64,000 nucleotides of DNA. Source: an uncultured Rhodobacterales bacterium (GTDB taxonomy: Bacteria > Pseudomonadota > Alphaproteobacteria > Rhodobacterales > Rhodobacteraceae). Position 1 is the first letter of the stretch. Each line of letters opens with the position of its first letter. Shown here one piece after another: positions 1 to 64,000 of the stretch. The stretch covers positions 29,774-93,773 of the forward strand of contig CAWUIQ010000007.1 of assembly GCA_963922565.1 (NCBI GenBank), in the 5' to 3' direction. Under the pieces are notes generated by a model that searched no databases, was not told where the DNA came from, and saw only the letters and a program-made list of their open reading frames with translations. The translations under genes and the position numbers were made by a program.

Positions 1-1128
1 GGCCGCGCCCAACAATCCACCCGAGCCAGCGGCGATGGCTTGTGCCGCTCCCCACAGCCCCATGCGTGTGCCTTCGCGCCGTTCGCGGCCTTGCCCGGCG
101 AGGGCCATCATCGATCCGATCGCGGCGACGGCGAAAACACCGTTGAAAAAGCCCAAGCCAACGACGGCAGGCATCAGCGGGGCGCCTTCGCCCACCCGGC
201 CAAGTGCGGCGATCACGACCAGCATGAACGCGGATCCGATACAGCCGGCGACAACCCAGGATTTCAGCGATCCAATTGCCAAGCCTGTGACCATAACGCC
301 GACCGCCACCATGCCCATGAAGACGCCCCCGTTTTGGCCGCCGGAAAGCGCGGTCGACTCCCCAGGTTCAAAGGCAAAAACCAGCCCCGCGTAAGGCTCA
401 AGGATCAGTTCCTGCATGAAGTATGCGACCATCGACAGGAACACGAAGAAGGTGAAGTTGCGGGCCTTTCGTTCGGCCCAGATCTCGGCCAGCCCTTCAC
501 GGAAAGGCGTCGGATCCGGTTCTGATACCACGACCAGGCCGTGCTCCACGCCCCATATCGACACGATGGTCAGCGCAAGGGCGGCACCCGTCACAACCCA
601 TACGATGCGGATCAACAGAGCGTGCGAGTACGGATCAAGCTGGCCGCCGACAATTGTCGCCGTAACGGCGATGCCCGCGATCATCATCAGCCAGGTTATC
701 GTCGCGGCCGCAGCCCGACGCTCCGGTGCGGTCGCCGTGGCCAGAAGCGCGAGCACCGACGTCCCCGACGCGCCGACGCCCAGACCGATCAGAGCATAGG
801 CGAAAATGGACAGGGCCATGCCTGAAGCGAAATCACGCTCAAGAACGATAATACCATAAGAAGCAAGCAACGCCCCGGCACCCAAGACGGCCATACCAAG
901 TATGATCCATCGCCCCCGGTTGCCGCCTTTGTCGCTAAGAAAGCCCCAGTTCGGTCGCGTGATCTGGATCCCGTAGTGAAGCGCCACCAGCAATCCCGGC
1001 AGTACGGCTGGCAGCGCGAGTTCGACCACCATAAGCCGGTTCAGGGTGGAGGTCGTCAGCACGACGATCGACCCAAGACACATCTGGATCAAGCCCAGCC
1101 GCACGATCGAGAGCCACGACAGCGTCAT
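1..1128 (-). CDS. PucC-family (BCD/ORF428-like) MFS protein of the photosynthesis gene cluster, 3' end cut by window edge
   Basis: Not in the ORF track because it has no stop inside the window. My reverse-strand translation from the ATG at 1128-1126 stays open to position 1 (MTLSWLSIVRLGLIQMCLGSIVVLTTSTLNRLMVVELALPAVLPGLLVALHYGIQITRPNWGFLSDKGGNRGRW...). It is hydrophobic and MFS-like. The start overlaps the bchG stop (ATGA), matching the known bchG-ORF428-bchP order. Confidence 0.8.
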   Translation of the reverse strand, partial: MTLSWLSIVRLGLIQMCLGSIVVLTTSTLNRLMVVELALPAVLPGLLVALHYGIQITRPNWGFLSDKGGNRGRWIILGMAVLGAGALLASYGIIVLERDFASGMALSIFAYALIGLGVGASGTSVLALLATATAPERRAAAATITWLMMIAGIAVTATIVGGQLDPYSHALLIRIVWVVTGAALALTIVSIWGVEHGLVVVSEPDPTPFREGLAEIWAERKARNFTFFVFLSMVAYFMQELILEPYAGLVFAFEPGESTALSGGQNGGVFMGMVAVGVMVTGLAIGSLKSWVVAGCIGSAFMLVVIAALGRVGEGAPLMPAVVGLGFFNGVFAVAAIGSMMALAGQGRERREGTRMGLWGAAQAIAAGSGGLLGAA

Positions 1129-2024
1129 GTCATCCCTCGCAGGGCGAACGCGGCGATCATCATGCCAGCAACGTAGAACAATACGCCGGTTCCATTGTAC
1201 CAGGGTGCCTTGCTTTTCGGGTCCTTGAACATCACCGACATGGCCCAGAACTGCAGCACGAGAAGCACCAGAATGCCCATGCCGTGCCAGACCTGCCCCC
1301 ACGTGACGAGCAGTCCGATGACCAGTAGTTGCGGCAGGGTCATGACGAGGCATGCGATGCGGGCAGCGCCTTCTGGTCCGAGGGTGACGGGGAGCGAATT
1401 GACCCCCATTTGGCGATCACCCTCAAGCGCCTTGAAATCATTCAGCGTCATGATCCCGTGGGCGCCGATCCCATAGAGAAGGGCGATGGCGATGACTTCG
1501 GCTTTCGGGGCACCCGCGCTCAGCACCGCAGCGCCGGTAATCCACGGGAGCGTTTCATAGCAAAGGCCAACGAGGCCTGGGCCCCACCAGCCAGATCGTT
1601 TTAGTCGAACGGGTTCAGCCGAATAGGCCCATGCGCCGATTACGGCCAGCACGGTCGCGCCGAACCCCCAAGGCCCCAAAGGCCATGCAATTGCCAATGA
1701 GAGCGCGGACATGCCCAGTGCAATCCACAAACCCCACCGTCCAGGGATACGGCCTGATGGGATCGGCCGTCGCGGTTCGTTGATTGCATCGACGTGGCGA
1801 TCACACCAATCATTCGCGGCCTGACTCATCCCGCAGACCACGGGGCCGGCGAGAATGACGCCCAGCAGCACGAGATGCCACCGTTCCGATGGTGCCGCGC
1901 CGGAGGATATCACGCCGCAAAGATACGCCCACATCGGCGGAAACCAGGTGATCGGCTTGATCAGCTGGAGCGCCGCAGCGGGTTCGGGCAAACGCCGACC
2001 GTGTACCGAAGACGATACATCCAT
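1125..2024 (-). CDS. bchG: bacteriochlorophyll synthase (UbiA-family prenyltransferase)
   Basis: 299 aa. The N-terminus ...LPEPAAALQLIKPITWFPPMWAYLCGVISSG is typical of BchG/ChlG. It has a polytopic membrane profile and the UbiA-type motif NDWCDRHVDAINEPRRPIPSG. Confidence 0.9.
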   Translation of the reverse strand: MDVSSSVHGRRLPEPAAALQLIKPITWFPPMWAYLCGVISSGAAPSERWHLVLLGVILAGPVVCGMSQAANDWCDRHVDAINEPRRPIPSGRIPGRWGLWIALGMSALSLAIAWPLGPWGFGATVLAVIGAWAYSAEPVRLKRSGWWGPGLVGLCYETLPWITGAAVLSAGAPKAEVIAIALLYGIGAHGIMTLNDFKALEGDRQMGVNSLPVTLGPEGAARIACLVMTLPQLLVIGLLVTWGQVWHGMGILVLLVLQFWAMSVMFKDPKSKAPWYNGTGVLFYVAGMMIAAFALRGMT

Positions 2025-2025
2025 G

Positions 2026-2043
2026 TGTCAACTATTACTGACA
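2026..2043. promoter_or_regulatory. PpsR/CrtJ-type operator, TGT-N12-ACA (TGTCAACTATTACTGACA)
   Basis: Exact TGT-N12-ACA. The extended arms GTGTCA (2025-2030) and TGACAC (2039-2044) are perfect complements. It starts 2 nt upstream of the bchG ATG. Confidence 0.5.
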
Positions 2044-2150
2044 CATTGAGTCGAGGCAAGAAATTAGCTGGATGCACCGGATGGCGGGACGTTCTGACGC
2101 GGACATCGCCCAAGATGCCCGCGCCGCTTGGCATTAGCGGATCACGTCAA

Positions 2151-3341
2151 TCACTCGGCGGGCTCGCTCACCGTTTGCGTCCGCCCCTCTTTCTCGGCTT
2201 CGTATTTCGTCTGCGCAGTCTCCACCGCTTTGGCGTGGATCTCAGCCAGTTCAGGCCGCAACTTCTTGGCGCGTACGGCAGCATTCATGGTCGACATGTG
2301 CTGACCCTGGAAATGGGGGAAGACTTCGCGGGCGATCAGGTCGTAGCTGCGCCTTGTTGCGTCAAAATTCGCCCAGTTGTGTGCAAGCATCAGATACGCA
2401 CCAAATCCGCCATTCGATTGCTTCCACAAACGATCGATCTGAGCCCGGCACATATCCGGTGTACCAATCGCGCCAAAGCCGCTGTCGTTGATGAAATCGA
2501 TCATCTCTTTCGCGTTCTGACCCGGCATCGACATCTGCGGGAATGCGGCGATTTCCTGGAAGTAGTTGAACCAGTGTTCGATGCCGTATTCGACATCGCG
2601 GCGCGCCTGTTCCTTGGTCTCGGCGATATGGCACAGGCCAACCAGCCGCCATTTCGAACGGTCAACTGTCTGATTGTAGTGTTTCGCCTCTTCCTCGATC
2701 ACGTCCCAGTGCAGGGCCAGCGCGTCAAAGCCCGCCGCCGTGGTCGCACCAATAGATATCAACCCGGTCCCGTACCGACCGGCCAGCTTGGCACCAGTTG
2801 GCGACGCGACAGCAGCTGTGGCGAGATCGAAGTTCGAATAGGGCCGCAGATGCAAGCGCGCATCCTTGAGCGTCCAGCGATCGTTTTCGAAGTTGACTGG
2901 TTCGTCTGACCGCAAAAGGCGCGAGATGATGTCGAGCCCGTCCGCCAGCAATCCTCGGGTATCTTTTTGCGACAACCCGATCATGGTCGCATCGGTCGGC
3001 AGTGATCCGGGCCCAAGACCCAGCATCGCGCGGCCCCGGGTCAGATGATCAAGTTGCACGATCTTCTCCGCCACCCACAGTGGATTGTGGTAGCTGACCG
3101 ATACAACACCGGTGCCCAGTTTGATGCGCCGCGTCCGGGGCGCTGCCGAAGCGATCATGATCTCGGGGCTGGCCGATATTTCGGACCCCGCCGAGTGGTG
3201 TTCACCAAACCAAACCTCGTCGTAGTCACATCGGTCGAGCCATTGAACCAGCTCGAGATCCTGCTCAAGCGCGAGGGTCGGATTGATCCCCGGCTTGTGA
3301 AAAGGGGCCAGAAAAATGCCGAAACGCATACGATCAGTCAT
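2151..3341 (-). CDS. LLM-class (luciferase-like) flavin-dependent oxidoreductase
   Basis: 396 aa. MRFGIFLAPFH...DYDEVWFGEHHS...LGLGPG is the typical luciferase-like monooxygenase N-terminal pattern. A GGGAGGA-type RBS (plus strand tcctccct) lies upstream. Confidence 0.85.
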   Translation of the reverse strand: MTDRMRFGIFLAPFHKPGINPTLALEQDLELVQWLDRCDYDEVWFGEHHSAGSEISASPEIMIASAAPRTRRIKLGTGVVSVSYHNPLWVAEKIVQLDHLTRGRAMLGLGPGSLPTDATMIGLSQKDTRGLLADGLDIISRLLRSDEPVNFENDRWTLKDARLHLRPYSNFDLATAAVASPTGAKLAGRYGTGLISIGATTAAGFDALALHWDVIEEEAKHYNQTVDRSKWRLVGLCHIAETKEQARRDVEYGIEHWFNYFQEIAAFPQMSMPGQNAKEMIDFINDSGFGAIGTPDMCRAQIDRLWKQSNGGFGAYLMLAHNWANFDATRRSYDLIAREVFPHFQGQHMSTMNAAVRAKKLRPELAEIHAKAVETAQTKYEAEKEGRTQTVSEPAE

Positions 3342-3360
3342 TGAATGTCCTCCCTAAGCG

Positions 3361-3379
3361 CATCTGCATCAGGCAGATG
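3361..3379. promoter_or_regulatory. inverted repeat CATCTGC-N5-GCAGATG in the leader of the LLM oxidoreductase gene
   Basis: Perfect 7-bp arms, 20 nt upstream of the start codon at 3341. It could be an operator or a leader hairpin; function unknown. Confidence 0.25.
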
Positions 3380-3503
3380 ACGTAAGGGCAGGTTAGCCAG
3401 AGCCGTTCAGCCGGGCAAAACAATTCCAGGTTGGAATTCTACCCGGCACAAAGACGCGCGTGATCGTGCCGGTGTTGAGCTATGCGAAGGGCGATGACCG
3501 CGC

Positions 3504-4685
3504 TTAGTTCAGCCGCTCGATCGCCAGTGCGATCCCCTGACCGCCGCCGATGCACATGGTGATCAGCGCCTTGTTTCCGCCGGTCCGTTCAAGTTCATAA
3601 AGCGCCTTGACCGTGATGATCGCTCCGGTCGCTCCAACCGGATGGCCGAGCGCGATGGCCCCGCCGTTCGGGTTCACTTTGTCCGACGCCAGACCCAGTT
3701 CCTTTGAAACCGCTAGCGCTTGTGACGCAAAGGCCTCGTTGGATTCGATCACGTCGAAATCAGAAACGGACAGACCAGTTTTTTCCAGCAGGTTCTGCAC
3801 GGCGGGGATCGGTCCGACCCCCATGACCTCGGGTCTCACGCCAGCATGGGCATAGCCGAGAACCCGCGCCCTTGGCTTCAATCCAGCCCGGTCGGCTGCA
3901 TCGGCGGTCGCCAGGACGATCGCCGCGGCGCCATCGTTGATCCCGCTGGCATTGCCTGCCGTCACCGTACCGTCTTTCTGAAAAACAGGACGCAGCCCAG
4001 CCAGGGCATCAGCATCAGTTGCTTTCGGATGCTCATCCTTGTCGAAGGGCACCATGTCGCGTTTCACCCGAACCTCGACAGGCACGATCTGTGACGCGAA
4101 CCGCTCTTCCGCAATCGCGTTGGCCGCCCTCTCCTGACTTTGCAGGGCGAAAGCATCCTGATCTTCGCGGCTGATCTGACGCTCGCGAGCGACGTTTTCC
4201 GCTGTCACTCCCATGTGGCCGGTGCCGAATGGACAATTCAGGGCGCCCAACATCATGTCGAGGCTCTTCACATCGCCCATTTTCGCGCCCCACCTTTGAT
4301 CGGACATGATGAACGGGCTGCGCGACATGTTTTCCGCACCACCGGCGAGGCCGAATTCAGCGTCCCCCAAGGCAAGTGACTGAACAACTGAGACGATGGC
4401 CTGAACGCCCGAACCGCAAAGCCGGTTCACGTTCATAGCTGGTGTCGTTTCAGGTACCCCGGCGTCCATCGCAGCCACACGGCTGAGGTACATGTCGCGG
4501 GGCTCGGTGTTGATGACATGGCCGAACGCAACCGCACCGATCTGGCCGCCCTCGACACCAGAACGATCCAGCGCGGCCTCTGCGGCCTTGGTTCCAAGCG
4601 CGATTGGCGGTGTTCCGGCAAGCGAGCCACCAAAGGTACCGATCGCGGTTCGTGCACCGTCAAGAATTACCACATCATTTGTCAT
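3504..4685 (-). CDS. acetyl-CoA C-acetyltransferase (thiolase II)
   Basis: The track ORF 3504..4964 is trimmed to the internal ATG at 4685, which is preceded by GGGAGG. This gives 393 aa starting MTNDVVILDGARTAIGTFGGSL and ending with the thiolase signature CIGGGQGIA. Confidence 0.9.
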   Translation of the reverse strand: MTNDVVILDGARTAIGTFGGSLAGTPPIALGTKAAEAALDRSGVEGGQIGAVAFGHVINTEPRDMYLSRVAAMDAGVPETTPAMNVNRLCGSGVQAIVSVVQSLALGDAEFGLAGGAENMSRSPFIMSDQRWGAKMGDVKSLDMMLGALNCPFGTGHMGVTAENVARERQISREDQDAFALQSQERAANAIAEERFASQIVPVEVRVKRDMVPFDKDEHPKATDADALAGLRPVFQKDGTVTAGNASGINDGAAAIVLATADAADRAGLKPRARVLGYAHAGVRPEVMGVGPIPAVQNLLEKTGLSVSDFDVIESNEAFASQALAVSKELGLASDKVNPNGGAIALGHPVGATGAIITVKALYELERTGGNKALITMCIGGGQGIALAIERLN

Positions 4686-4750
4686 GTCAGCCTCCCGTTT
4701 GCGCGCAATATGGGCGTTGCGCGTGCGGGTGTCACGGATGACGCTGGGTG

Positions 4751-5482
4751 CTAACCTCGACGTATTTTCTGACGGCCGTTTGCGGTGAGGACCCAACTCT
4801 GCGCCCCCTCGAAGACGGCGACGCTGATTGGGCTGCCATAGCCTGCGCCGCTGTCGAGATTGACGCGGTTTCCATAATGCGTGGCGTGATCGACGGGTGT
4901 GTGCCCGTGGATGATCAGCTTTGGATGGGCCCGGGTTTCGCGGTGAAAGGGGGTGCGGATCCAAAGCAGATCTTCTTCCTCCTGCGCATCCAGATTGACC
5001 CCGGGCCGAATGCCAGCATGAACAAAGAACAAGTCCGGTGTTTCATGCTTCAGAGGCAGCGATCGGAGGAAGTCGACATGCGATTGCGGCACGTTTTCCC
5101 GGGCCTCGTCGTGTAATTCCTTCAACCGCATTTGTTTCTTGAGCGAGACGCCATAAGACCCCACGGTCTCCAGCCCGCCAATACGCTCATGAAACCAGTG
5201 CAGACCCACCAACAAATGCGGATCGTTACGGGGCTGGTCTTCCATGAACCATTCGAAAAGACGATCATGGTTTCCTTTCAGCGTGATCCAATTGCGGCCT
5301 TCGGCCTGCCCTTCGATCAGAATGTCGAGAACACCCGCACTGTCCGGGCCACGGTCGACGTAGTCGCCGACAAAAACGGTTTCCGCGTTCGCGCCGCCAT
5401 CGCGCTCGATCAATTCAAGCGCGCGTTCCAACTCGTCAGTATAGCCGTGGATGTCTCCGACGGCGTAAATCGGACCACTCAT
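4751..5482 (-). CDS. metallophosphoesterase (PrpA/ApaH-like Ser/Thr phosphatase family)
   Basis: 243 aa with the calcineurin-like motifs GDIHG, GDYVDRG and GNHD. Confidence 0.8.
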   Translation of the reverse strand: MSGPIYAVGDIHGYTDELERALELIERDGGANAETVFVGDYVDRGPDSAGVLDILIEGQAEGRNWITLKGNHDRLFEWFMEDQPRNDPHLLVGLHWFHERIGGLETVGSYGVSLKKQMRLKELHDEARENVPQSHVDFLRSLPLKHETPDLFFVHAGIRPGVNLDAQEEEDLLWIRTPFHRETRAHPKLIIHGHTPVDHATHYGNRVNLDSGAGYGSPISVAVFEGAQSWVLTANGRQKIRRG

Positions 5483-5549
5483 TTCAACTCCAATAAGAAA
5501 CGCCGCCCCGGTGTAGGGCGGCGTAAAAGCCGAGGCAAGATCGCTGGCT

Positions 5550-7145
5550 TTAGCCCACGTCGAATGTCAGCGGACGAACCTGTTGGAAAAGCCCGGTGTC
5601 AGACAGGTCTTTCAGTACCGGTGCCGGGATCGGGTTGTCGACGTAAAGCAGCGCAATCGCTTCACCCCCTACATCGGCACGGCCAAGCGTAAAGTTCGCG
5701 ATGTTCACCTTGTTGCCGCCCAGCGTTTGACCCAAAACGCCGATAATGCCCGGTACATCCTTGTTGGTAGTGTAGAGCATGTTTTGCCCAACCTCGGCGT
5801 CGATGTTGATGCCCTTGATCTGGATGAACCGCGGCTTGCCGTCGCTGAAGACAGTACCGCCGATCGACCGTTCCCGTTCGTCGGTGACAACGGTCACCTT
5901 GATATAGCCTTCGAAGGCGCCGGATTTGTCCTGGCTTGTCGTGCTGATCTGAATGCCACGTTCCTTTGCAATCAGCGGGGCCGAAACCATGTTCACGTCC
6001 GGATTCACCCGTTTCATGATGCCGGCGACGACCGAACAATTCAGCGCTTCGAGGTTCATGCCCGAGACGGAACCATCGTAAAGGATGTTGATTGCCTTGA
6101 TCGGCTCGTCCGTCATCTGGCCGATGAAGGCGCCAAGATGGTCAGCCAGCTTGATCCACGGACCCATCACCTTGGCCTCTTCGGCAGTGACCGACGGCAT
6201 ATTCAGGGCATTTTCGACAGCACCAGTCAGTAGATAGTTTGACATCTGCTCGGCCACTTGCAGGGCGACGTTTTCCTGCGCCTCGGTCGTTGCTGCACCC
6301 AGATGTGGCGTTACGACGACATTTGGCAGGTTGAAGAGTGGATTGTCTTCCGCCGGTTCCACGCTGAACACGTCAAAGGCTGCACCTGCGACGTGGCCGG
6401 ATTTCAGCGCCTCCGCCAGCGCCACTTCATCGACCAGACCACCACGCGCGCAATTCACGATCCGTACGCCGGGCTTCATCTTGGCGATGGCTGCTGCATT
6501 GATCATACCCGCAGTGGCATCGGTTTTTGGGACGTGAAGCGTGATGAAATCCGAACGTCGCAGAAGATCGTCAAGTTCAACCTTCTCGACCTCCATTTTG
6601 GCCGCCTTTTCCTCGCCCAGGAAAGGGTCGTAGGCCAGGACCTTCATCCTGAGCCCGCGGGCGCGTTCGCAAACGATCCCACCAATGTTACCGGCACCAA
6701 TCACGCCCAGCGTCTTGCCGGTCAGTTCGACGCCCATGAACTTGGATTTTTCCCATTTGCCCGCATGGGTCGATGCGCTGGCTTCCGGAATTTGGCGGGC
6801 CACGGCGAACATCATTGCGATGGCATGTTCCGCTGTCGTGATCATGTTGCCGAACGGGGTGTTCATGACGATCACCCCCTGTTTCGACGCGGCATCCTTG
6901 TCGATGTTGTCGGTTCCAATCCCGGCGCGGCCAATCACCTTTAGGTTCTTTGCGGCCTTGAGGATCGTGGGTGTTACCTTGGTCGCCGACCGGATGGCGA
7001 GACCGTCATAGTCGCCGATTACTTCGGCCAGTTTTTCTTTGTCCTTGCCGAGGTCAGGCATGAAATCCACGTCGATGCCACGGTCGCGAAAGATTTGAAC
7101 GGCGGTTTCGCTCAGCTTGTCTGAGACGAGTACTTTGGGGGCCAT
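5550..7145 (-). CDS. serA: D-3-phosphoglycerate dehydrogenase
   Basis: The track ORF is trimmed to the ATG at 7145 (MAPKVLVSDKL...), giving 531 aa. It has the NAD-binding GVIGAGNIGG motif and a long C-terminal ACT-type extension. It is adjacent to serC. Confidence 0.9.
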   Translation of the reverse strand: MAPKVLVSDKLSETAVQIFRDRGIDVDFMPDLGKDKEKLAEVIGDYDGLAIRSATKVTPTILKAAKNLKVIGRAGIGTDNIDKDAASKQGVIVMNTPFGNMITTAEHAIAMMFAVARQIPEASASTHAGKWEKSKFMGVELTGKTLGVIGAGNIGGIVCERARGLRMKVLAYDPFLGEEKAAKMEVEKVELDDLLRRSDFITLHVPKTDATAGMINAAAIAKMKPGVRIVNCARGGLVDEVALAEALKSGHVAGAAFDVFSVEPAEDNPLFNLPNVVVTPHLGAATTEAQENVALQVAEQMSNYLLTGAVENALNMPSVTAEEAKVMGPWIKLADHLGAFIGQMTDEPIKAINILYDGSVSGMNLEALNCSVVAGIMKRVNPDVNMVSAPLIAKERGIQISTTSQDKSGAFEGYIKVTVVTDERERSIGGTVFSDGKPRFIQIKGINIDAEVGQNMLYTTNKDVPGIIGVLGQTLGGNKVNIANFTLGRADVGGEAIALLYVDNPIPAPVLKDLSDTGLFQQVRPLTFDVG

Positions 7146-7179
7146 CTGAGGCTCCTTTTCGAATGTCTTGTTTTTTGGG

Positions 7180-8334
7180 TCAGGCGGCTTTGGCTTGTGC
7201 TTCGATCTCGGCCTCGAACGCCCAAGCGAGCCACGGGAGCATCGCCTCGATGTCAGAGGTTTCGACCGTGCCGCCACACCAGATCCGCAAACCGGCGGGC
7301 GCGTCGCGATAGGCGCCGATATCAAGGGCAATGCCCTCATCCTCCAACCGTTTTGCCACGGCCTTGGCAAAGGCTGCGCCATCAGTGATCCGCGTGTCCG
7401 AGAATTTCAGGCAGACCGAAGTGTTGGAGCGCGTCGCGGGGTCGACAGCAAGGTTATCGATCCAGTCATGTTGATCGCAGAAGTTCCAGATCGCCTGAGC
7501 GTTTGCCTCGGCGCGGTGAATGAGGCCGTTGAGACCGCCAACTGAACGCGCCCATTCCAGCGCAAACAGGTAATCCTCAACACACAGCATCGAAGGTGTG
7601 TTGATCGTTGCGCCGGAAAAGATCCCGTCGATCAATTTGCCGCCTTTCGTCAGGCGAAAAATCTTGGGCAAGGGCCAGGGTGGGGTATAGCTTTCCAGCC
7701 GTTCAACCGCCCGGGGGCTGAGGATAAGCATCCCGTGCGCTGCCTCGCCGCCCAGAACTTTTTGCCAAGAAAACGTCGTTACATCGAGCTTGTCCCAAGG
7801 CAGATCCATCGCAAAGGCAGCCGATGTCGCATCGCAGAAAGTCAGGCCAGCACGATCTGCCGGGATGACGTCTCCGCTTGGGATACGAACGCCGGATGTC
7901 GTTCCGTTCCACGTAAAACAGACATCGTTGTCCCAATTTACCGCCTTTAGATCGACGATTTCGCCGTACTCGGCTGTTTTGACGGTGGCATCCAGTTTCA
8001 GCTGTTTGATCGCATCCGTCACCCAGCCCGCGCCAAAGGATTCCCAGGCGAGCATCTCGACGGGGCGCTCGCCGAGCATCGTCCACATCGCCATTTCATA
8101 GGCACCTGTATCCGAGGCGGGCACTATGCCAATTTTGTAGTCAGCTGGCACGCCCAGCAAGTCGCGTGTCGCTTCGATGGCCGCCTTGAGCTTGGCCTTA
8201 CCAACGGCTGCGCGATGCGAGCGGCCCAAAGGCGCATCTGCCAGTTTTGTCAGATCGTGTGTGGGGGGTTTGGCGCAGGGGCCAGAAGAAAAACGCGGAT
8301 TAGCCGGCCGCGTCGCCGGTTGCTGCATAGCCAT
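7180..8334 (-). CDS. serC: phosphoserine aminotransferase (alphaproteobacterial type)
   Basis: The track ORF is trimmed to [24 protein letters not shown]..., giving about 384 aa. It has class-V aminotransferase features and lies immediately upstream of serA. Confidence 0.85.
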
Positions 8335-8641
8335 AAATGCTACCCTTCCAGATAAGCGCCCCTCGTTGGGGAGGGGTGTCCCACGGGCGGGAATACTCGC
8401 GCGTCGCGCGTTGCACAAGTCGCTATTTCGGCCTGATTTGCCGCATTCGGTTGACGAAGCCAATCGCAGGGGCGTGGATCGGAAACCTGTCGCTTCTTGC
8501 AGGCGCCTCTTCGAATTCAGCCGTCTTGGGTCTGTTTTTGAGATCCGACCGAGGGGTTTGTGCGGCCTCCTGACGTTCCGGTGTGTCTGGCCATGATCGA
8601 AACCATCCAGTATGCGCGCGTGCAAAGAGGGGACCGGTACC

Positions 8642-9511
8642 ATGTTCATTGTCAGCCTGATCGCGCAGCCCGGTGGCCTGCAGCCTGCCTTGGTCGAAAG
8701 CCTTCGCAATGCGTGGGGCGGTGGCGAAGTTGTTTGGCTGTCACCGGACGAGGCAGCCGAGTTTCAGGTTACCGCTCTGCCGGACAATCGCTGGGATGTG
8801 TGGGATGACGTCCAAAAGATGAACGTCGATCTTGTCGTTCATCCGTCGGAGGGGCGCCGGAAACGGATGCTGCTGGCGGATATGGATTCAACGATGATCC
8901 AGCAGGAATGCATAGACGAGCTGGCCGATATGGCCGGTGTCGGCGATGAGGTGAAAGACATAACCAAGCGGGCCATGAACGGTGAGCTTGATTTCGAGGG
9001 CGCGCTGCGGGCCCGGGTTGCGTTGTTGAAGGGGCTGGATGCAGAGGTCATCGATCAGGTTCTGTCTGAGCGGATAACATACACCCCTGGCGGATCGACC
9101 CTGTTGGCAACCATGAAGGCGCATGGTGGATACACCGCACTTGTGTCGGGCGGGTTCACGGCCTTCACCCAGGCGGTCTCCGCTCATCTGGGATTTGATG
9201 AGAACCGCGCCAACCTTCTGCATGTCGAAGACGGCACGCTGGCCGGCACTGCGGCAGAGCCGATCCTGGGCCGCCAAGCCAAGATCGAGGCATTGAAAGA
9301 GATCAGCGTGCGCCTTGGGATTTCAGAGAAGGATGTGCTGGCCGTTGGTGATGGCGCGAACGATCTGGGTATGTTGGATCTTGCTGGCATGGGGGTCGCG
9401 CTGCATGCGAAACCGGCAGTGGCTGCGCAATCCGATATGCGTATCAATCATGGCGATCTGACCGCGCTGCTGTACCTGCAGGGTTATGCCCGCGACGAAT
9501 TTGTCGCTTAG
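8642..9511 (+). CDS. serB: phosphoserine phosphatase (HAD family)
   Basis: Start moved to the ATG at 8642 (RBS AGAGGGGA 8 nt upstream). HAD motif I DMDSTMI and motif GDGANDL are present. It is divergent from serC-serA. Confidence 0.85.
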
Positions 9512-11040
9512 CGGGCGGCTTCGATCAACGCGATGATACTGACGCTGGCCAACGCGCCCAGCAGTGCCGACAGAATGATCCAGCGCCAGAAGGTCGGCCG
9601 TTTGACCGGTTTGGGATTGCTTTGGGCCACAAGTGCCTGTTCGACCAGACCCGGCAGCCGGGGGCCAAAGCGCGACAGCACCCGCGCTGTCTGCGTGAGG
9701 TCGCGGATGATGGCGCGGGGGCCGATGCTTTTCTGGATGTAGTCGGTCACGACGGGTGACGCGACTTTCCAGATGTTGATGTGGGGGTTCAGGCTGCGCG
9801 CGACGCCTTCGACCACAACCATGGTGCGCTGCAGAAGGATCAGCTCGGTCCGCGTTTCCATGCCAAAGCGCTCGGTCACCTCGAAGAGGTAATTCAGCAG
9901 CCTGCCCATCGAAATCTTCGAGGCATCCATGCCAAAGATTGGTTCGCCCACAGCCCGTAGCGCACGTGCAAATTCATCGACATCCTTGTCGGGCGGCACA
10001 TAACCAGCCTCGAAATGAACCTCGGCCACGCGTTTGTAGTCTTTGCGGATGAAACCATAGAGGATCTCGGCATAGACGCGGCGAGTATATTCGTCGATGT
10101 GCCCCATGATACCGAAATCGTAGGCAATGATATCTCCGTTGCGCGCGACCTTGAGATTGCCCTGATGCATGTCGGCGTGGAAATAACCGTCGCGAAGGGC
10201 ATGCAGAAGAAAGAGTTTCAGTACCCGCTCGGACAACGCCACGCGGTTGTGCCCCGCTGCGTCAAGTGCTGCGTTGTCCCCCAGGTTGATCCCGTCGGCC
10301 CATTCGAGTGTCATGACGCGCCGCGCCGAGAATTCCCACCGGATCTTGGGGAGCGTGAACCCTTCATCCTTGTTCGTATTGGCCGCGAATTCGCCGGCGG
10401 CCGATGATTCAAGCCGCAGGTCGAGTTCGCCCTGAACAACTCCGTCGAAGTGTTCGATCACATCCATCGGGCGCAGACGGCGGGCCCCCGGTGCAAAAAT
10501 CTCGACAATACGAGCGGCCAGATAGAAGGCGTCGACATCGCGGCGAAAGGCGCGCTCGATTTTGGGTCTGAGCACTTTGACGGCAACATGCTCGTTCGAA
10601 CCCGCGAGCTTAGCCTTGTGCACCTGCGCGATGGAGGCCGCAGCCACGGGTTCGCTGAATTCGGAGAAGATCGCATCAGGCGAAACGCCGAGCTCGCGCT
10701 GTATCTCTGCCTTTGCTTCGGCAACCGAGAACGGTGGCAGTTTGTCCTGAAGGACCCGCAATTGCTGTGCCAGTTCATCTCCGACGACATCCGGACGGGT
10801 CGAGAGAACCTGACCAAACTTGATGTAGGCGGGCCCGAGTGCCGTAAGGGCCCGCGTCGCGGGTGGCATGTCCGGATCGCCCGGATAGCCCAGCCACGTG
10901 AACGGCTTTCCAAGAGCCTTGGCGACGAAGCGTAGCGCCGGGGGTGCCTCGAACGCGTCAAGAACGACATTCATGGCACCTGTGCGCTCAAGCGTTGCGC
11001 CGGTCCGGATCAGGCGAATGATGTTGTGTGGGCCACGCAT
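9508..11040 (-). CDS. ubiB: UbiB/ABC1-family ubiquinone biosynthesis kinase-like protein
   Basis: 510 aa. LGPAYIKFGQVLSTRPDVVG is a UbiB hallmark. There is a C-terminal TM segment, and it lies downstream of ubiE. Confidence 0.9.
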   Translation of the reverse strand: MRGPHNIIRLIRTGATLERTGAMNVVLDAFEAPPALRFVAKALGKPFTWLGYPGDPDMPPATRALTALGPAYIKFGQVLSTRPDVVGDELAQQLRVLQDKLPPFSVAEAKAEIQRELGVSPDAIFSEFSEPVAAASIAQVHKAKLAGSNEHVAVKVLRPKIERAFRRDVDAFYLAARIVEIFAPGARRLRPMDVIEHFDGVVQGELDLRLESSAAGEFAANTNKDEGFTLPKIRWEFSARRVMTLEWADGINLGDNAALDAAGHNRVALSERVLKLFLLHALRDGYFHADMHQGNLKVARNGDIIAYDFGIMGHIDEYTRRVYAEILYGFIRKDYKRVAEVHFEAGYVPPDKDVDEFARALRAVGEPIFGMDASKISMGRLLNYLFEVTERFGMETRTELILLQRTMVVVEGVARSLNPHINIWKVASPVVTDYIQKSIGPRAIIRDLTQTARVLSRFGPRLPGLVEQALVAQSNPKPVKRPTFWRWIILSALLGALASVSIIALIEAAR

Positions 11041-11187
11041 CTAAGTCGATTCCGGGTCAGGCGTTTCGGATCGCTGTCACGATCCGACCTGCTGGGGGGC
11101 GTTGCCCCCCAGACCCCCCAACGTATTTTGGCCGAGAAGAAGGGGGCTTTTGCATAATCTTGAGCCGTGCCGCGTATTTGTGGCCCA

Positions 11188-11940
11188 TCAGAGTTTCCAG
11201 CCTGAGTGCAGACACGCGACGCCCATCGACAGGTTGCGATACTTTGCGTTCTCAAACCCTGCGTCGCGAACCATGTTCAGGAACGTTTCCTGGTCCGGGA
11301 ACCTGCGAATGGATTCGACGAGGTACTGATAGCTGTCGCGGTCATTGGCGATCACCTGCCCCATGCGGGGTATGACATTGAAGCTGTATTGGTCGTAGAG
11401 CCACTGCAGCCCTTCATTCGGCAACTGGCTGAATTCCAGCACCATCAACCGACCGCCGGGCTTCAATACCCGATACGCCTCGGCCAGTGCATCCTGCGGG
11501 CGCGTGACGTTCCTGATCCCGAAGCTGATCGTATAGACATCGAACGTGTTGCTTTCGAACGGGAGGTTCATCGCGTCACCGACGACCCAGTCAAGGCTAT
11601 CAGCCAGATGAGCGGCTTCGGCGCGCTTGCGGCCCTCGATCAGCATTGGTTCCGTCAAATCAAGAACTGTCGCGTGACCCGTCTTGGCCCGCTTGAGAAA
11701 CCGAAACGCGATATCGCCGGTGCCACCCGCAACATCCAGAAGGCGCTGACCGGGGCGCGGGGCGAGCCAATCCATCATGGCGTCCTTCCAAAGCCGGTGG
11801 ATGCCGCCGCTCATCAGATCATTCATAAGATCGTAACGGTTTGCTACCGAGGTGAAGACACCTTGAACGCGCTCGGCTTTGCTCCCCTCCGGCACGGTTT
11901 CGAACCCGAAATGGGTGGTTCTGTCTTGTGGGTCGGTCAT
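11188..11940 (-). CDS. ubiE: demethylmenaquinone / 2-methoxy-6-polyprenyl-1,4-benzoquinol methyltransferase
   Basis: 250 aa with [35 protein letters not shown] and the SAM motif [10 protein letters not shown]. Confidence 0.9.
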
Positions 11941-12023
11941 GGGAAGCGTCTTTCTCTCCGTCCGTCCTTGTTATAGGCGTGCAGGACGCCGACACAATGC
12001 AGCCCTTTTGACGCAGCCCGCAA

Positions 12024-12875
12024 ATGCCCGAACTTCCCGAAGTCGAAACCGTGCGCCGTGGTCTTGCCCCCGTATTGGAGGGGCAGGTGATCGAGCGGGC
12101 AGACGTAAATCGCCCCGATCTGCGTTGGCCCTTTCCCGACCGGATGGCCGAGCGATTGACTGGTGCAAAGGTGGAGCGTTTGCGTCGGCGTTCAAAGTAC
12201 ATTCTTGCCGATCTCGATCGGGGTGAGACCCTGCTGATCCATTTGGGCATGTCGGGCCGGATGCTTGTATCGGGCGACCCGCTGGGCGTTTTTGTCCATG
12301 ACCACCCGGCCCCTCAAAAACATGACCATGTCGTTTTGCAAATGGCGAATGGTGCGCGCATCACGTTCAATGATCCAAGGCGCTTCGGAGCCATGGACCT
12401 GATGCCAACGGATCGGCAGGCCGAGCACAAGTTGATCCGCATTCTGGGTCCGGAGCCATTGGGCAATGCATTCGATGAGACCTATCTGGTCAAAGCGCTT
12501 GCTGGAAAAAATACACCCGCCAAATCGGCCCTGCTGGATCAGAGAATCGTCGCGGGGTTGGGCAACATATATGTGTGCGAGGCGCTCTATCGTGCCGGGA
12601 TTTCGCCCAGACGGAAGGCAGGACGCATCGCGAAACAGCGTGTTGCCGAATTGGTGCCAATCATTCGCGACGTTCTCAGAGAGGCGATTGACGCGGGTGG
12701 ATCGTCGCTTCGGGATTTTCGACAAGCCGATGGCGAGCTTGGATATTTCCAACACAGGTTCGGCGTTTACGGGCGTGAAGGTCAAGCGTGCCGGACCCTC
12801 GGATGTACCAAAGTCGTGCGCCGAATAGTGCAGTCAGGCCGGTCGTCCTTCTATTGTCCGCATTGCCAAACATAG
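12024..12875 (+). CDS. mutM: formamidopyrimidine-DNA glycosylase
   Basis: 283 aa. The N-terminus is [14 protein letters not shown], and a C-terminal zinc finger is present (C...C...FYCPHCQ). Confidence 0.95.
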
Positions 12876-12939
12876 CTTGAAACGCAGGTTCGCCGTGGTA
12901 ATGGTCGGTCCTTGAACGGGAACAACCGAAGGCAAATCC

Positions 12940-13716
12940 ATGGCCTATGAGACGATTATCGTCGACGTGGAAGACCACATTGCGCGTATCACACTCAACC
13001 GACCTGACGCGCTGAATGCCCTAAACGACCAGCTACTGACCGAACTGGCCGCCGCCATGCAGGAGGCCCAGGACAACGACAAGGTACGTTGCATCATCCT
13101 TACCGGATCGGAAAAGGCATTTGCGGCGGGCGCAGACATCACGCTGATGCGCGACAAGACCTTTGTGGATGCATTTGCCGGCGATCTTTTCACACCTGAG
13201 ACAGAGCAGATCATGCGGGTTCGCAAGCCGATCATCGCGGCGGTTTCCGGTTATGCGCTGGGCGGCGGCTGCGAATTGGCCATGCTGTGCGATTTCATAA
13301 TCTGCTCGGATACTGCCAAATTCGGACAGCCTGAAATAAACCTTGGCGTCATGGCGGGTATCGGGGGCACCCAGCGGCTGACCCGTATCGTTGGTAAGGC
13401 AAAGGCCATGGACATGAACCTGACCGGTCGCTTCATGGCCGCCGAAGAGGCTGAGCGCGCAGGACTGGTCAGCCGGGTCGTGCCGGTCAAGAAGCTCCTC
13501 GAAGAGGCGACTGCAGCGGCCCAGAAGATCGCTGAGAAATCGATAATATCCGTCATGGCCGTGAAAGAGGCCGTCAATCGTTCGTACGAGGTACCGTTGC
13601 GCGAAGGCCTGTTATTTGAACGTCGCGTGTTCCATTCGCTGTTCGCGACAGAGGACCAGGCGGAGGGTATGTCAGCGTTCCTCGAGAAACGAGAAGCCCA
13701 GTTCCGGGACAAGTAG
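12940..13716 (+). CDS. enoyl-CoA hydratase (crotonase family)
   Basis: 258 aa with [12 protein letters not shown]...FAAGADI...[12 protein letters not shown]. Confidence 0.9.
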
Positions 13717-13771
13717 CGCCCGAATTCTCCACGAAAAATGAATGTCGGTTAAACCGCTTCTGAACGCGATG

Positions 13772-13786
13772 TTAAGCAGAGGTTAA
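13772..13786. promoter_or_regulatory. CtrA-type box TTAA-N7-TTAA (TTAAGCAGAGGTTAA)
   Basis: Perfect TTAA-N7-TTAA about 105 nt upstream of the ORF at 13890. A third TTAA lies at 13749-13752. This is a sequence match only. Confidence 0.3.
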
Positions 13787-13889
13787 ATCGGCTTTTTTCC
13801 GTTGAACGGGAGGTCCGGGTCATCAGGTTAGTGGGTATGCGAGGAGTTCCGCCCTTGCCCAATTATCCCACGAGCCGGAGGAGTGCCTG

Positions 13890-14462
13890 ATGAAGTATTT
13901 TGAATGCCTAAAGTCTGACGTCGACCCCAAGCCGTTCCTTGAAGAGATCGAGGGTGTCGAAGGCGCCTGGAACCTCGTGACTGGTCGACAAGACAAGGTT
14001 CAGGTCCAGCGCGAGGCTCTGGCGATACCCCTGCGCGGGCTGCGCAAGTCTGCGATCAACGGACGCGACCGGCGGGACGTACACGAAAGCCGTTGGACGA
14101 CCAGCAGCCGAAATTTTCCACTTGCGACAACCTTTCTTGAAACCGTCGCAGCCGAGCAAAGCGCCATTCTCGGTCGCGCCAAGATCGTCTGCCTGCCGGC
14201 GGGCAAACGTGTCTATCCGCATATCGATCGCGGCATGTATTACCGGGTGCGCAATCGCTATCACCTGGTTCTGAAATCGACAGATGGTTCGTGGCTTAAG
14301 GCTGCCGACGAAGAAGTGCGGATGAAGGAAGGCGAGTTGTGGTGGTTTGACAATGACCAAATGCACGAAGCTCTGAACGACGGCGAAGAAGACCGTATTC
14401 ATCTGATCTTTGACATGCTGCCGTCTGAACGCGCAGCCGCGGTGTTTGGCAAGGCTGCCTGA
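13890..14462 (+). CDS. aspartyl/asparaginyl beta-hydroxylase-like (cupin-fold dioxygenase) protein
   Basis: 190 aa. The pattern ...VYPHIDRG...NRYHLVL...WWFDN...H...RIHLIFD resembles the Asp/Asn beta-hydroxylase domain family. The call is from memory of the family. Confidence 0.65.
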   Translation: MKYFECLKSDVDPKPFLEEIEGVEGAWNLVTGRQDKVQVQREALAIPLRGLRKSAINGRDRRDVHESRWTTSSRNFPLATTFLETVAAEQSAILGRAKIVCLPAGKRVYPHIDRGMYYRVRNRYHLVLKSTDGSWLKAADEEVRMKEGELWWFDNDQMHEALNDGEEDRIHLIFDMLPSERAAAVFGKAA

Positions 14463-14515
14463 GCCTGCCGTCGGCCCGGGTCTGCCCTCCCTCAGGCTCG
14501 GGCCACCTTGACGTG

Positions 14516-14544
14516 TTGACAGCGCCCTGAGTCGCGTCTATCAG
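14516..14544 (+). promoter_or_regulatory. sigma-70-like promoter of rpsT (TTGACA-N17-TATCAG)
   Basis: A consensus -35 hexamer at 14516-14521 is followed by a 17-nt spacer and TATCAG at 14539-14544, about 50 nt upstream of rpsT. Confidence 0.4.
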
Positions 14545-14592
14545 CCAGCTCTTCAGAACTACCGCACCAACAATCTTTGGGACGAGATAATC

Positions 14593-14856
14593 ATGGCAAA
14601 TTCGCCTCAGGCCAAGAAGCGGGCCCGTCAGAACGAAAAACGCTTCGCTGTGAACAAGGCGCGACGTTCGCGCATCCGGACATATCTGCGCAAAGTCGAA
14701 GAGGCGATTGCTTCAGGTGACAAAGCTGCAGCTGAGAGCGCTTTGCGCTTTGCTCAGCCCGAGCTGATGCGCGGTGTGACCAAGGGTGTTTACCACAAGA
14801 ACACTGCATCGCGGAAAGTCTCACGGCTGTCTGCCCGGATTAAAGCACTGAGCTAA
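14593..14856 (+). CDS. rpsT: 30S ribosomal protein S20
   Basis: 87 aa, basic: [26 protein letters not shown]... Confidence 0.95.
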
Positions 14857-15360
14857 TTCAGGATTTCCCGTTACGCGGGTGGGGGCGTTGTCGGATGGCA
14901 GCGCCCTTTGCTGTGTTCGTGGTTCGAGTGTCACACTTCTGATAGATTCTTTTTGCCGAAATCCGAGTCAAGATTGAAGTTCTGTGGACGCGCTCGCGAC
15001 GAACTTGCTACCTACTGACTTGCGATTCACGATCGCCTTGGGGGGACAGGCCGGTTCAGAGCTCAACGCGGGAGCTGACTGGTAGCGGAGCGCAAAGCGC
15101 TTTGTCGAATGGTTAACGTATGCCGACGTAGCCATCCTGTCTATTACATAAGGTGCGCGGAAGGCACGTAGCATCCCGCTGGCTCGGCTCGAGCTCGACG
15201 GGATGGGGTGCCAATCTGTGAAAACCTGAACGAACTCAGTCTGTTTCCGCTCGGGAATGGAGCGGGAGCGTTTTGCCTCAAGACCAACGGGAAGAGCGGC
15301 ATAATTCGACGGGCCGAAGATCGTCGGAGCTTTGATGGCAGAAGGGATGGCAGAGCGCGC

Positions 15361-16722
15361 ATGACACAAGAAAAATGGGGACAGCTGAGACAACGGCTGC
15401 TCAAAACAGTTGGCCAGAACAATTACACAACATGGATCGAGCCGCTAAAATTCAGGGATTTGGAGGATGGGGTTGCCACGTTTGACGTGCCAACGAATTT
15501 CCTTGGGAACTATGTCAGCCAGAACTTTGCAGACCTCATACTGCACGAGTTGCGGAGCGAAGACGGTTCTATTCGTCGCCTGAATTTTGCCGTCGTGGCG
15601 AATTCTCAAAAGGTGCCGTCCGCGGCACGTTCGACCCAGACTGCCGAGAGCCCTGCGCTCTCGTCCAACCCGACAATCGAAGGTACTGCGGCCCCACTCG
15701 ATCGCAGATTCACATTCGAAAGTTTCGTGGTCGGCAAACCCAACGAACTGGCCCATGCCGCAGCGAAGCGCGTCGCTGAAGGTGGTCCGGTGACCTTCAA
15801 CCCTTTGTTTCTGTACGGGGGCGTAGGTCTGGGTAAGACCCATCTCATGCATGCCATCGCCTGGGAATTGCAGACTGATCGGCCCGATCTGAACGTCCTC
15901 TATCTATCCGCCGAGCAATTCATGTACCGGTTTGTACAGGCATTGCGCGACCGCAAGATGATGGATTTCAAATCGATCTTCCGCAGCGTTGATGTGCTGA
16001 TGGTGGACGACGTTCAGTTCATTGCGGGGAAGGACAGCACGCAGGAGGAATTCTTTCATACGTTCAACGCCCTCGTGGATCAGAACAAGCAGATCATCAT
16101 CTCGGCCGATCGCGCGCCGGGTGAGATCAAGGATCTCGAAGAGCGGGTCAAATCGCGTCTTCAGTGCGGCCTCGTGGTCGATCTGCACCCCACAGACTAC
16201 GAACTGCGCCTTGGCATTCTGCAAAGCAAGGTCGAGCAACAGCGCGAAAACTATCCGGATCTGACGGTCGCCGACGGTGTGCTTGAATTCCTTGCCCATC
16301 GCATCTCGACCAACGTGCGGGTTCTGGAAGGCGCTCTTACCCGGCTTTTCGCCTTCGCATCGCTTGTTGGCCGCGAGATCGATATGGAACTGACTCAGGA
16401 TTGCCTCGCCGATGTGCTGCGCGCGTCCGAGCGCAAGATCACGGTCGAAGAGATCCAGCGAAAGGTCAGCGAACATTACAACATCCGCCTGAGCGATATG
16501 ATTGGTCCAAAGCGGCTGCGCAGCTATGCCCGCCCGCGGCAAGTGGCGATGTATCTCTGCAAGCATATGACCAGCCGCTCGCTGCCAGAAATCGGTCGTC
16601 GTTTTGGCGGGCGCGACCACACTACGGTCATGCATGGGGTGCGCCGGATCGACGAATTGAAGCAGCAGGATGGCCAGATCGCCGAGGATCTGGAATTGCT
16701 GCGCAGAGCACTCGAAGCATAG
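15361..16722 (+). CDS. dnaA: chromosomal replication initiator protein DnaA
   Basis: Track ORF trimmed to the ATG at 15361 (MTQEKWGQLRQRLL...). Walker A GGVGLGKTHL and the C-terminal DNA-binding helix RQVAMYLCKHMT...GGRDHTTVMH are present. Confidence 0.95.
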   Translation: MTQEKWGQLRQRLLKTVGQNNYTTWIEPLKFRDLEDGVATFDVPTNFLGNYVSQNFADLILHELRSEDGSIRRLNFAVVANSQKVPSAARSTQTAESPALSSNPTIEGTAAPLDRRFTFESFVVGKPNELAHAAAKRVAEGGPVTFNPLFLYGGVGLGKTHLMHAIAWELQTDRPDLNVLYLSAEQFMYRFVQALRDRKMMDFKSIFRSVDVLMVDDVQFIAGKDSTQEEFFHTFNALVDQNKQIIISADRAPGEIKDLEERVKSRLQCGLVVDLHPTDYELRLGILQSKVEQQRENYPDLTVADGVLEFLAHRISTNVRVLEGALTRLFAFASLVGREIDMELTQDCLADVLRASERKITVEEIQRKVSEHYNIRLSDMIGPKRLRSYARPRQVAMYLCKHMTSRSLPEIGRRFGGRDHTTVMHGVRRIDELKQQDGQIAEDLELLRRALEA

Positions 16723-16729
16723 CGATTGA

Positions 16730-16750
16730 GCCCGGCGGATGCCGCCGGGC
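16730..16750 (+). terminator. hairpin after dnaA (GCCCGGCGG-ATG-CCGCCGGGC)
   Basis: Perfect 9-bp GC stem 8 nt after the dnaA stop, followed by ACCTATTTGT (weak T tract). A second hairpin, AGCCCTG-N5-CAGGGCT, lies at 16787-16805. Confidence 0.4.
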
Positions 16751-16881
16751 ACCTATTTGTGACCCCGTTGCAGCAGGTCACGCGTCAGCCCTGCCTGACA
16801 GGGCTTCATTTCCAAAAAACAGCTTGTGATATACGAGGGTTGGGCTAACTTGCCGCTCCCGGCGCAACGAAGGGGGCTGTC

Positions 16882-18000
16882 ATGAAAATCTCGGTTGAAC
16901 GTGGCGTTTTGCTTAAGGCTGTGGCGCAGGCCCAGTCTGTTGTTGAGCGGCGCAACACCATCCCCATTCTTGCCAATGTGCTGATCGAGGCCGAGGGGTC
17001 TGACGTCACCTTTCGGGCGACCGATCTGGATATCGAGGTGGTGGACCGTGCGCCAGCGCAGGTTGAAAAGGCCGGTTCGACAACCGTGGCTGCCACCACC
17101 CTTCACGAGATCGTCCGGAAACTGCCTGATGGTGCCTTGGTTACTTTGACAGCTGACAATGCTGCGGGCCGTTTGACCGTCGAGGCCGGACGCTCGAATT
17201 TCTCGCTCGCGACCCTGCCCAAGGAAGATTTTCCCGTCATGGCATCGTCGGAATACGCGACGAACTTCGGGGCCGATGCACCGACCCTGCGCCGCCTGTT
17301 CGACAAGTCGAAGTTCGCGATATCGACCGAGGAGACGCGCTATTATCTGAACGGCGTCTATATGCACGTTGCCGACGGCGATGACGGCAAGGTGCTGCGT
17401 TGTGTGGCAACAGATGGTCACCGCCTTGCACGGATCGACGCGCCCTTGCCCGACGGAGCAGCGGACATGCCGGGGATTATCGTACCGCGTAAGACCGTCG
17501 GCGAGTTGCGCAAGTTACTCGATGATGACGACGCCCAGATCGCTGTTTCTGTGAGCGAGACCAAGGTCAGGTTTGCGACCAAAGACATCACGCTCACGTC
17601 CAAGGTGATCGACGGGACCTTCCCCGACTATACCCGTGTGATTCCTGCCGGGAACACACGCAAGCTCGAAGTGGATGCCAGCGACTTTGCGCAAGCCGTC
17701 GATCGGGTTGCAACCGTGTCGTCCGAACGGTCCCGCGCGGTCAAAATGCAGCTTGATGAAGACCGGCTTGTCCTGTCTGTCAACGCGCCAGACAGCGGTG
17801 CCGCCGAAGAAGAGCTGGCGGTCGCCTATGGTGATGAGAGGCTCGAAATCGGGTTCAACGCAAAGTATCTGCTTGAAATCGCCAGCCAGGTGGATCGTGA
17901 GAATGCGGTTTTCCTTTTTAACTCATCGGGTGATCCGACATTGATGCGCGAAGGCAACGATCAGAGCGCGGTTTATGTCGTGATGCCAATGCGGGTGTAG
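16882..18000 (+). CDS. dnaN: DNA polymerase III beta sliding clamp
   Basis: 372 aa starting MKISVERGVLLKAV...RRNTIPILANVLIEA, in the dnaA-dnaN-recF order. Confidence 0.95.
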   Translation: MKISVERGVLLKAVAQAQSVVERRNTIPILANVLIEAEGSDVTFRATDLDIEVVDRAPAQVEKAGSTTVAATTLHEIVRKLPDGALVTLTADNAAGRLTVEAGRSNFSLATLPKEDFPVMASSEYATNFGADAPTLRRLFDKSKFAISTEETRYYLNGVYMHVADGDDGKVLRCVATDGHRLARIDAPLPDGAADMPGIIVPRKTVGELRKLLDDDDAQIAVSVSETKVRFATKDITLTSKVIDGTFPDYTRVIPAGNTRKLEVDASDFAQAVDRVATVSSERSRAVKMQLDEDRLVLSVNAPDSGAAEEELAVAYGDERLEIGFNAKYLLEIASQVDRENAVFLFNSSGDPTLMREGNDQSAVYVVMPMRV

Positions 18001-18058
18001 TTCGCGCCGAGGGTGTGATGCCTCCGGCGAGCAAACCTCTGGCCATAAGAGGCTGGGC

Positions 18059-19162
18059 GTGGCGCTTTACCTTTCAAACCTGACACTCTCGCATTTCCGA
18101 TCGCACAAAGTGGCGCGTCTCGAGATGGATGCGCGCCCCGTGGCGATCTTTGGTCCAAACGGGGCGGGCAAGACGAATGTCCTCGAGGCTGTATCACTGT
18201 TTTCGCCGGGCCGCGGATTGCGCCGGGCGAGCGCAGAGGACATGACCCGCCGGCCCGAAGCCTTGGGCTGGAAAGTGTCGGGACACCTGAATTCTCTCGG
18301 TCGACTGCATGAGGTTGAAATCTGGTCAGAGGGTGGCGCTGCGCGTCAGGTCCGCATCGACGGCAAGCCCGCGCCGCAGACAGCCCTGGGACGGATCGCA
18401 CGGGTGCTGTGGCTGATCCCGGCCATGGACCGTCTCTGGATCGAAGGCGCGGAAGGGCGCCGTCGATTTCTTGACCGGATGACGCTCAGTTTTGAGCCTG
18501 CGCATGCCGAACAGTCGATGACCTATGAAAAGGCCATGCGCGAGCGGAACAGGCTGTTGAAGGACCAGGTCCACGATCCGGTATGGTACCGCGCGGTAGA
18601 GGCCCAGATGGCGACAGCGGGCGCGCAGATCCATGCGAACAGGGTTCTGGCGCTAGGCCGGCTGGCAGCAGCCCAGGACGCGGCCGAAACAGCGTTCCCG
18701 GCAGCCGACTTGAAGCTTACCCACGCGGATGGATCGCTTGGTTGGGCGGAACCCGAACTGGCTGATGCTTTGGCGGAAAGCAGATCGCGCGACCTTGCGG
18801 CGGGGCGGACGCTCGTCGGCCCGCATCGCGCGGATCTAGAGGGAACGTTCATAGCCAAGGGGATCTCGGCGCGCGATTGTTCGACGGGCGAGCAGAAAGC
18901 ATTGCTGATTTCGCTGATCCTGTCCAACGCCCGCGCCCTCGCGCAGGATTTCGGTGCGCCGCCTTTTTTACTTCTTGATGAGGTTGCGGCCCATCTGGAT
19001 GCCGATCGCCGGGCAGCGCTTTACGACGAGATTTGCGCGCTTGGCGCGCAGGCTTGGATGACCGGAACGGGGCCGGAATTGTTCGATGTTCTGGGTGATC
19101 GGGCGCAGTATCTGCTGGTTCAAGAAAACGATGGCGTATCAAGTGTGATCACTACACCTTAA
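18059..19162 (+). CDS. recF: DNA replication/repair protein RecF
   Basis: 367 aa with a GTG start. Walker A GPNGAGKTN and the signature motif STGEQKALLISL are present. Confidence 0.95.
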   Translation: MALYLSNLTLSHFRSHKVARLEMDARPVAIFGPNGAGKTNVLEAVSLFSPGRGLRRASAEDMTRRPEALGWKVSGHLNSLGRLHEVEIWSEGGAARQVRIDGKPAPQTALGRIARVLWLIPAMDRLWIEGAEGRRRFLDRMTLSFEPAHAEQSMTYEKAMRERNRLLKDQVHDPVWYRAVEAQMATAGAQIHANRVLALGRLAAAQDAAETAFPAADLKLTHADGSLGWAEPELADALAESRSRDLAAGRTLVGPHRADLEGTFIAKGISARDCSTGEQKALLISLILSNARALAQDFGAPPFLLLDEVAAHLDADRRAALYDEICALGAQAWMTGTGPELFDVLGDRAQYLLVQENDGVSSVITTP

Positions 19163-19184
19163 CCCTATGAAATTCCTTCACTAA

Positions 19185-21671
<2,487 letters not shown>

Positions 21672-21891
21672 GGGTTGTTGGTTCCCCGTTCGTTGTCCGT
21701 GGTGTCCAAGGCGTGCCCTCTGCACTTCCCCGACAAATCCAGGATGCCATGACAGGACACGAACCTATTCGGGATTGCCGAAACGACACTCAGGTTGGCG
21801 CTGTTGCCGGGCAGTCACTCAGGCCGTTATCCTCGATCCATGCGTAGAGTAGAGATAATGAAACCGGCTTGCGCGCATATGCATTCGGCCC

Positions 21892-22899
21892 GTGACACAC
21901 GGGCTTGAAGCATTCGGTTCAGGGAGGCTGAACATAGAACCCAATAGCGTATCACCTATTTGCGCCTTTGACTTTTTGGCAGATCGCATCGAATCCGTGG
22001 CGGATGCGTGGCCCTCCCCTATCGGTGACGGTTGCGTGTTTCGCTGGCTTCATTTCGATGTTGCCGATGAGAACTTTGCTGAATGGGCACTTGAGATGTT
22101 GCCACCGATTGCGGCGAAAGCGCTGGTTCAAAGCGAGACCAGACCGCGTTGTGAAAGACTGGAAAGCGGGATTGTGTTGAACCTCCGTGGTGTCAACCTG
22201 AACCCGGAAGCGTCCCCAGAGGATATGGTTTCGCTCAGGCTGTGGATCGCGTCGGACACCTTGGTCTCTGCTCGTGTCCGCAAGGTCTTTGCTGCGGATA
22301 CGATGCGACAGGCTGCGGAAAAGGGTGAGGGCCCGCGAGAGATCGGAGCATTCGTTTCCGAGCTCGTCTACCGGCTGGCCAAGCGGATCGAGGCTGTCTC
22401 ACTGGAAATCGAAGACCAGGTCGATCGCTATGAAGAGGCGATGCTGGAAGGTATTTCAGCCGCTTCCGTGGATATCGGCCGCTATAGGCAGACCACGATC
22501 AAACTGCGCCGCTATATCAGCCCACAGCGCGAGGCTTTGGACGCGCTCTCGACCGATGGCATTGAGATCCTTGGTGAAGAGGCATGTCAGCTGATCCACG
22601 AGACCGCGAACCGGACCCGGAGATCGTTGGAGGAGTTGGACGCGGCCCGCGATCGATTGGCGGCGATCCAAGACCATGTCGATGCCAGCCAGGCCAATGC
22701 GCTTGCTCGAAACAGCTACCTTTTGTCGATAGTCGCTGCGGTTTTCTTGCCGCTTGGGTTCTTGACCGGTCTGTTCGGCGTAAACGTGGCCGGAATGCCG
22801 GGAACATCCGAACCCCTGGCATTTTGGCTGTTGTCGATCTCATCGGTTGTCGTTGGTCTGGTGGTATTTCTCGCGCTGAAGCTTTCGCGATGGATGTGA
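21892..22899 (+). CDS. CorA-superfamily divalent cation transporter, ZntB-like
   Basis: 335 aa with a GTG start. Two C-terminal TM helices carry LFGVNVAGMPG (GVN rather than the CorA GMN motif). The exact start is uncertain. Confidence 0.75.
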   Translation: MTHGLEAFGSGRLNIEPNSVSPICAFDFLADRIESVADAWPSPIGDGCVFRWLHFDVADENFAEWALEMLPPIAAKALVQSETRPRCERLESGIVLNLRGVNLNPEASPEDMVSLRLWIASDTLVSARVRKVFAADTMRQAAEKGEGPREIGAFVSELVYRLAKRIEAVSLEIEDQVDRYEEAMLEGISAASVDIGRYRQTTIKLRRYISPQREALDALSTDGIEILGEEACQLIHETANRTRRSLEELDAARDRLAAIQDHVDASQANALARNSYLLSIVAAVFLPLGFLTGLFGVNVAGMPGTSEPLAFWLLSISSVVVGLVVFLALKLSRWM

Positions 22900-23134
22900 A
22901 CCAGCTTGGTTTTGCCCACGTCCTGCCAGTGCCTCTGCTAAGGGCTGTGACGGTTGTGTTGCAGCGTGCGGTTTCTTGCACGGTCACGGAGGAATGAGCG
23001 ACGCGGATGAACGCGCCGCTCACCGATCAGCGGTATTGCCCACGTTCCCTCCCTGACAGACGTGGAACCCTGATCTAACCGAAGCTGGTGTTCCCTGGAT
23101 TGGTTGGCTTTCGCCTCGGGCGCGCCGGGCGCGA

Positions 23135-23332
23135 TCAGTTGTCGTCGCCGCCAGCGACACCACGATAGGCCAGCTTTCCGGCGCCAACGGCACCCTTGGC
23201 AACAACCTTTGTCGTTCCCGCGGCCACACCGACAGTGTTGTTGATGACCTGATCCGAGGTACAGGCGGAGAGCGACAATGCAGCGGCAGTGATTGCCGCG
23301 ATGTATGACTTGCGCAGTCCCATGACTTTCAT
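23135..23332 (-). CDS. small lipoprotein (65 aa)
   Basis: Start moved to the ATG at 23332 (RBS AAGGA 7 nt upstream). MKVMGLRKSYIAAITAAALSLSAC has a positively charged n-region, an h-region and the lipobox LSAC. The mature part is Gly/Ala-rich. Confidence 0.55.
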   Translation of the reverse strand: MKVMGLRKSYIAAITAAALSLSACTSDQVINNTVGVAAGTTKVVAKGAVGAGKLAYRGVAGGDDN

Positions 23333-23368
23333 CTTCTTATCCTTTCCCATCTTGGATCACGTCTTGGA

Positions 23369-23445
23369 GTGAAGACAGACCGACGAGGCATTCACGTTGG
23401 GGCGAGTGCCCCAAATGTCCGCGGCGCGGACCAGCCTGTCTTCAC
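23369..23445 (-). other. nested stem-loop element in the leader of the lipoprotein gene
   Basis: A perfect 10-bp outer stem GTGAAGACAG (23369-23378) / CTGTCTTCAC (23436-23445) encloses the hairpins TTGGGGC-GAGT-GCCCCAA (23397-23414) and TCCGC-GGC-GCGGA (23418-23430). Confidence 0.3.
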
Positions 23446-23514
23446 AGCACATAAAATAGCCAAGCCGCGTCAATTAGAAAAACGAAAATAATATATACTT
23501 ACAGTGAGAAATGC

Positions 23515-23817
23515 TCATGTAATGATCCGCCTGTCGGTGCTCAGAAGTAATTCCGCCTCTTCCGACGCCGCCAGCCACAACTGCCGTCCGCGAGCCGTAA
23601 GAACACGTGCATGTTGTCGCCGTTGGGCGCTGGCAAAGCAGCCGCTGAGCGCTTCGCCTTCCGTGATCATGTCATGAGCATCGAGCAGCCTTTGGGCGAT
23701 ATCGCACCCCGAGTCACCATGAGCGCGCAGCCGTTTAAGAAGGGTTGGAAGCGGCCGATCGGGGGTCATTTTGGAAAGTGTTGCAAGCCCAGTATCAAGA
23801 CATTCGGGACGGTTCAT
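23515..23817 (-). CDS. hypothetical protein (100 aa)
   Basis: It is the only sizeable ORF in the gap and is divergent from the LysR gene. Third-position GC is only moderate and the RBS is weak, so coding status is uncertain. Confidence 0.35.
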   Translation of the reverse strand: MNRPECLDTGLATLSKMTPDRPLPTLLKRLRAHGDSGCDIAQRLLDAHDMITEGEALSGCFASAQRRQHARVLTARGRQLWLAASEEAELLLSTDRRIIT

Positions 23818-24049
23818 TTGCTTCGATCCTGTGCGTCAGAGGTGCGGACGCGTTGACAACGATGGCCACACCCTAAATCGACACGCGGCACTGAATTTGA
23901 CGCGCAAAACATGTGGTGGAGCGCCGCTCCCCCTTTGCGGGAGCGGCAGGCGCTGCACGCCTCCGTCCGCAAGTCATATGCCCGCAGACAATCCCAGGAA
24001 AACGAAATAGACTCGAGTTTCATCGCAGTAATTCTCATGGATCGTCCAC

Positions 24050-24994
24050 ATGGATATCGCCCTCATCCGCACCTTCCTGGAGGTCGCCGCGACCGGCTCT
24101 TTCGTAAATGCGAGTGAGCGTCTCTATGTCACTCAGTCCGCTGTCAGCCTTCGCGTCGCGCGGCTGGAGGACGATCTGGGCAAGCAGCTTTTCACGCGTT
24201 CCAAGGCAGGTGCCGAGCTCACGCCCGCCGGGCGGGAGTTCGAACGCTATGCTCTTTCGCTGATCAAGATCTGGGAGGAAGCGCGGCAGCAGGTCGGCGT
24301 GCCGGAGGGTTATACCAAGTCCCTCAGCATCGGTGCGCAGTACTCTCTTTGGCCGCGCCTCGGCTTTCGTTGGATCGACCGGATGCAGGATGACATGCCG
24401 ACGCTGAACATCAGAGCCGAACTCGGTATGCCCGACCGGATCATGCGGTTTCTGGTCGAAGGGGTGGTGCAGATCGGTCTGATGTACAGCCCGCAACTGC
24501 GCCCCGGCTTGACCGCGCACAAGATCCTGGATGAAGAGTTGGTGCTGGCTGCGTCATGGCCAGCGACATTCGATGAAATCTCGGATCACTACGTATTCGT
24601 GGATTGGGGGCCGGAATTCGTTCACGCACATGCGCTCGAACTTCCAAAACTCACCAACCCAGGCTTGACCATGTCTCTTGGGGCGATGGCCGCAGAGTAT
24701 ATAGTATCACGTCGCGCCGCTGCGTATCTGCCAGCCCGATACATCAAGCGGTACCTCGACGCGGGCCAGCTTCACCTGGTTCCGGATGCCCCGGTGTTCC
24801 CGTACCCGGTGTGGTCGATCTGGCGCGATGATCTTGAAGATGACATTCGATCGGTCGCCGAGACCTCACTTGTGGCAATTCGATCACAGATCGATGCCGA
24901 GCAGAACGAGGTGATCTCTGAGCTGGCCGAGATCAGCGAGGGCGAAACCGTCGAAGTACTTGGAAACAGTGAAGAACTACCAATACTTGAGTGA
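24050..24994 (+). CDS. LysR-family transcriptional regulator
   Basis: 314 aa. The N-terminal wHTH is LIRTFLEVAATGSFVNASERLYVTQSAVSLRVARLEDDLG. Confidence 0.9.
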   Translation: MDIALIRTFLEVAATGSFVNASERLYVTQSAVSLRVARLEDDLGKQLFTRSKAGAELTPAGREFERYALSLIKIWEEARQQVGVPEGYTKSLSIGAQYSLWPRLGFRWIDRMQDDMPTLNIRAELGMPDRIMRFLVEGVVQIGLMYSPQLRPGLTAHKILDEELVLAASWPATFDEISDHYVFVDWGPEFVHAHALELPKLTNPGLTMSLGAMAAEYIVSRRAAAYLPARYIKRYLDAGQLHLVPDAPVFPYPVWSIWRDDLEDDIRSVAETSLVAIRSQIDAEQNEVISELAEISEGETVEVLGNSEELPILE

Positions 24995-25118
24995 TGCTCT
25001 TTTCATGCCTAATTATTTTGAATTTCTCTTAGGCTAAACCGCTCTTTATCTGCCGTCCCAGCAGAAATGCTCCCGCCCTCTCAGGTCGGGTCACACTTTG
25101 TTGGGAAAGGATAGACCC

Positions 25119-25940
25119 ATGCAAAAACGCAATGTGCTGGCCGCATCGGCACTCGCACTCTTCGTTGCTGCTCCTGTGTTCGCGCAGGGCGCGCTGACCG
25201 GTGTTGATGAGCTGGACGACCGTATCGATGATATTCAGGAAGACGTTGGCGATGACCTGACGCAGGCAGACCGCCGCGACCGCCTCAGCAACCAATACAC
25301 CCAAGGTTGGACCGGTAGCGTCGCACTTGGTTTCTCGGCGACCTCGGGCAACACCGATACCGCCGATCTCGATCTCGCTGGCCGTTTCCGGTATGGCAAC
25401 GGACCCTGGAACCACACGTTTGGCTTTGCGGCTGAGTTCGCCGAAGACAACGACGTGCGGAACAAGGAAGAGATCTATGCGACGTACGACGTGAACCGTT
25501 ACCTCAACGAGGACTTCTATGTCTTCGGTTTGGGTTCGGTCCGCTACGACAACTTTGACTCGAACAAGGTCGATGCCTTCCTTGGCGTGGGTCCGGGTTA
25601 CCGCGTGATCAACAAGCCAAACCAGACCTGGCGTATTCAGGCTGGCCCTGGTGCCCGCTATATCGAAGATCAGAACAACGTCGACACGACAGAGTTCGCG
25701 GGCATCGCTTCTTCGCGTTACTATTTTGCCTTCAGCGAAACGGTGTCTCTGACGATGGATACGGACGTTCTCTTCTCTGAAGAAGATACGCTGCTGACAA
25801 ACGACCTGGGTGTGAACTTCAAGGTAACCGATCGGTTGTCCACGCGGATTTCATATCGGACCGAATGGGACAGCGATCCGCTTGCCGGCTTTGATGACAC
25901 CGACAACACGCTTGGTGTGTCCCTCGTCTACGGCTTCTGA
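25119..25940 (+). CDS. DUF481-like (YdiY-type) outer-membrane beta-barrel protein
   Basis: Start at the ATG at 25119 (MQKRNVLAASALALFVAAPVFAQG signal peptide). It has alternating beta-strand patterning and the C-terminal SLVYGF typical of OMPs. Confidence 0.75.
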   Translation: MQKRNVLAASALALFVAAPVFAQGALTGVDELDDRIDDIQEDVGDDLTQADRRDRLSNQYTQGWTGSVALGFSATSGNTDTADLDLAGRFRYGNGPWNHTFGFAAEFAEDNDVRNKEEIYATYDVNRYLNEDFYVFGLGSVRYDNFDSNKVDAFLGVGPGYRVINKPNQTWRIQAGPGARYIEDQNNVDTTEFAGIASSRYYFAFSETVSLTMDTDVLFSEEDTLLTNDLGVNFKVTDRLSTRISYRTEWDSDPLAGFDDTDNTLGVSLVYGF

Positions 25941-26022
25941 CCAAGCCTCGATTCCCTCGAAACTTGGGGGCGGAGCGATCCGCCCTCCCTTTCAAACATG
26001 GCCGAACAGGGAGGTCCCGACC

Positions 26023-26463
26023 ATGGCAACCTGGAAAACACTGACTGAATCAGATGCCGGATACGTGGAAGTACTGACCACGAACCACAATGGTGATGTG
26101 TTTGGATACCGGCTGAAAGGTGCATCTGCAGGCCCGCAAGTTGTGGCGGCAGGTGTGTGTCCGAGCGCCGAGCAGGTCTTTGAACGCCTTTTGCGTATAC
26201 CGACCCTGCCATGGATGCGTGGCGCCCTCGTTCTTATCCGGCTTGATGCGCTTGATGACATGCTGGGTGATCTGAACGGACTGGCGCCGCTCGGGCCCAT
26301 CGATCGCACGATCATATTGCCCTGGAGCAGCGCGAACCGGCCAAGCGAAGCCGAGGTCAGACGCAACTACCACCTCGTCCTTCGGGCATGCGCGGATTTG
26401 GGCATGATCTCTGGCCGCGGTGTCTCTCGCCGATCTGAGCAGGCGGATGTTTCACATGCATGA
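26023..26463 (+). CDS. hypothetical protein (146 aa)
   Basis: Start moved to the ATG at 26023 (RBS GGGAGG). Third-position GC is high. No family recognised. Confidence 0.55.
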   Translation: MATWKTLTESDAGYVEVLTTNHNGDVFGYRLKGASAGPQVVAAGVCPSAEQVFERLLRIPTLPWMRGALVLIRLDALDDMLGDLNGLAPLGPIDRTIILPWSSANRPSEAEVRRNYHLVLRACADLGMISGRGVSRRSEQADVSHA

Positions 26464-26665
26464 CCTTCTTCGCCAGATCCGCTGGTTGGCATTCATCGGT
26501 GTCGCAGCACTGTTTGGGTTGTTCGTTGTTCAGAACGCAGCGCAGATCGAATTGCAGTTCGCCATCTGGACCCTGACAACCCGACGGGCCGTTCTCGTCC
26601 TGCTGACGCTTGGACTGGGCTTTGCCCTCGGTTGGATTTTTGGCCGAACCGCCAGACGCCGCTGA
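26456..26665 (+). CDS. LapA-domain (DUF1049-like) small inner-membrane protein
   Basis: Two TM helices flank ...VQNAAQIELQFAIWTLTTRRAVLV..., as in the LapA/YciS family. Its start overlaps the upstream stop. Confidence 0.55.
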   Translation: MHDLLRQIRWLAFIGVAALFGLFVVQNAAQIELQFAIWTLTTRRAVLVLLTLGLGFALGWIFGRTARRR

Positions 26666-26733
26666 GTGAAATCGACCGGCCGTGACCCGTCGCATCCCGA
26701 CAACCCCGCAGAGACGCCGAAGGAGGCGCCCTT

Positions 26734-28104
26734 ATGCCATCAGACACGATTGAATTGGACGATCGCGAGATCGGGTCCGCCATCCGCGCCGCGGTTGCAG
26801 AAGATGATGCGGCCCGGGTGTCGCAGCTTTTCGCGGCGCTCAACCTCAGCGACGCCCTGCGTGAACTGCTCGCCCTATCAGCCGAGGAACGCGACCGCGT
26901 GCTCGATCTGCTCCCGGCTGAACTGGCGGCCGAACTGATCGAGGAGGCCCCCAATGAGATGGCCGTCGATCTTGTGGAGCGGCTGGAACCGGACCGTGCG
27001 GCGAAAATCCTTGAGGAACTGAACAGCGATATCCAGGCCGACGTGATCGGTGAGCTTGAAGAAGGCGATGCCGAGGCGATCCTGTCCGAGATGGACGAGG
27101 CGGAGGCCGCCGATGTTCGCCGACTGACCGAATACGACGACGACACGGCGGGCGGCCTGATGATGACCGAGGCGTTTCGGTTCGACGAGGCCAATACGGT
27201 TGGCAAAGTTCTCCGCGATCTCGCATCCGAGGACGACGAGTTCGAACGGTATCGTGGTCAGCATCCCTATATCACAGACGAAAGCGGCAAGCTGGTCGGC
27301 GTCGTTTCCCTGCGCGGATTGCTGACGGCAAAGCGGAGCGTTGCGCTGCGCGAGATCATGGTACCGCCGCTTTCGGTTCCGGTGGTCACCCCGCTTGAGG
27401 ACCTGGAGGATCTCTTTAACGAGCATCCGTTCCTTGGCGTTCCCGTGACCGACGATGCCGGATTTCTGGTCGGTGTCGTCTCCCGATCGGCCGTCGCCGA
27501 TGCGGTTCTTGAGCGGTCCGAAAGCGAAAGCCTCAAGCGGCAGGGTGTTGTTGGAGACGAACTACGCTCAATGCCGCTTTGGCTGCGGTCGCGGCGCCGG
27601 CTTGCGTGGCTGTCGGCAAACATCGTCCTGAACATTTTGGCGGCAAGCGTGATCTCCGCTTACGAAGAAACGCTGGCCGCAGTCATCGCACTCGCCGTGT
27701 TCCTGCCGATGGTGTCGGACATGAGTGGGTGTTCCGGGAACCAGGCCGTTGGCGTCACCATGCGGGAATTGAGCCTGGGGCTGGTCCGACCCATCGATGC
27801 GCTTCGCGTCTGGATCAAAGAGATATCGGTTGGCGTGATCAATGGGATCGCCCTTGGCATCCTGATCGGCATCGTTGCATGGGTTTGGAAGGGTAATCCC
27901 GCACTCGGGCTGGTGATAGGGACTGCCTTGGCGCTCAACACGATGCTCGCGGTGTCGATCGGTGGCGTGGTCCCGCTGTTGTTGAAACGCCTGGGACAGG
28001 ACCCAGCGGCGGCCAGCGGTCCCTTGCTGACAACGATCACCGACATGGCCGGCTTTTTCCTAGTGCTGAGCCTCGCAACCCTTCTGATGCCGTGGCTGCT
28101 GTGA
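26734..28104 (+). CDS. mgtE: magnesium transporter MgtE
   Basis: 456 aa with RBS GAAGGAGG. It has an acidic MgtE N-domain, a CBS pair and a C-terminal 5-TM domain (...PLLTTITDMAGFF...). Confidence 0.9.
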   Translation: MPSDTIELDDREIGSAIRAAVAEDDAARVSQLFAALNLSDALRELLALSAEERDRVLDLLPAELAAELIEEAPNEMAVDLVERLEPDRAAKILEELNSDIQADVIGELEEGDAEAILSEMDEAEAADVRRLTEYDDDTAGGLMMTEAFRFDEANTVGKVLRDLASEDDEFERYRGQHPYITDESGKLVGVVSLRGLLTAKRSVALREIMVPPLSVPVVTPLEDLEDLFNEHPFLGVPVTDDAGFLVGVVSRSAVADAVLERSESESLKRQGVVGDELRSMPLWLRSRRRLAWLSANIVLNILAASVISAYEETLAAVIALAVFLPMVSDMSGCSGNQAVGVTMRELSLGLVRPIDALRVWIKEISVGVINGIALGILIGIVAWVWKGNPALGLVIGTALALNTMLAVSIGGVVPLLLKRLGQDPAAASGPLLTTITDMAGFFLVLSLATLLMPWLL

Positions 28105-28565
28105 TGAACCGCAAGGCTCAGCATAACAAACAGGCCGCACCCCAAATTATCGGGTGGATGGAAACGGTAAGCCTGCCCGAACTGGGCCTCGACCTGCTTA
28201 AGGCCAAGGTCGACACGGGCGCGCGCACCTCGGCCTTGCATGCCACGGACATACACACCTTCCAGCGGGACGGTGAAACCTGGGTCGCCTTCATGGCCGA
28301 TTCCGGCCACGGCCTTTGCGATCGCCTGATGGAAGCCCCCATCCACGAAGAGCGCGCGATCAAGAACACCTCGGGCATGCCCGAAGACCGGTTCGTCATC
28401 CGCACGCGCCTGAAGTTGGGAGCGAAACTTTGGCGGATCGACCTGTCTCTGACCGACCGAACCAACATGACCTTCCCGATGATCCTTGGGCGTCGCGCGC
28501 TCAAGAACCGCAACATCGCGGTCGACGCCAAACGCACGTTTCTGGTGAGCACTAAACCAACCTGA
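28104..28565 (+). CDS. retropepsin-like aspartic protease (RimB-like; family formerly annotated as ATP-dependent zinc protease)
   Basis: The ATG at 28104 overlaps the mgtE TGA (TGATG). The motif [13 protein letters not shown] contains the D-T-G-A signature. It lies immediately upstream of rimK, as in rimB-rimK arrangements. Confidence 0.8.
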
Positions 28566-28584
28566 CGGAATGAAAGGATTCCCG

Positions 28585-29490
28585 ATGAAAATCGCAATGT
28601 TGGCACGCAACGCCGAACTTTACTCGCACAAACGTCTGAAGGAGGCCGCAGAAGAGCGCGGCCACGAGCTCAACATCATCGATACGCTTCGTTGCTATAT
28701 GAACATCGCGTCCCGCCGACCCGAGATCTATTACAACGGTGAGAAGCTGACCGGCTATGACGCGGTCATCCCGCGCATCGGGGCATCGGTTACGTTCTAC
28801 GGCACCGCAGTTCTGCGCCAGTTCGAGATGATGGGTGTCTATCCCCTGAACGAAAGCGTGGCGATCGGCCGGTCCCGCGACAAACTGCGATCGATGCAGC
28901 TGATGGCGCGGGATGGGATCGGCCTGCCGGTAACGACCTTTGCCCATGATCCCAAGCAGACCGAAGAGGTGCTCAAGCTGGCGGGCGGTGCGCCAATCGT
29001 TATTAAGCTCCTCGAAGGCACGCAAGGCATCGGTGTGGTTCTCGCCGATACCGACCGGTCCGCCAAGTCCGTCGTCGAGGCGTTCCGCGGCGCCGATGTG
29101 AACATTCTGCTTCAGGAATTCATTAAGGAAGCGGGTGGAACCGACATCCGCGCGATCGTTGTCGCTGGCAAGGTTGTTGCCGCAATGAAACGCACCGGGG
29201 CCGAGGGTGATTTCCGCTCCAACCTACATCGCGGTGGTTCTGCTCAGGTGGTCAAGCTTTCGCCGGAAGAACGTGCAACTGCTGTTCGTGCTGCAAAGTC
29301 CATGGGCCTGAATGTTTGTGGCGTCGATATGCTGCGTGCAAATCATGGGCCGGTGGTCATGGAGGTGAACTCTTCGCCGGGTCTCGAAGGCGTTGAGAAA
29401 GCGACGGGCAAGGATATCGCTGGCATGATCATCGAGCATCTGGAAAAGAACGCGAAGGCCGGGAAAACCAAAACACGAGGGAGAGGCTGA
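28585..29490 (+). CDS. rimK: ribosomal protein S6 L-glutamate ligase (ATP-grasp)
   Basis: Start at 28585 ([27 protein letters not shown], which aligns with the enterobacterial RimK N-terminus from memory). RBS AAAGGA lies 7 nt upstream. Confidence 0.9.
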
Positions 29491-30533
29491 TGGCGCCACG
29501 TTCCGATTTTGTAATCGGGGAAGCGCGAATTGCGCCGGGTTCGCGTCAGACCGTGGACCTGCCGGTGAGTGTGCTGTCAGACCACACGCCGGTGTCCATG
29601 TCGGTGCATGTGCGCCATGGGCGGCGGCCGGGTCCGGTCATCTTTGTCAGCGCGGGTGTCCATGGGGACGAGGTCATCGGTGTCGAGATCATTCGGCGTG
29701 TCCTGAACACCCCTGCGCTCTCGTCGTTGAAGGGGACGCTGTTGGCCGTTCCGATCGTCAACGCGTTCGGTTTCATCAACCACTCCCGATATCTGCCGGA
29801 CCGTCGCGACCTGAACCGGGTATTTCCGGGCAGCTCCGGCGGATCCCTCGCTTCGCGCCTCGCGCATCTGTTCCTGACCGAGATCGTGGCGCGTTCTGAT
29901 TTTGGGATCGACCTGCATTCGGCGGCCATCCATCGCACAAACTTTCCACAAATCCGGGTCTCTCCGGATGATCCCAAAATGGCGGCTTTGGCAGAGGTCT
30001 TTGGCGCTCCGATCGTGATGCAGTCAGCACTGCGAGAGGGGTCGCTGAGGCAAGCCGCCAAGGAGATTGGCAAGGATGTCTTGCTTTACGAAGCGGGTGA
30101 GGCGCTGCGGTTCGATGAGCTATCAGTGCGCGCTGGTGTCGCCGGTGTTTTGCGCGTTATGCGGCACCTTGGGATGCTGTCCGCAAAGGGGATATCGAAA
30201 CCCAAAGCGGCACCGCAATTCTGCACGTCGAGCAAATGGCTGCGCGCCCCGATGGGAGGGCTTTTGCGGATCTACAAGTCGGGCGGCGAACTAGTGCGGC
30301 GTGGCGAGGTTCTGGCCACAGTATCGGATCCCTTCGGTGAGCAAGAAGAGCCGATCGAGGCTCCATTCAGCGGCATTATCGTTGGCCGAGCGGTGATGCC
30401 TGTGGTGAATGAAGGCGACGCCGTTTTTCACCTTGGGCGGGTCAGATCGGTCGCCGATGCCGAAGACGCGGTGGATGACCTGAACGCACAGCTGACCGAC
30501 GATCCGATGTTTTACGAAGATGAGATAATCTGA
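29490..30533 (+). CDS. succinylglutamate desuccinylase/aspartoacylase-family zinc carboxypeptidase-like protein
   Basis: 347 aa. The ATG overlaps the rimK TGA by 1 nt. The zinc motif HGDE lies within GVHGDEVIG. Confidence 0.8.
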   Translation: MAPRSDFVIGEARIAPGSRQTVDLPVSVLSDHTPVSMSVHVRHGRRPGPVIFVSAGVHGDEVIGVEIIRRVLNTPALSSLKGTLLAVPIVNAFGFINHSRYLPDRRDLNRVFPGSSGGSLASRLAHLFLTEIVARSDFGIDLHSAAIHRTNFPQIRVSPDDPKMAALAEVFGAPIVMQSALREGSLRQAAKEIGKDVLLYEAGEALRFDELSVRAGVAGVLRVMRHLGMLSAKGISKPKAAPQFCTSSKWLRAPMGGLLRIYKSGGELVRRGEVLATVSDPFGEQEEPIEAPFSGIIVGRAVMPVVNEGDAVFHLGRVRSVADAEDAVDDLNAQLTDDPMFYEDEII

Positions 30534-30638
30534 GTATTGCTCAACGCGGGTCGTTAAACTGACGACAGCTGTGGCGAACGACCGCTTCCGTTGGGCCTGT
30601 CAAAACATGGTAGGCTTGCTCGCTGAAGGCGACTGCCG

Positions 30639-31259
30639 CTAGCGCTCAAGCTCTCTCAGTATGTTTTTGAGATGACCGAGCTTCAGCTTCTCAGTCGGAA
30701 AATGGTCATCCAGGTCTTCGAACTGAGCAAACATTTCGCGCGTTAGGGACAGCGTTACAATCGGGCCAAACACCAAGTGGTGGAAGACGTCAAAGTCCTG
30801 CGGACTGAATACGCCGTTGTTCACGCCGTCCATGACAATGTCCTTCAAAGCCGCGCGCTGGTGGATAATGTAGTCTTTGTGAAACCCCTCTGCGACAGTG
30901 GGCATCGTGCGCGACACCTCGGCGATCAACGGAGATAGGCGGCCTGTTGGGGACGTGACGATGGAATCGTACAAGCTGTGCATCGCTGCGGTGATTTTTT
31001 CCCAGTCTGACAGCGACGGGTCCGCTCTGATGTCCAGAAGGCCCTGAACCGCATCTGAGTAACCTTCGTTCACGCATGCGATGAATAGCGCATCCTTACT
31101 TTGGAAGTGATGATAGAAGCTGGCCTTCTGAATGCCGCACGCTTTGGCCAGCTGCGCCATTGATGTCGCCGCATAACCGTTCTCCAAAAAAATTTCGGTC
31201 GCTTTGGCAATGATTTCGGCTCTGCGTTGGGATTGCGCATTTTTCTTCGTCTTATCCAT
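30639..31259 (-). CDS. TetR-family transcriptional regulator
   Basis: Track ORF trimmed to the ATG at 31259 (MDKTKKNAQSQRRAEIIAKATEIFLENGYAATSMAQLAKACGIQKASFYHHF). Confidence 0.85.
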   Translation of the reverse strand: MDKTKKNAQSQRRAEIIAKATEIFLENGYAATSMAQLAKACGIQKASFYHHFQSKDALFIACVNEGYSDAVQGLLDIRADPSLSDWEKITAAMHSLYDSIVTSPTGRLSPLIAEVSRTMPTVAEGFHKDYIIHQRAALKDIVMDGVNNGVFSPQDFDVFHHLVFGPIVTLSLTREMFAQFEDLDDHFPTEKLKLGHLKNILRELER

Positions 31260-31283
31260 TGAAGCCTCATTGCCGCGATCTAC

Positions 31284-31303
31284 TCTACCGATCGTTCGGT
31301 AGA
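31284..31303. promoter_or_regulatory. candidate TetR operator, 20-bp palindrome TCTACCGA-TCGT-TCGGTAGA
   Basis: Perfect 8-bp arms in the divergent tetR/RND intergenic region. An extra half-site, CGTTCGGTT, lies at 31312-31320. Confidence 0.45.
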
Positions 31304-31343
31304 CTAACGACCGTTCGGTTGCTGATCTAAAGGTAGGAGGACG

Positions 31344-31760
31344 TTGGGGAAAGTGCAACATTCAGTCAACGCAAGTCTCTTGGGGCTCGCTCTGCTCGTT
31401 ACGCCCATCGGCAGCGAGAGCGCATTTGCCACTACGGGACCTTTCCCGTCGCAGAAGCCGCATGGTTGCGCCATCGCGCACCTGACGGAAATGGTCGCCC
31501 GCGCAGAACACCAGCGCGACGAGGCCGACATGGCCTATCGGCAAAGTGCGGCGTTGGCTCGCTCGGCGCGCGGGTCCAAACGGGCTTTGCGCGATGCAGG
31601 CGCCCGCTTGAAAGCTGCGGAGTTCACGCTGCGACGGACAGTTTTTGCGCTCGCCGAAGCGCAAGTCGCGTTCGGTGCCAGCTCGTCCTTCACGTCCGCC
31701 GATTGCGACACGCAGCAACTCAAATCCAACAGCCAAACACGTCACAGCATGGGACAGTGA
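31344..31760 (+). CDS. small secreted/periplasmic helical protein (about 135 aa)
   Basis: It has a signal-peptide-like N-terminus (...SLLGLALLVTPIGSESAFA) and high third-position GC. Its stop lies 1 nt before the RND start. The start is ambiguous (TTG 31344 or GTG 31353). Confidence 0.45.
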   Translation: MGKVQHSVNASLLGLALLVTPIGSESAFATTGPFPSQKPHGCAIAHLTEMVARAEHQRDEADMAYRQSAALARSARGSKRALRDAGARLKAAEFTLRRTVFALAEAQVAFGASSSFTSADCDTQQLKSNSQTRHSMGQ

Positions 31761-31761
31761 A

Positions 31762-34104
31762 ATGAATTCCGTTTACTTCGAAAAGCTTGGGGATGCCCTG
31801 GCCGACTTTGCCATCCGCTTCCGATGGTGGGTAGTCGCGGCGTCGGTACTAATATGCCTCGGGATGTCTTTTGGCGCGTCAAACCTGAAATTCGCATCCG
31901 ATTACCGGGTTTTCTTTGGTGCCGACAACCCAGACTTCGTTGCCAATGAAAAGGCTCAAGGCACGTTCGGCAAGGCGGACAATGTTGCGTTTTTGCTGAT
32001 CCCGAAAGACGGCATTGTCTTTGACAGGGATACCTTGGCCGCGACCTTGGCCTTGACCGAAGCGGCCTGGACGCTGCCGTATGTTTCACGCGTCGACAGT
32101 CTGACCAATTTCCAGTCATCGCGAGGTGATGGCGAAAACCTGATCGTCGAGGATGTCCTATTTGAACTCGATGAATTGACCCCGGACCGTATGGCCGAGA
32201 TCGAGCGACTGGCGCGCACCGAACCTTTGCTAAACCGCTTCCTTGTCTCAGAGCGCGGGCAGGCCACTATCGTGAACGCCGTTCTACAGCTGCCCAGCGA
32301 TGTTCCCGCAGTGTCTGTCGAGGCGGCCAGCAAAGCAGCCGCGATCAAGGCCGAGCTAGTTGACGGGTTTCCTGGTCACGATGTGCACCTTCTGGGGGTC
32401 GTCATCCTCAGCGCATCCTTTGAAACCGCCGGTCAGGTCGATAGCCAGACGCTGATCCCGCTTGTTTATGGGCTGATCTTGTTGGTGATCTTCGCGGTGT
32501 TCCGGTCGCTGATCGTCGTTGGAGTCAGCCTGTCGCTGATCTTATTGTCGACTCTCTTTGCAATGGGCATAGGCGGCTTTCTGGGGGTCGAACTCACCCC
32601 GATTTCCCTGTCCGCGCCGACAATCATTCTCACCATAGCTGTGGCTGATGCGATCCACATCTTTTCGGGCGTGCGTGGCTTTATGCGCAAGGGGATGAAC
32701 AAGCGAGACGCGCTGGTTTCATCGGTTGCACTGAATTTCGCCCCGGTCGGCATCACCTCAGTGACGACGATTGTCGGCTTTCTGACCCTCAATTTCTCGG
32801 ATTCGCCGCCCTTTCATCATCTCGGCAACATTACGGCGGCTGGCATCTTTGCAGCCTGGATCCTGTCGATTTTCTTTCTTCCCGCACTGGCGAGTTTTGC
32901 GCCGCTGTCATTCAGGCCGCGGTCGTTTTCCCAGACAAACATCATGACGCATCTGGCCGAACTTGTGGTGCAACGCGCGGTCCCGGTCTTTGGCATAACC
33001 TTGGGGTTGTCGGTGACGGCCATCGCTTTCATCCCGCGGATGGAGCTGAATGACCAATGGACCAAATATTTCGCGCCTAGGCTCGAATTCCGCCAAGCTG
33101 TCGATGCCGCGGCTCCGTTTTTCGGCACCGAACCTATGGAGTTCGTGATCGACAGCGGCGCGCCCGGCAACGTTACCAACCCGGAATTCCTTCAGGTCGT
33201 CGATGACTTCACGAGTTGGTTGCGCACCCGGGACGACGTGGTGACCCATGCCTTTGCTGTTTCGGACATCATGAGGCGGCTGAATCGCAACCTGAACGAC
33301 GAGAACCCGGCCTTCGATGCGATCCCCGATGCAAAGGAGTTGGCGGCGCAGTATCTGCTCGTCTATGAACTCAGCCTGCCTTATGGCCTGGACCTGAACG
33401 ACCGCGTCGACATCAACCGACAAACCACGCGTGTAACCGCCACGACCCGCGACGTCACCACCAACCAGACCAAGGCGTTTATTGCCGATGCCCAGGCGTG
33501 GTTCACTGAAAACAGCAAGGGCATCGCCACATTAGAGGTCACTGGAGCGAAGAAACTGTTTGCCTTTGTCGCCAAGCGCAACATCGAGGCGATGTTCGAG
33601 GGCGCGGTTTATTTGGTTCTGGCTATCGTCTTGATCTTGTCGCTGACCTTTCGGTCGCTCAAGGTCGGACTGCTTAGCCTGATACCCAATGCCCTCCCCA
33701 TCCTGATCACCTTTGGTATTTGGTCGGCGTTGGTGGGAACAGTCGGCTTTTCGGTGGCGGCAACAGGTGCCGTGGCTGTTGGGCTGGTGGTCGATTTCAC
33801 AGTCCACTTCTTGGCCAAATACCTCCGTGCCACACGCGACCGGGGCAAGTCGGTGCCGGACGGAATCCGCTATGCCTTTGACACAGCGGGCATCGCGATC
33901 TTGGCAACAACGATCATCCTGACCGCTGGCTTTGCGATCCTCATAACCTCCAGCTTCAAGTTCAACGCTGATCTTGGGCTGCTCACCGCGATTTCGATCG
34001 TCATGGCGATGATCGTCAACTTCTTCCTGCTGCCCAGCCTGTTGATGCTGAGCCGCGCGAAGACCTCTTCCCAATCAATCTCCAACCCCAAAGAGGCTGC
34101 ATGA
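31762..34104 (+). CDS. MMPL/COG1033-type RND superfamily exporter
   Basis: Track ORF trimmed to the ATG at 31762 (MNSVYFEKLGDALADF...), giving 780 aa. It has two blocks of about 6 TM helices, each preceded by a soluble loop of about 200 aa. Confidence 0.85.
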   Translation: MNSVYFEKLGDALADFAIRFRWWVVAASVLICLGMSFGASNLKFASDYRVFFGADNPDFVANEKAQGTFGKADNVAFLLIPKDGIVFDRDTLAATLALTEAAWTLPYVSRVDSLTNFQSSRGDGENLIVEDVLFELDELTPDRMAEIERLARTEPLLNRFLVSERGQATIVNAVLQLPSDVPAVSVEAASKAAAIKAELVDGFPGHDVHLLGVVILSASFETAGQVDSQTLIPLVYGLILLVIFAVFRSLIVVGVSLSLILLSTLFAMGIGGFLGVELTPISLSAPTIILTIAVADAIHIFSGVRGFMRKGMNKRDALVSSVALNFAPVGITSVTTIVGFLTLNFSDSPPFHHLGNITAAGIFAAWILSIFFLPALASFAPLSFRPRSFSQTNIMTHLAELVVQRAVPVFGITLGLSVTAIAFIPRMELNDQWTKYFAPRLEFRQAVDAAAPFFGTEPMEFVIDSGAPGNVTNPEFLQVVDDFTSWLRTRDDVVTHAFAVSDIMRRLNRNLNDENPAFDAIPDAKELAAQYLLVYELSLPYGLDLNDRVDINRQTTRVTATTRDVTTNQTKAFIADAQAWFTENSKGIATLEVTGAKKLFAFVAKRNIEAMFEGAVYLVLAIVLILSLTFRSLKVGLLSLIPNALPILITFGIWSALVGTVGFSVAATGAVAVGLVVDFTVHFLAKYLRATRDRGKSVPDGIRYAFDTAGIAILATTIILTAGFAILITSSFKFNADLGLLTAISIVMAMIVNFFLLPSLLMLSRAKTSSQSISNPKEAA

Positions 34105-34892
34105 TGAAACTTATCTCAACCTTGGCCACTGCGGCTGCATTGGCACTGTCTCCGCTGGTCCTGACGGCTCAGACCGCCGAGGAAAAAGGGTTCGCTATCG
34201 CTCACCGAAGTGACCTGTCGGACAAGGGTTTTGGCAGAAGCTCGGTCCGGGTGACCATGACGCTGACCAATCGGGCTGGTGCCCGCACAACGCGCGAGAT
34301 GCAGATCGATACCCTGGAAAAGTCCGGCCGTGGAAACGGCGACCGGTCCCTGATCCAGTTCTTCTCGCCCGGTGATGTCGACGGAACGGCACTCTTGTCT
34401 CATGCCAGGGTGACCAAGGCAGACGATCAGTGGCTATTCCTGCCGAGCCTCAGCCGGGTCAAACGGATTTCGTCTGCGAACAAGTCTGGCCCTTTCGTTG
34501 GCTCAGAGTTTTCTTTCGAAGACCTGACAATCTCTGAGTTGGGTAAGTTCGAGTACCGGTATCTGGAAACCAAGCTTGTCGACGGCATGCAGATGGACAT
34601 TCTGGAATGCCTCCCGGCCTACAAGCGGTCCGGATACTCCCGCGTGCTGTGCCACTTTGACACTCAGCACAGTCAAGCGCGCAAGTTCGAGTTCTATGAT
34701 CGGGGCGGGCAGCGTCTGAAAACACTCACTTTGACCAGTTACAAGCGGTACGGAAACATCTGGCGCCCGCAGAAACAGACCATGGTCAACCACCTTACGG
34801 GCAAGACCACGACGCTGGATTTTGGTGCTTTCGACTTCAGCGCGCGCTTGCGCGGAAGCGACTTTGAACCATCGGCCCTGGAGCGCCTCTGA
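34101..34892 (+). CDS. LolA-like outer-membrane lipoprotein-sorting family protein
   Basis: 263 aa with ATGA overlap with the RND gene. The signal peptide is MMKLISTLATAAALALSPLVLTAQ. WLFLPSLSRVKRISSANKSGPFVGSEFSFEDL is typical of the LolA-like partners of MMPL exporters (from memory). Confidence 0.7.
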   Translation: MMKLISTLATAAALALSPLVLTAQTAEEKGFAIAHRSDLSDKGFGRSSVRVTMTLTNRAGARTTREMQIDTLEKSGRGNGDRSLIQFFSPGDVDGTALLSHARVTKADDQWLFLPSLSRVKRISSANKSGPFVGSEFSFEDLTISELGKFEYRYLETKLVDGMQMDILECLPAYKRSGYSRVLCHFDTQHSQARKFEFYDRGGQRLKTLTLTSYKRYGNIWRPQKQTMVNHLTGKTTTLDFGAFDFSARLRGSDFEPSALERL

Positions 34893-36104
34893 ATGACTTA
34901 CCTCAAAAGCTCCTGGGCTTGGGGCACCGCTTTGTGCGGTGCCCTCTTATCTCTTGGCTCCGCAATGCACGCACAGGATCTACAGTTCTCGCCCGAGGTT
35001 GGACTAGAGCTTACCGGGTTCCCTGATGACCCCGCCTTCGACGACCAATTCCACGGGTTTGTCGGCGCGATTATCGCCACCGGTGAGCTTTCGTGGCGCA
35101 GTGGCACCGGCGATGTGCAGGTGGTTTTGGACCCGTATCTGCGATATGACAGCCGTGACGATGAACGGACCTATGCCGACCTTCGCCGCGGGTTTCTGCG
35201 CTATTTTGGCGACGGATGGGACGTTACTATCGGGGCAGATCGGGTTTTCTGGGGTGTTGTCGAGTCCGTCAATGTCGTGGATGTGATCAACCAACGGGAC
35301 GGCCTCGAGAATGCGGATCTCGATGAGAAGCTCGGCCAGCCAATGCTTCGGTTTTCGACGCAGACCGACATCGGCAACTTCGACGTCTTTTATTTGCCTT
35401 ACTTCCGCGAACGGGAATTTCCTGGTGTCGAGAGCCGCGTGCGCTTGCCTTTCCCAGTCGATGAAAGCGCCGCAACATTCGAACGAGACGGTGATGAGAC
35501 GGCGGGCGATTTTGCGCTGCGCTATTCCAACCGGTTTGGCGGTTTTGATATCGGTGTCAGTTACTTTCACGGTACCGCGCGCCAGCCGCGTCTTGATTTT
35601 AACCCGGCCCGCGAGGTGTTTGAGCCGTTCTATCAACGCCAGACCCAACTGGGCCTCGATGTTCAATTCACATCCGATGCTTGGCTCTTGAAACTGGAAG
35701 CAGCTCAGGTCGAGCTTGGCGACGACACATTCCTCGCTGCGGTCGGTGGGGTCGAGTACACTTTTTTCGACGTTGCTGGATCCGGCCGGGATATCGGTTT
35801 GATTGCGGAGTACCTGCACGATGGACGCGACCAGGTCATAAGTCCAACAACCCCATTCGAGGACGATTTGTTTCTGGGTACGCGGATCACTTGGAACGAC
35901 GTAGAAGATACCGAGCTTCTGGCTGGCGCCATTGTTGATGTCGATGGCGGTGGAACCCAATTCAGCTCGGAGTTCCAGCGCCGGATAGGCGACAACAACC
36001 TGCTCGAAGTCGAGATACGCGCCGTTGACGCCAGCGGGGATCCGCTTCTGGATGCGTTCGAATCCGACACATCCGTTCTGATCCGATGGACCCGCTTTTT
36101 TTGA
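34893..36104 (+). CDS. putative outer-membrane beta-barrel protein
   Basis: 403 aa, starting directly after the preceding stop. It has a signal peptide (...LLSLGSAMHAQ), amphipathic beta patterning and a C-terminal ...IRWTRFF. Confidence 0.6.
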   Translation: MTYLKSSWAWGTALCGALLSLGSAMHAQDLQFSPEVGLELTGFPDDPAFDDQFHGFVGAIIATGELSWRSGTGDVQVVLDPYLRYDSRDDERTYADLRRGFLRYFGDGWDVTIGADRVFWGVVESVNVVDVINQRDGLENADLDEKLGQPMLRFSTQTDIGNFDVFYLPYFREREFPGVESRVRLPFPVDESAATFERDGDETAGDFALRYSNRFGGFDIGVSYFHGTARQPRLDFNPAREVFEPFYQRQTQLGLDVQFTSDAWLLKLEAAQVELGDDTFLAAVGGVEYTFFDVAGSGRDIGLIAEYLHDGRDQVISPTTPFEDDLFLGTRITWNDVEDTELLAGAIVDVDGGGTQFSSEFQRRIGDNNLLEVEIRAVDASGDPLLDAFESDTSVLIRWTRFF

Positions 36105-36202
36105 CGGCTAGGCGGCGGCACGAGAGCTCGAATCATTCCTCTCGTATGAGTGGTGCGAGGCCATGCAGAAAGGGTTTCTATCTTAGATCGCGACAGCCTT
36201 GC

Positions 36203-36580
36203 TTAACTGTCGCGACTGACGATCAAAAGCTCCAGTCGCTTGATCTCTCGTATCATGCGATCGGCTTGCATCTGCGGCATGAGGCTGAGTTTGAGCTGAA
36301 TTGCCATGTGGACGAGCACGGCTGACGGCAAGCCCCATTTGAGGGCATTCAGAACGTCGTCGCTGGTGAAGAACCGAATGGCACACCAAGCGCCGATGAC
36401 GAAAAGGCCCGCCTGCAGCGCCATGATCAGCCATGTTACCCACCCCAGCTTGCCTTGAAACTGACTGCGGCCGAGCGCGAAGTAGCCGAGTTCATCGGTT
36501 CCCTCCAAAATCTGTCGGTCCTGTTCCGTCAGCGCGGCTTCGATCAGGTCGTCGAGACGGGAGTGTCTGCTATCTGTCAT
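36203..36580 (-). CDS. membrane protein downstream of the ECF sigma gene (putative anti-sigma/partner)
   Basis: Track ORF trimmed to the ATG at 36580 (MTDSRHSRLDDLIEAALTEQDRQIL...). It has two TM helices and overlaps the sigma gene by 11 nt. Confidence 0.55.
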   Translation of the reverse strand: MTDSRHSRLDDLIEAALTEQDRQILEGTDELGYFALGRSQFQGKLGWVTWLIMALQAGLFVIGAWCAIRFFTSDDVLNALKWGLPSAVLVHMAIQLKLSLMPQMQADRMIREIKRLELLIVSRDS

Positions 36581-37124
36581 CGATTTCTCCTTCCAGTGCT
36601 TGTCTGAGTTTGTTGCGGGCGAGCATGAGCCGCCGTTTGACGGTGCCAACCGGCACATCCATCGCGATCGATACTTCGGCGACGCCCATCTCCTCCAGGT
36701 AGAAGAGCGCGACGGTCGCGGCTTGTTCCGGTGGCAGGGCCACAATAGCGCGGCGAACGTTTGACGCCTGTACGGCGCTCGGGCCGGCCTCTGGAACGCA
36801 TTCGGGTTGGTTTATACGAGCGTCGTTGTCGAATGCTCTTCCTCTTTGCTTTCTCTTGATGATCGCGGCGCATTTTCTGGTCACGATCCGCGTCGACCAT
36901 GCTGGAAACGTCTGGTCGTCGCGCAGGGCGCCCAGACCGTTGATGATGGCAATCCAAGCCTCCTGGGTGGCGTCGCGCGCCTCGTCCGGATCGCCCAGCA
37001 GGCGTGTCGCGTGCACCAGCAAGCGGGGCCCACGAAGCGCGACGAGCTGCGCTAGCGCACGTCGGTCCCCCAATCGGGCTGACGCAACAAGATAGCGTTC
37101 GAAACTCCGGGACCTTCGGTCCAT
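36570..37124 (-). CDS. ECF-type RNA polymerase sigma-70 factor
   Basis: 184 aa. Region 2 is ...DATQEAWIAIINGL... and the region 4 HTH is ...VAEVSIAMDVPVGTVKRRLMLARNKLRQAL. Confidence 0.85.
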   Translation of the reverse strand: MDRRSRSFERYLVASARLGDRRALAQLVALRGPRLLVHATRLLGDPDEARDATQEAWIAIINGLGALRDDQTFPAWSTRIVTRKCAAIIKRKQRGRAFDNDARINQPECVPEAGPSAVQASNVRRAIVALPPEQAATVALFYLEEMGVAEVSIAMDVPVGTVKRRLMLARNKLRQALEGEIDDR

Positions 37125-37517
37125 TCCACACCCGTCGATTTTACTTCGTGCTGAATATGAGGTGTGTTGTCGTGCCCAATTGGTTCACTCGGAACGCAAT
37201 TTTTTGGCGACTATGGTGGCCGGCTCATCGACGAGGGACCGGAATGCCGCCGTTCGTTGTGCGAGTGATGCTGCGGCTTTATCAGTTGCATGACCCAATC
37301 GATGCCACGCAGGTAGTCTTCCTGGCTGGGCCGGGCGCCTTGTTGGGCAGCCGCCACTGAAAAGACGAAACAGTGTGTATAGTCGCCAAGCAGGTTGAGC
37401 ATGACATCATAGGCGTCGACGTCATTCAACACCGAGGTACACCAACGAACCTGATGTGCTGAACACTACGAATGACACCTGATCTCGATCAGTGGCTGGC
37501 CAAGGGCAAGGCGGCCT

Positions 37518-37976
37518 CTAAGCGTTGGTCGGATCGACCTCATGTGGCGTCCGAAACGCGACTGCCATCCGGTTCCAGATGTTGATGGTCCCGATCGCTA
37601 CGGTCAGCTTGGTGATCTCTGCGTCGGAAAAGTGATCCTTAAGCGGTTCGTAGGCGCAGTCCGGTGCCCCTGTGTCAGCAACCTTTGTCACGGCATCCGT
37701 CCATTCGAGAACGGCGCGTTCGCGGTCACTGTAGACCGGGCTTTCTCTCCAGGCCGATATCAATGCAATCCACTGCTCACCCAACCCTTCCCTGCGCGCT
37801 TCCTTGACGTGCATGTCAACGCAAAATGCACAACCGTTAATCTGCGATGCGCGGATCTTCAAAAGGTGCAGGAGCCGCGGCTCGATACTGGCACGTTGTG
37901 AGACGAATTGCTCCAGCGCTAAAACCGCCTTAAGTGCATCAGGTGCGGCCTTCATGTAGTCGATGCGTTGTTCCAT
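37518..37976 (-). CDS. carboxymuconolactone decarboxylase (AhpD-like) family protein
   Basis: Trimmed to the ATG at 37976, giving 152 aa. The CxxC motif lies in INGCAFCVDMH. Confidence 0.85.
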   Translation of the reverse strand: MEQRIDYMKAAPDALKAVLALEQFVSQRASIEPRLLHLLKIRASQINGCAFCVDMHVKEARREGLGEQWIALISAWRESPVYSDRERAVLEWTDAVTKVADTGAPDCAYEPLKDHFSDAEITKLTVAIGTINIWNRMAVAFRTPHEVDPTNA

Positions 37977-37989
37977 CGTCGTGTCCTTC

Positions 37990-38502
37990 CTAAGGTGATG
38001 CTGACTTCGATTGCCGGGCGTGCCGCTCAAGAAAGGCACAGCCCCTATCGTTTATCGCTCCATCGCGGTCCTCGCGCGCAACCTGCTCCAGCAAGTCGGC
38101 GAGGCTGACAGCACGCAGTTCTGCGCGATATGCTCGTTCGGCCCTAAGCATGGCTGCGCTGACCTGACAGGGCGCCTTAAAGTACTTCTGCGGCAGCGGG
38201 GCTGGCCCGTTTTGGCGGATTTCCTTGCAGCGAAATGCGGGCTCGGTGCCTTCGAGCGCCAACACAATATCCAGAAGTGATATCTCTGCCGGCTGACGGG
38301 CGAGTCTATAACCACCTTTCGGGCCCGGCACCGTGTCGAGGATCTTGGCACGGGACAGTGTCTGCAGATGCTTAAGCAGATAGCTTTGCGATACGCCGTG
38401 AAACTCGGCCAGGGCTGCCGCCGACAACGTTTGATCGGGGTTCAAGACTGCCAACATCGTGGCCGAATGAATGGCTTGTTCAACGCCGTCGCCGAGTTTC
38501 AT
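37990..38502 (-). CDS. Rrf2-family transcriptional regulator
   Basis: Trimmed to the ATG at 38502 (MKLGDGVEQAIHSATMLAVL...LAEFHGVSQSYLLKHLQTLSRAKILDTVPGPKGGYRLA). Confidence 0.85.
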   Translation of the reverse strand: MKLGDGVEQAIHSATMLAVLNPDQTLSAAALAEFHGVSQSYLLKHLQTLSRAKILDTVPGPKGGYRLARQPAEISLLDIVLALEGTEPAFRCKEIRQNGPAPLPQKYFKAPCQVSAAMLRAERAYRAELRAVSLADLLEQVAREDRDGAINDRGCAFLERHARQSKSASP

Positions 38503-38521
38503 GAATGCCTCGCTTGATTCG

Positions 38522-38538
38522 TGGACATATATTATCCA
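38522..38538. promoter_or_regulatory. AT-rich palindrome TGGACATATATTATCCA upstream of the Rrf2 gene
   Basis: TGGA/TCCA arms flank an ATATAT core, 20 nt upstream of the Rrf2 start. Rrf2 regulators commonly bind AT-rich palindromes. Confidence 0.3.
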
Positions 38539-38819
38539 TGATCGTGATGTCGTCAAACTGATCATTCGACGCGCTTCGAAAAGATGATCTATTGACGGTC
38601 ATGCTTTGCAGAGGCCCCTGATACCCTGTCATCGACATGTCGTGCGACGTCGGGCCTGTTCACGACCGCTTCTGCTCCAGCTGATCCGAGGCGTCAGGTT
38701 ACTTCGAGTGGAATGTCGGCGCGGGTCATCCGACCTGCTACGCAATCGCCCGTTGCATGTCGGATTTGCATACGCCCGCGCGTCCTTGCAGCATAGGAAT
38801 GAACACGCGGAGGCAAGAA

Positions 38820-39190
38820 TGATTTACGCAATCACAATTTATGGCGATGCGGGTGTCTTTGAGGCGCTTCCAAAGGGCCGCCAGGACGAGGTAATGTCTG
38901 GACATGGGGCGCTGCAATCCGCGTTGAAGGAAAGGGGTGAATTTGTAACGATGAAACTCATGCCGCCTACATCTGCGGTCATGGTGGAACCCGCCACAGC
39001 AGAAGGAAAAGCGCCGCTGATCACGGATGGTCCGTTTTCTGAAACCAAAGAGAACTTCCTTGGCTTCTATGCTGCGGATTTCAAAGACCTGGACGAAGCC
39101 CTGGAATACGCGAAGATGATTTCGTCACCGATCGCGCGGTTGGAAGTGCGGCCAGTCGCATGGGCCGGAGGCGCCATTTCGTCGGAATAG
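38820..39190 (+). CDS. YciI-like (DGPF-domain) protein
   Basis: Trimmed to the ATG at 38820, giving 123 aa. It contains ...PLITDGPFSETKENFLGFY... and lies 3 nt upstream of the sigma gene. Confidence 0.8.
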
Positions 39191-39193
39191 ACT

Positions 39194-40429
39194 ATGTCTG
39201 ATTGGCTCGAAGCCACATTCGCCCAACAACGCCCCCGGGCCATCGCGGCCCTGACGCGGCTGTTTCGCGATATCGACACAGCCGAAGAAGCCTTTGCCGA
39301 CGCAACCCTCAAGGCTCTGACAGTATGGGTGCGGGATGGCGCGCCAAGAGACCCGTTAGCGTGGCTACTGACCACAGCTCGGAATGCCGGGCTGGATCGT
39401 CTGCGCAAATCGCAGCGCCGCGCTGCGATACTGTCGCGCCACCACGAGGAGTTTCAGCCGATGCCAGCAGAAACACCCGACCCGGACGAGATGCGCGATG
39501 ACGTTCTTCGGTTGCTCTTCATTTGTTGCCATCCAGAGCTTGATCGCCGGGATCAGATCGCGATTGCCCTGAAGGTCGTCCTGGGCCTTGGCGTCGAAGA
39601 GATCGCCAGCGGTTTTCTTGTCAAACCGAAGACGATGGAACAACGGATCACGCGCGCCAAAAAGAAGATCGGCGCCAATCCCGTCGCGTTTGAAACCCCA
39701 AGCCCGCAGGAGCGGGGTGCGCGATTGGGTGAGGTGTCTTTGATGATTTACCTTATGTTCAATGAGGGGTGGTCGACCTCGGCGGGGCGGTCGCAAATGA
39801 AGTTAACGCTGTGCGAAGAGGCGATCCGCCTGGCCCGGCTGCTTGTCGCGCTCTTTCCGGGGATGGGGGAACAGGCGGCGCTTCTGGCGCTCTTGTTACT
39901 GCAGCATGCGCGGCGAAGGGCGCGGATTGATACGGATGGAAAGCTCGTCGCACTGGACGATCAGGATCGGAACCGCTGGGATCGTTCAGATATCGCGGAG
40001 GCGATGGCCTTGCTGCAAAAGGCGCAACGCATCAATCATCGCGGGGTCTATGTCATCCAAGCCACGATCGCCGCTGCACATGCCCGGGCGACATCGTCAG
40101 AAGATACGGATTGGGCGCTGATCGAGACCCACTATGCTGCCCTCTATGCCCTGCAACCAACCCCTGTGGTACGGCTCAACCAAGTTGCGGCGCAGGCCAG
40201 GCTTCATGGGCCGCAGTTTGCGTTGAACGCCATGGAGGCTTTGGCGAATGATCTGTCGACCTATCGCTGGTTCCACGCGATGCGGGGCGGTCTGTTACAG
40301 GATATCGGTGATCACGAAGCAGCGATTTCAGCCTATGAGAAGGTGATCACGCTTGCCCCAACGGACCCGGAACTTGTCGCGGTGAAAGACAAAATCGCGA
40401 TCAGCAAAAAAGAATTGGGTCGGCTGTAG
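39194..40429 (+). CDS. ECF-like sigma factor with a long C-terminal TPR-like extension (SigJ/DUF6596-type)
   Basis: 411 aa. The sigma region 2 motif is PLAWLLTTARNAGLDRLR and region 4 is ...LGLGVEEIASGFLVKPKTMEQRITRAKKKI. Pairing with a YciI gene is typical for this group. Confidence 0.85.
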   Translation: MSDWLEATFAQQRPRAIAALTRLFRDIDTAEEAFADATLKALTVWVRDGAPRDPLAWLLTTARNAGLDRLRKSQRRAAILSRHHEEFQPMPAETPDPDEMRDDVLRLLFICCHPELDRRDQIAIALKVVLGLGVEEIASGFLVKPKTMEQRITRAKKKIGANPVAFETPSPQERGARLGEVSLMIYLMFNEGWSTSAGRSQMKLTLCEEAIRLARLLVALFPGMGEQAALLALLLLQHARRRARIDTDGKLVALDDQDRNRWDRSDIAEAMALLQKAQRINHRGVYVIQATIAAAHARATSSEDTDWALIETHYAALYALQPTPVVRLNQVAAQARLHGPQFALNAMEALANDLSTYRWFHAMRGGLLQDIGDHEAAISAYEKVITLAPTDPELVAVKDKIAISKKELGRL

Positions 40430-40497
40430 GGAACCGGATAGGCGGCGCGTCCTTGGATCAGACCCGCATGTGGCGGGCAAAACCAAGGGAGATGTCC

Positions 40498-40884
40498 ATG
40501 ACTATTCTTGAAATGACCACCGTCGGTAATTCCGGTTGGATCGGGCATTCGGGCCCGGATCAAGGAAAGGCCAAGGCCTTTTACAGGGACGTGCTTGGAT
40601 GGACGATCAACGACATGCCGATGCAGGACGGATCGAGTTACTCCGCCGTAGTGGTGGGCGAGACGGCCATCGGTGGCTTTTCACCCGTTCCAGAGGAAGA
40701 CGGCAGCTGGACGATCTTTTTTACCGTTGCCGACGTTGATGAGAGCGTCGCGAGGGCCGAGGCCAAGGGCGCGGCAGTCATCCAGCCTGCGATGGATATG
40801 CCGGGTGTCGGTCGAATGGCCACCCTGTCCGACCCTCAAGGGGCGCGCTTTGCGTTGATCACCTATGAAAGCATGGCGTCCTGA
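40498..40884 (+). CDS. VOC (glyoxalase/bleomycin-resistance fold) family protein
   Basis: About 128 aa with ...AKAFYRDVLGWT...PGVGRMATLSDPQGARFAL. The start could be 40492 or 40498. Confidence 0.75.
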   Translation: MTILEMTTVGNSGWIGHSGPDQGKAKAFYRDVLGWTINDMPMQDGSSYSAVVVGETAIGGFSPVPEEDGSWTIFFTVADVDESVARAEAKGAAVIQPAMDMPGVGRMATLSDPQGARFALITYESMAS

Positions 40885-40908
40885 GGCGCCGCTGAAAGGA
40901 GGGATCAG

Positions 40909-41307
40909 ATGGAAAATCTACCCCAAATCGCGCTTACGGTTACGGCGGTCTTTGTGTTGATGAGCGTTCCGATGGCGATCGCAGTCGGAGTGCGTCGGAC
41001 AAAGACCGGTATCCTCTTGTTGCACGGCGACGACGAGAGCCTACTGCGACTGATGCGGGCGCATGGAAACTTCACGGAGTATGTGCCGCTCGCGCTTCTG
41101 GCCCTTGTCGGGGCCGAGGTTGCGGGTGCCGCCCCATGGTTCGTCGCAGTCTGCGGTTGTGCGCTGCTGCTGGGGCGCCTGATCCACTACTTCAGCCTGC
41201 GTGCCGCAGCCGACAGCAAGGGCCGGACGATAGGCGCGGCGCTGACCACACTCACGATGTTGGTGCTTGGGCTCGCGATCTTGTGGCAACTCGGCGGGGA
41301 AGTCTGA
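40909..41307 (+). CDS. MAPEG-family membrane protein
   Basis: 132 aa with 3-4 TM helices and the RAHGNFTEYVPLAL motif. Confidence 0.8.
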   Translation: MENLPQIALTVTAVFVLMSVPMAIAVGVRRTKTGILLLHGDDESLLRLMRAHGNFTEYVPLALLALVGAEVAGAAPWFVAVCGCALLLGRLIHYFSLRAAADSKGRTIGAALTTLTMLVLGLAILWQLGGEV

Positions 41308-41651
41308 TGCCGGTCGATGAAGAGCTGAACAACCGCATGCGCGTGGCGCTTGCTGCGCATGCGGGCATCTCCGAAAAACGGATGATGGGCGGCCAATGCT
41401 TTTTCCTGAACGGCCAAATGCTCTGCGGGGCGCGGCGCCATAAGGACGGCGTCGGTCGGTTCATGTTCCGCGTGGGAAAGGCCAGTGAGGATGCGGCTCT
41501 TTGCGATCCGATGGCCCAGCAGGTGATCCACGGGACACGCAAACTCGGCGGTTTCATTCGTGTTGATGCTGGTGATTGCGACGATAATGCGCTGCATCGA
41601 TGGTTAGACCTATGCTTGCAGCATGCCGCAGCCCTTCCAGTCAAACAGTGA
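41307..41651 (+). CDS. TfoX/Sxy N-terminal-domain protein
   Basis: Trimmed to the ATG at 41307 (1-nt overlap with the upstream stop), giving 114 aa with ...EKRMMGGQCFFLNGQMLCG... Confidence 0.7.
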   Translation: MPVDEELNNRMRVALAAHAGISEKRMMGGQCFFLNGQMLCGARRHKDGVGRFMFRVGKASEDAALCDPMAQQVIHGTRKLGGFIRVDAGDCDDNALHRWLDLCLQHAAALPVKQ

Positions 41652-41663
41652 GCGAGGGAAATC

Positions 41664-42323
41664 ATGGAAACGTTTGACCATTTCTCATCTGACGCCTTGC
41701 GCTTTTTGGCTGAGCTCAAAGCAAACAACACCAAGGCATGGTTTGCACAGAGTAAGGCGACCTACGAAACCCACCTGAAATGGCCCGGCAAACAATTCGC
41801 CGAAGACATGGCGATGGCGTTGCGCCACCTCACTGGACAGGACCACGGCAGCAAGATTTTTCGGATACATCGCGATGTGCGTTTTTCAAAGGACAAGACG
41901 CCCTACAACGCGCACCTCCACATTGCTTTCGCGCCGAATGGTCCTTCTGGCCAACCCCCAATGTGGTTCTTCGGGCTGTCGCCCGAGAAACTGTCACTGG
42001 GATGCGGCGTCTTTCAGTACGACAAGGACGCCTTGGTTGCGTTTCGCACGGCCATGGGCGGCCCGAAAGGAGCAGAGCTGATGGGACTCACCGCCACCTT
42101 GCGCGAGAGCGACATCCGCATCGGAGAGCCCGAGTTAAAGCGCGTGCCGTCCGGCTTTGACAAGGACCATCCGCATGGCGAAGCGTTGCGGCGCAAGGGC
42201 TATGCCGCTTGGATCGACATTGGTGATCCTGTCTTTGCGACTCAACCGGATCTCGTGAACCGAACGGTCGCCGAGCTTGGTCGGCTCGAACCCGTTTTCA
42301 AACTGCTTTCTGAGGTTGGCTAG
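41664..42323 (+). CDS. DUF2461 (TIGR02453-like) family protein
   Basis: 219 aa with F..LKANNTKAWF...IFRIHRDVRFSKDKTPYN. Confidence 0.8.
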   Translation: METFDHFSSDALRFLAELKANNTKAWFAQSKATYETHLKWPGKQFAEDMAMALRHLTGQDHGSKIFRIHRDVRFSKDKTPYNAHLHIAFAPNGPSGQPPMWFFGLSPEKLSLGCGVFQYDKDALVAFRTAMGGPKGAELMGLTATLRESDIRIGEPELKRVPSGFDKDHPHGEALRRKGYAAWIDIGDPVFATQPDLVNRTVAELGRLEPVFKLLSEVG

Positions 42324-42752
42324 TTGCAGGTTCTGTCGCCGCGACGGATGTCCGGGATCGATAGCCTTCGACCCATTGTGGCATCCCTTCTCGTTGGTGA
42401 GGTACCGCCCAGCCGCTGTAGCTCTGCATGAACGGCTGTCTAGCTCTCTCTGGGTCGTGCCGCATTTCTCTAAGGTTGAGCAAGATGCAGGCCGTGGAGG
42501 CGGTGCATCTGAAGGCCACATAACTTACGACAGATCCCAGTGTGGCCACGTATTTGCGTTGGCTCGCGAGAAATTCGGCGGTTCAATAGGCCCGGCCGTC
42601 AAAGTGCGTAGTTGTCTAGAAGCATCGTCATTGGTCTGCGCCTAATCACTGCACGGAAGCGCAACCGTCGTTGCAAAACTCCGTAATCCCGCTCCGTCCT
42701 CTGGCATTATGCGCCTTCGACTAATGCCCATCAGTCTGGTAATAATCGCCAC

Positions 42753-43757
42753 ATGCCCTCAAAATCTGCCAATATCGAAGATAGCGACCAGTCCAAGCGC
42801 GTCGTCTTTGTCGTCTATCCCAATATTGTGCTGCTTGATCTGGTGGGGCCCTTGCAGGTCTTTACCCACGTGCTCGATCAGCAGGATCGATCTCCCGGAT
42901 ACGAAACGGCAGTGGTCTCGTTGCGCGGTGGTAGGGTAAGCACGAACACGCTGGTCTCGATCGAAACCGAGCCGATTTCGAGATACCTTGGCAAATCGGT
43001 GCACACACTGGTCGTCGTTGGCGGTGACGGCGCATATACCGAGATGCAAAACAAAGATCTCGTGACCGCCGTGGATGAACTCGCATCGGAGGCAAAACGC
43101 ATTTGTTCCGTTTGCAACGGCGCGTTGATCCTGGCCGCGGCGGGCCTTCTCGATGGCCGCCGCGCCGTCACTCATTGGGAAGACTGCCAACAGCTGGAGG
43201 ATCAGTTCCCCGCAGTCACCGTCGAGCGCGATCCGATTTTCATCAAGGACGGGAACACCTGGACATCCGCCGGGGTCACCGCCGGAATGGATTTGGCGCT
43301 TGCCATCGCTGCCGAGGATTTCGGGCGCGCAGCGGCCTTGGAGCTGGCGAGATCAATGGTCGTTCCGGTGGTCCGTGCGGGAGGACAGTCTCAATTCAGC
43401 CCAATGCTCAGCCAGCAATCAGTCGATGCGAGCGGACGGTTTGATGCGTTGCACGAGTGGATCGCTACGAACCTGACGAAAGACCTGCGGGTTGACGCCC
43501 TCGCTGAGCAGGCAGGCATGAGTGCCCGGAACTTTGCGAGGCACTACACCCGTACGATGAAGACAACACCGGCCAAGAACGTGGAAGCAATCCGTGTGGA
43601 CGTGGCGCGAGGGCTCCTGGAGACCACGGCCGACAGCGTTAAGAAAATCGCCAATCGCTGCGGTTTTAGAGATGATGAGCGGATGAGGCGGGCGTTCATG
43701 CGTCATCTCAAGACGTCACCATCTGGTTATCGGGAGCGATTTCAGGGGCCGTCATAG
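42753..43757 (+). CDS. GlxA-family transcriptional regulator (DJ-1/PfpI domain + AraC HTH)
   Basis: 334 aa. The N-terminal DJ-1-like domain has the ICSVCNGALILA nucleophile-elbow motif. The C-terminal AraC HTH is ...AGMSARNFARHYTR.... Confidence 0.9.
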   Translation: MPSKSANIEDSDQSKRVVFVVYPNIVLLDLVGPLQVFTHVLDQQDRSPGYETAVVSLRGGRVSTNTLVSIETEPISRYLGKSVHTLVVVGGDGAYTEMQNKDLVTAVDELASEAKRICSVCNGALILAAAGLLDGRRAVTHWEDCQQLEDQFPAVTVERDPIFIKDGNTWTSAGVTAGMDLALAIAAEDFGRAAALELARSMVVPVVRAGGQSQFSPMLSQQSVDASGRFDALHEWIATNLTKDLRVDALAEQAGMSARNFARHYTRTMKTTPAKNVEAIRVDVARGLLETTADSVKKIANRCGFRDDERMRRAFMRHLKTSPSGYRERFQGPS

Positions 43758-43861
43758 GCGTCGGCACAGTTTGGCAGAATCCGAGGTCATGTTGGCATTC
43801 GAGCCGAAGTCCTTTCAGCTTAATAGCATGGGCAATCAATGCGCCGCCGAAAGGATCCGAC

Positions 43862-44473
43862 ATGAAGACACTCGCCGCCCTTGTCTTTCCCGGTTTTCAA
43901 ACGCTCGACCTTTACGGGCCGATCGAGATGCTTGGTGATCACGATGTCGGGTCGGTCGATATCAAGATCGTTGCTGAAACGCGCGATCCGGTGCCCAGCT
44001 ACCACCAAACGCGAACTGCGGTCGACCGGACACTCGCCGATGGGGCTGACTATGATCTGCTGCTCATCCCCGGCGGGGACAGCGCGCCGCTTGATCCCAG
44101 GAACGAGGCGATCAACCAATGGATCGTGGATGTCTCCGGAAACGCGGAATACGTGATGGCCGTCTGCACCGGCACTGTTCTGCTGGCATCGACTGGCCTT
44201 CTTGATGGACGTCGCGCCACGACAAATAAGAAAGACTACAGGGCTACTATACATCATGGTCCAAACGTGAATTGGGTCCCGCAGGCTCGATGGGTCGAGG
44301 ACGGGAAGTTTTTCACTTCTTCGGGTGTGTCAGCCGGTATGGATATGAGCCTTGCGGTCATGGAGAAGCTGTTTGGATCAGATGCCGCTGAAGCAATCTC
44401 GGTCGGGGCCGAGTATGAGTGGCATAGGGACCCTTCATGGGATCCATTTGCCAAAATGGCGGGACTTGTTTGA
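43862..44473 (+). CDS. DJ-1/PfpI-family protein
   Basis: 203 aa with ...YVMAVCTGTVLLASTGLLDGRRATT... Confidence 0.9.
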   Translation: MKTLAALVFPGFQTLDLYGPIEMLGDHDVGSVDIKIVAETRDPVPSYHQTRTAVDRTLADGADYDLLLIPGGDSAPLDPRNEAINQWIVDVSGNAEYVMAVCTGTVLLASTGLLDGRRATTNKKDYRATIHHGPNVNWVPQARWVEDGKFFTSSGVSAGMDMSLAVMEKLFGSDAAEAISVGAEYEWHRDPSWDPFAKMAGLV

Positions 44474-44634
44474 TTGCAATGAGCGGAGGCATGGACGGGT
44501 TCTGCCCCAAGGCGGCCCAAACGAGGCAACTGCTCATCTGCTCCACCGCGGCGGTGCATTCCGATGACGAAAACCATCCGGCGCATATGGATTCGGATGG
44601 CACGGTCTCTTGCGCCATCCGAGGTGTCACTCAC

Positions 44635-46503
44635 TCAGAAGATGAAATCGTCTTCGGTGATCTGATCAACGGTCGTGTTCTGAACAAGAACCGTGTTGCC
44701 CAGATCCAAGGTCAACAGAACGTCATTACCCTGCTGGGCGACACCAATGTCCCCCAACCCGGAGAAGCCAAAGTCGCTGACGTCGAACCGATCCCGGTTA
44801 TTCTGGAAATCGGTGACAACATCTTCGCTGATCGCTTCGGAGATCTCGGAGAACACGAATACGTCCGACCCACCATTGCCGGTGAATTCGTCGTTCCCCT
44901 CGCCACCCTTGAGCTTATCTGATCGGCGGCCACCGATGAGCGTGTCGTCACCTGCACCGCCATCGACCAAGCCGTTCACGCGCCCGGATGAACCGTCAAA
45001 GGTATCGTCACCCTCCGAAAGCACCACGTTTCCGACAATGAGGCCCTTGTTGAGCACTTTGACATCACCGCCCGCGTCGCTGGCATCGATTGCGATTTCA
45101 TTGGCGACGATCCGACCATGGTTGACGATTTCTCCGGCCAGGCTGACGCCGTCCTCGATCCGAATACCAACAGCGGCATCGCTGTCATTGGTCGCGAGGA
45201 TGCGGCCGTGGTTGACAACATCGCCGACAAAGATCGCGTCTTCGACCCCGCTGAAGATCCGGACCCCATCACCGATGTCGTTTCCTTCCGTCGAGTCGCC
45301 GCGACCCCGGATCAGACCGTAGTTCTCTAAATGGGCTGTAACCGCATCGCCATTCTCGTCACCGGTCTGCAGAGAAACGGCAGAGCCGTCGTTGCCCCGC
45401 CCGGCGTCGATGAGGCCGGACTTGTGATTGACGATCTTGTAGTTGTCGGCCGTCCCGTCGGCATAGACCGTGCCGTTCCGCTGATCGTCGGTGCCGGTGA
45501 TGCGCCCGTAGTTTTCAAGCTCGACACCTGAACCGTCGATATTCACGGCGCGGCTGTCGCTTTGAATTCGACCTTCGTTGACGATATGTGCGCTGTGCAA
45601 AGCGTTGCCGAAGTACAAGCCATCGGTTTCACCAAAGATCCGGCCGGTGTTGAGAACCTTGCCGTGAAAGCCCAGCCCGTCCGAAACCTCGATACCACGC
45701 GCGCTGTTCGAAATGATCTGCCCGTCGTTTTTGAGATCACCCTTGAAGGATGTCCCGCCGCCTTCGACACCGGAGAACAGACGAATGCCGTCACCGTTCG
45801 TGTTCAGGCCTTCGGGCGCCTCGCCGCGGCCGACAATGCGGCCATAGTTTTCGATCGTGGCCTCAACAGCCTCACCGGTTTCATCGCCCAGTTCGAACGA
45901 AACGCCGGCGCCATTGTTGCCGCGACCGGCATCGATCAGCCCCTCTTCATAGTTGATGACCGTGATGTCCTCGGCCTCGTTGTCGGCGTAGATCGTGCCG
46001 TTCCGCTGATCGCCGGTTCCCAGGATTGCACCGTAGTTCAGCACGGTTGCGCCTGATCCCAGGATATCGACGGCCCGACTGTCGCTCGTGACCTTCCCGA
46101 AGTTGGCGAGAACGCCGCTATCACCCGTCAGGCGCACGCCGTTCAGGCCGCCAGAGATAGCGCCTGCATTCAGGATGAGGGCGTTGTCACCGCTCCCGTC
46201 GACGCCGTCTTGTTCGCCTTTGACGGCCCCCCCAGGGAAAACGGCCAACAGGCCATCGTCACCTGAGATGTCCACGGCCGGCGTGGTACCATCGGCCTGC
46301 GCCTTGCCGTAGACGAGGAAGTTGGCGTCGTCGTCGTCCAGCGTAACAACCGGGTCGTTCTTGACCGAGGTTTTGTCGCCCGGCCCCAAGACCAGCGTCG
46401 ACCCGGGACCATCGCTGTTTCGGGGCTGGTTATCTCCGCCAGGAATGATCGTGACGTCGAATGCGTCGAGAAGTTTTGAAACGAATTCGTTTGGCAATGG
46501 CAT
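44635..46503 (-). CDS. secreted RTX-type calcium-binding protein with a beta-helix-like repeat body
   Basis: 622 aa with no Sec signal. It is Gly/Asp/Asn-rich. The nonapeptide repeats GGAGDDTLIGG and GGEGNDEFTGNGGSD lie near the C-terminus, and the acidic tail ends ...ITEDDFIF, which is typical of type I secretion substrates. Confidence 0.85.
   Translation of the reverse strand: MPLPNEFVSKLLDAFDVTIIPGGDNQPRNSDGPGSTLVLGPGDKTSVKNDPVVTLDDDDANFLVYGKAQADGTTPAVDISGDDGLLAVFPGGAVKGEQDGVDGSGDNALILNAGAISGGLNGVRLTGDSGVLANFGKVTSDSRAVDILGSGATVLNYGAILGTGDQRNGTIYADNEAEDITVINYEEGLIDAGRGNNGAGVSFELGDETGEAVEATIENYGRIVGRGEAPEGLNTNGDGIRLFSGVEGGGTSFKGDLKNDGQIISNSARGIEVSDGLGFHGKVLNTGRIFGETDGLYFGNALHSAHIVNEGRIQSDSRAVNIDGSGVELENYGRITGTDDQRNGTVYADGTADNYKIVNHKSGLIDAGRGNDGSAVSLQTGDENGDAVTAHLENYGLIRGRGDSTEGNDIGDGVRIFSGVEDAIFVGDVVNHGRILATNDSDAAVGIRIEDGVSLAGEIVNHGRIVANEIAIDASDAGGDVKVLNKGLIVGNVVLSEGDDTFDGSSGRVNGLVDGGAGDDTLIGGRRSDKLKGGEGNDEFTGNGGSDVFVFSEISEAISEDVVTDFQNNRDRFDVSDFGFSGLGDIGVAQQGNDVLLTLDLGNTVLVQNTTVDQITEDDFIF
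45094..46086 (-). repeat. intragenic tandem duplication (two modules of about 175 codons) inside the RTX gene
   Basis: Residues about 140-314 and 315-470 align (SDSRAVDILGSGATVLNYG...QRNGTIYAD...GLIDAGRGNNGAGVS...ENYGRIVGRG versus SDSRAVNIDGSGVELENYG...QRNGTVYAD...GLIDAGRGNDGSAVS...ENYGLIRGRG). The identical 19-mer CGTGCCGTTCCGCTGATCG occurs at 45469-45487 and 45994-46012, an offset of exactly 525 nt. Confidence 0.8.
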
Positions 46504-46730
46504 GTCATGTTCCTCTCAAATGGATCCAAATGGAAAGAACCGTTCTTCGCTGACCGGCTCATCTATCGGACTAAGGGAGGAACGGGACAGAGCGTGAGAG
46601 CCAGCCTTGCAGGGGGCCTATTCACTTCTGTCGGTGGAACAATCAGGGAAGAGTACAGACAATTCTGGCGACCGTTGGGGTCGCCAGTACCATTCTCTAA
46701 TGTCGGGACTTTGTGCCTGTTGGTCTTAAG

Positions 46731-47633
46731 TCAGGCCACTTGCCGCAGCGCAGCGGGTGCCGCGAAGGTGCGCTTGGCTGCGTTTTCAGTGAACTTCTTT
46801 ATCGTGACAACACGCGGACAGTTCCGAAGATCCTGTCTGGTGAGCAACCAGACCGGAACCCGCACCTCGAACACCGCTTCCTCAATGCGCATCAGGTCAG
46901 ATCCTTCCCCGACCAGATACGGCGGCAGGGGTACGATCCCCATGCCCGCCTCAGCCGCGTTGACTTGGGCCATCAGGCTATCGCAGGCGACGGCCGTTTC
47001 GGCATCATTGGTCAAATCCTGCAGCACGCGGTTCTGGTCCACATTCTCAAGCCGACCTGTGCCTCTGATGATCAGATGCTTTGACAATTCTTCGGGATGT
47101 TGCGGTATCGGATACTTCGCGAAATACGACCGGGACCCATAAAGATGAAACGGCACGCTCGCGACTTTCTTGCCGATGAGGTTTTCGTCAGTCGGATCCC
47201 CCATACGAAGCGCAAGATCGGCATCTCCTGCAGAGAGATTAAGCATCTCGATCGACAACATCAGTTGAATGTCGAGTTCCGGGTGCTGCCGTTTGATGTT
47301 CCGAAGCCGGGGTACCAGCCAATGTGCCCCCAAACCTTCCGGCGCCGTTAGCCTGACGTGACCGCCAACCTGATCGCCTGCGGCAGCGATACGATCCGAA
47401 ATACAACGCGCCGCTCCGGCCATCTGCTCGGCCTTGTCGTATATCGCATGCCCCAAATCGGTCAGTTCGTAACCTTGGTTCAAACGGTTGAACAAGCGTG
47501 CACCAAGGTCGTTTTCAAGGTCCTTTATGCGTCGGCCTACTGTCGGTTGGGAAACACGCAAAACACGGGCGGCCTGGGTCAGGCTCCCTGCCTTTGCAAC
47601 CGCATGAAAGAATCTTACCTCGTCCCAGTTCAT
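46731..47633 (-). CDS. LysR-family transcriptional regulator
   Basis: Trimmed to the ATG at 47633 (MNWDEVRFFHAVAKAGSLTQAARVLRVSQPTVGRRIKDLENDLG), giving 300 aa. Confidence 0.9.
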   Translation of the reverse strand: MNWDEVRFFHAVAKAGSLTQAARVLRVSQPTVGRRIKDLENDLGARLFNRLNQGYELTDLGHAIYDKAEQMAGAARCISDRIAAAGDQVGGHVRLTAPEGLGAHWLVPRLRNIKRQHPELDIQLMLSIEMLNLSAGDADLALRMGDPTDENLIGKKVASVPFHLYGSRSYFAKYPIPQHPEELSKHLIIRGTGRLENVDQNRVLQDLTNDAETAVACDSLMAQVNAAEAGMGIVPLPPYLVGEGSDLMRIEEAVFEVRVPVWLLTRQDLRNCPRVVTIKKFTENAAKRTFAAPAALRQVA

Positions 47634-47849
47634 GACGTTTCTCCGCTCAAAAATGTCATTGGCTGCCGGGTGTCGAAATCCGGTTTTCCGCTTTGTGCTG
47701 TCAAAATTGATAAATCCTGCCCGACCGAGGCACTTGTGACGTCGGTCACGGCTCACGCTTTTGTGTGCCAGATGCCTTCGGATCCGCGGTTCTAACTTCT
47801 TTGATCCGTTCCGGTCGTCAGTTTGGGTAATGCCAGCGCTGTTTGTGTT

Positions 47850-48971
47850 TCAGGCAGTGTGGAGGTTCCAACTCGTCCAGGCGGACGTTGAAAGACCCGC
47901 TATCGCCTTGGTCCAAGCCTGAACCATCAAATTGCGCGATGCGTCCGGGGTAATCTGGGACAAAGTCTCCGTCTGTCCTGAGGCGAAGAGATCGATCACC
48001 GCTTGTTGCACTGCTCGGTTGCGAGGAAGGGCGCCATGAGCCACCCCCGGTGCATACCATCTTGCGACGCCGGCAAGATGGCTGGTCTGCCAGGGTACGC
48101 GGCCATCGCCTGCGCCAGTGGTCAGGATGTGCAAGCCGGATGCCGTGGCCTTCAGGCCGATCGGCGTTGCGGCAGCCTGGCCAGAGATCATCACTATGCG
48201 CCCTGCATCCTCTTTCCGCAGAATCATGTCCTGTCTCAGGGTCTGCGCGGCTTGAAGCGCCTCCTTTGGTGGAGGTGTCCACCCGGCTGGCGTTGCTGCT
48301 TCCAGTGGCTCCCATGAATGCGGCTGCAGATAGTCCGTGCCCCAACCGGAGGGCAGCAGCTCAAGAAACCCGGGCAGTTGGCCGAGCAAGGCAAGCGTTG
48401 ATGCGGCGGCTCTTGATCCAACACAGGTCCGCAACGTCCTGATCAAAGGACCATGCCCAAGCAGAGTCCGCACAATCGACATTGAGCCGCCATTGGGTGT
48501 CCCGAGCATCGTCAGCAGCGCACCGGATTTGGCATTGCACAAACGTTCCCACGTGTCGCGATGCCGCGCGATCATGACTCGGGCAAGCATCCCGCCCATT
48601 GAATGGCCGAGCAAACGAATGGGTTGGTCCGATCCTTTCAGTCTGGACAATACCAGCCGGACAGCTTGATCGAGATGACGCGCCTCATCGGCCAGAGAGC
48701 GGCGCCAATCATAGGCAAACTCGATGACATCAGCTGTTTGGCGCAAGCGGGCTGACAGCGCGGTGTAGGGTCCGTTCACCAGACCCAATGGCAGAATGCC
48801 GGGACGATCAATAGCGAGGTGTGTCGCTCCACTCGCAATGAGGCTGAGCGGCGATGGCCAGACCTCGCGCCGGTCGCAAACCAGCCGGCTGCCCATCAAT
48901 CCGGGCAGCAAAAACACGACAGGCCGCTTGCCCGAAATGGCTTGAATTTGTGAATAAATATCTTGCCGCAT
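47850..48971 (-). CDS. alpha/beta hydrolase, LCAT/PGAP1-like lipase-esterase family
   Basis: PVVFLLPGLMGSRL near the N-terminus and the nucleophile elbow GHSMGG. The C-terminal half (about 180 aa) matches no family I recognise. The start is ATG 48971 or GTG 48986. Confidence 0.65.
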   Translation of the reverse strand: MRQDIYSQIQAISGKRPVVFLLPGLMGSRLVCDRREVWPSPLSLIASGATHLAIDRPGILPLGLVNGPYTALSARLRQTADVIEFAYDWRRSLADEARHLDQAVRLVLSRLKGSDQPIRLLGHSMGGMLARVMIARHRDTWERLCNAKSGALLTMLGTPNGGSMSIVRTLLGHGPLIRTLRTCVGSRAAASTLALLGQLPGFLELLPSGWGTDYLQPHSWEPLEAATPAGWTPPPKEALQAAQTLRQDMILRKEDAGRIVMISGQAAATPIGLKATASGLHILTTGAGDGRVPWQTSHLAGVARWYAPGVAHGALPRNRAVQQAVIDLFASGQTETLSQITPDASRNLMVQAWTKAIAGLSTSAWTSWNLHTA

Positions 48972-49493
48972 CAATCCCGGCCCCACTTTTTACAATCACT
49001 GCGCCGCCAGATGGCGGCAGGCGCCGGACAGTCGGAGCAAACTCCAACCATCCGGTTACCGTTCAACACGGGACCAAGTACCCAATCGCCTGATGCTCGC
49101 CAGGGAGCCGAAACCGATTCACGTCCAAAGACGCTGCCCCGGGAATTGAGGCCACTCACGGAATATGCCTGTAATTGGCTTTCGGTTCCGACGCCCTGGT
49201 TCCTTTTGAGCGTGACTTAACCTTTGGTCAGCCAAGGCCCCAAAAACAGCTCGTGAGGGTGATTTGCGGGAAAATTTGCGATTTTTTAACGATTAATAAC
49301 GCTGGCCGTCTTTGCTGACGCCGTGTTGCGGCAAATCGGCGGTGGCAAACTGGCGAAATCGTTAACAAACTCGGTCCAGCGTTCGACGGCAATGGCCAGC
49401 TGCTCCCAAACGTCATCGTGTTTCGGAAGGCCAAGGTTCTATGCCGCGCCCAAGCGCCGCCAGTGTTGACCCGATTTAGTCGTCGGGCCGGGG

Positions 49494-50564
49494 CTATGCT
49501 TCGATTATGGCCGAAAGGATCGCCGCCTCTGCGTCCTTGGTGTCCGCCGTGCCGGCCAGATCCCGCGTCCGCGTGTCCGCCCGTTCTATGCTGCGTTCGA
49601 TAGCTTGGATCAGGACGTCGGCCGCTTGGGTTTCGCCCAGATGGTCGAGCATCATCGAGGCGCTCCAGACCGCAGCGATCGGGTTTGCCACCCCTTTCCC
49701 GGCGATATCGGGTGCCGATCCGTGAACTGGTTCGAACATCGAAGGGTGCGTGCGTTCCGGATTGATGTTGGCCGAGGGCGCGATCCCGATGGAGCCTGCG
49801 ACGGCCGGACCCAGATCCGACAGGATATCGCCGAAGAGGTTGGATCCGACGACCACATCAAACCAATCGGGGTGCTGAACGAAATGGGCCGTAAGGATAT
49901 CGATATGAAACTGGTTGGTTTCGATATCCGGATGCCGGGCCGATGCTGCCGCGAAGCGTTCGTCCCAGAATGGCATGGTGTGCACGATACCGTTCGATTT
50001 AGTGGCCGAGGTGACAAGCCGCCGGGGACGGGTCGCTGCCAGCTCAAAGGCATAGTCCATGATCCTATCGACGCCGCGCCGGGTAAAGATCGCCTCTTGG
50101 ATCGCGACCTCGTGATCGGTGCCGTGGTAAAGCCGTCCGCCTGCCTCAGAGTATTCGCCCTCAACGTTTTCGCGCACGACGATGAAATCGATGTCTTCGG
50201 GACCACGGCCTGCAAGCGGGCTTTGCACCCCGCGAAGCAGGCGGACCGGCCGGATATTGGCGTATTGATCCATCTGCCGCCTGATCGGAATGAGCAATCC
50301 CCAAAGCGAGACGTGATCGGGCACCCCGGGCCATCCGACAGCGCCGAGATAGATCGCGTCGTGGGCGCCCAGGCGGTCCATCGCGTCGTCGGGCATCATT
50401 GCGCCGGTTTCCTCGTATCGCTTGCAGGACCAGTCAAAAACTTCCCACTCGACCGCAAAGCCAAACTTGTCGGCAACCGCCTCGACGGCCCGCTGCCCGA
50501 CAGGAATGACCTCTGTCCCGATCCCGTCTCCGGGAATGGTCGCGATACTGTAACGATTGGTCAT
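49494..50564 (-). CDS. tartrate dehydrogenase/decarboxylase (isocitrate/isopropylmalate dehydrogenase family)
   Basis: 356 aa with IATIPGDGIGTEV...IDFIVVRENVEGEYS...NLFGDILSDL. Confidence 0.85.
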   Translation of the reverse strand: MTNRYSIATIPGDGIGTEVIPVGQRAVEAVADKFGFAVEWEVFDWSCKRYEETGAMMPDDAMDRLGAHDAIYLGAVGWPGVPDHVSLWGLLIPIRRQMDQYANIRPVRLLRGVQSPLAGRGPEDIDFIVVRENVEGEYSEAGGRLYHGTDHEVAIQEAIFTRRGVDRIMDYAFELAATRPRRLVTSATKSNGIVHTMPFWDERFAAASARHPDIETNQFHIDILTAHFVQHPDWFDVVVGSNLFGDILSDLGPAVAGSIGIAPSANINPERTHPSMFEPVHGSAPDIAGKGVANPIAAVWSASMMLDHLGETQAADVLIQAIERSIERADTRTRDLAGTADTKDAEAAILSAIIEA

Positions 50565-50610
50565 TGGAACATTTCTCCGGAAAGGTCGTTGAGTACTGGA
50601 TAGACCGTGG

Positions 50611-50626
50611 TTGCATATGCAATTGC
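50611..50626. promoter_or_regulatory. overlapping palindromes TTGCATATGCAA / GCAATTGC upstream of the tartrate dehydrogenase gene
   Basis: A perfect 12-bp palindrome (50611-50622) overlaps a perfect 8-bp palindrome (50619-50626), 47-62 nt upstream of the start at 50564. It is operator-like; the regulator is unknown. Confidence 0.3.
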
Positions 50627-50659
50627 AGTTGGCTTGCGTGCTTAAGCCGACCGCCCGTC

Positions 50660-50686
50660 TAGATCGTGATTAGATCGTCAAAATCC
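50660..50686 (+). promoter_or_regulatory. direct-repeat element TAGATCGT-GAT-TAGATCGT-CAAAATCC upstream of the S8 peptidase gene
   Basis: Two identical octamers have an 11-bp period, and the element ends 62 nt before the ATG at 50749. It is 22/27 identical to the element at 55172-55198 on the other strand. Confidence 0.5.
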
Positions 50687-50748
50687 CCCAGCTTTCATTG
50701 ACCTGAACGGTAAACAGATGGTTGCCTGCAGGAAAGGGGGACTGATCT

Positions 50749-52704
50749 ATGGTCAAAGAATCTGGCATTGATCCAACGGATCCATATCTCGATTGGGCAT
50801 TCTTTCTGCAGGATCGTGACAAAGCGCGGACATTCGAAGGCGAGCCTTGGGAACCGGTTCTTGTTCAACCTCTGACCGACCGGTTCTTTGCCGAAGCGGA
50901 AGAAGACGAAAACATCCTGGTGGATCCCTACGAACTGGAGCTGGGCAAACTGCTGCGGGAATACGCGGGCAGGCTGGCGCCGATCTTTATTTACCGCGTC
51001 CGGGGATATGCCCGTCTTGATGCACTCTACGAGGTGCTGTTGCGTGGCCTGCCGTCAGAGAAGTCAAAGGGCAAGACAGCCTTTGCTGCCAAAGCCGAAC
51101 CGCCATTGCTGGCCGTCATAGATGATGGTCTTGGCTTTTTGAACGAGCGCTTCCAACGAATGGAAGCAGGCGGCATGCAGACGCGGGTCGAGGCGATATG
51201 GATCCAGTCGGTCAAGCAGAATACGCCACCCTATGGCCCCTTCGGCGGAATGATCTTCGGGCGGGAATTGAGCAAGGCCGATATTCAGGCCCGTATCGGT
51301 CGCCCGGATGAAAGGCGGGCCTACAAAGAGCTGAACGAACCGGTCTTTGCCGCCGATACGGTGCGAACGGTCGAGCAGGCTGAAAGCCACGGCACCCACA
51401 TCATGGATCTGGCGGGAGGTGGTGACCCTTACGACCCGACTGATCCCATGCGGGATGTCCCGGTTGTTGGTGTTCAGCTTCCGCCGCAGATCGTTGACGA
51501 TACATCCGGCATGCGCATGGTCCCGCATATCATGCAAGCGATGCACTGGATCCTCTTCAAGGCGATCCAGCTGGGCAAATTCCATGTTGTCGTAAATCTG
51601 AGTTTTGGCGTGACAGCAGGGCCCAAGGACGGGACCAGCCTGTTCGCCACCCACACCGAGTTCCTGATCAATATCGCGCAGCTTTTCGGCATCCGGCTCG
51701 ACGTAGTGGTCCCGTTTGGCAACGACTTTGAAAGCCGCCAGGTCGCTTCGATCGATGCGCCGGTCGAGGAAAAGGTCGCTCTGGATATGCATCTGCCGTC
51801 TGACGATCGGGCGCCAAGCTATGTCGAAATCCGCCCCGAAGGAGATCCGGCGGATCTGGGTATCGGGTTCGAAGCGCCGGATGGGGCAAACATATCGATC
51901 CAGGCGCTACCTGCGAACACGTTTCGCGACATCGTCCATCGGGGCAGCGTGGTTGGGCGGGTCTACCATATTCCATCTGTTCTTGGCCGTGATCCCTATT
52001 TGATGGTCGCCTTCGCACCGACTACGCCCGTTCTCGATGATGCACTTCCGGTAAACGGCCAAGGTCCGCTTGTGCAGGCCGGGTTGTGGCAGATCGTGCT
52101 GGCCAACAGCGGCGCGCAAGCAGTGGCGGTACGGCTCGAAATCCAGCGGGGCGATACAATGCCCGGCTATCGTTTGCGCGGGCGGCAATCCTATTTCGTC
52201 GATCCCCACGGATATGAATACGACATGGGCGATCCGCCTCCGACCGGGGTCGGCAATGAAATGAAAACAAAGGATTACAGTCGCCTCGGGGTTGGCGCTT
52301 ACGTCACCCATCAAGGGACCAACAGCGCGTTTACCGTGGTTAACGGGGTTGGGGACCAGTTCCATACGGTCGGCGGTGCCTTCCTGCGGAAGATTGATCC
52401 GACCGTACCGCTTGCCGATCAGGACGATGCGGTTCCGGCCCAGTATACTTCCTATAACACTCGACCGGGCAGAGGAGATGTCACAGCCGGTGCTCGCAGT
52501 GACCATAACCGGGCACTGCCGGGCCTGCTCGCATCTGGTGTCTTGTCCGGCAGCGGTGCCCGTTTCAGCGGATCCAGCGCAGCAGCCGCAGTGGTCAGCC
52601 GCCATCTGGTGGTTCCCGGTAGTGCCGGTGGGTTCGAAGATGCGAATGCGCCGGGTCGGTTGCCGGAACAGATTTTGCGCGGATCGCCGGAGCCACGGGA
52701 CTAG
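50749..52704 (+). CDS. S8 (subtilisin-like) serine peptidase without a signal peptide and with a large internal insertion
   Basis: 651 aa with RBS AAAGGGGGA. The motifs occur in subtilase order: LAVIDDG (Asp125), SHGTHIMDLAGG (His214), VVNLSFG, FGND (Asn325), FSGSSAAAAVVS (Ser610). The N-terminus MVKESGIDPTDPYLDW is not hydrophobic. Confidence 0.8.
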   Translation: MVKESGIDPTDPYLDWAFFLQDRDKARTFEGEPWEPVLVQPLTDRFFAEAEEDENILVDPYELELGKLLREYAGRLAPIFIYRVRGYARLDALYEVLLRGLPSEKSKGKTAFAAKAEPPLLAVIDDGLGFLNERFQRMEAGGMQTRVEAIWIQSVKQNTPPYGPFGGMIFGRELSKADIQARIGRPDERRAYKELNEPVFAADTVRTVEQAESHGTHIMDLAGGGDPYDPTDPMRDVPVVGVQLPPQIVDDTSGMRMVPHIMQAMHWILFKAIQLGKFHVVVNLSFGVTAGPKDGTSLFATHTEFLINIAQLFGIRLDVVVPFGNDFESRQVASIDAPVEEKVALDMHLPSDDRAPSYVEIRPEGDPADLGIGFEAPDGANISIQALPANTFRDIVHRGSVVGRVYHIPSVLGRDPYLMVAFAPTTPVLDDALPVNGQGPLVQAGLWQIVLANSGAQAVAVRLEIQRGDTMPGYRLRGRQSYFVDPHGYEYDMGDPPPTGVGNEMKTKDYSRLGVGAYVTHQGTNSAFTVVNGVGDQFHTVGGAFLRKIDPTVPLADQDDAVPAQYTSYNTRPGRGDVTAGARSDHNRALPGLLASGVLSGSGARFSGSSAAAAVVSRHLVVPGSAGGFEDANAPGRLPEQILRGSPEPRD

Positions 52705-52741
52705 GCCCCGATCGCCGGAAGAGTGTTCCGAACCGGCGTCG

Positions 52742-53827
52742 TTACGCCAGGACGCTTTCCACCGGTCGCCGCAACGACATGGGCAGGGCGGGGGCGCGGC
52801 CAAAGCGTACAATGAGGTCTGGCCGGATGTCCGGCATCCCAAGCCAACTCGCGAATTCGGCCCTGACGGCTGGCACCTCGACCGGTTGATTGATGTGGGC
52901 GTTTCGAATGCCCATGGTCGTAGCCTGCAACGCAAATCGTTCGAAACTGCGGCCCACGTTGATCCAATGCTCCGGGTCGGCCCGGTCTCCGATGAACACG
53001 GCTATGCCTGCTGATGATCGGATTTGATCCCGATAATTGGTATTTTCGGTGTCCTTGGTGAAAAAGGCCCGAAACATCGGCCCACCAAGCCATTCTGGGA
53101 CAACCGGGTTTCCTGAACAGGCGCTAAAAAGCCCATCTCCGCTGGCGATTGCGCGGCTCGGGCTGAACCTGATCCATTCGCGCAGTTCATCGACGAAAGC
53201 TGGGTCATCCATCTGCGCGCTGTTGCCTTCGACCACGAGGTCAAGAATGGCCTCACGGTCTGGTTCATCGGTGAAGAACAGCACTGAAACGCCGTCTTGC
53301 CGCGCTGCACCTTGCAGCGTTTCGATCTCTGATGCTGCAAGCGGCTGGCCGTCAAAGATCGAACGAGTGGATTGGCGAAGGGGTATGGCCTGATAGAGGC
53401 TGTCATCCGACGGTGGGCCTTGATCAAGCATGATATCGATCGATGGTTCTGCGTCGGTGTTGATCAATACCTCAGCCATGCGCCCATGGGCCCCCGCGGC
53501 CTGGATCAGGTTCTCTGCAGCACAGCCAAGGCTGACGAAAAGATGGTGGTCGTCGGGATCGACGACCTCGGTCCGGCGTGCGTAATCAGGCAAGATGCGG
53601 ATGCTGTTACTGCCAAGAAGGAAACTCCACGGCTGGGTATTATGACCGTTGGCCGCCAGTGTTGCCATCCGAACGAACTCCACAAGATCCGGATCGGACT
53701 GGATGAGCTGGCGCTGGTATGCCAATTCCTCGTCATATTTGTTCAGCCTCGGCCACAGGCCATAGCCCAGGCCGCCGATGGCAGCAGCCCACAGGCCCGA
53801 AACCATGAATTGTCGGCGGGAAATCAT
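52742..53827 (-). CDS. nitroreductase-superfamily FMN protein with a twin-arginine (Tat) signal
   Basis: Start taken at the ATG at 53827 (RBS GAGG). MISRRQFMVSGLWAAAIGGLGYG is a Tat signal. ...AANGHNTQPW... and a duplicated nitroreductase-like fold pattern are present. Confidence 0.8.
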   Translation of the reverse strand: MISRRQFMVSGLWAAAIGGLGYGLWPRLNKYDEELAYQRQLIQSDPDLVEFVRMATLAANGHNTQPWSFLLGSNSIRILPDYARRTEVVDPDDHHLFVSLGCAAENLIQAAGAHGRMAEVLINTDAEPSIDIMLDQGPPSDDSLYQAIPLRQSTRSIFDGQPLAASEIETLQGAARQDGVSVLFFTDEPDREAILDLVVEGNSAQMDDPAFVDELREWIRFSPSRAIASGDGLFSACSGNPVVPEWLGGPMFRAFFTKDTENTNYRDQIRSSAGIAVFIGDRADPEHWINVGRSFERFALQATTMGIRNAHINQPVEVPAVRAEFASWLGMPDIRPDLIVRFGRAPALPMSLRRPVESVLA

Positions 53828-53973
53828 TCCGGGCCTCAATCACGATTGTTCTTCAAGCGAAGGCTTTTCTAGTGCCCTGAGTGAGCCGTGGGGAATGATC
53901 TCGGTCAATGACGGACCGCTTTGAGCAGCCCGTCAAGCGATTGGTAGCTAAAAATGCGCGGGCTTTGAGCGGC

Positions 53974-55098
53974 TTAGGGCCGCTCCGCGAGCGCAGCGTG
54001 CCAGGCGCTTGTGATCAGGTTCCGTTTCGGCGGTGTGTCAGCGATCAGCGCCTGGTTTGTCGTCGTCGCATGGGTCAAAGCCGCATGAACCTGCAACAGA
54101 CTGAAATCTTCCTGCAGATCGGCCGGGCGACCTACCGCATAGGTGGGTGTTTGCTCGGCCCCCTTGAGGATGTTGATCAGAGCTTCGCCCATGGCGATAC
54201 CCAAAACAGCACCAACCAGATTGTCAGCCGGGAAATGGACGCCGCCAACGGTGCGATTGACTGCGATCCGCTCAGCGACGCGGAAGGCATGGCTTTGCGC
54301 CTGAACGGCCGCTGTGGCGCTGAACATCGTGGTGTCACCTGGGCCGGATGCGTCCATCAGCCCTTCCATAAAGGCGGCAAGCGCGAATGCCTCGGTCGCA
54401 TGACCACTGGGCAAGGTTCGGTGCGACGGGGTCTGGATGATGGGCATCATCTGCGGCGCATAGTCGATTGGCCGGGGCACGTTGAAGTACATCTTGAGCG
54501 GCATAACCATATAACCGACTGCGCGCACAAGCGCCGCCATGAGCTCCAGTGTCCATCGCGTGCCACGATCATCGAGGTATAGTGTCGCGCCGAAGAATGA
54601 CGTGATGTCGTCAATCTGCTCAAGGATCTCTTCGAGCCTGTCCGGGCGAATGTCAGCATCGTTGCGCACGAAACGGAGTTGGTCCGCGAATGCAGCGTTG
54701 TTCCCGGGGCGTGTGATGGTCACCAGCGGGTCGTTGGCCGGATTGAGGTAGGAACAGAATACATCGGCAATCCCGTCCTTGGTGCCAACCCCCCGACCCT
54801 CGACCGAGAAAGCGCCGAAAATCACGTCATCCAGAACGACCTGCCGGGGGATATCGCCCAACTTGTTCAGCTGCAGCCAATCGACGGCGTAAAAGTTGTT
54901 GTCGGCCGGGATGCGTGTTGGCGTCATATCCCACTTGCCGCGAATTCCTTCGGCCGTGGTCATCAGAGCAACGCTGAGGCTGGTGGAGCTTTCGCCGCCT
55001 GCGTGATCGTCAAGACCGGTTGCTTTGCCCGCTTTGCCGGCTTTTCCAGCCTTTCCCGCTTTGCCGGCCTTACCCGCCTTTCCTGCTTTACCAGCCAT
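53974..55098 (-). CDS. soluble PAP2 / vanadium-haloperoxidase-like protein with an N-terminal (AGK)x8 tail
   Basis: Track ORF trimmed to the ATG at 55098. The complete acid-phosphatase/haloperoxidase motif set is visible: KMYFNVPRP (K-X6-RP), PSGHA, and NRTVGGVHFPAD (R-X5-H-X3-D). No TM helices or Sec signal were seen. Confidence 0.75.
   Translation of the reverse strand: MAGKAGKAGKAGKAGKAGKAGKAGKATGLDDHAGGESSTSLSVALMTTAEGIRGKWDMTPTRIPADNNFYAVDWLQLNKLGDIPRQVVLDDVIFGAFSVEGRGVGTKDGIADVFCSYLNPANDPLVTITRPGNNAAFADQLRFVRNDADIRPDRLEEILEQIDDITSFFGATLYLDDRGTRWTLELMAALVRAVGYMVMPLKMYFNVPRPIDYAPQMMPIIQTPSHRTLPSGHATEAFALAAFMEGLMDASGPGDTTMFSATAAVQAQSHAFRVAERIAVNRTVGGVHFPADNLVGAVLGIAMGEALINILKGAEQTPTYAVGRPADLQEDFSLLQVHAALTHATTTNQALIADTPPKRNLITSAWHAALAERP
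55024..55095 (-). repeat. 8 tandem 9-nt units encoding (Ala-Gly-Lys)x8
   Basis: Minus strand: GCTGGTAAA GCAGGAAAG GCGGGTAAG GCCGGCAAA GCGGGAAAG GCTGGAAAA GCCGGCAAA GCGGGCAAA. The peptide repeat is perfect, but the units differ at synonymous positions. Confidence 0.9.
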
Positions 55099-55171
55099 TT
55101 TTGATCCCCCTGACCTACATAAAACTGAGAGCAGCTTTACGTTAAGCTGGCCGTGGTGCAATCTGCGGCTC

Positions 55172-55198
55172 GAAATTTAACGATCTATTCACGATCTC
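55172..55198 (-). promoter_or_regulatory. direct-repeat element GAGATCGT-GAA-TAGATCGT-TAAATTTC upstream of the PAP2-like gene
   Basis: Read on the minus strand. The octamers have an 11-bp period, and the element ends 73 nt before the ATG at 55098. It lies 45 nt from the divergent SARP-like regulator start. Confidence 0.5.
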
Positions 55199-55242
55199 TG
55201 GGGGGAACCGTCGGGGCAATACAACCTTAGGACGGTTGGTTT

Positions 55243-56793
55243 ATGTCAGAACCCGTTTTGAGAATTCAGTTTTTTGGGCCATTCGTTGCAACGGCAGCGG
55301 ATGGATCGGACGTGACACCCAAAAGCCGAAAGGGGCAAGGGGTGCTTGCTCTGCTCGCCAGCAGCAACGACATGCGCCGCAGCAGGCGGATCCTGGAACA
55401 GACATTGTGGAGCGATCGCAGCCCGCAGCAGGCGGGAGGGAGCCTGCGCCAAACCCTGACCGAGTTACGCAAGGCGCTGGCCCCCTGTGGCGACATCCTT
55501 GGTTCGGATCGGACGGCTGTCTGGTTGGATCAGTCTGTCATCGAAACGGATCTTGGGACGGATGCTGCGGACAAAGAACCGTTCCTCGAAGACCTGAACA
55601 TCCGCGACCCGGCTTTTGTAGAATGGCGTGATCGCATCCGGCCCAAACCGCGGCCGGCTTTGCCGCCCGGCGCGCAGCCGGGGGTCCGGTTCCGCTGTGT
55701 TGGCAACGGTTCAAATGGTGGGGTTATCGGGTCCATCGTCGCAGATCAGCTGGGCCATTCGCTGCAAGAGCATTTGACGTCATGGATGGTCGACCGCGAA
55801 GGCGACGTGCTCGTCAAATGCGATCTCGCCGAACTCGGTCTCAGCAACGTGCTGACGGTGCGGGTCACCCATGAATTTACGGGCACCGTGCTTTATTCAG
55901 GCTTTCGGGAGTTCCAGGGGGATCCGTCGCAGGCGCTGGTTGCCGGTTTCCTGACTGAGCTCGTCCACGAAACGGTCGGACGCGTTGTCGCGAGCCTGCC
56001 CCGCGTTTTGGGTCTCGATCGTCCCGAGGTGGTCGCCGCCGGGTTTGCAAACGTGGCTTTGAACCGACTTGCATCCTTCGAAAAGGACAAGCTGGTCGAG
56101 GCCGACGATCTTTTTGCCCGGGCCCACGGGACGGATGGGAACGGCGTTTATCTGGCCTGGCAGGCCTTCGTCCGGATGGCACAGGTCGTTGACCATCATG
56201 CCGAGGCACCCCGTGCGTTGCTGGAAGAGGTCGAGGGTCTGCTCAGCCGCTCGCTGGAAAACGCGCCGAGAAACTCGGTAGCACTTTCGCTGGTCTCTCT
56301 GACGCGCAACATGCTTTTTGACGACTACAGCACGGCGGTGGAGCTGGCAGAGATAGCGACCCGGCTGAACAGCAACGGTTTGCTTGCCAAACAGTCGCTT
56401 GCCGTGGCTGGTGCGGCTGAGGCTGACCCTCAAACTGCATACCGCGCCTCGCGCCTGTGTCAGGCGGCTCTCGGGGCGGATGGGCTGCGTCACCTGTGGG
56501 ATCTCTATCACGCCCTTGTCTGCATCCGCGCCGGTCAGCTGAACGAGGCGACGCAAGCCGCCGAGCGGGCTGCGCGCAGCAGCGAGTCGTTCGTCGCGCC
56601 AAGGCGGCAACTGCTGAGCCTTTATCTTGCCGCCGGGCAAGAAGATGCTGCCGCGCAGGTCTTGGAAGAGCTGAAGGCGCTTGAACCGTCATTCGAGCTT
56701 GATCGCTATTTTCACGATGAAAGCTATCCGGTTCTGACCCTCAGAGACGCCGGGCTGTTGCAGCAATCGGCGAGGATTGTCGGGCGGGGTTGA
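55243..56793 (+). CDS. SARP/OmpR-PhoB-type winged-helix transcriptional regulator with a C-terminal helical (TPR-like) domain
   Basis: 516 aa. The N-terminus LRIQFFGPFVATAADGSDVTPKSRKGQGVLALLASSNDMRRSRRILEQTLWSDRSPQQAGGSLRQTLTELRKAL matches the SARP-type wHTH pattern. The remainder is alpha-helical and Ala/Leu-rich. Confidence 0.75.
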   Translation: MSEPVLRIQFFGPFVATAADGSDVTPKSRKGQGVLALLASSNDMRRSRRILEQTLWSDRSPQQAGGSLRQTLTELRKALAPCGDILGSDRTAVWLDQSVIETDLGTDAADKEPFLEDLNIRDPAFVEWRDRIRPKPRPALPPGAQPGVRFRCVGNGSNGGVIGSIVADQLGHSLQEHLTSWMVDREGDVLVKCDLAELGLSNVLTVRVTHEFTGTVLYSGFREFQGDPSQALVAGFLTELVHETVGRVVASLPRVLGLDRPEVVAAGFANVALNRLASFEKDKLVEADDLFARAHGTDGNGVYLAWQAFVRMAQVVDHHAEAPRALLEEVEGLLSRSLENAPRNSVALSLVSLTRNMLFDDYSTAVELAEIATRLNSNGLLAKQSLAVAGAAEADPQTAYRASRLCQAALGADGLRHLWDLYHALVCIRAGQLNEATQAAERAARSSESFVAPRRQLLSLYLAAGQEDAAAQVLEELKALEPSFELDRYFHDESYPVLTLRDAGLLQQSARIVGRG

Positions 56794-56968
56794 GAAGGCG
56801 GAGCTCGTCGTCTGCGCGAGGTCGCCCGGCGCCATCTGTTTAGCCATCAGTAAAGCAAGTCCCACCGGCAGAACCAGAACCACCATTTGCCAATGGATCG
56901 GGTGGGGCCACCGCCCTGAATGTTCAGCGTGAGCCTAAGCCTCTAAAGGCATTGATGAAAGCGCCTAT

Positions 56969-56982
56969 ACCGATTGATCGGT
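56969..56982. promoter_or_regulatory. palindrome ACCGAT-TG-ATCGGT upstream of the pyruvyl-transferase-like gene
   Basis: Perfect 6-bp arms about 77 nt upstream of the ATG at 57059. Function unknown. Confidence 0.2.
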
Positions 56983-57058
56983 GGTTTGCACCGGGTCGGA
57001 AACTGCGATACCGACGGCGGGACGGACCTCAAGACAGAGATTGGAGCGAGTGCCTGCA

Positions 57059-58174
57059 ATGACCAAAACAGTCGCGTTTATCGGCACGGAAGGTGGCGTT
57101 TCTTTCAGTGGTCTTGGCTTTGAAACGGCCCTTCAGAAGATCGGCCAAAACACTGGCAATGCCTTGTTTCAAAGCGCAATGTGGCGGCTTATCCGAAACC
57201 CGAAAATGGCGATTGGTATAGGCACTTCCGTTGAACTCGTGAGAGAGGTTGCGGATCTGCTGGTCATACCGGCAGCCAATCAAGTCAATCCCGCATGGGA
57301 CCTTTCGGCTTGGGCGACATTTGTCGAGTCAATTGATCTCCCGATTGTCTGCATAGGCTTGGGAGCGCAAGCGCATGTCGGTGCGGGAACCCGCCTGAAC
57401 CTTCAGCCGGGAACAGAACGCTATTTGAAGGTGGTCGCCGAAAGGACGACGACGATAGGTGTTCGCGGGAAGTACACACAAGACGTTCTGGCCGACATTG
57501 GGATCGAAAACACTGAGGTTACGGGTTGTCCGTCTCAAACCATCAACAATCGCGTGCGAGGTCGAACCATCCAAGAACAGATTGATGGTTTTGCGCATAT
57601 CGAGAACCCAAAGCTGGGTTATGTCCTTGGGACGTTGGAAGAACAGGCGCGCGATACGGACCGGTATCTTGCCGGGCTGGTTCGTGATTTAGATCATCAG
57701 CTGATTTTGCAGACGGATCCAAGATTGATGGGCTTGATCCACCAACGTGACAAGACGATAGCAGACATGGATTATTTGGGCTGGATCGCTCAAATTCTAC
57801 GGCCTGACTTGGATGGGCCTCAATTCGCTGACTATCTGCTGCAGCATGGTGTTTTCTATTCCGATGCGCGCACATGGATTGATTCAATGCGTCGGACAGA
57901 TCTTGTCTTGGGTCTGCGGATCCACGGTGCGGTCGCCGCAATTCAGGCAGAGAAGCTTGGCATATGTGTCGCATTCGATAGTCGGACCCTCGAGCTGGCA
58001 CACACTATGGGATATCCTTACATTCGGGCAGATGACATTCGGCAAGGGATGGACCTTGCAGATATCGTTGCGGCGTCAGAGTTCTCATCCGATCGCTTTG
58101 ATCACTTACGGGTCAAGAAGAGAGAGCTCATAAGATCGATACTTCTCGATGCGGGTTGTCTGATTTCGGACTAA
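57059..58174 (+). CDS. polysaccharide pyruvyl transferase-family protein
   Basis: Trimmed to the ATG at 57059, giving 371 aa. The N-terminal ...GQNTGNALFQSA... and the overall pattern resemble the CsaB/WcaK-type pyruvyl transferases. The call is from memory. Confidence 0.6.
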   Translation: MTKTVAFIGTEGGVSFSGLGFETALQKIGQNTGNALFQSAMWRLIRNPKMAIGIGTSVELVREVADLLVIPAANQVNPAWDLSAWATFVESIDLPIVCIGLGAQAHVGAGTRLNLQPGTERYLKVVAERTTTIGVRGKYTQDVLADIGIENTEVTGCPSQTINNRVRGRTIQEQIDGFAHIENPKLGYVLGTLEEQARDTDRYLAGLVRDLDHQLILQTDPRLMGLIHQRDKTIADMDYLGWIAQILRPDLDGPQFADYLLQHGVFYSDARTWIDSMRRTDLVLGLRIHGAVAAIQAEKLGICVAFDSRTLELAHTMGYPYIRADDIRQGMDLADIVAASEFSSDRFDHLRVKKRELIRSILLDAGCLISD

Positions 58175-58266
58175 GTCGTTTCTCTGACCGCCCTGCGGTT
58201 AGGAATTTGCTGGCGCATCTGCAAGGTTGTAGTGCCCCGGCCAAGGGCTGCAGGAGCCGGGCGGCG

Positions 58267-59187
58267 TTACAGCTTGCCGTTTGCCGCTGCCCAATAGAGT
58301 GTCAACTGTCCAAGCGCTCCGTGCCTGCGCAAGCCCGCGCGTAGGATCAAATACAATCGCCGGAGCATTCTGCTGTCCCGCGCGACCCGAAATTTATTCA
58401 TGATATCAATTGCCTGAGGCGAGAGCTGGTCCTCGATCAGATCCAGCGTCGCGAGGTTTGTTGTGATCCAATGTTGGTAGGTTCCATTCCTTACCAATGC
58501 GGCTCTGTTCTTCATGGCGTTTGGTCGACGAGCGTCACCGAGCACGCTTCCGCCATGTTGCCGATAAAGTAATGTCGGTTCAGCGTCGAAAATGACGGTT
58601 CCGCCGACTGCGCTGATAACCTGATAAAGCCACAGATCATGTGCGGAGATGCCTTCGACCATGAGTGCCAGTTCCCTAACGATCTTGAAGGCTTCTTTGT
58701 TGAGAACCTGAGTATTTCCTCCGGCAAAGTTCTGAACCAGGGCATGCCTGAAGTCGAATGGGGGGCGCATGAGCCTTGAGAGGTACATCGGACGCAGGTT
58801 GGCGTCGCAAACCGTTGTCCTCGAACCATAGAGGGCGGGCTTACGTCTCACCTCAGACAAAGATCTCGCTGCACGCTCGAGCTTATCTGGCAGCCAAACA
58901 TCGTCCTGATCGCAGAGCGCTACGAACTCGCTTTCGCTGGGTTGGCGCAGTAGTTTCAGGAAGTTACCATCCGAGCCGGAACCCGGTCCATCGAGCAATA
59001 CGGCCTCGCAGTCGGGCCAGGCCTCCATGAACCGCAAGAAGATCGTCTTTGTGTCGTCCGAAGAGCCGTCGTCACTCGCCACGATACGACGTGGCCTCAG
59101 GGTTTGGGCCTTAAGGCTCGTCAACTGCTCAGTGAGATGATCCGCACCATTGTACAACGCCAGGAGCACAGTCACGGAAGTATTCAT
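58267..59187 (-). CDS. family 2 glycosyltransferase
   Basis: 306 aa with VTVLLALYNGADHL...SDDGSSDDT...CDQDDVW (DxD). Confidence 0.85.
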   Translation of the reverse strand: MNTSVTVLLALYNGADHLTEQLTSLKAQTLRPRRIVASDDGSSDDTKTIFLRFMEAWPDCEAVLLDGPGSGSDGNFLKLLRQPSESEFVALCDQDDVWLPDKLERAARSLSEVRRKPALYGSRTTVCDANLRPMYLSRLMRPPFDFRHALVQNFAGGNTQVLNKEAFKIVRELALMVEGISAHDLWLYQVISAVGGTVIFDAEPTLLYRQHGGSVLGDARRPNAMKNRAALVRNGTYQHWITTNLATLDLIEDQLSPQAIDIMNKFRVARDSRMLRRLYLILRAGLRRHGALGQLTLYWAAANGKL

Positions 59188-59301
59188 TCCTAGCCTTTCG
59201 TAGGTCGAGACCGGAACCAGCTATGATCCACAAACTGATGAGCTAGCATCATCCTTTGTGGTGGTCGAGATGTTGACGTTCCCGGCGAGCTGTATCAAGA
59301 C

Positions 59302-60219
59302 GTGGCGAGCTTGCAGGGCATGGGTGGTATGGCGACCGAAGTAACGAGAGTTTATCAGTTCGGCGCGCTAGAGTCGCGTTTGCGCCGCTGCCACGATCGC
59401 AACGCAATGTTCGAGGATCCTGAATTTGCCGGCGATCTTGCCCAGCGTTTGGACGAGATGCTAGGTGATGCTGGGCCTGCCCCTGTCTTGTCTCTTGACG
59501 TATTTGATACGCTACTGTTGCGCGACGATAGCTCTGAATTGACCCGGTTTTTCGAAATTGGAAAGGAAATGGCTGCGGTTGCCTCATCAAGACTTTCGCT
59601 GACCATCACTCAACAGGATGCCTTTCTGGCCCGTCACATGGGCACCAAGGCAACATATCGGTGTCGCGACCGGATAAAAGGCTTCGGAGAAGGGTCACTG
59701 ACGGAGATTCACCAAACATCCAGCCGTATTCTCTGTGGAACCAGTGATTTGGCAGAGGATTTCATTGCTGCCGAGTTGGACTACGAGAGGCGAAGGACGA
59801 CCGCAAACCAAGCATTGGTGGTGTACATGCGTGAGATGCGTTCTAGGGGTGGTCGCGTCGCATTGATTACAGACATGTACATGCATGCGAACCACGTGGA
59901 AAATCTATTGTCGGCCCACGGAATCAGCCCTGGCTCCTACGACTACCTCGTGTCCAGTGCGGACCAGATAGTTTCGAAAGCATCGGGAGAGTTGTTTGCC
60001 GTCGTTGAGAAAGCTCTTTCAGCCAAACCAGGTGAGTTTGTCCATGTCGGCGATAGCCTGAAAGGTGACATGCAACGACCACTCGAGCAGGGATGGCAAG
60101 CATTGCACCTGCCAATCTCTACTGGTGGCGTTCAGAGACGACGCGCCGATCATCTGCAGACCGCCTCTCACCTTCGAGAGTCATTCGGACTCAACGTCGA
60201 TATCGCGATGCCAAAATGA
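59302..60219 (+). CDS. HAD-superfamily hydrolase
   Basis: 305 aa with a GTG start (uncertain). It has motif I SLDVFDTLLLR and a late motif HVGDSLKGD. Its stop overlaps the next start (ATGA). Confidence 0.65.
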   Translation: MASLQGMGGMATEVTRVYQFGALESRLRRCHDRNAMFEDPEFAGDLAQRLDEMLGDAGPAPVLSLDVFDTLLLRDDSSELTRFFEIGKEMAAVASSRLSLTITQQDAFLARHMGTKATYRCRDRIKGFGEGSLTEIHQTSSRILCGTSDLAEDFIAAELDYERRRTTANQALVVYMREMRSRGGRVALITDMYMHANHVENLLSAHGISPGSYDYLVSSADQIVSKASGELFAVVEKALSAKPGEFVHVGDSLKGDMQRPLEQGWQALHLPISTGGVQRRRADHLQTASHLRESFGLNVDIAMPK

Positions 60220-62672
60220 TCATCTCTGAACCGTCAAAAAACGAAAGCCGCACCGATCTAACGCAGCGCCTGGGTAATGACTTGGTTGGTCCGGTTATTC
60301 ATCACTGGCTTTTGAACCTTCACCAACACATTGCGTACTTCACCGACGATCAGACCGCATTCTTGTTTTGTGCAAGGGCAGGGGTTCGCATTCAGCGGCT
60401 TTACAACATGTTTCTGGCGGGCCGGCACTTTCAACCGGTTGGCACCCCCGAAATCTTTTGGGTCTCCCGCCTGGCGGTTGGTAAGGGCACCTACAATAAA
60501 CAGGCTGCGGCCGTTACGAAAATCATCAGTGACGAGTATTACCATTCTTCGCTGCGCGAACTAGTCCAAGGGGTGCTTCGCAATCATCCCGACAAGTTGG
60601 ACAAAATTGATTTGTCAGGGTCTGCTTTGGGTAAGCCGGGCGCGGGCTTTTCAGACTGGCTGGGCGCGAAGTCAGCACCGGCTCGCGCCGTTGAGAGCTA
60701 TCTAAACGAGTGCAGCAAAACCTTTACGGAGTATCTAAAGGACCTGGTCGGACATGCCAAGCGTGTGGTCCTGATTGACAGCGGTTGGCAAGGTACCTCG
60801 CAGAGCCTCCTGACGCATGCATTTCCCGAATATGACTGGAAAGGGCTGTATTTCGGGCGCATCATGACGCCAAAAGCCGACATGTCGATCCGACACGATA
60901 TCGTGGGGCTGATGTTTGAAGCAGAAGCTTACGATCCCTCCAAACCGGCGACGGCCTTTGTCCTTCACCGGCATCTGATTGAGACCCTGCTAGAACCTAA
61001 CGGTCCTTCGGTTGAAGACATTTACTTCGGCCCATCCAAAGCTGTGGTTGAGACTCAGGTGCAGCAGAACTTGACTGACCCCTCCGATGAATCGAACGAG
61101 CCGCTCTTTCACGCGGTAACGGAATATCTTCGGCGAAACGCCGATCTTTCGGCGACCGAAATAGTGGCGCGTGGCCAGGCTGCGATGGAGGAGCTGGCGC
61201 AATGGCTCGCTTTTCCATCCAGTGACCAAGCGACAGCGACTATCACAAAAAGCAGGTCGGCGGATTTCGGGAAAGATCTTCTCGTGCCGGTTCTGCTGTC
61301 CAAGGATCATCCCAAATGGTCAGATTCCGACCTGCGGGTGCAACACGCGCTTTGGCCGAGCGGTCAGGTTGCGCTGGAATATGCGGGTGGCGTAGCCCGA
61401 GAACTTCAAGCGCGAATCGCCGGGCTGTCTTCCAACCAGGCAAGCTTCGATCCCAAAAGTTCCAAAGATAATGATCAAGGGGCTCCTTCAACCTCTGCGG
61501 TCAGCGAAACCGGTCCGACGGTCGCGGTAATAACGCGAACCAAGAACCGCCCAATAATGCTAGAGCGAGCCGCACGTAGCGTAGCCGCGCAAACCTATGA
61601 CAATATACAATGGGTGGTCGTGAATGACGGCGGTGATGAAGAGGTCGTCCGGCAGGTAATCGAAGCAAGCTCGGTTGATCGGCAAAAGATCACTCTCGTG
61701 TCAAACTCCCACAGTCTTGGTATGGAGGCCGCATCCAACGCAGGCATCCGAAATTCGGACTCAGATTATCTGGTGATTCATGACGATGATGACAGTTGGG
61801 ACCCAAGATTCGTAGAGACTTGCATCATGAAACTCGAAAGTCCTAGCGGTGAGATTTTTGGTGGAGTTATTACCGGCACCGTCTATGTCTCTGAGGAAAT
61901 CAAAGGTGATGAAATAATTGAACATCATCGGATGCCATACAATAGTTGGGTAAAGAATGTTCAATTATCTGAGATGATGCGCGGAAACTTCTTTGCGCCA
62001 ATTTCATTTCTGTATCGTCGTTCCATTTTTGATGAAATTGGAGGTTATAATGAAGACTTGCCGGTTCTGGGCGACTGGTATTTCAACGTAGAGTTTCTGC
62101 TGCAATCCGATGTCGCGGTCTTGGATCAACCGATGGCCTACTATCACCACCGGGATCAGGGCGATGCCTCTCGCAACGGTGTCTATTCGAATTCGGTGAT
62201 AGGCGGAAAATCCAAGCATGAGGAATATGCGGCCGTTGCTCGAAATATGTTGCTGCGCAAGTACAGTCAGAAAAGCGCTTTGGTGGTTGGTCTGATTGAC
62301 GGCTACTTTGCTGCTGGCATATCGCATCAGCTTTCGCAATCACCAACCGCCGGGGGTGCCTCAGGATATGATGAGATCGACCGTTTGTGGCTGATCTCCA
62401 ACCTTCTTAAGCGTCGTCGGCAGCGTCTGGTGTGGATGATCCGCGGGTTGAAAGCACCTTCTGTTGAGATGTCCTGGCCTCAAGTCGTGCGGCGTTGGAA
62501 CCTGCCGCTTTGTGAGGTACCGATCCATCCTTCCTTTGATGAACAACGTTATCTTGAAGCGAACCACGACGTCGCAGCCGCGGTTCGTTCCGCGAATGTA
62601 CGTTCAGGATACGAGCATTATCTGCGGTATGGACGTGAAGAGAAAAGACCTCGGACAAATCGCGCGACCTGA
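60216..62672 (+). CDS. large fusion protein: unknown N-terminal domain (about 470 aa) + family 2 glycosyltransferase + C-terminal FDxxxYLxxNxDVA tail
   Basis: Track ORF 60093.. trimmed to the ATG at 60216 (MIISEPSKNES...), giving 818 aa. The GT2 core is VAVITRTKNRPIMLERAARSVAAQTY...VVNDGGDEE...IHDDDDSW. The tail is SFDEQRYLEANHDVAAAVRSANVRSGYEHYLRYGREE. Confidence 0.75.
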   Translation: MIISEPSKNESRTDLTQRLGNDLVGPVIHHWLLNLHQHIAYFTDDQTAFLFCARAGVRIQRLYNMFLAGRHFQPVGTPEIFWVSRLAVGKGTYNKQAAAVTKIISDEYYHSSLRELVQGVLRNHPDKLDKIDLSGSALGKPGAGFSDWLGAKSAPARAVESYLNECSKTFTEYLKDLVGHAKRVVLIDSGWQGTSQSLLTHAFPEYDWKGLYFGRIMTPKADMSIRHDIVGLMFEAEAYDPSKPATAFVLHRHLIETLLEPNGPSVEDIYFGPSKAVVETQVQQNLTDPSDESNEPLFHAVTEYLRRNADLSATEIVARGQAAMEELAQWLAFPSSDQATATITKSRSADFGKDLLVPVLLSKDHPKWSDSDLRVQHALWPSGQVALEYAGGVARELQARIAGLSSNQASFDPKSSKDNDQGAPSTSAVSETGPTVAVITRTKNRPIMLERAARSVAAQTYDNIQWVVVNDGGDEEVVRQVIEASSVDRQKITLVSNSHSLGMEAASNAGIRNSDSDYLVIHDDDDSWDPRFVETCIMKLESPSGEIFGGVITGTVYVSEEIKGDEIIEHHRMPYNSWVKNVQLSEMMRGNFFAPISFLYRRSIFDEIGGYNEDLPVLGDWYFNVEFLLQSDVAVLDQPMAYYHHRDQGDASRNGVYSNSVIGGKSKHEEYAAVARNMLLRKYSQKSALVVGLIDGYFAAGISHQLSQSPTAGGASGYDEIDRLWLISNLLKRRRQRLVWMIRGLKAPSVEMSWPQVVRRWNLPLCEVPIHPSFDEQRYLEANHDVAAAVRSANVRSGYEHYLRYGREEKRPRTNRAT

Positions 62673-62814
62673 GTCATTTGAGCTGGTTAGCCGTCGAGGT
62701 CAGTTTCCCGAGCGCGTAAAAGTTTCTGCTTTTTCCATCATATAGCCACAAAATCAGGATCCAAAACACCGGATTGCCGACGAAAGGTACTCACGTCTCG
62801 TTGAGGGGTGTGGG

Positions 62815-64000
62815 ATGCGAAATGGGTGGCACGCTGGTGATCTAGCCAGCGATTTTTCGAGTGAACCGATCGTTCTGTCAGATTTTGAAGTCGTGCAAAC
62901 CGGCTCGGGACTGCGCCTGTTGGCCACTGACGTTTCCGAAGGCTGGATCTATGAAGGCGAACTGAATTTTGCGAGCGGAAGTGTCGGGTTAGTCTCCAAG
63001 CAGCAAATCAAGACTGGAGATCTAAGTATCCATGTTCTTGAGGACGGTACCGCTCATAACGTCCTAATAGCCGGGGGCCGATATGCTGACCCGGAAGTCA
63101 GCTCAACAGGTGACAGCCTTCAGTTCGGCAAACTGGTTGATCTATCTAACTCGAACCTCGGCGTAGTCGGCGATGTTGTGCAGGTACACTCGAGTGGTGC
63201 TGCCCTGTTCGCAGTATCAACCGCCACCTCCGGCTCGCTGGGGATATACGAACTGGCATGGAACGACACGCTCCGAAAGGTCGGGTCGCCGGTCGATATT
63301 GGTGAGGGAGCCAGTGTCGGTGTGACCGCGTTGGCATCAGTTGAGACGGATCAGAAGTCTTTTGTGCTGGCGGCGTCCGCATCCGACAATTCAATTAGGT
63401 CTTTCGAGATCGATAGCACGGGAAACCTTCTGTTCACCGACCGTATCGGCGCGCAGGAGGGTGTTGGAATATCATCACCAGCCGATATCGAGGTCGTTAG
63501 TAGTTTTGGAAAAGACTATGCAGTGGTCGCGTCAACCGGCACATCATCTCTAACGGTCTTTGAGCTAAAAAGTGACGGTACCTTTCGTGTAACCGATCAA
63601 ATTAACGACAATAGGTATACATTCTTTGAAAAGCCGCAGAGCCTGTTCGCTTCAGATGTAAATGGATGGCAGTTCTTTTCAGTCGGCGGCGTCGATAATG
63701 GCCTGTCGCAGTTTGTATTGCTGCCGGATGGAACCTTGGCCAATGTTTCGAACGCCACGCTTGGAGTCTATGCGGAAAAGAGGTGGTTCTCAGAGATCGA
63801 TGGAATATTTGCAAACGGCGTGCTGCACACAATCGCGCTGGACGCTTATTCCGATACTCTCGCGCATTTTCAGTTAGATTTGTCTTCATTGGGCCCGGCT
63901 GTGCTCTCTGCGACAGGCACAGAAGGTCATGACCTTCTTACGACTGCTTCTGGAGATGACCTGCTGGTCGGAAACTCTGGCGATGACATACTGTTCGCTG
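62815..64000 (+). CDS. secreted beta-propeller-like repeat protein running into RTX calcium-binding repeats, 3' end beyond the window
   Basis: Not in the ORF track because it has no stop. The ATG at 62815 follows an in-frame TAG at 62743, with RBS GAGGGG upstream. My translation is open to 64000: MRNGWHAGDLASDFSSEPIVLSDFEVVQTG.... It contains about 5 repeats of the type xFAVSTATSGSLGIYEL / FVLAASASDNSIRSFEID / YAVVASTGTSSLTVFELK. It ends ...GTEGHDLLTTASGDDLLVGNSGDDILFA. Confidence 0.65.
   Translation, partial: MRNGWHAGDLASDFSSEPIVLSDFEVVQTGSGLRLLATDVSEGWIYEGELNFASGSVGLVSKQQIKTGDLSIHVLEDGTAHNVLIAGGRYADPEVSSTGDSLQFGKLVDLSNSNLGVVGDVVQVHSSGAALFAVSTATSGSLGIYELAWNDTLRKVGSPVDIGEGASVGVTALASVETDQKSFVLAASASDNSIRSFEIDSTGNLLFTDRIGAQEGVGISSPADIEVVSSFGKDYAVVASTGTSSLTVFELKSDGTFRVTDQINDNRYTFFEKPQSLFASDVNGWQFFSVGGVDNGLSQFVLLPDGTLANVSNATLGVYAEKRWFSEIDGIFANGVLHTIALDAYSDTLAHFQLDLSSLGPAVLSATGTEGHDLLTTASGDDLLVGNSGDDILFA

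Follow-up and report, generated by a model that had tools for sequence, protein, structure and literature searches.

SARP regulators of Actinobacteria (AfsR, DnrI, ActII-ORF4 and EmbR) carry an OmpR-type N-terminal winged helix, are encoded beside their target genes and bind direct repeats with an 11-bp period, which replace the −35 element. The regulator encoded in the window (by which we mean the whole 64-kb stretch of DNA analysed) shares this type of winged helix, with AfsR and EmbR among its top profile matches, and it likewise adjoins its presumed targets and 11-bp direct repeats. Unlike SARPs, however, it has no BTAD domain, the repeats precede a −35-like box by two to four helical turns, the hosts are Proteobacteria, and the targets are hydrolases and not a biosynthetic gene cluster. 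The ToxR/CadC regulators resemble it in other respects: the ToxR DNA-binding domain is its best profile match, its C-terminal alpha/beta and helical sensor is similar to the CadC periplasmic domain (Foldseek), and the sites lie upstream of −35. In contrast to ToxR/CadC, it lacks a transmembrane helix, is predicted to be cytoplasmic, has a long TPR superhelix as a sensor and faces other targets. A homologous alpha/beta and TPR sensor is found in class III nucleotide cyclases of Betaproteobacteria, whose loci contain adjacent genes for a repeat-bearing PAP2 protein and a Csp-like S8 protease, just as here, but differ in the cyclase output, in the single-operon organization and in the lack of the CGTnA repeat motif.

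The putative enzymes of the locus also have described relatives. By both profile and fold, the S8-like protein is best matched by the Clostridia germination proteases CspB, CspA and CspC. Like it, these subtilases are intracellular and contain additional domains; CspB processes a zymogen site-specifically. The identity is nevertheless only 13–16%, the host is a non-sporulating proteobacterium, a gene for a SleC-like substrate is absent here, and the genomic context is different. RRNPP regulators of Firmicutes (Rap/NprR/PlcR/PrgX) combine an HTH-type domain with a TPR sensor, and their peptide ligands are made by subtilisin-type proteases. Only individual parts are alike: the RRNPP DNA-binding fold is an XRE-type HTH and not a winged helix, and the present locus has no gene for a secreted precursor peptide, all its parts being predicted cytoplasmic. 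In the PDB, the PAP2-like protein is matched best by the soluble (“diffusible”) PAP2 clade of the 7F17 type; it has the full phosphatase motif set but differs from this clade in a ~130-aa extra N-terminal region opening with a tandem peptide repeat, and in its constant neighbours, a protease and a TPR sensor. According to PMC13431035, there are several diffusible PAP2 clades, with proposed roles in biological conflicts; the available part of that article does not describe PAP2 beside a protease and a TPR sensor. A literature search found no published description of such a system, just as the preliminary description of the locus had stated.

The 27-bp element and its conserved core

The features of the locus are listed below.

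47850–48986, minus strand: LCAT/PGAP1-like alpha/beta hydrolase (GHSMGG; Pfam LCAT 7e-9)
49260–49294, minus strand: weaker, candidate third operator, CGTTA-N6-CGCAA-N7-CGCAA, half-sites 11 and 12 bp apart
50660–50686, plus strand: predicted operator 1, TAGATCGTGATTAGATCGTCAAAATCC, upstream of the S8-like gene; half-sites CGTGA (50665–50669) and CGTCA (50676–50680) with an 11-bp period, followed by an A-tract
50698–50703, plus strand: −35-like hexamer TTGACC, 22 bp downstream of the C of the second CGT of operator 1
50749–52704, plus strand: divergent S8 protein of 651 aa, a Csp-like subtilase lacking a signal peptide
52742–53839, minus strand: Acg-family FMN oxidoreductase of nitroreductase fold with a twin-arginine signal (NF047509 5.8e-87)
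53974–55098, minus strand: soluble PAP2-superfamily protein, 374 aa, with the complete K-x6-RP / PSGH / (S/N)R-x5-H-x3-D motif set
55022–55096, minus strand: 9-bp DNA tandem repeat (TRF) encoding the N-terminal (AGK)8 of the PAP2-like protein
55156–55161, minus strand: −35-like hexamer TTGCAC, 21 bp downstream of the second CGT of operator 2
55172–55198, minus strand: predicted operator 2, reverse complement GAGATCGTGAATAGATCGTTAAATTTC, in the divergent PAP2/regulator intergenic region; half-sites CGTGA and CGTTA
55243–56793, plus strand: regulator, 516 aa, with a winged helix (~1–100), an alpha/beta domain (148–225) and a TPR superhelix (236–516)

The two 27-mers are identical at 22 of 27 bases, and each contains an octamer twice with an 11-bp period, the copies in operator 2 agreeing at 7 of 8 positions. 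Operator 1 is separated by 62 nt from the S8 ATG (50749), and operator 2 by 73 nt from the PAP2 ATG (55098), just before which stands GGGGGA, and by 44 nt from the regulator ATG (55243). Re-reading of the sequence bore out the positions, the identity, the octamer repeat and the 62- and 73-nt spacings reported previously. The exact AGATCGT-N4-AGATCGT occurs within the 64-kb window at two places only, which are the two 27-mers, and the next-best matches have three mismatches. The heptamer AGATCGT itself is over-represented in the window (29 seen vs. 8.4 expected); with this count, we estimate ~0.007 exact tandems to be expected. The earlier remark that no other tandem copy was found by eye in the window is right for exact tandems but overlooked the degenerate third copy at 49260–49294 (minus strand).

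On comparison with 30 related loci, the core shrank to CGTnA-N6-CGTnAAA. A de novo search from random starts in other genera found this motif in 31 of 32 upstream regions, with a total of 700 bits for the set vs. ~350 for shuffled sets. A PWM trained on other genera only, leaving out the window and its 98% relative L001, assigned 20.3 bits to operator 1 and 21.0 bits to operator 2, and the rest of the window scanned with it gave no further site of at least 15 bits. The matrix scan of 580 kb on both strands (~20 kb around each homologue) yielded 59 sites of at least 15 bits, 44 of them where expected, upstream of S8 or between the regulator and PAP2 genes, and several of the others upstream of accessory hydrolase or peroxidase genes; kinship among the loci inflates such simple statistics. 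The role suggested at first, oxidative or halogenative modification together with proteolysis, stays a hypothesis. The haem-peroxidase-like genes with motif sites in other genomes join the regulon there. The S8-like genes of 16 other loci have an orthologous site upstream, and the conservation next to orthologues, on which the first reading of the element hinged, is seen in ~25 loci where the regulator gene has a site 40–80 nt upstream, in six of them without a divergent PAP2 gene. Even where both PAP2 and S8 are missing nearby, the motif still stands in front of the regulator gene. The orientation is mixed, the sites pointing toward S8 and PAP2, and away from the regulator gene and several accessory genes. 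The motif was absent from the cyclase-type loci searched (L031, L033), and the very distant homologous loci L030, L034 and L038 had no clear motif. Taken together, the data support the 27-bp element as a genuine conserved cis-element that ties the S8 and PAP2 genes to the adjoining regulator.

The repeats had been thought to lie around the −35 region, but they are placed 21–22 bp (elsewhere 31–32 or 42–43 bp) upstream of a TTGAC box. In 32 promoters, TTGAC occurs 24 times at 10–70 bp downstream of the repeat, and 22 of these occurrences fall at 21–22, 31–32 or 42–43 bp (binomial p ~1e-20, relatedness ignored), and distant loci fell into the same classes (21 bp in L035, 31 bp in L036). On the PAP2 side, TTGCAC shares the phasing class of the S8 promoter. 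Such a location, two, three or four helical turns upstream of TTGAC, is more readily reconciled with an upstream activator site than with replacement of −35 in the SARP manner. The sequence following the TTGAC boxes offers no convincing −10 hexamer, and the transcription starts are accordingly guesses. On the regulator strand, the half-site nearer to the regulator gene is TTGCGA or TTGACG at many loci, with TAAGCT, TATCAT or TTCCAT following after 16–17 nt; the regulator's own promoter in the window does not match this −35/−10 spacing.

Products of the locus

As originally proposed, the regulator begins with an OmpR/ToxR/SARP-type winged helix, an assignment supported by N-terminal profile matches in the PDB (ToxR 3e-4, AfsR 3e-3, EmbR 5.5e-3) and by a confident AF2 model (pLDDT 89.3). 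The Pfam search recommended earlier did not help, since Trans_reg_C stayed below the threshold (E 0.043, 14 bits vs. a cut-off of 26) and BTAD was not detected; the winged helix emerged from the profile comparison with the PDB. The protein is therefore not a strict SARP as first described: in place of BTAD, it has the CadC-like alpha/beta domain and TPRs, and its Foldseek matches are TPR proteins and the CadC periplasmic domain (3ly7/3ly8, E ~3e-4). One homologue nevertheless bears the NCBI label “AfsR/SARP family”. With no membrane segment found (maximum hydropathy 1.15), a cytoplasmic location is predicted for the entire protein. The family comprises 356 clusters at E<=1e-30, and S67 L68 R69 Q70 in the recognition-helix region are invariant.

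The assignment of the S8 peptidase rests not on Pfam, where the window's protein has no match of its own (its homologues carry PF00082), but on profile, fold and an invariant Asp/His/Ser triad. The profile matches Csp germination proteases in the PDB at 1.4e-18, and CspB, CspA and CspC are the top Foldseek matches (best 1.3e-18) of the AF2 model (pLDDT 79.7). The presumed catalytic residues are D125, H214 and S610, invariant in the alignment, plus N283. By analogy with the Csp proteases, our working guess is that the protein is a site-specific processing enzyme, and the N-terminal extension of the PAP2 protein may be its substrate.

The PAP2 domain, expected from the outset, was confirmed by Pfam (PF01569, 2.5e-14), and K202, R209, P210, S231, G232, H233, R282, H288 and D292 are invariant. 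The haloperoxidase-like character was not upheld: the profile matches the soluble acid phosphatase 7f17 (8.5e-19) above LpxE (1.3e-11) and vanadium bromoperoxidase (2.8e-10), which places the protein, as judged from its sequence, closest to soluble acid phosphatases. All PAP2 orthologues have a short N-terminal peptide repeat at the same position: (AGK), (AGR), (AGQAGR), (AGH), (QSQ), (GGH), (GGR), (GGV), (QPHR), (GGGGA), (GDH), (GAF) or (GHG).

The nitroreductase domain also held up in the HMM search, but the gene does not belong to the unit proposed before: among 38 loci, it is present only in the window and L001, and the 134-nt gap between the PAP2 stop and its start contains no PWM site. 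The nitroreductase is a lineage-specific insertion between S8 and PAP2, outside the conserved core. No terminator-like site follows PAP2, so read-through from the PAP2 promoter may occur.

The LCAT-like hydrolase is a possible accessory regulon member in the lineage of the window. The site at 49260–49294, ~280 nt upstream of its gene, scores 13.6 and 11.5 bits, which alone is not above the shuffled maxima; the orthologous hydrolase genes of L001 and L002 are preceded by a site with the same 11+12 spacing, and that of L002 adjoins the regulator, with a 16.9-bit site upstream of it. We regard 49260–49294 as a probable operator on these sequence grounds.

Proposed regulation and its alternatives

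The neighbouring regulator very probably binds the shared element. As to its action, we predict, with reasonable confidence, that the 27-mers are operators through which this soluble one-component regulator activates the S8 and PAP2 genes. Its winged helices, two or three of them, would occupy CGTnA half-sites head-to-tail, one helical turn apart, with the site lying upstream of the TTGAC −35 box, on the same DNA face and integral turns away; in the window, it would be two turns upstream, at roughly −71 to −48. The regulator would then activate the genes for the Csp-like subtilase and the PAP2-like protein in a class-I-like manner. The PAP2-side operator would overlap or adjoin the regulator's own promoter, thus suggesting that the regulator probably autoregulates. 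The weaker site may bring the LCAT-like hydrolase into the regulon, and the nitroreductase, as a recent insertion, would at most be co-transcribed with PAP2.

It is unlikely, though conceivable, that the regulator represses from the same operator and that ligand-induced release derepresses the genes. At many loci, the PAP2-side site overlaps the −35-like hexamers of the regulator's promoter, which is typical of negative autoregulation, and the TTGAC boxes look acceptable as −35 elements and might need no activator. However, the S8 and PAP2 sites are located 21–43 bp upstream of the −35-like box without overlapping it, and their helical phase with this box is the signature of an upstream activator and not of a steric repressor. 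Moreover, winged helices of the OmpR/ToxR/SARP type bound to direct repeats are mostly activators.

We find it improbable that a different, unlinked transcription factor binds the motif and that the wHTH-TPR protein is a co-regulated member only. The sub-threshold Pfam score of the DNA-binding domain would agree with such a factor, and a scan of ~20 kb per homologue is compatible with its having a genome-wide regulon; yet the motif accompanies the regulator gene, at some loci with no other module genes nearby, and is gone where a cyclase replaces the winged helix. The 11-bp direct repeats are the architecture bound by winged helices of this class, and the invariant S67–Q70 stretch is in line with the invariant CGT core. 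That the likeness of the 27-mers is a functionless local duplication or chance repeat is hardly credible despite the abundance of the heptamer, since the core, the 11-bp spacing, the A-tract and the TTGAC phasing recur at both genes across genera with fully diverged flanks, the motif set has about twice the bits of shuffled sets, and protein identities of 36–72% argue against recent horizontal copies of one element.

The three-gene module and its spread

The conserved unit comprises three genes and not the four initially considered as one functional unit: S8, PAP2 and the regulator stay together, and the nitroreductase drops out. Their arrangement is kept in ~20 of 30 Rhodobacteraceae loci, where the regulator identity is 36–98%, and recurs in more distant Alphaproteobacteria at 27–31%. 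The regulator, the repeat-bearing PAP2 and the Csp-like protease are thus a conserved three-gene module in many marine bacteria. In Betaproteobacteria, the sensor is fused to a nucleotide cyclase in place of the winged helix, and the gene shares an operon with PAP2 and S8; hhalign relates the sensor of the regulator to this cyclase-TPR protein at 97.4% (E 9e-12, 339 columns). This fusion suggests that the PAP2 and S8 enzymes are tied to the sensor itself, beyond its DNA-binding output.

Probable paired operators in the window and in related loci

The preliminary description had drawn attention to a 27-bp element shared by the S8 and PAP2 genes, and its measurements were reproduced here. The features concerned are as follows:

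50660-50686, plus strand: element copy 1, TAGATCGTGATTAGATCGTCAAAATCC
50749-52704, plus strand: S8-like protein (Csp-like subtilase)
52742-53839: Acg/Rv3131-family FMN oxidoreductase (nitroreductase fold; NF047509) with a twin-arginine signal
53974-55098, minus strand: PAP2-like protein (PF01569, 2.5e-14)
55198-55172, minus strand: element copy 2, GAGATCGTGAATAGATCGTTAAATTTC
55243-56793, plus strand: regulator of 516 aa, comprising a winged helix, an alpha/beta domain and a TPR superhelix

The two 27-mers are identical at 22 of 27 positions, and each bears an octamer twice with an 11-bp period. Copy 1 lies 62 nt from the S8 ATG; copy 2 lies 73 nt from the PAP2 ATG (at 55098, after a GGGGGA ribosome-binding site) and 44 nt from the regulator ATG, and the PAP2-nitroreductase gap is 134 nt. 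No further tandem had been noticed by eye, and indeed exact AGATCGT-N4-AGATCGT is confined to these two positions, the closest other matches in the 64-kb window having three mismatches. The heptamer AGATCGT was found 29 times in the whole window vs. 8.4 +/- 2.7 times in dinucleotide-preserving shuffles, an excess likely due to codon or dipeptide bias; the two exact tandems are far more than the heptamer counts predict. Most AGATCGT copies lie within ORFs. An Rfam search (E<=1) of 47-58 kb of the window found no structured RNA.

An exact octamer scan of the related loci found the element only in L001, a 98% relative of the window, and in L002. The reading that the element is poorly conserved was rejected, as the comparison of S8-upstream with PAP2-upstream regions within genomes showed that only CGTnA is kept; in most loci, a CGTnA-N6-CGTnA repeat was the best stretch common to both regions. 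For 16 loci other than the window and L001, 32 upstream regions were searched for motifs by a Gibbs-type procedure with random starts, which converged on nnnCGTnAnnnnnnCGTnAAAwnn. This motif was present in 31 of the 32 regions, with a total score of 700 bits vs. 344-361 bits for shuffled sets (n=10), and it is in the form of this CGTnA repeat that the element is conserved beside orthologues. When 580 kb were scanned with the matrix on both strands, 44 of the 59 matches of at least 15 bits fell at the two expected positions, and the window had just two that reached this threshold, the reported sites at 20.3 and 21.0 bits.

In about 25 loci the motif also stands 40-80 nt before the regulator gene; in six of these the upstream gene is unrelated and on the same strand, without PAP2 or S8 nearby. 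Standing before the regulator gene even where PAP2 and S8 are missing from the vicinity, the motif is tied to the regulator; that the element is bound by another factor is the less likely explanation. The motif upstream of the regulator's own gene suggests autoregulation.

Promoter geometry and the regulator

Almost all promoters have a TTGAC box downstream of the repeat. The spacing, counted between the C of the second CGT and the first T of the box over a range of 10-70 bp, falls into three classes, 21-22 bp (2 occurrences), 31-32 bp (13) and 42-43 bp (7), which together hold 22 of the 24 occurrences; a simple binomial estimate for this clustering is about 1e-20, a value inflated by the relatedness of the loci. 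L035 and L036, both distant loci, belong to the same classes, with 21 and 31 bp respectively. The window bears the following boxes:

50698-50703, plus strand: TTGACC, -35-like, 22 bp from the S8-side repeat
55161-55156, minus strand: TTGCAC, -35-like, 21 bp from the PAP2-side repeat

With such quantised spacing, the operator is separated from the downstream -35-like element by whole helical turns. Judging from the sequences, this is the geometry of a class-I activator, unlike that of SARPs and PhoB, whose repeats replace the -35. The repeats had been thought to lie around the -35 in the SARP manner, which does not hold: the repeat is 21-43 bp upstream of the TTGAC box and not over it, transcription starts being only inferred since no convincing -10 was found downstream of the TTGAC boxes. 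A generic promoter and terminator scan gave nothing useful at the three promoters. We also considered TTGAC as an inverted half-site, TTGACG being the reverse complement of CGTCAA. But any of C, A, T and G occurs as the sixth base, where true half-sites keep an almost invariant CG, and the idea was dropped for this reason.

On the regulator side, the proximal half-site in many loci reads TTGCGA or TTGACG and is followed 16-17 nt downstream by a TAAGCT, TATCAT or TTCCAT hexamer. With this pattern the operator would overlap the regulator's own -35; in the window itself the pattern is not clear. Separately, a 5-bp hairpin (CAACC-TTAGGAC-GGTTG, 55222-55238, plus strand) spans the likely regulator ribosome-binding site just before the ATG; it is weak and could have arisen by chance.

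The regulator had been assigned to the SARP type. A profile of its first 135 residues (14 homologues) matched in the PDB the DNA-binding domains of ToxR (3e-4), AfsR (3e-3) and EmbR (5.5e-3); the top seven matches were all OmpR/PhoB-type winged helices, and nothing unrelated scored better. The AlphaFold (AF2) model (pLDDT 89.3, above 90 over residues 10-100) has a beta-sheet, three helices and a wing hairpin at residues 10-100; in it the winged-helix-like N-terminus is followed by an alpha/beta domain (148-225) and a TPR superhelix (236-516). In Pfam, TPR matches were weak and Trans_reg_C (E 0.043) remained under the cut-off. The DNA-binding winged helix is found by both profile and model. The BTAD domain (PF03704) is missing from the regulator even at E<=10, residues 148-225 forming the alpha/beta domain instead, and the protein is therefore not a SARP in the strict sense. 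No membrane segment was detected (maximum Kyte-Doolittle value 1.15, 19-residue window): the winged helix is held in common with the membrane regulators ToxR and CadC, but their single transmembrane helix is absent. Foldseek matched TPR proteins and the periplasmic sensor domain of CadC (3ly7/3ly8; E about 3e-4, TM 0.25/0.37, ~335 columns), generic TPR proteins scoring better. Taken together, the domain and hydropathy results describe a soluble ToxR/CadC/SARP-like winged-helix protein with a TPR sensor, which belongs to a family of 356 clusters at 50% identity (E<=1e-30).

Two further loci bear regulator-like genes in other settings. In Marinovum algicola FF3 (L016 19414-19770), a second ORF, whose N-terminal domain resembles that of the regulator (38% identity over 125 aa), lies 8 kb from the regulator gene. 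In L037 (124-5312), a 31%-identical homologue adjoins PP2C phosphatase, TagF-like and large T6SS-like genes, the contig ending before its upstream region.

The conserved core and its variable companions

A regulator-alignment scan with one genome per species returned 30 loci, all from Rhodobacteraceae or unclassified relatives. The order S8 (plus), PAP2 (minus), regulator (plus) is kept in about 20 of them. The nitroreductase was found only in the window and in the 98%-identical L001; in L002 (72% regulator identity) and all other loci, S8 and PAP2 are directly convergent. Of the four genes proposed as one unit, three thus hold together, and the nitroreductase is, judging by these gene orders, a recent insertion outside the core. 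In distant Alphaproteobacteria (Labrenzia sp. PHM005 and three metagenomic contigs; 27-31% regulator identity), regulator and PAP2 genes are still transcribed divergently, and a Csp-like S8 gene is close by.

In Betaproteobacteria (Inhella sp. and one metagenomic contig), an operon runs from a class III cyclase-TPR gene through the gene of a PAP2-like protein of 400 aa to that of an S8-like protein:

L031 4988-9986 and L033 4794-10031: betaproteobacterial operons of cyclase-TPR, PAP2 with repeat and Csp-like S8

These PAP2-like proteins match the window PAP2 at 2e-21 and 2e-32, and the cyclase protein aligns to residues 145-491 of the regulator profile (97.4% probability, E 9e-12). The cyclase operon keeps the sensor and both enzymes, thus indicating that these belong together whatever the output domain. 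The matrix scan of the cyclase-type loci gave no match of at least 11 bits, and on sequence evidence the DNA motif accompanies the winged helix. One alphaproteobacterial contig, L035, has both a cyclase-TPR gene (3084-5039) and a winged-helix regulator beside the module.

The enzyme families named in the preliminary description were supported for all three enzymes. For the S8 protein, its own Pfam match is absent, although many homologues carry PF00082; the subtilisin fold and an Asp-His-Ser triad are supported by profile and fold, and catalysis is predicted. D125, H214 and S610 are invariant and the oxyanion N283 nearly so among 23 homologues. The family profile matched the clostridial Csp germination proteases (1.4e-18), and for the model (pLDDT 79.7) the best Foldseek matches were CspB (1.3e-18, TM 0.47/0.64), CspA and CspC. 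To our knowledge, Csp-like subtilases are known only from clostridial spore germination.

The PAP2 protein bears, besides its Pfam match, the complete catalytic residue set of the phosphatase motifs (K-x6-RP, PSGH and SR-x5-H-x3-D, with N281 in place of Ser); K202, R209, P210, P230, S231, G232, H233, R282, H288 and D292 are invariant. Its profile matched the soluble acid phosphatase 7F17 (8.5e-19), LpxE (1.3e-11) and vanadium bromoperoxidases (2.8e-10 and weaker), and weak VCPO_2nd matches are on record in Pfam for some homologues; by these comparisons it looks more like a phosphatase than a haloperoxidase. In a 2026 paper (PMC13431035), 7F17 is the type of a 'diffusible PAP2' clade with suggested roles in biological conflict; the Lipocone paper mentions PAP2 in passing only. 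The nitroreductase gave a clear NF047509 match (292 bits vs. a cut-off of 199, E 5.8e-87, residues 55-364). None of the four proteins matched a PADLOC model (E<=0.01).

The most unusual feature of the locus is a tandem peptide repeat in PAP2. A 9-bp DNA repeat at the gene start (55022-55096, minus strand) encodes M-(AGK)8, and every PAP2 orthologue in loci L001-L038 has a short tandem repeat directly after the start codon, of varying sequence: (AGK), (AGR), (AGQAGR), (AGH), (QSQ), (GGH), (GGR), (GGV), (QPHR), (GGGGA), (GDH), (GAF) or (GHG). Some public annotations begin after the repeat, miss it or frame it differently (L036). The low-complexity repeat also dominated a word-indexed homologue search, in which the closest relatives did not come up.

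Operator-like sites also precede other genes. The next-best matrix matches in the window, of 13.6 and 11.5 bits, overlap at a candidate third operator:

49260-49294, minus strand: CGTTA-N6-CGCAA-N7-CGCAA, three half-sites with 11 + 12 bp spacing
47850-48986, minus strand: LCAT-like alpha/beta hydrolase gene, with the site ~280 nt upstream

The scores alone do not exceed shuffled maxima, and a strict triple-repeat pattern missed the site because of its 11+12 bp spacing. The same triple repeat is found upstream of the orthologous hydrolase in L001 and L002, where the gene adjoins the regulator. The long leader between site and gene contains short conserved blocks, e.g. CAATTACAGGC. In other loci, the companion genes are:

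L022 4463-5986 and L029 4525-6048: canonical subtilisin just before the S8-like gene, strong site upstream
L005 11716-13230: S1-like (trypsin-fold-like) protease just after the regulator, strong site upstream
L026 1616-2521: S1-like homologue, no site of at least 15 bits
L003 7579-8778, L035 10730-12526 and L036 14740-: haem-peroxidase-like, operator-like site upstream
L019 5011-6270 and L021 2826-3800: haem-peroxidase-like homologues

The accessory-protease sites in L005, L022 and L029 point away from the gene. Pfam An_peroxidase was found in L035 and L036; the window has no haem-peroxidase-like gene. This variety of site-bearing genes outlines a regulon of variable predicted cytoplasmic hydrolases and oxidoreductases around the fixed core of PAP2 and Csp-like protease.

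A megablast of 50400-57000 against PLSDB gave no match, and there was no sign of plasmid or mobile origin, the base composition being flat. Immediately downstream of the regulator, 56981-59187 encodes a polysaccharide pyruvyl transferase and a family-2 glycosyltransferase at a lower G+C of 0.53-0.55, probably an exopolysaccharide cluster unrelated to the module.

A predicted regulon and its possible function

The best-supported interpretation is that the 27-mers are predicted operators of the adjacent regulator, which would act from upstream, in helical phase, to activate the genes of the Csp-like protease and of PAP2; its own gene is probably under its control as well. That it represses rather than activates its targets is less likely. 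Systems of this kind, in which a winged-helix activator acts on a direct-repeat operator, are known. For the oxidative or halogenative chemistry raised in the preliminary description the evidence points both ways: PAP2 resembles phosphatases more closely, but peroxidase-like genes enter the regulon in other genomes.

CspB activates a zymogen by a single cut, and by analogy the Csp-like protease may process the N-terminal extension of PAP2, which is a guess. It is a long shot that the conserved trio makes up a self-contained signalling device in the cytoplasm. In such a device, the protease would cut the PAP2-like enzyme in its tandem-repeat N-terminus, and the sensor would use its TPR superhelix to read the repeat itself or the short peptides released. 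The sensor output would be transcription in the winged-helix version and a cyclic-nucleotide signal in the cyclase version. If true, this would be a proteobacterial intracellular analogue of the peptide-sensing TPR regulators, with the ligand encoded as a hypervariable repeat on an enzyme.

As the preliminary description had supposed, our literature search found no description of the module or of any system of such composition. In the literature searched, the regulator family with its motif and promoter geometry appears undescribed, as do the fixed PAP2/Csp-like partnership, the winged helix/cyclase swap and the hypervariable N-terminal repeat. A motif, a promoter geometry and a target set are now proposed for a large uncharacterised regulator family common in marine Rhodobacteraceae, bacteria that matter in algal blooms and in the carbon cycle of the ocean. 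In two classes of Proteobacteria, a TPR sensor emerges with a soluble PAP2 enzyme and a Csp-like subtilase as its fixed partners, the output domain of the sensor being swappable between DNA binding and a nucleotide cyclase. If the module is a signalling or conflict system, the operator would give a handle on the inducing signal; if it is neither, the predicted set would still be a clean, well-supported new regulon.
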